Shown here: one piece after another, positions 1-44,075 of the stretch | Layout: each line of letters opens with the position of its first letter | Numbering within the stretch: position 1 is the first letter of the stretch | Assembly: GCA_003990765.1 (NCBI GenBank) | Contig: RBNJ01000072.1 | Location: forward strand, 1 to 44,075 | Origin: Jimgerdemannia flammicorona | Lineage: Eukaryota | DNA: 44,075 nucleotides | Reading direction: 5' to 3' | Program-made: the position numbers and the translations under genes | Notes under the pieces: generated by a model | What the model was told of the DNA's origin: nothing | What the model saw: only the letters and a program-made list of their open reading frames with translations | The model's database searches: none

Positions 1-110
1 AGAATATGGAGCTCTACGTAACTATGGCTCCTAGCCCCTTTCTCCCATTGCTGAAAACGCACTACCGAATAGAAATTGATACTCTAACCATTCGAATGAT
101 GCTCGCTTAC

Positions 111-619
111 CTCTTATTTTGGACGTTGTGGCCGTTTTTACCACAGGGTCATCGCCGGCCTCGTCCTCCAGGCCTGTGCGTAGAGAAGAGAATTAGGAGG
201 GGCTGTGAATAAAAGACGGCAAGTTGCAGAGAGCTTTTCGACTCCATCAAAGGCAAAGTCAACTCACAACAACTAGGAGAAACAGGCCACAATCGTTTCC
301 CAGAGTGCACCAAACACTCAGCCTACACCAATATAGTTGTTAGTATAAGTGATACGCACCTGGCGTAGGTGATTGCCGGTTGGCGACTGTGGAAACAGTA
401 AGTTTGAGTTGGTGCATATAGCATACATTATCACACAGGAGACTTGCAAAGAACAAGTCAGTTTCAAGGTAACTATTTACCTTCATCGGCCCCCTCACTA
501 TCTGAGAGTTTACGTTTCTTTTGGCTCCTTATATCCATTTGAATCACTTGGCCTTTGTCTTTGTTCTTTGGTTGCTTTCTATTTAAGGTAGTAGGTCGGA
601 CCTTGTGAGTTTCAGGCAT
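111..619 (-). CDS. 5' part of a putative spliced host gene (predicted exons 619-481, 386-360, 173-111; continues off the left edge); product unknown
   Basis: ATG at 619 in context CCACCACCACCATG. Donors are GTAAAT (480), GTGCGT (359) and GTAAGC (110); acceptors are TTTCCACAG and CTAAT..CTACGCACAG. The joined frame is open: MPETHKVRPTTLNRKQPKNKDKGQVIQMDIRSQKKRKLSDSEGADEVANRQSPTPGLEDEAGDDPVVKTATTSKIR, with an NLS-like KKRK. CpG is not depleted here. Confidence 0.55.
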
Positions 620-715
620 GGTGGTGGTGGTTTGGGCAGCGGCGTATATCGGACCAAATACGGTAGAAGCCTGACCAATTTGGACTTCAGTGAAACATTA
701 CAAATCGATGACGTT

Positions 716-1609
716 TGCTAATTTCATTATATGTATTTTATACTTTGATACTTTTATTTAGTTATTAATATAGAGGTTTATAAATTTAAAATTTCTAAAT
801 AAATATTTTTAAATTAAATAATATATTCTATAAATAACTAATTAATATATTCTTTTAAAGATTTAATAGTTATATATATTTATCTTAAAAGTATAATAAT
901 ATTTAATTACTACATACTTTAAAATTTATATTTTTAATTATAATAATTTTAATTAATGAAATATATATATATATAAGATATGAGGTATTTTTATATTTAA
1001 AATTTATTATTTTAATTATAAAAGTATAAAAATAAAATAAGAATAACATTAGATTAATATATAATTATATATAAAAATTATATTTATTAAGTAGTAATAA
1101 ATATAATTTATTATTTTAAAAAAAATATTAAATATTATATGTATTAGAGATAAATATATATATATATATATATATATTATAGTTAGGATTAAAGTTAGAA
1201 TGTGAATTATATGATTTAAGTAATTAAATAACTTAGAAAAGAAATTTTAAAAATTCTTAAAATATATAACTAATTAAGAAAAAACTTAATTAAAAATTAG
1301 TAAGATAATTAATTTAAAGAGGAAAAATATCAAATAGTTATTAAGAGAGAAAAAGGTTTTAAAAGAGGTTATAATTAGTAGATATTATTAAATAATAATA
1401 CTATTAATAATAATTAATAAAATTTGTAAGAGTCAAATAAAGTTTATAAAAATATAAAATATTATATTAGTAAATATAAATATAAAAACAGATTAAAATA
1501 AGAAAAATTAATAAATATACTAACTTAAAACTAAAATAAAAATAGAATTCCAAAATATATATTTTATAAATAATATTTTACTATAAGAATAATACTATTT
1601 TAATTTTAA

Positions 1610-1640
<31 letters not shown>

Positions 1641-3775
1641 GTTACTTAGACTTTATTATTTATTATTAACTAATCTATACCTATATACCAATTTCTTTAA
1701 AGGATCTGTCTCTCATCTTTTTATAATTAAAGACTACCAGACTATTAACTATCCTAACTCTTCTATTACTTTACTTATAAATCTCCTTTACTAAATAGTT
1801 ATAATAACTACTCTGAGTGTCTAACTCTATCTATTAGTCAGATATAATATCTCTTATTAACTTCTTATATCTTACTAATTATTTCATTAAGCATATTTAC
1901 CTACTCTCCTTAAATATATCTCTAACTCTATAATATAACTAAATTTGACTACTAAAAAAAACTACTATAAAAATATTAGAAAAATCAAAAAAAAATTTAA
2001 AAATTTATATTTTTTTTTAAAGACAAATTTGACTATATTGTATTATTGAATAGGAATATACAGCTAATATCTAACTAACCTCACCTATACCCTCAAAACC
2101 CACTCAGTAGTAGGTTACTTATTATTAATATATTCTATCAGATTATCTCTCAAGTTATACCAATAATCTCTTTCTCTATTCTCTTATCTTTATACTTCTA
2201 GATAACTTTCTACTATTACTCAAAAATCTCCAAATACTATATATATATTCAGTAAATATTCAGACATCTATACAAAACTCTTCTCCTATTTTATATGTAT
2301 TATAACACTAATTATATAAAAAGAACTCTTTATTAATTATATAATATAATTGAAAGTTTAAAAAAATATTCCTTCTCAGTATATATTACTATATTATCCA
2401 GAACTTTAAGAGAAGTTATTACTATACCTTAGTACTCTAGAACCAGATAATAGTCCAGTTACTCTTCTTACCAATTCCAGTTATTTATTAGCTAATAGGT
2501 TCTTTACTACTTCACTTTAGTACTAATGTTAAAGTCAATTAGTAGAGAGCTACTCAATAGTAGTCTATCTCACTACTATACATATTACTAGATCTCAATA
2601 TATCTTTCTTTAGTATTATATTAATATAGATTAATGTAATAAATACTATTTACTATCCTCTATTGGAAGCTCTTATATTGTAAGTATCCACTACTATCCA
2701 GTTTAACTAATAATAGCAGATTATTTGAAGAGCCTCTGGAGAGAACTATATCCCACAGATCTTTTGCATCAGTAATATCTATCTACCTCTCCTCAGCTCA
2801 ATAGTCCTCTTTAATCACTAAGCTCTCAGATAATATATCTTTTTAGAAAAGTCCATCAGACCAAGACCTCCTCTATTTATTATATCACTAAAATCTCTCA
2901 ACCTATTACTTTACTTCTCTACTCAGATAAAAGATTATATATTAGAGATTATCAGATTATAACAAAATTTTAATAAATATTGAGTTATTTTCTATTATAT
3001 AAAAATCAGTAATATAACTTATAATAGTAAATAATTAGAATATAAATAATATCTAAAAAAAAATTAAATATTAGCTAGTATTATAGTAATAGATAAATAA
3101 GTTATAGATACTAGTAAATATAACTATAAAAAAAGAAAAATAGTATAATAATTCATATTTTATAATTATAAAAAATAATATAAATAGGACTAATCTACTA
3201 ACTAAAGATATTAATTTTTTTATAAATACATATATTTAAAAATAATAATAAATTAAACACTTTTTAATATCTAGATATATTAATATTACTAATATAAAAA
3301 TTATTTATTATTTTAGTTTAAACTATAATATTAATTATCTTTAATAAAAAACTTAATTATAATTAAAAAAATAATAATTTATTATAAAGAGAGTAATTTT
3401 ATGGAAATCGTATAGATTATATATTTCTCTGTATTACTGATAAATAACATAAATCTGATGGAATGGCATAAGATCATATGCTGGCAAATTAGTTACTTTC
3501 TTAACACTCTCACTCAACAAGATATATAAATTAAAAAAAAGAATACAACATATATCTTAAAAAAAAATGTAAACTAAAATAAAAAGTAATATAAAATATA
3601 TATAAAAAAACTAAAACTACATATAACTCAAAGAACTAGAAATCCTATATTTAAGGAATTTTCACAGATTGAAAAGTATTTCAAAATATATAAAATATCT
3701 GAAAATACTAATAGAAATATGCTATAACCCACTTATAGATAAGAGATGTAACCAATATAGAAGTTAGATGTATAG
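716..3775. other. Extremely AT-rich, heavily decayed repeat relic with (TA)n runs; ~1680-2950 may be a remnant of element coding sequence
   Basis: Abrupt loss of C/G after ~715, almost no CpG, strong TpA excess, no ORFs in the track; identity not recoverable by eye. Confidence 0.5.
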
Positions 3776-4251
3776 TGTAACATGGTGGATGCTTACTCTT
3801 GAAAGTACGTTGGATTTCTGTATCTTGAAAACTTGATCCTTCTGACTCTTGCAGAGTCTCTTGAAGTTGTAAGGGAGGGTGGGTGAGTTCGAAGTATATC
3901 TGCCCACAGGCTTACTAGTTTCTTTGCTATCTCTTTGCTTTGAACTATTTTGATCTGAGGTTTATTCACTCTAAGATACTGGGTTATTTATACAAGTTTG
4001 CTAGCTATGAGAGAGTGGCTAAGTAATAAATGAGTCATTTGGACTTTGTCGAAACATTTGGACAATATCTAAATACTATACTAAATTGGAATGTTCGATT
4101 TGGATAATGTCTAAAATTTAGACAATGTCTAAGAATTTAGACAATGTCGAAATCAAGGACTGCTAACTATAAGGTTATACTACTTTGGGACTGGGTGCAA
4201 TCAAGTGTCTATTCCCTATTTCCTTCTTCCAAATTTGGCTGTACCATCACA
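3776..4251 (-). repeat. 3' LTR of copy A
   Basis: TGTAAC...ATCACA termini; direct repeat of 10022-10498; purine run AGAAGGAAG immediately upstream on the minus strand. Confidence 0.95.
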
Positions 4252-4288
4252 ACTTCCTTCTGAATGGATGGTCTTGTCCCTGAGACAT

Positions 4289-4750
4289 CTATTCAAACTC
4301 CCAGGCTTTAATGGTCTGTATGGTCTTGTACTGTACAATTTGCTGTATGACTGTTTCTCAATGATGTCTCTTCACTTTCTCGAAGTTGGTGGGGGTTACA
4401 CCTCTCAGGTGGTCTATCGCTACTTCATCTTCTCAGAATAACTTGTGGATCCTTTTGGCAATAGTGATCTGTGAGTGGGAGAGTTGACACTCGGCAATCC
4501 AGTCCTCCTTGGTCTTTGCTGGATCTTGATTGAGCACCTGTCCAAGCTTGAAGTACTCTTGGAATTCTGCCCGATATTGATAGGCTCTAAAGTGCAAGAT
4601 CTGAGAGAGAAGAGTCTGTACAATACTCTGAATATCCTCATAGTATGCCTCTATGGTCAAAGGCTCAGTGGTGTGCCATTGTCTTTCGATGGCTCTTTGG
4701 GCAGCACTAGTGATCTTGAGTGCCATTGCAGTACTTTTGTTACTGACCAT
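4289..4750 (-). pseudogene. ORF3 of copy A, 153 codons, unknown function, two premature TGA
   Basis: Colinear with the intact 17397-17858 ORF; reading through the stops gives ...KRIHKLF*EDEVAIDHLRGVTPTNFEKVKRHH*ETVIQQIVQYKTIQTIKAWEFE. Confidence 0.85.
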
Positions 4751-5933
4751 GATATTTCTTAAGTTGGTTTTGGTGAATGGTGGTGGGGATTATTGTGCCT
4801 GAGAGTTTTCGTAGCCAAAAGGTAGTCCCTTTTATATCTTGCACAAGGTAAGATCCTTCCCACTTGGGCTTCAGTTTTCGTGACCATGAATCTTCTACCA
4901 TATTCTGATACACTAGGACCTTGTCTCCTATCTTGATAATCTCCAAGGGCTTGTGGGTCTTTTCCGCATTCCTCTGTTGTAGTGTCTGCACCTTGGTTAT
5001 GTAATCCTCAGCCTTCTTCCTGATTTGGTGTAGTCTCTGTATTTCCATGTCCACATGTTTCCATACAGCATCTCTATTGAATGATAGGGTTCCTTGAGAA
5101 TATTCTTCTCCAAACAGCATTTCTTGAGGGGTAAAGTGGGTGCTTTGTGATTGGATATCTCGGAGAGCAGATAATGCTATTGGCAGATAGTGATCCCAGT
5201 TCTCATAGTTATCACAGATCTTAGCAATAACATTCTTGAGGGTTTTGTTGGTCCTTTCTACTTGTCCGTTTCCTTGAGGGTGATAGGCTGTGGTCTGAAT
5301 GTGCTGGATCTTGTACTTCTTGTAGAGAACCTCAAAGAGCTGGTTCACGAATTCTGTTCCTCTATCTGTAGTTACTTGTGTTGGGGTCTTGAACTGGTAG
5401 ATGATTTCCTTGTGGAAGAAATTGGTGATTGACTGTGCATTGGCTTCCTTGAGGGGTCCTGCTTCTATCCACTTCATAAAAAGGTCTATGATAATAATAA
5501 TGTATCAGTTACCAGTTAGGGTCAAGGGTAGAGGGCCGATTACATCTATTGCTATATGGGCAAATGGTACTGGTTCTATGTGTACTGATCCTGGGGCTTG
5601 ATTCCATTGGTCTTGTTTCTGTTTCTGGCATTTGTCGCATGTCTTGACAAATTGTCTGATATCTTCCTCCATTCCTGGCCACCATATTGTTCTTCTTGCC
5701 TTGTCATATGTATTCATTCCTCCTAAATGGCCAAGTTTGTGTACTGATTTCATTGCTTGCTCCTTCTTGTATTCTGATATGACCAGTAGTTTTCCTTTCT
5801 TCAGTGTTTCTCCATCGATTTTGAATTGTTTCCATATCCTGTTGATAATCGTTTGTATACATTCTTCCAGATGTTGGGGCATCTTTCGCTGTCCCAGGTA
5901 TGTAATAATTCCATAGTAGAGCTCCTTATTCAT
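4740..5933 (-). pseudogene. Integrase of copy A in its own ORF (MNKELYY...KKYHGQ), with an internal stop
   Basis: HHCC (HKLGH...CDKC), D (AIDVIGP), D (TDRG), E (VERTN) and GPY-like KWEGSY motifs; no chromodomain. Confidence 0.92.
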
Positions 5934-8900
5934 GATTGATTTGTTGGTTAGAGGTAGTTCGAGATGTCCGTGAGAGAGCATCTGTATTGGAATTTGTTCT
6001 TCCAGGGCAGTGTACAATGGTTACATTATAGGCTTGTAACTTCATTATCTATCTGGCATAGATTCCTTTAGGTTGTCCAGTTGTCAGTAGCCAGGTGAGA
6101 GCTGAGTGGTCCGTCTGGATGGTGAAGTGTCTTCTGGCCAGATAGTAGTGGAACTTTTCCACAGCCCAGATGACTGCAAGGCATTCCAACTTGTAGGACT
6201 TGTATTCTTTTTCAGCCCCTCGGGTTCCATGGCTAAGATATGCAATGACATACTCTTTTTTGTCTTCTTTTTGAGCTAGGACTGCTCCCAGTCCTTGTGT
6301 GCTTGCATCTATCTGAAGGATAAATTCTTGGGTCCAATTGGGTCATCTGAGGATGGGTGCCTGAGTTAGTCTGATCTTGAGTTCGTCAAATGCTTTTTGT
6401 TGTCTGCCAATCCACTGGAACTTGGTATCCTTCTTGTTGAGTTTGTAGATTGGACCTGTGATGTTGGAGAATCCTCTAATGAATCTGCAATAGTAGGAGG
6501 CAAGTCCCATGAAGGCTTGGGCTTCTGTGACAGTAGTGGGCCTTGGGTATGCTACTACTGCTTATATTTTGAGGGAGTCCGTGTGTGTTCCATCTCAATT
6601 GATAATATGGCCAAGATAGGAGATCTCGATTTCTGCAAACTTGTACTTCTTGGGTTTGATATAAAGGCCATGTTGTCTTAGTCTCTCCATTATCTGCTGT
6701 ATGTGCTGCAGATGTTCCTCAGGTGTCTTGCTGTAGATGATTATATCATCAACATAGACCATCATCCATCTTCCCATGTCATAGTGGAAGATTTTATTCA
6801 TCATTTGCTGAAAGCTTGCTGGTGCATTGCACATTCTGAATGGCATTCATAGGTAGATGTAGGTTCCGTCTGGGGTGATGAAGGCTGACTTTTCACTTGC
6901 CATCTCTGTGAGTCCGATTTGGTGAAATCCTGAGTATAAGTCCAAGGTGCTGTAGTACTCTGCTTTATCTCCCAGTGTTATAAGGATGTCACTGATGAAC
7001 GGCAGTGGTTGGCGATCCTTCTTAGTAACTGCATTGAGCTTTCTGTAGTTGACACAGAGCCTTGGGGCAAATTCTCCAGGTTTGCTTCCTTTTTTCGGGA
7101 CTAGTACAACTGATGAAGACCAGGGGCTGCTGGCTTCTTTGATGATACCAGCTTCTTCCATCTGCTTGATTTCTTTTTTGAGCCATTCTCAGTAGGCTGG
7201 CGGGATGGATCTTGCCTTCTGGTAAATTAGTTCAGTGTCTCCAGTATCTACCTCATGATAGTAGTGTGGGGTCTTTCCCTTGATATCCTTGAAATCCATG
7301 GCAAGGACATCCTCAAATTTGTGGAGTATTTTCTTGAGTTCCTCCTTGAGTGGGAATTCATCTCCAATAGTGTAACTATGCTTGCTTGTGTTTTCTTCCT
7401 TCTTATGCTCGAGTTCGGTGATCTTGGTGCTGGTGAATACTCCTCTTCCTGTGGATCTGAATCCTTTCTTTCCTCTTTTCATTTCCTCCAGATTCTTGAC
7501 TTCTATGATCCTTGGCTGTATGATTGAGAAGATCAACATCTGTACCAATCAGTCCTTCTTCTTGACTGGGAATGAAATTATAGGATTGTGGTTCCTAGCA
7601 ATGAGTAGAATTTCTCCAGTATAGTCTGAATTAATGACTCCTCCTTCAATTGTGATTTCGCTTCTAGCCAGGCTGCTTCTTGTCTTGAGAATCCCAACAT
7701 GATCCTTTGGGATAGTCATCTCTAGTCCAGTTGCAAGTAGGGTGGTTGTCTGGGGTTCGAGTATAGTTTCTTCTACTGTAGCAATGTCCATTCCGGCTGT
7801 GTTTTCTGACTTGTATTCTGGCAAGACTGCATCAGAGTGGATCTTTCGAATCTTGACCTTGATTTCTTCTTCATTATCACTGTCCTCCAGGAGGGCTGGT
7901 GGTTCATCATCTTCCTCCTTCTCTTCTTCTCTGATCTGTTTTTCAAGAGCTTTCTGCCTTCTTTCCTGGTAGATCTTCTTGGTTCCAATGGTGCACTGGT
8001 AGCAATCGTTGATATGCTCTATACAGTACATCTTGATTCCATGAGGATAGACTCCTTGTTGGGCATAACCTTCTGCGATCTTCTTGCACACTCATCCATT
8101 CAACTTTCTTCTTCTTTGGAGTAGTCACCATATAAGCTTCCTCTTGCTCACTCTCTTCTTCCTCCATATCAGGCAGGACTCCTTTGTTGATGTTGATGGG
8201 AATTCATATCTTCTGTCCCCGGTAGGTGATCTGCATCTTCTGAGCATTGAGATCAATTACCGCCTTGGCTTTATGAAGCCATTGATTACCGATGAGGATG
8301 TTATAGTTGGTGGCATTGGTTACGATTACATCTACTGGAATTGTTGCTCCTCCGATCTTGATGGGAATATCTCGGATCTTTCCCAGAGGTGTGGCTCTTA
8401 TGCCATCGGCTGTGACGAATACTAGCTTAGTTGCTTCTTCCACATCCCAACCTAGGTGGTCCACTGCCTTCTTACTGAGGAGACATCCTCCTGCTCCTGT
8501 ATCAATGATGGCTTCAAAGATTCCATCTTCGATTTGGTATGTTGCATAAGCAGAGGTTTTGTGATTATCCTCACTTTCTTCTCCTGAGTCCTCTTGAACA
8601 TTATTGGTCTCAGTTATCTTCCATCCTTGTTTCTTGGTTGTTTTGGCAAGTCCAAACCTCATTTGCTGTCTGAATGTTGGGATTTCTGCAAGCTGACCAA
8701 AGGTTGCATAGACCTTTTGTTGACTGAGATCCTTGAAGATATCATACTTGAAGGTCTTGGTCTTGCAAAGCTTCTTTTCTTTTTCTCCTTCACTGGCTGG
8801 AGTGGTTCCTTGGATGATATCTTGAACTACTTACTCCAGCTTGATATCTTGGTCCATCTCTTTGGCTTGGCTTTCTGTGGCAGTTTTCATCCATTTTTCC

Positions 8901-9907
8901 ACTGGGTTCTTCTTGAGTCTTCTTGGTAGTCTCTTGTAGGGTTCTTTGCAAGCATCCTTCTTAGTGGTCTGAGCAGGATAGGCCTCCCATTCCTCTTCAT
9001 CAGATTCTCTGATTTCTTCAAAGGTGATTGTATTGGCCTGCTCCTTGTTTCATGTGGCATTGCTTGGTTGAGCCTTGCATTTGGTTTCACTCATACATTC
9101 ATAGGAGTAGTGGCCTTCTTCTCCGCAGCTGTAGCAGGTACCTTTCTTCTTATCTGAGGTGGTGGCAAACTTCTGAACAGGGCGGTGATCTCTTCCTCGG
9201 ATTTCCTTTACCACATCTCCCAGGTGGGCAGTCATTTCAGCAAACCTTTTGGCAAGTTCCTCCATAGGGTCACTGTTCTTTTGCTGCTCTGTAGCTTTTG
9301 GCTGAGGTGTGTTTCGATTGATCATTGTGGTTGGGATCACACTAGTTGCCTTGAGTGCCTTGATTCTGACTCCTGTAACTCTCTCCATTGTGTGGTCTTG
9401 TGGGTGTCTGGCTATCCAGTATCACTGAGCATAGGTGACCTTCTGTGGCAGATCCAGAATCACTGGTGATGAGTGGATGGCCATGGCTATTTCTGGATGG
9501 ACTCCTTTCATGAAGGTTGCTTCGGCTACTTGATCTCGGATAGCAGCAGCATAATCTGCAAGGATTATCTGATATCGAATTCTGGTATAGAATGTGTTTG
9601 GATCCTCACTCATTCCTTGGCATGTTGTGTTGAGCTGATCCTTTAGAGCTTGCTTGATCTTGTCTGTGTAATATGTATTTCGGAGCCAGGTCTTCTGTGC
9701 TGTCAGTATGGTATCGGCATCATTTCCTGCATGGGTTGTGGCTGTGAATGCTGCTCTGGCAGGGCCTCGTAGGCTGAAGAGCATGAGGGCTACTTGCTGT
9801 GCTGCTGTCAGAGTCCTTACGGCAGCATACTGCTCAAAATCATCAATGAAGGTGATGATTAATTCATCTGAGGTATATTCATGGAATACTGGCAGTCTCA
9901 TATCCAT
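5926..9907 (-). pseudogene. gag-PR-dUTPase-RT-RNaseH polyprotein of copy A (stops, plus an 11-bp deletion near 8092)
   Basis: CYSCGEEGHYSYEC knuckle, IIDTGAG protease, SPWSS, LDLYSGFHQI, YVDD and RNase H ending DALSR. Confidence 0.95.
7447..7863 (-). pseudogene. dut: dUTPase domain, copy A
   Basis: Trimeric dUTPase motifs AGMDI, RSSLA, GVINSDYTGEI, VQMLI and RGKKGFRSTG. Confidence 0.93.
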
Positions 9908-10000
9908 TTTGTCTGGGTATTGGAGCTCGGTTTGTATGGTTGTTCGGATAGTGGTGGTTGTTCATTGTTTAGCTTGAAAGTGAGGGATTCATCTTAAATC

Positions 10001-10018
10001 ACCAGCCAATGGGCACTA
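10001..10018 (-). promoter_or_regulatory. Primer binding site of copy A (TGG mutated to TAG)
   Basis: TAGTGCCCATTGGCTGGT, 3 nt after the 5' LTR; matches the B PBS. Confidence 0.85.
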
Positions 10019-10021
10019 AGT

Positions 10022-10498
10022 TGTAACATAGCGGACACTTACTCTTGAAAGTACGTCAGATTTCTGTATCTTGAAAACTTGACCATTCTGACTCCCACAG
10101 AGTCTCTTGAAGTTGTAGGGGAGGGTGGGTGAGTTCGAAGTATATCTGCCCACAGGCTTACTAGTTCCTTTGCTATCTCTTTGCTTTGAACTATTTCGAT
10201 CTGAGGTTTATTCACTCTAAGATACTGGGTTATTTATACAAGTTTACTTGCTATGAGAGGGTGGCTAAGTAATAAATGAGTCATTTGGACTTTGTTGAAA
10301 CATTTGGACAATGTCTAAATGCTATACTAAATCGGGACATTCGATTTGGATAATATCTAGAAATTTAGACAATGTCTAAGAATTTAGATAATGTCGAAAT
10401 CAAGGACTGCTAACTATAAGACTATACTACTTTGGTACTGGGTGTGATCAAGTGTCTATTCTCTATTTCCTTCTTCCAAATTTGGCTGTACCATCATA
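10022..10498 (-). repeat. 5' LTR of copy A
   Basis: Direct repeat of 3776-4251; terminal CA decayed to TA. Confidence 0.95.
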
Positions 10499-11648
10499 AT
10501 ATATAAGGATATCTGATACTAACTTTGAAGAGTAAGTACTATCAACTAAATATCAAATAATAGATATAAAATAAATAATTCAATATACTCTCAACTATGA
10601 AGAAAATAGAGCCAACCTAAAATATAATAGGAAAGTAAATAAAAAAATATATATATAATTGCTCATTTATCTAAGTATCTTCATAATCTCAGTTAGATGA
10701 AACTTGACTATAAGATAACTACCAGAATTATATATAATATTGATTGTATGATAGACTATCTTATAAAAAGTATAAAGGAGAAAAATATGAAGTTTTTCTT
10801 ATTATTTATCATTAGTGAATTAGTCTTATTACTTATAACTAAAATAATCTCAGAAGGCTAAATATAAACTATTGTGAAGACTATATCTGTAAAGATGGCA
10901 ATAGTAGAACTGATCACTATAGGAGTAGAGATAGAGTTTGGTCAAAATAACTATAGTATTAAGCAAGAGTAGAATATATAAGCAAGAGAGGGAAAGAAGA
11001 GGATATAATTGACTTCTCACAACAATAAGTAGCTTTAAGGTAATATATATAACTGAATAAGTTCTGAGAAGAAGAGGCCTATTTCTGCAATAGCTAATCT
11101 TAAAGAAAGATTTGGAGAAATAAGCAGAGTAAATATATTTTATATATCTAGAGACAGAGATCCTAGTATTAGTCAAAGAATTCAAGTCAAGAGGTCTATA
11201 GATAGAAATTGTCAATGATAGAACCAGGCTGAAATGTTTGCTAAAAGAGCTAAGAGAGTTGTTACAAGATTTACAACACTAATCTAGATGGGCTTAAAAT
11301 ATACAGCAGAAGTCTAAAGTATAATAAGTAAAAGAAGAAATGTTAAGAACAAACTACCCAGTAAAGATAGACTAGAAACTCCAACTACTCAAGTAATAGT
11401 CTCATTAAAAACCTTCTTAAAATACTTCAATATCTAAAGTATTATAGTAGTAGCTGAAAAAAATAATCTAGAAAGGAAAAGGTCAAATTCCAACTAAGAC
11501 CCAATAAATATTTATATGATGACTAGTATAACTTGAGATAATCATAGAGAACTATAAGTATAGCAAAAGTTGAGAGTCTATTCTATCTTAGCTACATTAG
11601 ATTGAAAAAGTCAAACTCTTTATTAGTATATAGTATATTGATATATAT
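10499..11648 (-). mobile_element. 3' part of an old LINE (post-RT region), interrupted by copy B
   Basis: The minus strand appears to continue from 18363 (YIYINILY, a decayed YLG-type motif). Near 10850-11080 there is decayed C-terminal Cys/His-like sequence. Confidence 0.45.
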
Positions 11649-12115
11649 TGTGATAGTATAGCCAGATTTGGAAGAAGGAAATAGGGAATAGATACTTGAT
11701 CACACCCAGTTCTAAAGTAGTATAGCTATATAGTTAACAGTCCTTGATTTTGCAACTTGCTAAATATTTCGCAAAGTGCAAGATCAAGTTCCCCAATATA
11801 GTATAGCATTTCGCAACTGGCGAAACATTTCGCAAAGTGTTAAATGACTCATAACTTAGCCACATAACTCAGTAATCATCTCATAGCTAGCAAACTTGTA
11901 TAAATAACCCAGTATCTTCGAGTGAATAAACCTCAGATCGAAATAGTTCAAAGTAAAGAGATAGCAAAGGAACTAGTAAGCCTGTGGGCAGATACACCTC
12001 GAACTCACCCACCCTCCCCTGCAACTTCAAGAGACTCTGTAAGAGTTAGAACAGTCAAGTTTTCAAGATACAGAAATCTGACGTACTTTCAAGAGTAAGT
12101 GTCCACTACATTACA
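11649..12115 (+). repeat. 5' LTR of copy B; ATGACTCAT site ~11844, TATAAATA 11899-11906, AATAAA 11925-11930
   Basis: Direct repeat of 17896-18362. Confidence 0.95.
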
Positions 12116-12118
12116 ACT

Positions 12119-12136
12119 TGGTGCCCATTGGCTGGT
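12119..12136 (+). promoter_or_regulatory. Primer binding site of copy B
   Basis: TGGTGCCCATTGGCTGGT, complementary to a tRNA 3' end ..CAGCCAATGGGCA-CCA; isotype not identified. Confidence 0.88.
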
Positions 12137-12229
12137 AATTCAAGATGAATCCCTCACTTTCAAGCTGAACAACGAACAACTGCCACCACCTGAACAACCA
12201 TATAAACCGAGCCCCAATACTCAGACAAG

Positions 12230-15200
12230 ATAGATATGAGACCACCAGTATTCCATAGATATACCTCAGATGAATCGATCATTACCTTCATTGTTGATTT
12301 CGAGCAGTATGCCACTGTAAGGACTCTGACAGCAGCACAGCAAGTAGCCCTCAGGCCCTTCAGCCTACGAGGCCCTGCCAGAGCAGTATTCATAGCTGCA
12401 ACCCATGCAGGAAATGATGCCGATACTATACTGACAGCACAGAAGACCTGGCTCCGAAATACATATTATACAGATGAGATCAAGCAAGCCCTGAAGGATC
12501 AGCTCAATACAACATGCTAAGGAATGAGCGAGGATCCAAACACATTCTATATCAGAATTCAATATCAGATAATCCTGGCAGATTATACTGCTGCTATCTG
12601 AGATCAAGTAGCCGAGGCAACCTTTATGAAAGGAGTCCACCCAGAAATAGCCATGGCCATCCGCTCATCACCAGTGATTCTGGATCTGCCACAGAAGGTC
12701 ACCTATACTCAGTGATATTGGATAGCCAGACATCCACAAGACTATACAATGGAAAGGGTCACAGGAGTCAGAATCGAGGCACCCAAGGCAACCAGTGTGA
12801 TCCCTACCACAATGATCAATCGGAACACACCTCAGCCAAAAGCTACAGAGCAGCAGAAGAACAGTGACCCTATGGAGGAACTCACCAAAAGGTTTGCTGA
12901 AATGACTGCCTACCTGGGAGACGTGGTAAAGGAAATTCGAGGAAGAGACTGCCACCCTGTTCAGAAGTTCACCACCACCTCAGACAAGAAGAAAGGCACC
13001 TGCTATACTTGTGGAGAAGAAGGCCACTACTCCTATGAATGCATGAGCGAAACCAAGCACAAGGCTCAACCAAGCAATGCTACATGAAACAAGAAGCAGG
13101 CCAATATAATTACCTTTGAGGAGATTGGAGATTCTGATGAAGAAGAATGGGAGGCCTATCCTGCTCAGACCACCAAGAAGGATGCTCACAAAGAGCCCTA
13201 CAAGAGACCACCAGGAAGACCCAAGAAGAACCCAGTAGAAAAGCAGATGAAAACAGCCACCAAAAGCCAGACTGAAGAGATGGACCAAGATATAGAGCTG
13301 GAGCAAGCAGTTCAAGATATCATCCGAGGAACTACTCTAGCCAGTGAAGGAGAAAAAGAAAAGAAGCTGCACAAGATGAAGACCTTCAAGTATGATATCT
13401 TCAAGGACCTCAGTCAACAAAAGGTCAATACAACCTTTGGTCAGCTTGCAGAAATCCCAACATTCAGACAATAAATGAGGTTTGGACTTGCCGAAATAAC
13501 TAAGAAACAAGGATGGAAGATAACTGAGGCCAATAACGCTCAAGAGGACTCAGGAGAAGAAAGTGAGGACAATCGCAAAACCTCTGCTTATGCCACATGC
13601 CAAATCGAAGATAGAATCTTTGAGGCCATCATTGATACGGGAGCAGGAGGATGTCTCCTCAGCAAGAAGGCAGCAGACCGCCTAGGTTGGGATGTAGAAG
13701 AAGCAACTAAGCTGGTATTTGTCACAGCCGATGGCACAAGAGCCACACCTCTGGGAAAGATCTGAGATGTTCCCATCAAGATTGGAGGAGCAACCATCCC
13801 AGTAGATGTAATTGTAACCAATGCCACCAATTATGACATCCTCATTGGCAATCAATGGCTTCACAAAGCCAAGGCAGTAATCAATCTCAATGCCCAGAAG
13901 ATGCAGATCACCTACCGGGGACAGAAGATACGAATTCCCATCAATGTCAACAAAGGAGTCCTGCCTGATATGGAGGAAGAAGAGAGTGAGCAAGAGGAAG
14001 CTTATATGGTGACTACTCCAAAGAAGAAGAAAGTCGGATAGATGAGTGAAGAAGAATGGTGCAAGAAGATGGCAGAAGGCTATGCCCTACAAGGAGTCTG
14101 TCCTCATGGGATCAAGATGTACTGTATGGAGCATATCAATGATTGCTACCAGTGCACCATCAGAATCAGGAAGATCCACCAGGAAAGAAGGCAGAAAGCT
14201 CTTGAAAAACAGATCAGGGAAGAAGAGAAAGAGGAAGATGATGAACCACCAGCTCTCCTGGAGGATAGTGATGATGAAGAAGAAATCAAGGTCAAGATTC
14301 GAAAGATCTACCCTGATGCAGTCTTGCCAGAATACAAGTCAGAAAATGCAGCCAGAATGGACATCACTACAGTAGAAGAGACTGTACTGGAACCCCAGAC
14401 AACCACCCTACTTGCAACCGGATTGGAGATGACCATCCCAAAGAATCATGTTGGGATTCTCAAGACAAGAAGCAGCCTGGCTAGAAGCGAAATTACAATT
14501 GAAGGAGGAGTCATCGATTCAGACTATACTGGAGAAATTCTACTCATTGCTAGGAATTACAATCCTATAATCCCATTTCCAGTCAAGAAGAAGGACTGAT
14601 TGGTGCAAATGTTGATCTTTCCGATCCTACAACCAAAGATCATAGAGGTTAAGAAGCTGGAGGAAACAAGAAGAGGAAAGAAAGGATTTGGATCCACAGG
14701 AAGAGGAGTATTTACCAATACCAAGATCACCGAACTTGAGCATAAGAAGGAGGAAAACACAAGCAAGCACAGCTACACCATCGGAAATGAATTTCCACTC
14801 AAGAAAGAACTCAAGGAAATACTCCATGAATTTGAAGATGTCCTTGTCACAGATTTCAAGGATATCAAAGAAAAGACCCCACACTACTATCATGAAGTAG
14901 ATACTGGAGACACTGAACCAATTTATCAGAAGGCAAGACCTGTCCTGCCAGCCTACTGAGAATGGCTCAGAGAAGAAATCAAGCAGATGGAAGAAGCTGG
15001 CATCATTAAAGAAGCAAGCAGCCCCTGGTCCTCACCTGTTGTACTGGCCCTAAAAAAAGGTAGCAAGCCTGGAGAATTCACTCCAAGACTCTGTGTCGAC
15101 TACAGAAAACTCAACATGGTTACCAAGAAGGATCGCCAACCACTGCCCCTCATCAATGACATCCTCATAACACTGGGAGACAAAGCACAATACTACAGCA

Positions 15201-16221
15201 CCTTGGACTTATACTCAGGATTCCACCAAATCGGACTCACAGACATGGCAAGTGAAAAGTCAGCTTTCATTACTCCAGACAGAACCTACGTCTACCTATG
15301 AATGCCATTCAGAATGTGCAATGCACCAGCAAGTTTCCAGTGAATGATGAACAAAATCTTCCGCTATGACATGGGAAGATGGATGATGGTCTACATCGAT
15401 GATGTAATTATCTACAGCAAGACACCTGAGGAACATCTGCAGCATATACAGCAGATAATGGAGAGACTAAGACAACATGGCCTTTACATCAAACCCAAGA
15501 AGTGCAAGTTCACAGAAATCAAGATCTCCTATCTCGGCCACATCATCAACCAAGATGGAACACACATGGATCCCCTCAAGATACAAGCAGTGGCCGCATA
15601 CCCAAGACCCACCACTGTTATGGAAGCCCAAGCCTTCATGAGACTCACCTCCTATTATTGCAGATTTATTAGAGGATTTTCTAATATTGTGGGACCAATC
15701 TACAAACTCAACAAGAAGGATACCAAGTTCCAGTGGACTGGCAAACAACAAAAAGCATTTGATGAACTCAAGGTCAGACTGACCCAGACACTCATCCTCA
15801 GAAGACCTGACTGGACTCAAGAATTCATCCTACAGACTGATGCAAGCGCACAAGGACTAGGAGCAGTCCTAGCTCAAAAGAAAGATAAAGTGGAGTATGT
15901 CATCGCATACCTCAGCCGCAGAACCCGAGGAGCTGAAAAAGAATACGAATCCTACAAGTTGGAATGCCTTGCAGTCATCTGGGCTGTAGAAAAGTTCCAT
16001 TACTACTTGGCTGGAAGATACTTCACCATCCAAACGGACCACTCAGCTCTCACCTGGCTCTGACAACTGGACAACCCAAAGGAATCTATGCCAGATGGAT
16101 AATGAAGTTGCAAGCTTATGATGTAATGATCGTACACTGCTCTGGAAGAACCAATGCTAATGCCGATGCCCTCTCATGGACACCCCGAAGGACCCCAACC
16201 CTATAAAATTGCCATGAATAA
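12230..16221 (+). pseudogene. gag-PR-Cys-rich-dUTPase-RT-RNaseH polyprotein of copy B (one frame broken by stops; 1-bp deletion ~16060)
   Basis: ORF fragments starting at 12236, 12749, 13247, 13475, 14042, 14600, 14987 and 15344 all share one frame; motifs CCHC, DTG, YIDD, QTDASAQGLGAVL, TDH and NADALS. Confidence 0.95.
14285..14701 (+). pseudogene. dut: dUTPase domain, copy B
   Basis: ARMDI, RSSLA, GVIDSDYTGEI, VQMLI and RGKKGFGSTG motifs. Confidence 0.94.
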
Positions 16222-17407
16222 GGAGCTCTACTACAGAATTATCACATATCTGGGACAGCGAAAGATGCCCCAACATCTGGAAGAATGGATACAAACGATT
16301 ATCAACAGAACATGGAAACAATTCGAAACTGATGGAGAAACACTGAAGAAAGGAAAACTACTAGTCATACCAGAACACAAGAAGGAGCAAGCAATGAAAT
16401 CAGTACACAAACTTGGCCACCTAGGAGGAACAAATACGTACGATAAGGCAAGGAGAACAATATGGTGGCCAGGGATAGAGGAAGATATCAGACAATTCGT
16501 CAAGACCTGCGACAAATGCCAGAAACAGAAACAAGATCAATGAAATCAAGCCCCAGGATCAGCACACATAGAACCAGTACCATTCACCCACATTGCAATG
16601 GATGTAATTGGCCCTCTACCCTTGACTTTGACAGGCAACCGATACATCATCATCATCATAGACCTCTTTACAAAGTGGATAGAAGCGGGACCCCTTATGG
16701 AAGCCAATGCACAGTCAATCGCTGATTTCTTCCACAAGGAGATCATCTGCCAGTTCAAGACCCCAACACAAGTAACTATAGACAGAGGAACAGAATTCGT
16801 GAACCAGTTCTTCGAAGTTCTCTACAAGAAGTACAAGATCCAGCATATTCAGACTACAGCATATCACCCTTAAGGAAACGGACAAGTAGAAAGGACCAAC
16901 AAAACTCTCAAGAATGTTATTGCTAAAATCTGCAATAGCTATGAGAACTGGGATCACTATCTACCAATAGCATTATCTGCTCTCTGCGATATCCGATCAC
17001 AAAGTACCCACTTCACTCCTCGAGAAATACTGTTCGGAGAAGAATGTTCTCAGGGAACCTTGTCATCCAATGGAGATGCTGTATGGAAACATGTGGATAT
17101 GGAAATACAGAGACTACACCAAATCAGGAAGAAGGCTGAGGATTACATAATGAAGGCACAGACACTACAATGGAGGAATGTGGAAAAGATCCACAAACTC
17201 TTGGAGATTATCAAGATAGGAGATAAAGTCCTGGTGTATCGGAATATGGTTGAAGCTTCATGGTCACGAAAACTGGAGCCTAAGTGGGAAGGACCTTACC
17301 TTGTGCAAGATATAAAAGGAACCACCTTTTGGCTACAAAAACCCTCAGGCACAATAATCCCCACCACCATTTATCGAAACTGACTCAAGAAATATCATGG
17401 TCAGTAA
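16214..17407 (+). pseudogene. Integrase of copy B in its own ORF, with premature stops
   Basis: Same length (1194 bp) and motifs as in A; KWEGPY. Confidence 0.92.
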
Positions 17408-17858
17408 CAAAAGTACTGCGATAGCACTCAAGATCACTAGTGCTGCCCAAAGAGCCATTGAGAGACAATGGTGCACCACTGAGCCTCCGACCATAGAGGA
17501 GTCTTATGATAGTATCCAAAGCATCATACAGACTCATCTCTCTCGGATCTCACACTTCAAGGCCTATCAGCGTCAGAACAAATTCCAAGAGTACTTCAAA
17601 CTCAGCCAAGTACTCAACCAAGACCCAGAAATGACCAAAGAAAATTGGATCACAGAATGCCAGCTCTCCTATTCCCAGATCACCATTGCCAAGAGAATCC
17701 ACAAGCTATTCCGAGAGGATGAATCAGCACTAGCCCACCTGCAAGGAGTGACTCCCTCAGACTTCGACCGAGTCAGGCGATACTATTGGGAAACAGTGAT
17801 ACAACAAATTGCGCAATACAAGACCATACAGACCATTGAAGCTTGGGAGTTTGAATAG
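17397..17858 (+). CDS. ORF3 of copy B, intact 153-aa protein of unknown function between IN and PPT
   Basis: Open ATG-to-TAG ORF with a same-length homolog in A; no hydrophobic TM or signal stretch visible. Confidence 0.85.
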   Translation: MVSNKSTAIALKITSAAQRAIERQWCTTEPPTIEESYDSIQSIIQTHLSRISHFKAYQRQNKFQEYFKLSQVLNQDPEMTKENWITECQLSYSQITIAKRIHKLFREDESALAHLQGVTPSDFDRVRRYYWETVIQQIAQYKTIQTIEAWEFE

Positions 17859-17895
17859 ATGCTTTAGAGACGAGATCATCTATTCAGGAGGAAGT

Positions 17896-18362
17896 TGTGA
17901 TAGTATAGCCAGATTTGGAAGAAGGAAATAGGGAATAGACACTTGATCGCACCCAGTCCCAAAATAGTATAGCCACATAGTTAACAGTCCTCGATTTCAC
18001 AACTTGCTAAATATTTCACAAAGTGCAAGATTGAGTTCCCCAATATAGTATAGCATTTTGCAACTGGCAAAACATTTTGCAAAGTGTTAAATGACTCACA
18101 ACTTAGCTACATAACTCAGTAACTATCTCATAGCTAGCAAACTTGTATAAATAACCCAGTATCTTCAAGTGAATAAACCTCAGATCGAAATAGTTCAAAG
18201 CAAAGAGAGAGCAAAGGAACTAGAAAGCCTGTGGGCAGATACACCTCGAACTCACCCACTCTCCCCTGCAACTTCAAGAGACTCTGCGAGAATCAGAACA
18301 GTCAAGTTTTCAAGATACAGAAATCCAATGTACTTTCAAGAGTAAGCATCCACTACATTACA
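17896..18362 (+). repeat. 3' LTR of copy B
   Basis: Direct repeat of 11649-12115. Confidence 0.95.
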
Positions 18363-21300
18363 ATATATAGATGAGAGACTATAAGTATAGCTTGCACTTA
18401 ATCAGTACAGTATAGTTAATATATCAACATAACTATACTTCTTAGAAATGAGTCTTATACTATTAGGCTAGAGTCAATCTTCATAAAAGTCAATTATCCA
18501 ATTTCTCTCAGCAGTAGTATGAGAGATGAGGGCAATATTATCAGCAAAAAAAAAATCTTAAGAAAAAGTTATACTTTGTAAAATATTCATCAAAAAATTA
18601 GCAATAAAATTAATAAAGATATCAAAAAGTCAGAGAGAGAGAAGAGAGCTCTGAAAGAGAATATACTTAGTAGGAACTAAAGAGGTGATGAGACTATTGA
18701 TATAACTTAATAAGAATAGTAGTTGAACATACTATATATAATACTAAGGAGGGCTATATTAGTATCTTACTTCTTAAGTCACTAAAGAATCAGCTAGAGG
18801 AAGACTTGATCATATACCTACTTATAGTCTAGAAAGACAAATGGCTCTATCTCTTTACTGATATCTCATATGTATAAGTAAAATATAAGAAAGAGATAAA
18901 AAGAAAGTTCAGAAGCTATCTTGGGAGTATAACATTTCTATCAGGTTACTCTAGCTTTTGATATAGTCTTTTAAACAATACTCAAAGAGTTAGCAAAATA
19001 TTTCAGTAAGAGCAATAGATTGAAATCATCAATAATATAAGATTTTTCTATCTTAGAAACTAGAGTAATAATAGTAGTATTTCAATAGTAGAGAGTTATC
19101 TCTAAATCACACATAGTTGAAAGTAGAAAGATAAGGCTTTTAACTATCTATCATTATTTAAAAAATCTGAATATATAAAGTGTCTGTCTTACAGATCATT
19201 ATGATGAAATAGCTATAGATGATTCTCTAAACTATAAGTTGGCCAAATCAAGACTATAGTCAGTCCAAGAACTCCTATGCTAAGAGAGAAGTTATCTTTG
19301 GAGTCATTGAGATAGAGAGAGATATCAGGCTGGTCAAAGATCCTAGAGAAGTATATAACCATATCATCAAATATAGAGATACATAGCAGAAAATTAAGAC
19401 TGGAGGAGAGTATAGAAGATGGAGTAGTATGCTTACTTAAAATCAAAAATAATATCAAATATAAAGAATATACTACAAAGGAGATCTTGCTGTAAGAGTA
19501 GTGCTGTCCTGATTTTTTTATCATTATATAAGCTCAGAATATTCTCACAGATAGACTGTAGACCAGAGATTGAAAGAAGTTAAGAGAATTCAAAAACTTA
19601 TAATGATCTTTCACAGAGTAAAAGTCAAAGATATAATCACTAACAGTATGTAAATAATATTCTAAGATTCCTGAAAATGAGCTTAAATAATAAGTATCTT
19701 ATAAATCATTAATAGATATGAGCTAAGATAATAACTAGTAAGAGAGAGGAGAGGAAGGAGATAGTGAAGAGAGAAGAATGGTGAGTAGAAACAGTGGGAG
19801 CAGAATATAAGTGTGATGTATAGAGGGATATAATAATAAATATATAGTTAAGACATATGTATAGAGCTAGTTAATAAGATCAGATAGTTCAATAACTATA
19901 TTATTATAGAGATATTAATAATATCTATCTAATCTCTAAAACTAGAGTAGATGTTACTAAAGTAAGTACTAAAGTATATATTGATATTATCAATTAGCTA
20001 AAATAGAACTAGATATAAGATTAATAAAACCACTTATAAATCTCAAATAATATCATACTTTATAAAATGAGTCAGATATAGAAAAGGTCAGCAAAGGACC
20101 TAGAGATAAGATACATAAAATAGTTTAACATAAGAACTATAAGGCCTCTATTCTGGTGATTCACATTTCTATATAAGGAGAGTAGAGATAATATATAAAT
20201 AAGTAGAGATAGAAGTAGTAAAATATATCACTTTTCAAAGGTAAAAAGAATATTGAGAACAGGACCAATCAACTAACTGAATATATCAAATGTATCCTGA
20301 GTTAGTCTATATATAATGAGAAACCCAACTCTCATTATAGACCAGATATATTAATACTAATAGCTGGAGAGATACTCAAAGTAGAGACTTCTGCCTTAAA
20401 TTCTATCATCATCTCACCTATTATGGCAATAATATCATCTCTCTTTAAAGTAAGACTGACTAATGAGAATATGAGAGAAGAGAGATTAAGGCCAAGTTTT
20501 ATAGTTTATATCTTCAATCTCTTTATAGTAGTGATATTAGCAAACTAATTGATCTGAGTATAAAAGGATTGAAGTATCTATATCTTTATGATCTCTATAG
20601 TATTTTAATTGTAAGAGAGAGCAGATACAAGACTAAGATCACTAAGAACCCAAATACCTTTAACTTCTTTTTGAATACCCTAATATAGTTAAAGTATAAC
20701 AGAAATTTAATAGTTAATATCAAGATATATATTATATTAGAAATATTTAACAATATTATATGGATGTTATATAAGTTCTTTTAGATATATCTGATCTTCA
20801 GGTAGATAAACCTATTAAGATAAATATATTGTAACCTAGTACTCTTCTCAGCTAGTAATAAATGAGAGATCAGCTTATAGATCATATATAAGAGAACAGT
20901 TACAATAACAGCTCTCTCAGGCTTAGTATAGATCTATGTTCTATCTCTGATAGAGATCTTCTTAGTAGTAGTAATATAAGATTTGTGAGCAGAGACTGAA
21001 GTATAAAACAGAAATAGTTTAGTAGAACTTAAACCTATAGGTAGGATCTGAGGCACTAGTATAGAGACCTTAATCTTATTCTTTTTGGAGACTATAGACT
21101 TAGTGGCTGAGGGTATAGCTATGAAAGTTATCTCTTGGTAACATACTGAATTAAAGGACTTATGGGGGACAGTAGAGAAAGAGATAGCAGGGGTACTATC
21201 TGAAGGAGTACTGGATAACAGAGGGGTAAAGAGAAAGAGATAGTAGAAGTATAGCTCAAAAGGGTATCTGATGATAGAATAACAGAGAATATATACTATA

Positions 21301-21420
21301 TAGTAAGCTATATCATAATCTGAGTATTGATCTTAGTCAGATTAGTCACTTGACTTAGCAGATCTGAGATCTGCCTTCTCAATATAACTATTTTTTCAAC
21401 CAGATTGGGGTCAGCAGAGA
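18363..21420 (-). mobile_element. Old, very decayed LINE (endonuclease-RT), 5' part
   Basis: Minus strand FADNIA at ~18531-18548 (FADD motif), a decayed QGS-LSP-LF-like motif at ~18625-18665, and TIITLVSK at ~19050-19078. Confidence 0.55.
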
Positions 21421-21421
21421 G

Positions 21422-21830
21422 GTCTGCTTCTAAATGAATCAAATTAATTCAAATAAAATTGAATTGAGAGTGATTCAAATTGAATTGAATTGGAGATTTT
21501 TCAATTTGAATTAAGATCTAATTCAAATCATTTGAATCAAATGAAGGTCTGATTTAATTTCAAATTGAAAGTCAAACTTTTAAATACAATAACTTGGTAA
21601 AAACATTTCCAAATTTGATAAATTTTAGCATATTGGATTCACATTGATAAGACAAATCCAGAATACTAAAGATCATTAAATTTGGACATTTTTATGTCAA
21701 GTTATTGAATTTTAAAAATTTAGGTTTAAATTAAAATTTGAATTGAATTAGACTTTGATTCACTTTGAAGTATTCAAACTAAATCAAATTTGGGTTCAAT
21801 TTAATTCAATTTGATTCATTAAGAGCACTA
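21422..21830. mobile_element. MITE / non-autonomous hAT-like DNA element
   Basis: Imperfect TIR (TGCTTCTAAATGAATCAAATT vs reverse complement TAGTGCTCTTAATGAATCAAATT), subterminal AATTG/TTCAA repeats, internal hairpin 21578-21717; no TSD found. Confidence 0.65.
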
Positions 21831-23434
21831 GTCTATACAGCTAGTAGTCAGGATCATACTCAATTTAGTATTTAGGTAACTATACTTATTGTGACTGAGA
21901 GGCAGAGATATAGAAGAGATGGAGGGGTATGGATATTTAGTATCTGAATTAGATAAGATCTCAATAACTGTATCTATATTGGCATTGGTTTTTTATAAGT
22001 AATATATAATAACTGCATTATAGATATAATCTACAAATAAAGATTTTTTTAAGTTGCCTAATGGTTAATAACTAAATAAAAGCTAACTGATTAGTCAGAA
22101 TAGTAAAGTAAGTTCTGAAAAGATAGTAGTGGAACTTTTCTACTACTCAGATAACTGCAAGATACTCTAACTTATAAGATTTATATTCTCTTTCTCCTTT
22201 GTTAGTTCCTTAGCTAAGATATATAATTATATATTTGATCTTATTCTTCTTTTGTATAAGAATACCTTCTTTTCAATTGTACTTATATCTGCCTACAGAA
22301 TGAACTCTTAAGACTAGCTAGATCTTCTCAAGATAGGTGCCTGAGTTAAACAGACTTTGAGAGATTCAAATTCTTGTAATTGTCTGCCAGTCTATTAAAA
22401 TTTAATATCTTACTTAAACAATTCTTAGATAGAGCCTAAAATGTTGGTAAATTCTTTAAAAAACCATCTATTATAGATAGTAAGTCCTATGAAGGCTTGA
22501 GTCTCAGTAACTGTAGTGAGTCTTGAATAGACTTCAACTACTTGAATCTTGATAGAATCTGTATAGATTCCATCTGATTGATAATATGTCTAAGATAAGA
22601 GATCTCAATTTTACCAAACTTACACTTCTTTAGCTTGACAAATAGATTATGATCTCTCAGTTTTTGCAAAATTTGGTAAATATAATTCAGATATTCCTTA
22701 TATATTTTATAGTAAATAACTATATTATCTCTATAGACTATGATCCTTTTTTCTATTTCTTCTCAGAATATCTTATTTATGTATTTTAATAATATATCAG
22801 AGTATTGAACATTCCAAATAGTATTTGCAGATAGATATAGATTTCATTCAGAGTAATAAAGGCTAACTTTTTACTAACTTCTCTACTGAGGCCAATTTTT
22901 TATTCCTGAGTATAAATCCAAGGTAGTGTAGTATTATACTTTATCCCTTAGTATTACCAGGATGTTACTGATGATAGATAGTAGTTAGTAATTCTTCTTG
23001 GTATCTTTATTCAGTTTTCTATAGTCTATAGAGAGCTTTGGAGAAAATTCTTCTAGCTTGTTTTCTTTTTTTATAGCTAGTACAATTATTATGAACCAGA
23101 GATAGATATTCTTCTTAATAATACTGATTTCTTCTATTTGCTTGATTTTCACTCTGAGCTATTTATAATATACTAGTGAAATTAGTCTTGTCTTTTGAAA
23201 GATAGGCTTAGTGTCTTCTATATCTATATTATAATAGTAGTATTGTATCTTTTCTTTGATATTCTTGAAATTAGTAGTAAGAATATCTTTAAATTTATAT
23301 AGCAGCTTTTTAAGTTCCTTTTTGAATGAAAATTTAGTTTCAATAGTATAGCAGTAATTCTCTGTGATATTCTCTTTCTTGTTATCTAATTAAGTAATCT
23401 TAGTACTTATAAAAACTCCTCTTTTTGTAGATAC

Positions 23435-23882
23435 TATGATGGTCAATCCAAATTAGTAATATAAATTAGGGGAATTAGACATTTGATTGTGGTACCTAAA
23501 TCTGATTTCCAAATATAGCTTAGCCTTATCGATAGCAGCCATATTTCACCAGAGCAGAAACTTTAATATTGGCAAAGTTTTGAGAGATGGTGAAATCTTC
23601 ACAGATGTTAAAAGATTCAATACTGATAGAAAATGACTCATTACTTAGCCACCTTATAGCTAGCAAACTTGTATAAATAACCCAGTATCTTAGAGTGAAT
23701 AAACCTCAGATCAAAATAGTTCAAAGCAAAGAGAAAGCAAAGGAACTAGTAAGCCTGTGGGCAGCTATACTTCAAACTCACCCACCCCTGCATCCTGAGG
23801 ACTCTGTGGAGTCAAAGAAGTTCAAGTTTTCAAGATACAGAAATCTAACATACTTCTAAGGTTCTACTATCACTACTTTACA
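23435..23882 (+). repeat. Solo LTR, third variant of the A/B LTR family
   Basis: 3' half nearly identical to the A/B LTRs (ATAGCTAGCAAACTTGTATAAATAACCCAG...); termini TATGAT/TTACA; perfect TSD ATAC (23431-23434 / 23883-23886). Confidence 0.9.
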
Positions 23883-24396
23883 ATACAAATCCTCTTCTTT
23901 CTATTTTCTCTAGCTTTGTAACTTCCAAAATCTTGGGTTTTAATATTAAAAAGTTAAGCATTTATATAAGATAATTTTTTTTCTTGACTCTAGGAGTTAT
24001 AGTTTCTAGTAATAACTCTACTTTTGATCAAAATTTCACTATTGGCTAGACAGCTTCGTATCTTGAGTATTTCAATATAGTTTTTAAAAATAGTTATCTC
24101 TAGTTTTATTATAAGTAAAGTTGATGTCTGAAGTTGAGAATTATTTGCTCAACTAGCAATATCTATTCATATTACTTTTTCTAACTTATATTATAGGACT
24201 TTATCAGAATAAATTCTCTAAATCTTGACTTTAATTTTCTTTTCATCATCACTATTCTCTATAAGAGCTGATAGTTCATCCTTCTGGTTTTTCTATTCAT
24301 ATAGCTTCTATCTTCTTTTCTTCTTCCTATAATGAATTTTATAGATCTTGGTAATATATTAGTAATACTTATTTATAAGCTTCATATAGTATATGT

Positions 24397-27300
24397 TGTG
24401 ATGAATAGAAGAAGCAATTTATTCAAAATGCATATATTGTATATTTTATATATTACTGATGAATGATATAAAACTGATAGAATGATATATGACATAAAGT
24501 TATATACTTACATATTGAGTTGCTATCCCAATAGAATATTCAATTTTTTTTTTTTTTTATAGTTACTTATACATCTTTATTACTATAATCTATCTATAAG
24601 AGCAATATATAATTTATAGATCCATCTGACCACTAACAATTATACCTAAAGAAAGTTAATTAAAATATCTAAAACCTGTTAACTAATATCAATTTTCTAC
24701 TACATCCCTCTCTCACCTAGTATTAAATAATCCTGACTCCTTAAGATAATGTCCTGTATCTTCTTTACTGCCCCCAGCTCCTGCCATCTCTCCTGGTATT
24801 ACTACCCTTTTATTATCTCTCTCAGAAGCCAATGTCATTGCTCTATCCACTTCCTGATCTACATTTAATACTCTTTCTTGAAGACCTACTATCAGTATAA
24901 TATCATCAAGACCCACACTACTAAGATCCACCCAACACCCTCCAAACATAATCAATTTCCCCCATTATTCTCCTTCAGATGACCACACTGATAGCATCTC
25001 TGGGCCACCCTCTCTCAGATCCCTAGTATTTCTCCAAAGTCTACCAATAACCTTCTACTCTAGGGTAGGCTATCAAGATATACTCTGGAGTCTGAATCAC
25101 CTCTCCAGAGATTTCATCATCATCATACTATTTACAATCTCAGCAACTATCAGCTATCATCCAGCCTATCCAATAGTTCAACATCATATTTCTTCTCAAG
25201 AACTACCACTATACTTCTCAATATCTAGGTAGCACTATTTGATAAAATATAGCTGTCCAACTCCAGACCCAACTCCACTCTTAAATCTCCCAAAGTCCAG
25301 CTGTCTGCCAATAAACTGATCACCTCTCAAGTGGTCTCATCTTAGCCTATTCTATAGTTTCTTCCAAGAAATAATTCCACAATATCCTATCATCTACTCT
25401 GAGCAACTCTGGCTACTACTACCCCTGCTCAGAGTCAACATCCTCTCCTACCTCAATTCTATAGCTAGCCAGGCCTCTATAATACTCCACCAGAATCCTT
25501 TATACCTCATTCTGCCAACTATTCCAACTTGGAGCAACCCTTTCTCTCCTCACCACTAGGACAGAACCTAATCTCCCAATTGTCCATTTCAGTCTACTCT
25601 AACCTCCCTCTCCTAACTCTATAAGGCAGTGTCCCCACCAGCCCCTAAGAGTCTTTAGCTACTATCAGAATTCTACCAGCCCCAGGCCCCATCAGCAATT
25701 GGTAGCACTAATGCCTCCCATCTAATCTCTACCTTCCTCACCAAAGCTACTCTTCAATCACTTTCTTCAGCCACTGCACCACCTATCCAGAGAAGTCTAA
25801 ATAATAACTCAGATATAATAACTTCAGCAACCAGTATATATTCAAAACCACCACTCTCCCCACTAGGAAGTAGTTATGACCAGACTAGTCTATCAGAGCA
25901 CCTTTTCATTTCTGTACTATTCCATACTACCACTCACTTGGCAGGACTGTCCTGAATACTGAGAATCAAATACTCAGATATCTGATAGTCTCTCCAGCAG
26001 GTACCCCTCATTCAAACCCACTCTCAGTCTTCAAAATCAGTACTAAGCTCTAAAGTCTCACATTTTCTCCAATTCAACTTTACTCCTATCAGTCCCTTAT
26101 ACTGTCCAATCTCTTCTCACAAAATGTCCACATCTGTGACATTATTTAACCCAACTACCATATTATCTGCAAAAGCCCCTAACTTCCAAACCACCTGTTC
26201 TACCTTCAGTCTAGTCAGTCATCTTCTTAGTTAGATCAACATGGGCTCTAAAGAGAGAACATAGAGGAGGGGTGAGAGGGGGTCTCTCTGTAGAACATCT
26301 CTACTCAAGACAAACTCTAGACCATACCAGCCATTCATTAAAACTGCACCTCTATAGTCACATACCAGTTCCATAAGCCTTCTAACCTCTTCTATGTCAA
26401 ATCTGACTCTATGCAATACTGCCTCTAGAAAACACTACTACACTCTATCATATGCCTTCTCCTGATCTAAGAAGACCATCCTCCCATCAATCTGGCAACT
26501 TCTACAGCCCCTAAGACATTTTGCACTCAAGCAGTACTGTTCTTTATTTACCATCTCTTTACAAAGCCCCTCTGCTCCTCCCCCACCAGCCTGCCAATCC
26601 ACTGTTACATTCTCCCTGCCAAGACCTTGGAGACCAACTTCTTATCCACATTCAATAGTAATATTGACCTCTAGTTTCACTACACCCTCTTGTAATATTT
26701 TTTCTTAAGAGAATCTAACCCTAAGTTATTATTACTAACCCACTGACCCTCTGTCAATACAAAGTTGCCCATCTCTATAAGTCAGGCCCCAAACTCAGCC
26801 TGGAACTCCTTTGAAAACTCCCAGGAGAGCCTATTTTCTCCAGGTGACAAACTATCTGGTACCTTTTACAAAACTCCCAATATCTTCTCTAAAGATATTC
26901 TGCTTTTTGCTGAAGCCCCCCTCTCTGGCAATACCACTACTGACCAATTACATACTAATAGAGCATTCTCAATATCTAGTACCCTCCCCCACCCTCATCA
27001 CTCCAGAGGGCCTGTTATTGCCCAGAGACCTTCTCCAATATATCCATAACTTCAGAAACTTCAACTCTATCCTCTCATAGAACTGAAGCCCAGCTGTGCT
27101 ATACCTTTCTAGCTTTTAAGACACCAGATAAATATTTGATTGATCACTCTCCTTCTTCCAATCACCAGACCCTCAGACATATCTGCAGGCCATCTACTAC
27201 TCTGTCCTCTACCTCTCTTATATCAACTGCAGATTGACCATCTCTCTAGACAGCCAGTGCCATTTCTTCTCTATTAGTATCCTACCTTTCAATAACTATA

Positions 27301-30300
27301 GCTACTACCTCAAGCCCCTCTCAACTCTCCTCTTTTTGTCCTTTTACTCTTTTCTAGCTATCTCTCCAACATCCTGCCAATAAGCACCCACTAAGTATTT
27401 AAATCTGCCCCACTATTCAGTAATAGACAGACTACTATTTATCTACCTGGCCACTTCCTGCCTGGCCAAGACTACAAATTGTTCCCTTTCTACCAGTCAC
27501 TGGAGTAAGGCTACATTGAGATACCAATGTTCTCCTCCACTACTAACTGCCTGAAACCTTTCATATACTTCAACACTCCAATAGTCAGACTATAAGCACT
27601 ACTATATCTCCACAATATCCAAAACATTATCCCAATGTTCTGCTATCAGAACCCAATCAATCCTCTTCCCCAATAGCCTATTATCTACTAGATGATATCT
27701 AGTGAAGAGCTCTGACTTATCTCCAGCCTGCAGCTATATACTATCTACCAGTCCTATACCTTTTTCTACCTAAAGTCACTGGGACAGTTCCTGGGAGACA
27801 GCAGTACCAGCACTACAATCAGACTAATCCAGAGCATGATCTCATACTATATTAAAGTTCTCCCCCAAAATGTCTAACTCAAGAGCTATCCATTCTTCTC
27901 AAGTCAGTCACTTTTCCACCCATTACTTTTGCTCTTTACTAACTACTGGTAGATATATAGAGTCCACCAAATGTCCATCCCCAGTCTCCCCCTTCAGCCT
28001 TTCTCACACCAGATGACTACTAAAGGTTTTCATATCCACTAGCTTGCCCTTATCAATATTAAACAGAATACCAACTTACCTATTCCAACTAGTACTACTA
28101 AACTATTCCTTACTCTACAACTTATAGTTCTATATATTATAAGCTCTAACTTTCTGAAGAAACACCACATTATACTTCTGGACCTTCAGTCACCAAAAAT
28201 GGTACTGCTGTTTAATTCCATTTTATAGACTATTGACATTGATAGATAAAATTTATAGATTGTCCTTTATTATAAATAGAGAGTTTAAATGTCAACTGCT
28301 ACTGCCACTACCTTCTTAGCTCTAACCTTGATGATGTTCCAATGTTTCTCACAGACCACTTTCTAAATCCACTCTTTATTGATACTACTACAGAAGAAGT
28401 CTATTTGCTCTGATGCTATCTTCTGATATCAGCCATCCTACTATCATCTACCTCATATCCTCTTCCTCCAGGAGGGCTGCCACTATAGCAGTCACCAATT
28501 TTGGCTCCTATATCACTATATTAAGAAATCCCTCACATGCCTCTAGGGATCCTTGAAACACATTAAATTCCTTGATGTCTTCCTCTGCAAGCTCCTCAAG
28601 AACAGCCTGAAACCAACTATCCACCACTATTATCAGAGGCTTCAGGGTAGCAGGCCTAGGGGTTCTGCATAACTTCTAAAGTAATTCTTTATCTGCCAAC
28701 ATATTAGAAGTGATCTTCACCAAATTGTTCTCCTCAGAGACTTTGTCTAGCTGTACCACCTCACCAGCCTCAGAACATTTCCTATATATATTCATAGATC
28801 TGACTATAGTTATATCCGCTATCTGAGTCTCTAGGACCACCTTGATATCTTTTCTAAAACCTGCTTCTCTCACTTCCTCTCCATTGATCTACTTTCTCTT
28901 TACAGGTATATGTATAGAGTCTTCCATTCCCCCCAGCTATGAGAAAGATACTTCAGCTATCTCTACTCCTTTTTTTCAATTTCTGTCAATTGCAGCCCTC
29001 TCAGCCTTCTCTTTAGCAGACCTTTGCAATACTGCCTACAAATGCTCCCAATTCTCCTTATACAATTACCTCCTCTTCTCATCAGTCTCAATTCAGATCC
29101 AATCCTTGGTAAACTCCTCCCATTTCCACTTCTGCAAAGCCTTTACTTCATTATTCTCCTCTAGAGCAATCAATAACTCTTCCTCTTTCTATTCAGAACC
29201 TTTTCTCCTCTAGACCAGATACTTCTGCCCCTCAATATGAATGACCTCAGACCAGTCTTGCTCTAATCCAGTTGTCTTCTTCTCTTCCAACTATACCTTT
29301 ACCTTATAGTTGCTATTTCTCAACTTTATATTCTCCTAGAACATAAATCCAAAATCCACCATCTCACCAAAATCTTCAAGAGTGTTGGCCACTACTGTAT
29401 TGGTCTTCTATCTGCTCAGTTTCAGCAATTCTTCAACCACCAGTTACACTGTATACAGATTTCAACTTAGACATCTTGCTATCCCCACCTTGATATCCTT
29501 GACTATCAGTCCCTTCTTCAAGTTCTTCACAATTGCCTCCTCCTCAACAAAGTCCACCTCAATGGTCTCTACCAATGGAATAAATCTCAGTGACTTAGCC
29601 CTTGCAACCTCCTCACCCTCTAATTGCAGAATCTCTCTTGCCAATAGTTCTAGACTTAATAAATTGGCAGATATTGTCCATATTGATACCAACTTATAAA
29701 AGAATAGATGCACCACCAGCTCACTAGTCTCTATGGCCAGAGTCATCTTATTCTTACTTCCTGAAACTCCTGCCACCACCTCACCAGACACTACTATACC
29801 ACTAGCAGTTATACTCTCAGTTATCATTCTAGCTCCAGGAAAGCCAGTTCTAGTAGTCCTACCCCTGGACCCCTGAACCCTGCTGGGCACCTGACCAGTC
29901 AGCTGACCAGTCACCTGACCTCCCCCCCTGTTCTCTCACTATAGGCCTAGAGACAATCCTTCTGCCCTCTACTACTATACACTAGCTATCTACTCTAGTT
30001 GCTAGCCCCCAACCACCAGTCTGTCTTTCTACCTTACCAACTCTAGCAGCTACTACAAAACTCTTGAGGAGACCTAGGCCAGGCCTCCTCCTCTTCAGGT
30101 ACTTAGAGCTTAATAAACCTTGGCTCATCATAGTATGAAAACTTGACAGATTTTGATAAAACTTATTGTATATTATTGCTAAACTCCTGCTATACCTAGC
30201 ACACCAGTGTAGGCAAAGTGAAAACTTGAAAATATGTTGCTTTTAATGAAAAGATATTCATGTTGCTTAGCTTGCTCTGAGTGGTTTAAGCAAAAGAAGT

Positions 30301-30310
30301 CTTTATAATA
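24397..30310 (-). repeat. Probable solo LTR of a second (copia-type) family, split by a LINE (24397-24543 plus ~30105-30310)
   Basis: 24397-24535 matches 41611-41750; copy C resumes at 30311; flanks TATGT/TATTT are a 4-of-5 TSD match. Confidence 0.55.
24544..30100 (-). mobile_element. Near full-length decayed L1/Tx1-type LINE: ORF1 remnant ~28290-30090, ORF2 ~24650-28270, poly(A) 24544-24558
   Basis: ILSINVNSL, GENFNI, RIDWVLI and SDYW (APE endonuclease); FLDQEKAYDRV, QRDPLSPLLY and AFADN (RT); AATAAA followed by an A15 tail. Confidence 0.9.
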
Positions 30311-31779
30311 TATTTAAATTCCATAAGGACATACTCTTATGAAATATATTCTTTAGTAAACTTCTTATACTAGTCTTCTTTACTGATCCATCTGACCTCC
30401 TTCTTATTCTTTTAATAATTAATATATAGGCTTCTGCTTGCTTAATATTTTTTTTCTCTATCTTAGAGACTACTTCTTTGTTGATATTAATTGAGATTTA
30501 TATATTTTATTCTTAAGAGATAATTGGCATCTTCTAGAAGTTTATATCAATTTTAGTTTTGACCTATTAAACTACTGATTGCTGATAAGAAATTATAGTT
30601 TGTACATTTGTAATGATCACATTTACTGAAATAGTTACTACTCTGAACTTGATGGAGATATCTTCAATTATTTCTAGAGAGATAGTACTTGTGATATATA
30701 TTAACAATATTGAACAATTAGCTTCATCAATTTTTCAACCTAGGCAGTCTATAGCTATCTTACTGAGGAGGTATTCTCCTACCTCTATATTATAGATGAC
30801 TTCAAAAATCCTATCCTCAATCTGATAGATAGTATAGATAGAGGTTCTATAGTTGTCTTCTTGACTTTCTTCACCTAAATTCTCTTATATATTATTGGTC
30901 TCAACTATCTTTCATCTCTGATCCTTAACTATTTCTTTAAGTCTCAGTCTTATTTACTATCTAAAGGTAGAGATTTCTGATAATTGTCTAAAGGTTATAT
31001 TGGTTTTTTCTAACTATGATTCTTAAAGATAACTGTAAAAGAGTACTTTATTAAAGATATCAATATATAGTTTCAAAGGGGGTTTCTGGAAGTTTTAAAA
31101 ATTCTGAAAGACTATTTTCTTAAGATCAAGATAATTTTAGATAAAGTATATTTTCTACTTATTGATTTCAATTATAGGTTAACTTCTCAATCAATATTCT
31201 TTTTAGACTTATTCTGCATGTTTAGGATTTCTATTATTTTTAGAAGTTTAAAAAACTAAGACTAGCTTAGTTGAATTGGTATATTGCTGCAGATAATATC
31301 TAATTAGAAAATTTCTAGATCTAGTTAGGAGTAGGACCTAATATTGTATAAGTTACTTAAGAGTGTTTTGTGGGATATTTGTCATAAAATACTTAAAAAG
31401 AGTAGAGAGAGAGAGAAAGAGAGAGCTGCAGTTATTTATCTTATGTATTTTTATATATATTGATGATATATATTTATATAATAATATAGTCAGTAGGGCT
31501 GTTAAATGATTCAAATCAGTTTGAATCAGTTCAGATCATTGGTTCATATACCAAATCAGTTCAACTAATTGGTTCATATACCAAATCAGTTCAACTAATT
31601 GGTTCATTGCTATTTAGCTTCAAAAATTATTTTATTAGCCTTGTAATTGATTTTACTAAGAATATAAGCAATTTTTAAAGTTGGAAGCTTGTAAAGTCTA
31701 TCTTATAACCTGAGGCTTAAGACTGTTACATAATTATATGCCCTAAAGGAAGTGACTGGTCCTATTTTTTTGAGGGAAG

Positions 31780-33190
31780 AGGAGGGTGCATGCTTGCCTT
31801 GTCTCACCACTCAAAAGAGGAAAGGGGTTCTAAATGGTGCCTTAACTAAGATATATATATATTATTTTTATCCAGCTTTTCGAAAGAGGAGGGTGGGGAG
31901 GGTTTGAAATAGTGTCTTAACTAAGATATATAATTATATACTTTTTTCTTTTATCCAGCTTCTTGAAGGGAGAGAGTGTGTACTTACCTCATTTTGCTGC
32001 TTATTTCAGCTTTTCAAAAGGGGGAGGGTTCAAAATGGTATCTTAACTAAGGTATATATATATTCCTTTTATCCAGCTTTTCAAAAAGAGAGAGTGTGCT
32101 GCTCATTTCAGCTTTTCAAAGGGGGGAGGGTTTGAAATGGTATCTTAACTAAGGTATATAAATATTCTTTTATCTAGCTTTTTGAAAGGAGAGGGTGTGC
32201 TACTCATTTCAGCTTTTTGAAAGGAGGAGAATTCAAAATGATACCTTAACTAAGGTATATATATTCCTTTATCTAGCTTTTCAAAAGGAGAGAGTGTGCT
32301 GCTCATTCAGCTTTTCAAAAGGAAGAGAGTTTGAAATCACATCTTAACTAAGGTATATAATTATATACTTTCTCCTTTTATCCAGCTTTTTGAAGGGAGA
32401 GAGAGTGTGTGCTTGCCTTGTTTTGCTGCTCATTCCAGCTTTTTGAAAGGGAGAGGATTTGAAATGGTGCCTTAACTAAGGTATATATATATACATATAT
32501 TCCTTTTATCCAACTTTTGAAAGGAGAGAGTGTGCTGCTTATTTCAGCTTTTTGAAAGGAGGAGAAAATGGTACCTTAACTAAGATATATAATTATATAC
32601 TTTTTTCTTTTATCTAGCTTTTTGAAAGAGGGGAGAGGGTGTACACTTGCCTTATCTTGCTGCTCATTCTAGCTTTTTGAAAGAGAGAGGGTTTGAAATG
32701 ATGCCTTAACTAAGATATATATATATATTCCTTTTATCCAGCTTTTCAAAAGAAGAGTATGTGCTGCTCATTTCAGCTTTTCAAAAGAGAGGGTTTGAAA
32801 TGGTACCTTAAGTAAGGTGAATATATTCCTTTTATCCAGCTTTTTGAAGGAGAGGAGGGTGTGTACTTGTCTCATCTTGCTGCTCATTTCAGATTTTCAA
32901 AAAGAGAAGAGTTCAAAATAGTGCCTTAACTAAGGTATATATATATATTTCTTTTATCCAGCTTTTTGAAAGAGGAGGGTGCTCAGCTTTTTAGATTCAA
33001 AACAGTATCTTAACTAAGATATATATATATTTCTTTTATCCAGCTTTTCAAAAGGGCTTTTTGAAGGAGAGTATGTACTGCTCATTTTAGCTTTTCAAAA
33101 AGAAGAGGGTTCAAAATGGTGCCTTAACTAGGTATCTGCTTTTTTCTTTTATCTAGCTTTTTGAAAGAGGAAAGAGGGTATGCCACTCAA
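31780..33190. repeat. Tandem array of about 13 variable-length units (~75-130 bp) inside the hAT element
   Basis: Core CCTTAACTAAGG recurs 13 times, each followed by (TA)n and TTTTATCCAGCTTTT(C/T)(G/A)AAAG. Confidence 0.92.
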
Positions 33191-33279
33191 ATAATCTGAG
33201 GAGTATGTCAACAACTCTTCTCTTTCTTTTAATATGATCACCAATTGGCCTCAAGTAATTACAACAGAACAACTCTAAC

Positions 33280-35066
33280 AACTATCAGTTTCTACATTTT
33301 ATACTTTATCAGTAGACTCAGTAAATGACAACTAAGAATGAAGACACAATACTGTCTGAGCACTCTCTGGTAAAAGTGAGTTGTGGTTTTTTGTAATAGT
33401 GTTATCAGTAATTGAAAAAAGCTCTTCACAGGGAACACTAGAAGCTGGAATTGCCAAAATATCCCAAACCATAATCATCAGTATTAGAAATTGGCTTTTA
33501 TTTAGCTGTCAACAGTTGAGAGAATTGTTGCTGCTATCTTTATTAGAAGTTGAAAAATAGCAATTAATTTTATTGTTCACATTCATATTATAATTCTTTA
33601 CAGAAGCACTTCTCTCTACAACAATAGATTCTCCAATTAGCTCACAGAACTTTTGTACTGGTTTCTTCTTTTTGGGAGATGGCTGAAATATGTATCAGAG
33701 CTCTCTGTGGGGTACTGGAAACAACTTGAGCAATGAGGTCTGCATACTCCTTAAGCTTGCTGATTTTCGACTTATATTTCTTATCATCTTTCTCTAGTTT
33801 TATGCCAGGATGTAGTACTTGTGCTAACCAGTGTACATCTGAAAGCTTAGTAGTATATTCTTGAAGTTTACTTGCCATAGCTCTGTATGCTGGGACCTTT
33901 TTATCATTTAGATATTTCTTCATAAGAGAATAAATTTCTTCAACTTCATGAAGTATTGGCTCTAAATATGTTGAGAGAGCTTTGGTGGCTTCAGTATAGA
34001 TTTTTAAAACTTCAACATATATTTCGAGGGCCTTCCACTCATTTGACTCAAGTGTATTGCTGATGTTCTTTGTTTGGGACTAGATAAACAAGAGCTGAAG
34101 AGCCAGCTTTTAGAGGATGGCAGTATTTATCATGGCAAATATAGAGGACCATCTTGTCAGACAATCATGGAGAAGGTCATAGTAGTCAATCTCACAGTCT
34201 TGCAGTACTGTTTAAATTCTTCAATGATTTTAGGGCTCCTCTGGATTGTATTCACATAAAGGCAAAGCTTCATAAGTGGGCTGTTGGGGTTATCCTCATC
34301 AAATTCTTTCTCTACATCAAATAAATTCTTCAAGCCATCCTGAACAACAAGGTTGATAACATGTGTACTATATCTGATATAGTATATTTCTGAGGATGAT
34401 TTCTGCAAGTAAGTGAAAGTCATGAGTTATATTCAAGATATTATTAGTGATAAGTACCAGAAACTTATCTTTGATACAATATTCTGTAATAGTCATCAAT
34501 AGAATGTCCTTTATTGCTTCACTAGTGTGAGGATGTAGCATAGGGCAAACATCCAAAATGATTGACCAGAGTTTCCAATTTGAATTAATAAAATGTGCTG
34601 TCACTCCACAATAACTGTCCATGGATCCTGAGGTCCAGAGATCACACATTAAAGATATAGCTCCTGCTGTATGGCATAGAGTATATTGAATATGCCCTTT
34701 GTAAGATTTGAATTTCTCTATCACTAGTTTATGAGTAGTTTGACAGCAAGGAATATAATATCTTGGATTTAGGTGCTTTATGAATGCTTTGAAGTCTTCA
34801 TTATTGGAAGTTGAGAATGGTTGAAGATCTTTGACTATCCATGTAATGTAACTAGTAATAGTCTCATGCTCTTGCTGGGTAAGAGGCAATTCAGTTTCCC
34901 CTTCCTTGGTCATCTTTTCGGGATGACATTTCTTGATGTGAGTCCACAAGGTAGATGTAGCGCTACTGGCTTGATAAATCTTCTCTTTAGGACAATAGTT
35001 GCACTGCCTTGAGCCATTGGCCAATTTCGTAAAGTGGTGATAAACGCTGCTTCGGGAGGCACTCAT
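33280..35066 (-). pseudogene. hAT transposase with stops and a frameshift
   Basis: BED finger (CNYC..LWTHIKKCH), WIVKDLQPFS, CDLWTS, RYSTHVINL and C-terminal DILAIPASSVPCEESFS. Confidence 0.95.
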
Positions 35067-35286
35067 TTTGATATATAAGTGTTTTTTGTAAAAGATGTAA
35101 ATTAGTGGCTCATGAGAGACCACAGGTCAATGAACGCAGGAATGTCTTAGGCACTTAGGTCTCGGGCATATTGGTTTCGGATGTATTGGTTTCAGGCATT
35201 GAATAGCTGTCTTCGTTTCGGGTGCCATCGTCATTGCATGGCTTGTCTCAGTCATGAGTAGTAACTTCCACCTTTCAACCTGAGCT

Positions 35287-35617
35287 TTTAAAATTTAATA
35301 ACTCCATTAATCCATATCTAATCTTAATAATTTTGATCCTGTTTGGAAGCTATGAATATTGGCTTCCAGGAATATTTTATTTCGATGAAATCGGATGTGT
35401 ATTCATCGAGCCATTGCACTTTAAAAAACTCAGGTCGATCACGGGTTGACTCTTCAAACGGCGATCGACCCGAGTTTTTTTAAAGTGCAATAGCTCTATG
35501 AAAACATATCCGATTTCATCCAAATAAAATGTGCCTGAAAACCAATATTCTTAGCTTTCAAACAAGATCAAGGTCATTAAGACTGGGTGTAGTTTCATGA
35601 AGTTATTAAATTTTAAA
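35287..35617. repeat. ~330-bp imperfect palindrome upstream of the transposase
   Basis: Arms of ~155 bp, e.g. TTGCACTTTAAAAAACTC / GAGTTTTTTTAAAGTGCAA and GATGAAATCGGAT / ATCCGATTTCATC. Confidence 0.92.
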
Positions 35618-35868
35618 CGTTCAGATCAAATGGCAGACACCTTGCGGATTGTACTTTTTGCTGAAAGAGACCGAGTTCTTTTACTGTTTCAAGTCAAGTA
35701 ACCGATTCTGAATATATAAACTCATACAGGAAGTATTTATATGATTTATTCTTATGCAAATAAGAAATAAAGATACAAATCATTTTGAAACCGCTGACCA
35801 AATCAAACCAAACCGAAGCGGTTCAAACCAGTTTGAACCTTTTGGTTTCAAACCATTTAACAGCCCTA

Positions 35869-38800
35869 GTTGGGAGGGTACCAAAGCTTATGAGCAGGGG
35901 CCAGGAGGAGAAGAATCAAGCTCTCTATGATGATGGCATGCTAGAGGTGTGGGAGGAGGATGGAGATACAGGAAGAAAGGATTGGAGAGTCCAGCCAATA
36001 GCTGGTGAGGATGTGGAGATGGTGGGGACTTGCCATGTTAGATTTGGAGTGTCTGAGATAGTGAGTGGGGGACAGGTGGTTGAGGTTGAGGAGGAGGTAC
36101 TGGTGGATATCTCTGAGGAAGAGTGGGATGAGTCTGCAAGTGCTGGAGCAGACACTGTGATACTTGGGGCTAGCTGACCAGCAACCCCTGGGGGCAAGAA
36201 GATTAGAGACTTGCAGTGGATATGCCAGGCAATGAACTCTTGGTGGCAGAGGAGTTGAGTGATGTAGACCTGTGAGTTATCAGTGAGGAGTACTGAGCAG
36301 GAATTATACAGGAAGAAGGAGTTGTAGAGGCCCTAGCAAAGGAGGTACTAGTAGTATATCTGAATGAGGAGAGCTATGAGATAGATGTTGCAAGGGAAGC
36401 AGAGATGGCAGCAGCAGCTAGGAAGTGTACAGGCTTCTAGTGGAAATAGAGACACAGATTGGAAATTTGGCAAGGGGCTTATATGAAGTACTGGGAGGAG
36501 ATAGAGTTGAAGAATGATGCAGTATTAAATGAGCTATTGGTAGGGCTGGAAACTAAGCAGGTTGAGGAGGCTGAGACTACTGCTGAATATAGATTAGATC
36601 TGGCTGAAGAGAGAGTGGACATGGAGTTGTGAGGAGGGTACATCTATATCAACATTATTTCTTATGAACAGTATAACCTACATTTTCTCATTGAATGTAA
36701 ATGGCCTGAGGGGTTCTGAGAGGCATCATAACATTTTTACTTGGTTAAAGAGATTAGAGGCTGATCTCTTTCTGCTGCAGGGCATACATTGTGAGGAGGA
36801 CTTTGAGCAATAGAAGTGGATGAGAGAATGGAGTGGGGATGTAGTCTGGAATGGCAAGGTTGGAATTCTGATATGGAGAGAGTGAGGGGAAATATGTGAC
36901 AGTAAAATCTGGAGAGATTGTATGGTTTGAGAAGAGTGGTATCAGCCTGGATGAGAGTTGATTGTAGTTGGATCTTGCTACTGCCCTGTGGTCGGGAGTG
37001 AGTGAATAGAGTAGATTGATAGTCTTTTAGATAGTGGGATATTAGTAGAGACTAGAGTGGAGGTGCTTGGAGGGGACTTTGACATGTTTCACTTGGTGCA
37101 GTTGGACAGAACAGATGGGGAGAGAAATTCAGAGGGCAAGAGTGGTGGTCTAGAGGATTGGGAGGAGGTGGAGTGACTTAGTTCCTTGGTGGATGCTGGA
37201 TGGGCAATGTGGGGAGACAGGAGGGTCTATACTCATTAGGTGGGTGGCCTGGAGACTAGAATTGACTGGGTGCTGATGGCTGACTGCTGGGGTCTAGATG
37301 TCTGGAAGTCCCTAGAGATTGAGTGGTGCCTGTAGTCAGACTATTGGGGCTTGCTAGAGCATGGGTGGTTTGGGGGAAGTTGGGATGGATCTAGACATTA
37401 GTATCTCAATTTCTCTTTGTTAGCTGAGAAGAAGTTGTGGGACAATTGGGCTGAGGATATTTGGCAGAAAGTAGAGAGTTGGGTACAGAAGGGTGCTCTA
37501 GTTGAGAGGCTGCTAGGGTCTACTGGAGTAAGGCTGATAGGGTGGCAGGAAGACAGAGAAGGAGGAGAGTAACCTGGGCTTCTACTAGATTGGCTTGGCT
37601 TCTGGAAAATTAGGCTGGCCTTTTGGCCCTGAAGGGGGTGGAGGACTGGAGGTTGATACAGACTAAGCTGGAGATTGCTGAGTTACAACAGATGTTGAGA
37701 GAGAAGAAGGAGATATAGATGTGGAGTTTAGCTATGCAGTTATACTGACAGGGGCAGGAAGAGAGAGAGAGGCCCTCTAAGTACCTCTTAAGGATCCTTC
37801 AGATAGAAAGAGTGAGGCAGAGGTGAGAGAGGATACTAGATTCTGATGATCTACTAGTACATAGTCCACAAAGCATTCTAGGCTTATTGAAGGAGAGGTG
37901 GAGCAGTTTGTGGAGTAAGGAGGAGGGTGGGGCCAATGCTGCCACCATTGAACATACTTTGGAGGATTGGCACCTATCACAAGTAGATGGGCTGGGCAGC
38001 TTAGTGATATCAGTATAGAAGGAGGATATTCACTAGGTTCTTGCTATAACTATACTGGACATAGTACCAAGAGAGAATGGTCTGCCCTGAGACTTTTGGA
38101 AGAAGATGGTGGGAGTCTCTAAAGTGTTGAAAGAGATGATAGTGCTTTGTAATTTGGTACTGTAGTCAGGGAAGTAGGTAAGAGAGCAGAATCTAGAGCT
38201 GGTGGTACTGCTGTAGGCAGGAGAGAGAACTGGAAGAACTGGTGACCTATCATGCTCCTGAATATGGACAGAAAGTTGTTTACTAAGGTAGTGGTAGCAA
38301 GGCTGCAGAAGGTGGCTGAGCAAGTCTTAAGTGAGGAGCAATGAGGTTTTGTAGGAGGCTGACTTATTAGAGATAGCACAGCTTGGGTTTACAGTATCAT
38401 AGAAGGGGCTCAGGCCTGCGGGCTGGATGGGAGATTGTTCTTCTTGGATCAGGAGAAGGTATATGACTGTGTTCAGTGGGTCTGATAGGCAAAGATACTG
38501 GATAGGATTGGTGTCTCTCAGTAGTTCCAAGTGATAATGATCAGCCTACTGGAAGAGAGTAGAGCAGCACTCATATGTAATGGTCATCAGGGAGTAGCAT
38601 TTTCTCTGGGTAGAGGTGTTCCCCAGGGGGACCCACTGTCTCCTATTTTGTATACTCTATTCTTAGAGCTATTGATAGACAGAATTCAGCAAAAGATTGG
38701 GGGGCTCTCAGTATTTGGAATTGTGTAGAAAGTTGGGGCCTTTGCAGATAATATAGTGATTGGCCTGGGATCAATTACTGATATTGAGGAACTCCAGGAA

Positions 38801-40359
38801 ATAGTAGAGTAGTATGAGATATACTCTGGGACTAAACTCAACTGATATAAGTGTGAAATGATTGTGTTGAACAATGGTCTGATGGGAGGGGATATCATTG
38901 GAACAATTGTCCCTGCTAGAGATACTGTAAGATACTTGGGCATCTATCTTTCAGTTTATGGGTCAGTCTTACCAAGACCTTGGTGAGAGTAGTGGGTGGC
39001 TATTTGGAGGGAGGCTCTATAGAGTTGGAGAGGCCACTACATTTCCTTAGCAGGGTGTATTTCAATTTTGAATATCTACTGAATGCCAAAGCTATAGTAT
39101 TTGATATATCATCTGGACTTTTCAGCCTGGGTGGTAAAGAGGCTATTGAAGCTGGTCAAAGGTTGGATCTGGGCTGGGAGGAGGAGTCAGATAAGCTGGA
39201 AAATCTTGTCATTACCAGTGACTAGAGGAGGCCTTGGGCTGATTGACTTCCCAAAGAGGCTGTATTGTCTGAGAGCATACATAGTGGCTAAAGAGAGCAT
39301 GGAACTGAGGAGTAGTAGCTAAGTTCCTCTGATAAAAAAGGTCTGAGAGATGAGGTTTTTGCCAAGAGGCTCTACAGGAGATCTACTGTCCTTAGTTGGG
39401 CTTCAAAATAGTAAGCACATGCAGTATAAGGGTTTCTGGTGGGGAGTAGTTGATGGGGTATACTGCATTGGTATTCACTGGCAGAGAGCTCAAGGAGAGA
39501 TACCTTGGGGCCTGGTGATGTAGAGATTGGATCAAGTGTTATTGGAGGGTACTTCTCTAATTGACTTTGATATTGGTGATGGGGTCAAGTACTAGAGAGA
39601 GTTGGGGCAGAATATATGGCCTAGTGGCTGGCAGATGGCAGATATTGGAGAGGAGTGAAATTGGAATGAGGTTAGGGCCTAGAGTGCAGAGATATAGTGA
39701 TGGCTACCACCTAAGTACTGGGTAGTTTGGTGGTATATATATACTGTAGAGGAATGTTATGCTCAACTTTCATACAGATCACCTTATAGAGGGAGGAAGC
39801 TTTGACTGTGAGGAGTGTTATAATGTAAGATAGGAAGGAGAGTTTGTGCAGATTGCAGAACATTAGCTGAGAGAGTATAAGATACTTAGAGACTTTTGAT
39901 TAGCAGTTGAGAATTGAATGGGTGTTGGGAGAAGGGGGAATGGTGAGAGAGATCATTGAGAGGATCTGAGAGATAGATTGGTAGGGAGAGTTGGAAATAA
40001 GTAGCTCATTATTAGTTAAGTTTTAGTTGTATGGGTGGGACTGGCAGGATACTGGCTGTTTGTTTTTGAGAAAGGAAGGCATTTGGATTTAAAGAAGTAA
40101 CTATTGAGGTGGGAAGGATTGATAGAGGACATCTTGATGTATTGGTGGCTGGGATAGAGTCTGCAGATAGGTCATTGGTATTATTAGTGAAGAATATTTA
40201 TGGGCTGAGTGGGGGGAGAATTGAAGTAGTAGATGGTAAGGTAGTATTCAAGTATGAAGATATGGGGGGGGGGTCTAGAAGATTGGGTAGTGGGAGGGGG
40301 TACTGTATATATATTTGATAGACTAGTAATAAATGGTGAAGTCCAAGAGACTATAAAAA
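35869..40359 (+). mobile_element. Decayed L1/Tx1-type LINE, 5'-truncated at the hAT TIR; ORF1 remnant to ~36632, ORF2 from ATG 36664
   Basis: FSLNVNGL, GGDFD, RIDWVL, SDYW, FLDQEKVYD, GVPQGDPLSPILY, AFADN, RYLGI and ISWKILSLPVTRGGLGL; ends AATAAA..ACTATAAAAA. Confidence 0.92.
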
Positions 40360-40624
40360 TATATATATAAATATAGTATAGTCAGGAGACTTTTTACAGT
40401 TTGAAAAGTATCTGATTAGCCACTAAACTTTGCCAGATAACCATATACTCCTACTTAATCCAATGTTCTTACTATGGCTATTACTATTATCACATCTTTT
40501 GGAATATATATTATTGTTGACACTGACTATTATTGTTCCTAGTATATATGGTATAGTATCATATACTATATTGTACTGAAATCCATTAGTCATATATTAT
40601 CTTTATTATCATCAGCTACATATA

Positions 40625-40800
40625 TTGGTATATTTACCAGATATTATTGGTAGTATCTGCACTGCTGATATTGTTGGTAGTACCCATACTACTGATGTTA
40701 GTAGTACCTATGCTGCTGATATTATTAGTAGTACTTATACTACTGATATTATTGGTGGTATCTATACTGCTGATGTTATTAGTAGTACCTATACTAGATA
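40625..40800. repeat. Degenerate 27-bp minisatellite, about 6 copies
   Basis: Unit approximately TGCTGATATTATTGGTAGTACCTATAC. Confidence 0.8.
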
Positions 40801-41279
40801 TCAGTATTGTTTCTAGTTGATATAGTTGTCATTATTATCTGTACTTTGGACCTTATTGGTATTTGTCTCATCTGTACTTTTGACCTTATTGTCTATGCTG
40901 ACTTAATTTATCATATCTGCACTTTTGACCTTATTGTCCATACATCATTATAGGCCATATTGTTGATATTGTTGGTCTTCTTGATCTTTTTGACCTTTTC
41001 TATACCTTATCAGTCTTATTGCTGACCTTGTTTGTCAAATTGAACCTTGGGTTCAGGTTTATCCCCATTGATCTTATTGCTGGTCTCACATATACTAGTT
41101 TTGTTGACCTCATCAGCTAGTATTCTTGTTGTCACAATTACTGCCTCTAATACCTAAGAGAGAGTCTCTACCATCAGAAAGAACTTCATGTCTCAACTAC
41201 TTAAGAGGGCTTCATAAATACCTCAACACCAGAAAGGACTTTGCCTGCTGCCTGGGAGGACTTATAATTATCTTGAATA

Positions 41280-41320
<41 letters not shown>

Positions 41321-41592
41321 TACCTTAAATATCTGAGCAAGTGTCTTTGTCATAATCACCTTCTATCATCAGAGAGGACTTCATAATTGCCTCAAATACC
41401 TGAGCAGACATCTTTGTCATAATTGCCTTCTACTATTAGAGAGGACTTTGATATCACCATTAATAGGCTTCTCTTACAATGTAACTATGTTTTCTATTAT
41501 CAGGGGGTCATTAGAGAGATATCCAACTTGATACTCTGGCTCACACCTATGTTCATCAGTATAATATATACTAGAGGAGTTCTAGCTGCTAA

Positions 41593-41607
41593 CTGGGACT
41601 CATAACC
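41593..41607 (-). promoter_or_regulatory. Copia/Ty5-type primer binding site (initiator tRNA-Met anticodon arm)
   Basis: Minus strand ...TTACA-ATA-GGTTATGAGTCCCAG directly after an LTR end. Confidence 0.65.
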
Positions 41608-41610
41608 TAT

Positions 41611-41750
41611 TGTAATGAATAGAAGAAGCAATTTATTCAAAATGCCTAAGTTGTATATTTTATATATTACTGAAGAATGATATAAAACTAATAAAATGAT
41701 ATATAGTATAAAGTCATATATCTTTATATCAAGTTACTATCCTAACAAAT
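41611..41750 (-). repeat. LTR end (5' LTR) of a copia-type element; far boundary not determined
   Basis: TGTAATGAATAGAAGAAGCAATTTATTCAAAATGC.. repeats 24397-24535. Confidence 0.65.
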
Positions 41751-41959
41751 TAATACTGAAAACTTGGAGATTGATATTGATAAAATAATTAGATAACTTC
41801 AATCTCAAAGTTATCAAATAGAATTATTTAGCAAGGGTAAATATCAAAGCTTAGCATTTGTTACTACTGAAAATTTGAGTATCTTTCAAAAATATAGTAG
41901 CTATCTTACTATTATGAACTCTATCTATAAGATAACCAAACATGACTAAAAATTCTGTA

Positions 41960-43050
41960 CAATTATAGAATGAAACTTTCTTAGCTCTTGGCTTTCTGGT
42001 GGTTACTTCTTTGTTAGTAGTAAAGAATAATATATTATTACTTCAGAACTTTAAGCCATTAAATATTAGACTAAAACCTGATAATCTTACTATTTCTTAA
42101 TTAATTAATCAGTAATTGAAGAGAATACTATCAATAATATATTTTGTTGACTTGTAGTAAGTGAACAAGTTGTTGATATTCTTTATTATATCTGGTATAT
42201 TTGATAGACTTTATAAAGAATACTCAGCAGCTTTCAAAAAAAAGCTATATTTAAGCTCATCTATCTTGATTGTAAAATGATGATTCAATAAGCTATTGTA
42301 AAGCTTCCTATAAATAAAGATTATATTCATCATTATTGACTTTCAAATATCTTAAAATAGATAATGTAGAGTTGATAACATTCTCTAATTCTCTTCCAAA
42401 CAACTGCTACCAGTCTAGTAGAATCTTATTACACTATATTGAAGAAAAAAGTCATATAAACTTTGGTCTTATTGGTATAACTAAGATTATTCATAAAGCA
42501 GATTAGAACCATTTTGTATATAATCAATAAATTTAGCTAGATTTTTAGACCAAATTAATTACTAAAGCTGAAACTTATTCTTACTTAATTAGTTTTTTGA
42601 ATCTTATTCAAAATATTATTCTTAAGGAGATTTATAAATTTGTAAAATATCTGGAGAATAGAAAGTCACAATTTAAATATAAATATCCTGAATATTATTG
42701 TCAGTTTTTTCACAAGTATATACTCTTATACCACTACCTCTTCTATTATGATATTAATTAAGATTTTCTTACTAATGAATATATTGAGCCACCTTTCAAT
42801 ATCTGTTTACAGAGTCTGGATTTGATATTTATCTCAACTATATCCAAATTATTAAAAAAGAGTCAGAAGATTTAAGAGAAGCTAAAGTATAGCAGTAATA
42901 TTTCTGGTTCTATACTGTCCAGGAAAGACTTCATGAGCATTGGTTCTAAATAGAAGAAATATTTCAACAGAATGGTAACAATGAACCCCTATAGCTTCTG
43001 ATTGTACAACTTAACAATATCTAGTAATATTATCTTTTGAATAGATATCA
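41960..43050 (+). pseudogene. Possible very decayed reverse-transcriptase relic
   Basis: Faint motifs in RT order and spacing (LQNFKPLN, LIDFIKNTQ, IDNV); not verified. Confidence 0.25.
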
Positions 43051-43174
43051 TCTTGGTTCTTATATTAGTATAAAATTCAAAGTAATTATTTAATATTTAT
43101 TAATAATAGTTGATAGTGAGTTGGTTTATATATTGAAATTTAAAATAAATAAAAAATATATTAATAACTTATTC

Positions 43175-44032
43175 ACTATATTGCACTTTGCTCACTCACT
43201 ATTTTGCACTTCTCTCTATTGCCTACAGATTATAACTATCTTCTTTACTCTCTATCTTCTCTACTATAAAGATAGAAAAAAAAAGAAAAAAAAAAACCTA
43301 CCTCTTCACTGAGATCTCTATCACTGAGATCTCTTTATTGAGATCTCCTTTACTAAGATCTCCTTCACTGGGATTCTCTTTGCCATCTTCAATAATTCAC
43401 TATCTTCACCAATTCACTATCTTTAATAAAATCTACTTTATTACCTTCACAATCTCTAACAGTATATAAAGATAATGTATAAGAGATTGTAAGTATTCTA
43501 TTATATAACACTTTACTCAATTATCTATTATATTATATTTTACTCAATTGTTCATTATATTATATGTACTTTGATCAATTACTCGCTATATTATACTTTA
43601 CTCAATCACCCACTATTTTTCCCTTCTCTCCATTGACTGCAGATTACAACTATCCTCCTCACTCTTCATCTCTCCTACTGCAAAGACAGAAAAAAAAGAA
43701 AAAAAAAATATCTACCTCTTTACTAAAATACCCCTCACTGAGATCTTCTTTACTATCTTAACTAAGATTCCCTTTACTGGAATCCCTTTCACCATCTTCA
43801 CTAAGACTCCATTTACTGATATCTCCTTCACTATCTTCATCAAGATTATCTTTACTGAGATCTCTTTCATCATCTTTACTAATTTGCTATCTTTATCAAT
43901 TTAATATCTTTACTAAGATCTGCTTCATTATCTTTACAATCTCTAACAGTATATAATGATAATATGTAAGTATCCTGCTATATCACACTTTGTTCAATCA
44001 TCCATCATATTATACTTTGCTCAATTGTCTGC

Positions 44033-44035
<3 letters not shown>
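43175..44035. repeat. Tandem duplication of a ~410-450-bp unit containing 15-bp subrepeats (TTCACTGAGATCTCC-like)
   Basis: CAGATTA(T/C)AACTATC..AAAGA(T/C)AGAAAAAAAAGAAAAAAAAAA..CTACCTCTT and ACAATCTCTAACAGTATATAA each occur twice. Confidence 0.8.

Positions 44036-44075
<40 letters not shown>
44036..44075 (-). repeat. Poly(T) run to the window edge, probably a retroposon poly(A) tail
   Basis: Uninterrupted T run of about 40; a similar run lies at 41282-41318. Confidence 0.5.

Follow-up and report, generated by a model that had tools for sequence, protein, structure and literature searches.

U3 palindrome arrays of a fungal Ty3/gypsy family co-segregate with ORF3, a candidate element-encoded regulator

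Lambdoid phage immunity regions combine a regulator gene with rows of imperfect 17-bp dyads, and this module is exchanged between near-identical backbones. Among mobile elements, self-encoded DNA-binding regulators are established, according to the accessible portions of the papers, for complex retroviruses (PMC4929722) and plant DNA transposons (PMC5735166). In foamy viruses, Tas/Bel1 binds LTR DNA directly and is described there as having an N-terminal DNA-binding and a C-terminal activation domain (PMC4929722; PMC517496). VANC of VANDAL (PMC5735166) and TnpA of Spm (bioRxiv 10.64898/2026.08.24.746577) are described as transposon-encoded anti-silencing factors, for which binding and demethylation were shown. 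A bacterial case of changeable specificity, again as far as the available text goes, is ParB/Noc, in which two monomers occupy each palindrome by a recognition helix and further helices, and specificity is switched by few residues, including 173 and 201 (PMC7383237).

LTR retrotransposons may also carry an extra sense ORF between pol and the 3′ LTR (PMC7264820, PMC5408684, PMC2864245, PMC10309623). The types described are env-like proteins, enzymes, an RNA export factor or products without assigned function, and none is tied to DNA arrays in U3 in the accessible parts of the same four papers. Full-text literature, mostly outside subscription journals, yielded no description of an LTR retrotransposon's own U3-binding regulator, and our literature search found no paper on Sirevirus palindromes.

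Palindrome arrays in the window and in the LTR family

The window, by which we mean the whole stretch of DNA analysed (44,075 nucleotides), is one contig (C72) of a 231-Mb genome, in which at least 88 Zn2Cys6 matches over the cut-off mark the host as a fungus. It contains two 6.7-kb LTR elements, A and B, oriented head to head, plus one solo LTR. Each is a decayed Ty3/gypsy element encoding gag, protease, dUTPase, RT, RNase H and integrase: the LTRs end in TG...CA, a primer-binding site and a polypurine tract are present, the order is gag, protease, RT, RNase H, integrase, and the dUTPase sits between protease and RT. No chromodomain was found in the 13 frames scanned. The features are:

3776..10496, minus strand: full-length element A, oriented head to head with B
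4038..4152, minus strand: A-type array of five AC-core units in U3 of A's 3′ LTR
4289..4750, minus strand: ORF3 of element A, A-type allele, with an in-frame stop after codon 105
10284..10399, minus strand: A-type array in the 5′ LTR of element A
11649..18362, plus strand: element B
11649..12115, plus strand: 5′ LTR of element B with TG...CA ends, followed at 12119 by a TGG primer-binding-site-like stretch
11748..11844, plus strand: B-type array in U3 of B's 5′ LTR, made up of four imperfect 17-bp dyads spaced 19/42/19, with a CA core
11844..11852, plus strand: ATGACTCAT, directly 3′ of the last B unit, found also in A and the solo LTR
11899..11906, plus strand: TATA box TATAAATA, common to all subfamilies and the distant metagenomic relatives
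12145..17410, plus strand: coding region of element B, decayed and with approximate limits, comprising gag (with zinc knuckle), protease, dUTPase, RT, RNase H and integrase
17397..17858, plus strand: 153-aa ORF3 of element B, which is open here; candidate DNA-binding regulator
17886..17895, plus strand: polypurine tract of element B
17896..18362, plus strand: 3′ LTR of element B, carrying the other B-type array (17995-18091)
23544..23632, plus strand: decayed C-type array of five units with an 18-bp period, in the solo LTR (~23435-23875)

Elsewhere in the window, pol remains of a more diverged relative (~70-80% identical) lie on the minus strand at 22100-23420 and adjoin the oppositely oriented solo LTR; an ORF at 34368-35126 (minus), which has a BED zinc finger and a weak Hermes DNA-binding match, is probably a hAT transposase remnant; and decayed tandem repeats occupy 31800-33200, 40640-40796 and 43190-44030 (periods ~100, 27 and 15-78 bp).

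The A and B arrays are confirmed as real. All nine units named in a sequence-only reading of this DNA lie where it placed them (B at 11748, 11767, 11809 and 11828; A at 4038, 4057, 4099, 4117 and 4136), and each array is present again in the other LTR of its element (17995-18091 for B; 10284-10399 for A). In order, the B units of the 5′ LTR match at 7, 5, 7 and 5 of 8 dyad pairs, and the A units of the 3′ LTR at 6, 6, 6, 7 and 7. The best dyad sum is 24/32 for B, against a shuffle mean of 18.0 (reached by 1/300 shuffles), and 32/40 for A, against 23.7 (0/300). The perfect 17-bp consensus previously quoted for B is matched by no B unit in the window, where units 2 and 4 have 5/8 dyads only; the right arm of unit 3 is often CC (39/56 copies). 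What was read as an inner triplet switching on both arms does differ by subfamily on both arms, but the change is mainly one of a two-base core (AC vs CA). Likewise, the five decayed units of a third type proposed for the solo LTR exist, with an 18-bp period, but emerge only by comparison with 27 related C-type LTRs and fall far short of the A and B units in symmetry; taken alone, the solo LTR is no more palindromic than its shuffles (20/40 vs 19.5; reached by 151/300). At its end at 11844, 54 bp before the TATA box, the B array runs into ATGACTCAT, which matches the AP-1/Gcn4 bZIP site. The first B unit pair is symmetric as a whole beyond the 17-mers, and in less decayed B copies this pair (window 11740-11790) is framed by an extra dyad, CTCGAT...ATCGAG.

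The comparison across the family used 238 distinct LTR copies gathered by targeted, not random, searches, 195 of which were parsed into units, while 30 belong to a distant family, E, and 13 had no anchors or no clear type. The unit finder mis-registers G-type arrays (3 LTRs), and types G and H are left out of interpretation; G (L204, L207, L225, L232) and H (L208, L228) have another array register, their own ORF3 alleles and few copies. All 281 A-type units (100%; from 60 LTRs) carry A at half-site position 6 of each arm, and at position 7 they carry C in 93%/77% and otherwise T, whereas the B type (231 units, 59 LTRs) has C at position 6 in 100%/91% and A at position 7 in 95%/80%, and the D type (75 units, 22 LTRs) has T at position 7 in 92%/97%. 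By subfamily, the core on both arms is thus AC (A), CA (B) or CT (D) within a common frame, TT(T)NG...CN(A)AA, and dyad symmetry, the survival of which in a larger alignment had been in question, is retained in the larger alignments. When searched exactly, one A-type unit pattern gave 974 matches and one B-type pattern gave 191, whereas the reversed controls gave 0. Types C (27 LTRs) and F (22 LTRs) have an 18-bp period and degenerate, partly asymmetric cores, in which AC, CA, CC, GA and CT half-sites are mixed, as expected if a single tolerant protein read all of them.

Mean stops per ORF3 are 0.8 in A (a figure biased by the choice of open copies), 2.5 in B, 2.6 in F, 5.5 in C and 10.4 in D, and this rise from A to D suggests successive waves, with A as the youngest array type and C and F as older subfamilies. 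CpG occurs in 2/10 half-sites of the youngest type, A (e.g., 4038-4152), vs up to 5/8 in B; A-type arrays are possibly less methylation-sensitive.

ORF3 and its association with array type

ORF3 lies between integrase and the polypurine tract/3′ LTR. Its ATG overlaps the last integrase codons, which points to coupled translation, and its commonest start context in A and B copies is TATCATGGCCAGTAAC; integrase is apparently in its own frame after RNase H (window 16190-17410; L199:4935-6452). A genome search listed ~2,800 ORF3 candidates, 150 of which were scored. Net pN/pS between subfamilies is 0.11-0.33 (up to 300 sampled pairs per comparison, six mosaic copies excluded), and, as judged from these substitution ratios, ORF3 is under purifying selection. 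Pfam and PHROGs gave sub-threshold matches only (HTH_Tnp_Mu_2 in 4/56 members, best E 0.031), and the viral contigs searched contained no ORF3 relatives. Contigs from four runs cover the stretch in short pieces only, from which the phase of ORF3 and array is not readable.

Between elements A and B of the window, transversions per 200 bp are mostly 0-4 through gag-pol and 9-20 in ORF3 and the array-bearing U3 bins. Two gag-pol bins are exceptions, 16048-16247, with 11 transversions, which covers the RNase H/integrase junction, and 13248-13447, with 6. Net pS between A and B is 0.40 in ORF3 vs 0.048 in integrase. Across 22 elements, ORF3 distances follow array type and RT distances do not, the RT comparison being based on 1.1-kb RT stretches from 20 elements. 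For example, A differs from F/H by 0.3-1.3% transversions in RT and 13-14% in ORF3, and B differs from G by 0.1-0.8% and 10.6%, respectively, while three elements with RT ~11% from all others carry A-type arrays and ORF3s only 2.5-3.4% from A. This discordance implies that old ORF3-plus-U3 alleles moved between pol backbones in both directions, and on the strength of these distances ORF3 plus U3 is a deeply diverged cassette moved between such backbones. That ORF3 variants travel with site type suggests that a separate promoter-binding regulator is encoded by each subfamily.

The sample of 58 A-array and 37 B-array elements includes six A-array elements whose ORF3 is a mosaic carrying the B state at 5-13 of the 18 diagnostic residues. 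Residues 121 (Thr in A vs Ser in B) and 125 (Lys vs Arg) are the only ones at which the state of the opposite type is never seen (95/95 elements); third states at these residues occur in four copies. In 40 further elements chosen by ORF3 similarity alone (5 with A arrays, 34 with B, one without an array), both residues agree with the array in 39/39 classifiable cases, giving 134/134 in total, mosaics included. Codons 121-125 lie ~230 bp from the array, and therefore linkage alone predicts much of this co-segregation; B-like bases are retained downstream of codon 121 in some A-array elements, and the mosaic elements are related to one another. Both substitutions, T/S and K/R, are conservative, and C, whose core differs, usually has T121 as well. 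The mosaics thus narrow the putative determinants of specificity to residues 121 and 125, as candidates only. The earlier proposal that the units are sites for a protein of element-linked specificity fits these data and is partly supported, by the symmetry in larger alignments and by the co-segregation of the adjoining ORF3, a candidate for that protein; the degenerate, partly asymmetric C and F cores and block duplication within arrays limit this support.

Beyond this family, ORF3 relatives in public data form clades ~20-28% identical, again located after an integrase. A metagenome scan gave five loci, of which L202 has ORF3 but ends before the LTR. All four distant metagenomic relatives with an LTR carry a periodic array upstream of the same TTGTATAAATA, with unrelated dyad-like cores and periods of 20, 20, 21 and 20 bp (0/500 shuffles each), and the arrays end 39-89 bp before TATA. 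Arrays persist at the same place in clades whose ORF3s are ~25% identical. In the E family of this genome, the ORF3 domain is 25% identical and is followed by an acidic tail of ~190 residues; its U3 is repetitive and weakly periodic (11/500 shuffles) by an autocorrelation test that is insensitive to split arrays, since it missed the window's own B array (212/500 shuffles). E copies (L239-L268) are little diverged and have a TATA/poly(A) block in common with the others, and their long U3 is built from GCAAC/GTTGC and TCAGC words. The ORF3 tails have 10-11 D/E in the last 25 residues in clade 2 and 34 D/E vs 4 K/R in the last 150 in the E family; in the window clade the tail is mildly acidic (4-5 D/E of 25).

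The AlphaFold2 model of ORF3 (56 sequences; pLDDT 89, pTM 0.81) consists of helices throughout, with no strands, and R100, L104 and F105 are nearly or fully invariant. Five ParB-family proteins match the same region of ORF3 (Z 3.1-4.9, rmsd 4.2-5.5, 77-92 residues). With a first, weaker model these were KorB (Z 4.9, 92 aligned, rmsd 4.2) and Spo0J (Z 4.6, 91, 4.8), and with a second model VirB (Z 3.6, 79, 5.1), SopB (Z 3.2, 86, 5.5) and P1 ParB (Z 3.2, 77, 5.5); VirB was first among the Foldseek candidates (Z 3.9, 81 aligned, rmsd 4.5). Such Z values are common for helical proteins, and unrelated chains were level or above in both wide searches, the best Z (4.3) being to an unrelated-looking chain. 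Foldseek at E <= 0.001 found no ORF3 match in PDB or viral models, sequence searches of solved structures returned nothing significant, and none of 56 ORF3 members has a ParB-family Pfam match. By hhalign, ORF3 aligned to KorB (54 sequences) and P1 ParB (5) not above block shuffles, with a positive control that was itself weak (probability 4.6%). An N-terminal ParB/CTPase domain is absent from the 153-aa all-helical model, which has no Pfam match. Of the language-model neighbours, DUF3102, Plasmid_parti_N and a DUF1016/ParB HTH cluster reach 0.85-0.87, the best named neighbour being the RNA-binding repressor family PF01818 (0.90-0.93), and homodimer prediction scored 0.29 vs a mark of 0.32. 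The predicted likeness to ParB is therefore weak, a lead rather than membership.

Proposed mechanism and alternative explanations

Taken together, ORF3 probably binds U3 array DNA, if activator and repressor variants are counted together. More narrowly, and tentatively, we propose that the U3 units are dsDNA sites for the element's own ORF3, which would act as an LTR trans-activator or anti-silencer. In this model, ORF3 would be made from genomic RNA, translated by coupling to the integrase stop, and would sit as a dimer on each dyad via a ParB-like helical domain, with a recognition helix at 92-105 that includes the near-invariant R100 and a second helix at ~120-125 that would read the variable core. 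Its acidic-aromatic C-terminus would recruit host machinery, and host priming would come from the adjoining bZIP-like site. Older copies would neither titrate a new ORF3/array pair nor free-ride on it, which would explain successive cassette waves on a shared backbone. Two features favour activation over repression, namely the position of the sites upstream of TATA and the acidic-aromatic character of the tails (mild in the window clade). No internal-promoter copy of the sites was seen inside the window elements, where A/B site profiles score 16.5-25.4 only in the LTR arrays and <10 elsewhere.

It is unlikely, but plausible enough to be weighed first, that ORF3 is instead an autorepressor or copy-number control, which would occupy the array beside the bZIP-like site and damp the LTR, with cassettes like phage immunity types. 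Co-segregation and anatomy apply equally to such a protein, the last unit abuts ATGACTCAT, and the repressor KorB is among the closest folds; moreover, the ORF3 tail is short in the window clade, and a type switch would free a new subfamily from repression by resident copies. However, the sites end 39-89 bp upstream of TATA, not over it, and acidic-aromatic tails, up to ~190 aa in the E family, suit activation.

The arrays could also be upstream activating sequences for host dimeric factors, either different ones or one tolerant one, with ORF3 linked but serving another role. At least 88 Zn2Cys6 domains score over the cut-off in the host genome, a bZIP-like site adjoins the array, and the degenerate C and F cores fit this explanation, which nevertheless leaves three things unexplained: that frame and period are constant while the core changes on both arms within one genome, that ORF3 alleles much older than pol move with U3, and that each distant ORF3 clade has its own array. 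We therefore consider it quite improbable.

Any dyad array folds as RNA, as these do, and the arrays might be hairpins in the 3′ untranslated part of genomic RNA, bound by ORF3 as a Rev/CERV-like export factor or a RegA-like translation factor. The window arrays fold in pairs as sense RNA (z ~ -3.9), and the sense fold is stronger in 11/12 B and 12/12 F copies and in L200 and L201; PF01818, the best named language-model neighbour (0.90-0.93), is RNA-binding, and CERV offers a precedent, so far as the available text describes it (PMC10309623). Strand preference is inconsistent, however: sense is stronger in 7/12 D but only 3/12 A and 2/12 C copies, antisense folding better in 9/12 A and 10/12 C, and the L199 array folds no better than shuffles (z 0.5). 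In A-type arrays, A-C outnumbers G-U among the sense-strand mismatches, by 242 to 28 within units and by 260 to 41 between neighbours, and the 18-21-bp period across unrelated sequences suits DNA geometry. DNA sites are thus more likely than an RNA element, and the RNA explanation seems to us a shade less probable even than host factors.

Block duplication clearly contributed to the arrays, unit 1 resembling unit 3 and unit 2 resembling unit 4 in B and older A-type arrays, and D arrays varying from 1 to 9 parsed units; fewer independent changes are consequently needed than the arm count suggests. Neutral turnover, in which template switching transfers a core mutation from one arm to the other, unit and block duplication multiplies it and ORF3 only hitchhikes, would therefore need few events, but it is just as improbable as RNA hairpins, because positions 4 and 14 stay mismatched while cores stay matched, none of the 119 LTRs parsed as A or B has a hybrid A/B array, despite the existence of ORF3 mosaics, and arrays keep their place in clades with ~25% identical ORF3s.

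Returning to ORF3 as a self-encoded activator or anti-silencer, a fuller version, which we regard as doubtful, is that a widespread fungal gypsy lineage encodes a sequence-specific regulator on a prokaryote-like ParB-type domain, that ORF3 and U3 are kept as old exchangeable specificity types in the manner of phage immunity regions, that 2-5 ORF3 substitutions re-programme a CA core to an AC core, and that new types sweep, being neither titrated by nor helping older copies. If ORF3 does act as a self-encoded regulator, an unnamed accessory gene that has thousands of copies would gain a function, and subfamily succession inside one genome a mechanism. The system would also provide a natural protein/operator variant series with intermediates, in which a specificity switch is testable with two or few residues, and fungal expression tools might draw orthogonal regulator-site pairs from it.

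Comparison with known systems

The lambdoid immunity regions offer an analogy in which homology is not implied, since the present case is a eukaryotic retroelement. With PosPlaTy3-5, as the accessible parts of the papers describe it, these elements share a dUTPase between protease and RT (PMC7264820, PMC5408684, PMC2864245, PMC10309623).

The likeness to ParB/Noc, so far as the available text allows, is one of geometry: residues 173 and 201 are 28 apart, as are the variable ORF3 residues 93 and 121, a tentative correspondence that comes from aligned ranges and not from a residue-level alignment, and the weak structural matches cover model residues ~60-150 of ORF3. Unlike ParB, ORF3 has no CTPase domain and no significant sequence or profile match, and its Z is only 3-5.

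As with Tas in the accessible descriptions, the ORF3 gene lies between the pol/env position and the 3′ LTR. Here, however, the host is a fungus, the element is a Ty3/gypsy element without env, ORF3 has no Pfam match, the window elements show no internal copy of the sites, and the sites are regular dyad arrays with several allelic types in one genome. The parallel with VANC and TnpA, again from the parts of those papers available, is that dense or tandem arrays hold motifs specific to the family, which diversify together with the encoded factor (here by association only), and that the host shows heavy CpG decay. Those are plant DNA transposons with 8-10-bp motifs, whereas here we have an LTR retrotransposon with 17-bp U3 dyads and a putative function. 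By analogy, the putative ORF3 regulator would resemble Tas, VANC and TnpA in its working, while being a member of none of them.

Follow-up and report, generated by a model that had tools for sequence, protein, structure and literature searches.

The window, that is, the entire 44,075-nt stretch of Jimgerdemannia flammicorona DNA analysed here (contig RBNJ01000072.1), contains two independently inserted, now decayed copies (A and B) of a Ty3/gypsy-type LTR retrotransposon. Each copy possesses its own LTR pair and the flanks of the two differ, which identifies them as separate insertions. Copy B is located on the forward strand and begins with a 5′ LTR of ~467 bp (11649–12115); its 3′ LTR occupies positions 17896–18362, and the target-site duplication ATATAT flanks the copy on both sides. 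Copy A is located on the minus strand, with a 5′ LTR at 10022–10498, a 3′ LTR at 3776–4251 and a target-site duplication blurred by decay. The LTR pairs of A and B exhibit 93–96% identity and terminate in TG...CA. A TGG-starting primer-binding site (TGGTGCC...) follows the 5′ LTR, and the polypurine tract AGGAGGAAG (17886–17894 in B) is situated directly 5′ of the 3′ LTR.

The interior of both copies comprises three consecutive reading frames. Gag, protease (PR), dUTPase, reverse transcriptase (RT) and RNaseH share one frame (ORF1), the integrase (IN) occupies the +1 frame, and a 153-codon ORF3 occupies the next +1 frame. In copy B, ORF1 with its CCHC gag spans 12236–16221 (ancestral stop TAA at 16219–16221), IN with an H2C2 zinc finger, an rve core and a GPY module spans 16214–17407 (ancestral TAA at 17405–17407), and ORF3 spans 17397–17858. 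The minus-strand counterparts in copy A are 5926–9901, 4740–5933 and 4289–4750, respectively. With each stop in the decayed frames replaced by X, Pfam placed zf-CCHC, aspartyl protease, dUTPase, RVT_1 and RT_RNaseH in a common frame of both copies, with the dUTPase domain between the protease and RT, and Integrase_H2C2 and rve in the next frame. The order PR-RT-RNaseH-IN was the same in both window copies and in five relatives. In the two window INs, Pfam gave no match to Chromo, the chromodomain that marks the IN C-terminus in the chromovirus branch of Ty3/gypsy, and neither Rfam nor a tRNA search yielded a match in the window.

ORF1 of copy B contains 11 stops up to position 16060, near which lies a private 1-bp deletion inside the RNaseH (other copies have the extra A), and the IN of this copy contains three decay stops (16541, 16871 and 17381). 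ORF1 of copy A contains stops plus a single frame change between PR and dUTPase, its RNaseH end is unbroken to CAT GAA TAA, and its IN contains one internal TGA before ending in ...KKYHGQ-TAA. ORF3 is intact in B and has two internal stops in A. A further TAA at 16204 of copy B had been taken in an earlier note on this DNA for a decayed CAA. That is what it proved to be: copy A has CAA, and sequencing depth reads C (37.2/37.2 in sequencing run X1 and 11.7/14.5 in run X2). Copies beyond A and B were compared as metagenome loci and as contigs of these two runs. The frame relation is kept in the run contigs, and the linker indels they contain are compensating only. One X2 contig of depth 3.3, with 21 nt on its shorter side, skips positions 16101–16212 through a non-canonical AA..GC joint; the skip would put a truncated RNaseH in frame with the IN ATG, and the contig may represent a fused deletion variant lacking the RNaseH end. 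This low-depth skip is the one splice-like joint seen at the junction in the run contigs, DNA contigs being a poor test of splicing.

The ORF1 and IN frames meet at the motif CATGAATAA, which is identical between the copies. The coordinates 16213–16221 (B) and 5934–5926, minus strand (A), were confirmed, as was the start of IN at an overlapping +1-frame ATG one base into the motif (16214 in B and 5933 in A). The motif thus reads CAT GAA TAA in the ORF1 frame and ATG AAT AA in the IN frame, and the third frame likewise stops there (TCA TGA). As the earlier note had it, the RNaseH frame of A reads DALS plus 14 codons (RTSRTTSNQQINHE) and then TAA. The stretch linking DALS to the ATG is equally long in A and B, although the two copies differ there far more than they do on either side.

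The same note had allowed for a frame break inherited by A and B as a shared indel, with RNaseH and IN lying in one frame in their relatives. The comparison comprised 20 rows with upstream DNA, namely the two window copies and 18 metagenome loci, whose INs are ~40–81% identical. RNaseH and IN were in one frame in none of the 20 rows, and the break is not a shared indel. In Ty3/gypsy elements, pol including IN usually forms a single polyprotein, although this is not part of the formal definition, and none of the 20 rows has that arrangement. Intact relatives carry the proposed three cistrons, with gag in frame with PR-RT-RNaseH and with separate IN and ORF3. L001, L002, L006, L010 and L011 each have an uninterrupted ORF1 that encodes the five domains. 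In intact relatives, ORF1 extends over 1,280–1,800 codons of a single frame, and IN and ORF3 are intact in several of the relative loci.

The overlap at the ORF1/IN junction (junction 1) is conserved in position. In every one of the 20 rows, which represent all 14 lineages, the RNaseH frame terminates at −5 to +8 nt relative to the IN ATG; IN is in the +1 frame relative to RNaseH in seven rows and in the −1 frame in 13. Six junction designs were observed: ATGAATAA, ATGn5TGA, ATGA, ATGn4TAG, TAATG/TGATG and TGAtcATG. Three of the 20 rows have an earlier decay stop besides the junction stop. At the RNaseH-frame stop density of 0.042 per codon, ~0.19 of lineages would be expected to have a stop in one of the five codon slots surrounding the ATG, and all 14 have one; the lineages are partly dependent, so a cautious chance figure is 0.19^6, or ~5e-5, one factor for each junction design. 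The next stop in the RNaseH frame follows a median of 10.5 codons further on.

The protein homologues give the same picture. Of the IN homologues of at least 380 aa (n = 96 among the 120 matches listed), 90 start at the homologous Met and four more have a Met there, a count that is partly methodological because gene callers prefer ATG starts. In an alignment of 23 sequences, M1 of IN is invariant and the IN-frame sequence upstream of it is not conserved. At the other end, IN terminates 3–22 residues after the motif KKY(H) in most relatives. All 17 dUTPase-bearing ORF1 homologues among the 120 matches listed are without IN domains, and 15 of them end 4–32 residues past the RNaseH end motif. Fused RT-RNaseH-IN proteins reach 33% identity or less at best (197 bits), compared with 40–72% for stand-alone INs. 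Among 41 loci with an IN identity of ≤36%, 25 are fused in one frame, none has IN in another frame and 16 are unclear. In the tree, the 18 separate-IN rows form a single clade (100/99, branch length 0.97) with six fused rows outside it, and within that clade there are several changes of junction type and of frame. The clade includes at least 190 stand-alone IN clusters, with 14 DNA lineages checked. The searchable literature, which excludes subscription journals, Repbase reports and supplements, contained no description of a separate integrase cistron or of LTR-retrotransposon reinitiation. A and B belong to a deep, previously undescribed three-cistron clade.

The lineage is widespread and is found mostly in soil metagenomes. 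By language-model features, the nearest IN clusters are those of Mucoromycota and Rotifera, which is a lead and does not derive from alignments. A scan of viral contigs yielded one distant locus, L081 (26% identity), which was left out of the analysis.

Comparison of A with B gave dN/dS values of 0.16 for IN and 0.13 for ORF3, and the two copies diverged mostly under selection. Against L001, the values were 0.08–0.12 for IN (0.13 for the first 60 codons) and 0.10 for ORF3, and wrong-frame controls gave 1.15–1.81. Judged by these substitution ratios, IN and ORF3 are under purifying selection.

The IN/ORF3 junction (junction 2) of both window copies is CATGGTCAGTAA, identical in A and B and located at 17396–17407 in B, where the IN frame reads CAT GGT CAG TAA and the ORF3 frame ATG GTC AGT AA. 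The earlier claim that this junction repeats the design of junction 1 holds for the two window copies; it does not hold across the clade, where the IN stop lies 8–68 nt downstream of the ORF3 ATG. The close overlap seen in CATGGTCAGTAA is therefore a feature of the window's own family, coupling is weaker at junction 2, and the spacing there suits reinitiation only in part. The position of the ORF3 ATG, just after the IN motif KKY(H), is kept across the clade.

ORF3 is a real gene, and its product is a conserved protein that is predicted to be all-helical, with a model that resembles no known fold. A profile of eight ORF3 sequences matches 75 cluster representatives at E ≤ 1e-3, and pairwise BLASTP of the window ORF3 gave 1e-5 against L009 and 1e-7 against L011. 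BLASTP of the window ORF3 against that of L010 was not significant; thus, homology of the L010/L013-type ORF3 is based on position and profile alignment only. Pfam returned no family for the seven ORF3 sequences scanned, the protein atlas gave unnamed or unrelated clusters only, a Foldseek search of the PDB with the ORF3 model gave a best E of 0.38, and a wide VIA-align search gave a best Z of 4.4, which is under the chance level for helical models. No similarity of ORF3 to anything named was detectable in these searches.

RNA signals around junction 1 were sought in the 14 lineages. The calicivirus-type UGGGA motif (TGGGA in the DNA) is present within the 100 nt upstream in 0 of 14, bearing in mind that the host 18S could demand another motif. 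Folding of the upstream region (−90 to +10) gave z-scores from +2.05 to −4.31, with L010 alone clear and L015, L016 and L017 weaker, and RNAalifold found no consensus structure upstream in the TAATG subclade (−1.1 kcal/mol). Upstream RNA structure as a general signal was rejected on these z-scores and the RNAalifold result. A hairpin directly 5′ of TAATG in L010 and L016 provides a lead for that subclade.

Folds also revealed a candidate hairpin 38–59 nt downstream of the IN AUG (16251–16272 in copy B). It was noticed first and then tested on the same sequences, so that its statistics are to be read as post hoc. The hairpin is strong in L001, whereas a G-to-A change makes it weaker in A and B. 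It exceeds the background mean stability in 12 of 14 lineages (Fisher p 2.7e-4, post hoc) and is the most stable block of the whole IN ORF in three of the 14 (L005, L017 and L019), and also in L001. In register columns 38–59, 62% of cells pair compared with 52 ± 3 in shuffles (0/500 as high), above all slid controls. A second downstream register failed its test, leaving 38–59 as the only one that passes the controls. Whole-window z-scores of the downstream window were not significant and RNAalifold gave 0 pairs. Across the 14 lineages, the motif search and the upstream and downstream folds thus revealed no general dedicated reinitiation signal.

Termination-coupled reinitiation is the best reading of how IN is expressed and, on the sequence comparisons, probably the correct one. 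It is favored because the stop/start spacing is tight and is conserved while frame and sequence change. On this reading, ribosomes reaching the end of ORF1 on the genomic RNA would escape full recycling and start again at the neighboring IN AUG. The yield of integrase would be below that of Gag-PR-RT-RNaseH, and reinitiation would replace the usual gag/pol frameshift as dosage control. Retention of the ribosome at the AUG may be aided by the hairpin ~40 nt further downstream. For ORF3, whose AUG lies within the last IN codons, reinitiation could follow backward movement from the IN stop, or a separate RNA could be used. Reinitiation after an ORF of such length (1,300–1,800 codons) normally requires a dedicated signal. 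In TURBS-type reinitiation, as far as the cited account describes it, no case has more than 20 nt between stop and start, and the process is efficient over ~30 nt (PMC10275272). Junction 1 falls within these distances, and the spacing at junction 2, up to 68 nt, exceeds them.

The earlier note had listed a +1 frameshift and subgenomic RNAs beside coupled reinitiation. Programmed frameshifting at the junction would yield a conventional RT-RNaseH-IN polyprotein and has precedents in Ty3 and Ty1, described as using +1 frameshifts between gag and pol (PMC5911963, PMC5009743); moreover, the IN frame of the window's family is open for 28–29 codons upstream of the ATG. In L026 and L017, however, only one and six such codons are open, the Met is invariant while the IN-frame sequence 5′ of it is unconserved, and the rows share no common heptamer or slippery site. 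The frame relation itself varies between +1 and −1, which excludes frameshifting; a +1 shift is thus effectively excluded as the route of IN expression, and the polyprotein it would yield is very improbable. An inherited indel in dead copies, functionless and passively amplified or duplicated, would suit the many stops in both window copies and LTR pairs that are no more than 93–96% identical, yet its probability is negligible. The same split occurs with intact ORFs in elements of only ~40% IN identity, junction designs differ among relatives, split elements are monophyletic and apart from the fused forms, the flanks of A and B differ, and the IN and ORF3 frames have evolved under strong purifying selection.

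A weightier alternative, although still an unlikely one, is that IN and ORF3 are translated from RNAs of their own, through a spliced or subgenomic transcript, an internal promoter or an IRES, and that the adjacency of stop and start reflects mere compaction of a split pol. The env of retroviruses and errantiviruses is made from spliced RNA, which would be a precedent. The lack of a general reinitiation signal in the folds and motif search also speaks for separate RNAs, and where as much as 68 nt separate the ORF3 ATG from the IN stop that follows it, a separate RNA is an easier account than coupling. With separate RNAs, however, the ORF1 stop would drift freely, yet its distance from the ATG never leaves the range −5 to +8 nt in the 14 lineages and six designs; the run contigs, poor test though they are, also show no splice-like joint save the AA..GC skip. 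Termination-coupled reinitiation remains the preferred reading. It is quite possible, if short of probable, that a polycistronic pol is encountered here for the first time in a lineage of LTR retroelements, in which IN would be made by stop-and-restart after an ORF1 of 1,300–1,800 codons on a non-TURBS signal, maybe the ~40-nt-downstream hairpin, the Gag-RT:IN ratio being set by reinitiation efficiency.

LTR retroelements and retroviruses are the textbook example of RT and integrase produced as one polyprotein, with readthrough or a gag/pol frameshift controlling the dosage. A clade that is both large and old and has IN as its own cistron is a selection-maintained exception to this rule. The six junction designs constitute a natural set of divergent eukaryotic stop/restart sites that bears on the question of how reinitiation works downstream of long ORFs. 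With ORF3 comes a new conserved family of accessory proteins, for which the confident structural model suggests no known fold. Annotation pipelines that demand RT-RNaseH-IN in one ORF, or that read a frame change as decay, score intact members of the clade as broken.

Among known elements, the closest in layout are the dUTPase-bearing elements of bdelloids (Juno, Vesta and TelKA) and basidiomycetes, from which the present clade is set apart by their descriptions only. These likewise have the order PR-dUTPase-RT-RNaseH-IN with dUTPase between PR and RT, a CCHC gag, an IN with a GPY module and no chromodomain, and often an extra ORF3, and Vesta1b and Mag resemble ORF1 here in having no gag-pol frameshift, as far as the cited accounts go (PMC5408684, PMC2864245). 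In contrast, their pol is by description one gene that includes IN, which is always a separate ORF here, and their additional ORFs encode an env, esterase or exonuclease, unlike the small, predicted helical ORF3 protein (PMC5408684, PMC2864245).

Reinitiation after long ORFs is described for the non-LTR retrotransposon SART1 and the hypovirus CHV1, both with UAAUG, for the victorivirus HvV190S, and for the TURBS of calicivirus and influenza B (PMC10275272). Their stop and restart codons overlap or are separated by a few nt, and the restart AUG may precede the stop, as observed here. In SART1, reinitiation relies on a structured RNA element downstream; the one structure that recurs in the present clade is likewise a downstream hairpin. 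The upstream ORF is far longer here than in those systems. The split is also positioned differently, inside the pol (RNaseH/IN) of an LTR element rather than at the ORF1/ORF2 boundary of a non-LTR element or between capsid and polymerase. Compared with the TURBS systems, UGGGA (0/14) and a general upstream pseudoknot or hairpin are absent, and reinitiation is inferred from sequence.

Polycistronic translation in the Caulimoviridae involves reinitiation that depends on a virus-encoded transactivator, TAV (PMC10275272). Caulimoviruses are reverse-transcribing elements related to Ty3/gypsy and, like the present elements, carry consecutive ORFs on one pregenomic RNA with short overlaps of the ATGA type, but they are without integrase or LTRs. 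No TAV-like protein was found in the present elements, and it is improbable that the clade-specific, predicted helical ORF3 protein would be a factor enabling reinitiation in the way that TAV does in caulimoviruses. In Ogre elements, LTR retrotransposons of legumes, pol is split between protease and RT by an intron that is removed by splicing; pol domains thus occupy separate ORFs, as here, whereas the break here lies between RNaseH and IN and has an invariant AUG on the stop. Tf1 has a single ORF in which gag is fused in frame to pol, an arrangement that resembles the in-frame fusion of gag and RT in ORF1.

The window is AT-rich (GC 23-31% outside repeats) and carries two head-to-head copies of one LTR element of ~6.7 kb: copy A on the minus strand, with LTRs at 3776-4251 and 10022-10498, and copy B on the plus strand, with LTRs at 11649-12115 and 17896-18362. 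The two LTRs within a copy share 93-96% identity, and copies A and B share 87-91%. The LTRs start with TG and end with CA, the 3' LTR of copy B is preceded by the polypurine tract AGGAGGAAG, and ATATAT lies on both flanks of copy B. Because the flanks differ, the copies are separate insertions rather than a duplicated segment. Three-frame translation and Pfam searches, with stops read as X, place CCHC gag, aspartyl protease, dUTPase, RT and RNaseH in one frame (ORF1), an integrase (IN) with an H2C2 zinc finger and rve core in the +1 frame after RNaseH, and a 153-codon ORF without a Pfam family (ORF3) in a further +1 frame after IN. The dUTPase domain (PF00692, E 1e-23; 14321-14701, plus strand, in copy B) lies between protease and RT, and has the same position in copy A and in all five intact relatives scanned. 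Domain order, LTRs, polypurine tract and GPY module identify a Ty3/gypsy-type LTR retrotransposon; no chromodomain was found in the window element. Both copies are dead. In copy B, 11 stops interrupt ORF1 as far as 16060 and three interrupt IN, and there is a private 1-bp deletion near 16060, where the extra base is present in other copies; copy A has nine stops in the dUTPase-to-RNaseH part and one in IN. Between the two, only copy B has an intact ORF3.

At the RNaseH/IN junction, CATGAATAA lies at 16213-16221 in copy B and at 5934-5926 (minus strand) in copy A, as the earlier note had claimed; likewise, the RNaseH frame of copy A runs through DALS and 14 further codons to TAA, and the IN/ORF3 junction, CATGGTCAGTAA, has the same sequence in both copies. 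At the RNaseH/IN junction, the window's design also closes the third frame (TCA TGA), so that ribosomes in either other frame would stop on the ATG. The early TAA of copy B at 16204 proved to be a decayed CAA, as had been suspected: copy A has CAA at that place, and two sequencing runs whose contigs cover other copies of the element (X1 and X2, comprising a soil-metagenome run and a coded-organism run) have mostly C there, with a depth of 37.2 of 37.2 in X1 and 11.7 of 14.5 in X2. In the junction-crossing contigs of these other copies, the only change is a compensating indel pair in the linker. A single X2 contig (depth 3.3, shorter side 21 nt, ends AA..GC) skips the 112 bases 16101-16212. The skip would put a truncated RNaseH in frame with the IN ATG, which suggests a deletion variant; both ends share ATGAA, and either a deletion between short repeats or an artefact of alignment could explain it.

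At E≤1e-3, the copy A IN matched 190 proteins (216-690 aa). The best 120 come from metagenome-type sources and are nearly all 400-450 aa long, with 37-72% identity over the whole query. Among these best 120, the window IN Met is matched as the exact start in 90 of the 96 proteins of at least 380 aa; four of the 96 have the homologous Met behind a 7-18-residue extension and two begin later. Metagenome DNA fetched with a 23-IN alignment gave 80 loci, and 20 junction rows were compared, namely 18 loci (L-numbers below; 37-81% IN identity) with DNA upstream of IN and the two window copies; the relatives are metagenome contigs throughout. The RNaseH frame differs from the IN frame in 20/20 rows, and stops -5 to +8 nt from the IN ATG, 10-36 residues after ..ADALSR (the motif variant in L016 is ADAMS), with an additional earlier decay stop in L012, L013 and copy B. 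Six junction designs occur: ATGAATAA or ATGAATAG in copies A and B, L001, L002 and L015; ATGAACnnTGA in L007 and L009; ATGA in L003, L005/L006, L020 and L026; ATGGATCTAG in L008/L011; TAATG or TGATG in L010, L012, L013, L016 and L017; and TGAtcATG in L019. Relative to RNaseH, IN is in the +1 frame in seven rows and the -1 frame in 13. That the frame change is an indel inherited by dead copies, a reading the earlier note had allowed for, is ruled out by the relatives with the same split. In the contig L010:1-8256, IN and ORF3 are followed ~500 nt on by a second ORF1, which is complete, and by the beginning of a further IN; tandem elements with one LTR in common could account for this, as could a circular or collapsed assembly.

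The split is also found where the frames are intact. ORF1 is uninterrupted, with zf-CCHC, protease, dUTPase, RVT_1 and RNaseH, in L001 (1281 aa), L002 (1493), L006 (1746), L010 (1814) and L011 (1651), and IN is free of internal stops in L003, L005/6, L007, L008, L010, L013, L015, L016 and L017. Integrase domains are absent from all 17 dUTPase-bearing proteins among 120 listed for the L001 dUTPase-RT-RNaseH query; 15 of the 17 stop 4-32 residues past the RNaseH end motif, one is truncated and one (P0351) has its dUTPase after RNaseH. P0351, an RT-RNaseH protein with dUTPase behind the RNaseH end motif and not before RT, represents a neighbouring element type. Compared with L001, dN/dS is 0.08-0.12 in IN (0.13 over its initial 60 codons) and 0.10 in ORF3, versus 1.15-1.81 for wrong-frame readings of the same stretches. 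Between copies A and B it is 0.16 for IN and 0.13 for ORF3; most of the A/B divergence thus predates the loss of activity in either lineage, and the shared junction is informative for that reason. Synonymous divergence between the copies is dS 0.96 in ORF3 (17397-17858 versus 4289-4750; 79.5% nucleotide identity) and 0.32 in IN (90.5%); the element's 3' part may either evolve faster or be a mosaic produced by recombination between sublineages.

Conventional elements with fused RT-RNaseH-IN are distant, the best among long proteins having at most 33% identity (197 bits). At the fetched loci with IN identity of 36% or less, the RNaseH motif and IN share one open frame in 25 of 41 and are in different frames in none, the motif test being unclear in 16. 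In an IN tree of 24 rows (IQ-TREE), the 18 rows with a separate IN group together as one clade (support 100/99) on a long branch (0.97), and the six fused rows fall outside it. Neither junction design nor frame relation is constant in the clade, both having changed several times; for example, L002 (+1) is closest to the window group (+1), followed by L003 (-1), and L015, L007 and L009 (+1) group with L008/L011 (-1). It follows that the split has a single, old origin and was retained through several linker rearrangements.

As to how IN is translated, a frameshift at the RNaseH/IN junction, one of the routes offered in the earlier note, is excluded in practice by the occurrence of both frame relations, the lack of a shared slippery site and the invariant Met; in the IN frame only one codon is open upstream of the ATG in L026, and only six in L017. 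The conserved feature is stop/start adjacency. RNaseH-frame stop density over IN is 0.042 per codon, with the next stop a median of 10.5 codons on, so a stop would fall by chance in the five codon slots around the ATG with a probability of ~0.19 per lineage; a stop is present there in 14/14 lineages, across six designs. Because adjacency is partly inherited, the cautious figure is 0.19^6, or ~5e-5. This pattern resembles termination-reinitiation after long ORFs, for which the available excerpts of a 2023 review (PMC10275272) state that the restart codon can be very near, or upstream of, the stop, that the two codons are at most 20 nt apart in all TURBS cases, and that SART1, a non-LTR element requiring downstream RNA structure, is the only retrotransposon named. 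The kept adjacency leads us to read IN, with moderate confidence, as the probable product of coupled restart on genomic RNA: a ribosome reaching the ORF1 stop would restart at the adjacent IN AUG.

Upstream of the junction, UGGGA is absent from the 100 nt in 14/14 lineages. Across folds of -90..+10, z ran from +2.05 to -4.31, with -0.09 for copy A and clear structure in L010 alone. In the TAATG subclade, which yields no strong consensus structure, L010:107-186 and L016:1768-1847 each form a long stable hairpin whose end lies 2-5 nt 5' of the stop/start; L010:87-186 (100 nt) folds at -30.8 kcal/mol (z -4.3), and the L016 hairpin, unlike it in sequence, is at the corresponding position, inside the conserved peptide ERLPKGPP. 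Such an upstream hairpin was not seen in the window's own subclade. Downstream of the AUG, whole-window z-scores are unremarkable and RNAalifold finds no structure. Most lineages have a hairpin centred ~42-48 nt after the AUG, and its most stable 40-nt window exceeds the background mean in stability in 12/14 lineages (Fisher p 2.7e-4), a lead rather than a result because the test came after the hairpin was noticed and used related sequences. Over the entire IN ORF, no block is more stable than this one in 3/14 (L005, L017, L019), and the same holds for L001. Alignment columns 38-44 and 53-59 pair in 62% of cells versus 52 ± 3 in shuffled sets (0/500), and 18 cells changed on both sides versus 8.8 ± 2.4, with every slid control lower; a second register is unsupported. 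In copies A and B (16251-16272 in B), a G-to-A change weakens this helix compared with L001.

ORF3 recurs in eight loci or copies as a 114-230-codon ORF, +1 of IN, with its ATG directly after the conserved IN motif KKY(H). The proteins are alignable and share the motifs EFQxYYxxG and IAxRIYxLF...AL.HL.GV; by BLASTP, window ORF3 matches L009 (1e-5) and L011 (1e-7), and its match to L010 is not significant. An eight-ORF3 profile recovers 75 cluster representatives at E≤1e-3, 12 of them at 1e-10 or better, of 49-286 aa plus one of 455 aa. The AlphaFold2 model (34-row alignment) is confident and all-helical, with seven helices, pLDDT 91 and pTM 0.82; Foldseek found no PDB match (best E 0.38), and among 48,161 representative chains the best Z was 4.4, below chance level for helical models. 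ORF3 is thus a genuine protein specific to the clade and under selection, whose fold matched no known class in these searches. Our best guess, held with low confidence, is that it serves as an accessory factor for the RNA or the pre-integration complex of the element; by analogy with TAV, it could possibly promote restart. The IN stop lies 3' of the ORF3 ATG by 8 nt in copy A, 17 in L009, 26 in L005/6, 41 in L001, 50 in L011, 53 in L008, and 68 in L010 and L013. Expression by restart is plausible for the window's family, at 8 nt, and strained at 41-68 nt, a spacing that favours the alternative of a separate RNA for ORF3, which is at least as likely.

The PR-dUTPase-RT order is that of the bdelloid rotifer elements Juno, Vesta and TelKA and of some basidiomycete elements, for which the available excerpts (PMC5408684, PMC2864245) describe a pol containing IN and mention no separate IN cistron. 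Neither a separate integrase cistron nor LTR-retrotransposon reinitiation appears in the excerpts of a recoding review (PMC5009743), and searchable full text, a scope that leaves subscription journals, Repbase and supplements outside, gave no report of either. The element class and the type of translational mechanism are known; their combination and its position, between RNaseH and IN, were not found described. By language-model features, Mucoromycota and Rotifera supply the nearest IN clusters.

Remains of a third, related element, far older and very AT-rich, lie at 22041-23432 (minus strand) and 23650-23891 (plus strand); its RT fragment (22541-22762; RVT_1 E 4.5e-6) has ~71% identity to copies A and B, and an LTR fragment beside it has 93-96% identity to their LTRs. 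Transitions predominate among inter-copy differences and suggest that decay of the cytosine-deamination type feeds the 24% GC background. A tandem array of at least 10 units of ~98-130 bp (61-88% identity, core CTTAACTAAGGTATATAT) occupies 31825-33176, and a hAT-type transposase remnant follows at 33645-35126 (minus strand; BED zinc finger E 7.6e-7, with a weak Hermes DNA-binding-domain match). Two blocks of opposite and very strong GC skew, at 24000-30000 (-0.42 to -0.46) and 36000-40000 (+0.40 to +0.48), may represent decayed non-LTR elements paired in inverted orientation; at 36598-36810, the second block has a weak endonuclease/exonuclease/phosphatase fragment. Long poly-T runs (>30 T) lie at 41280-41320 and 44030-44069.
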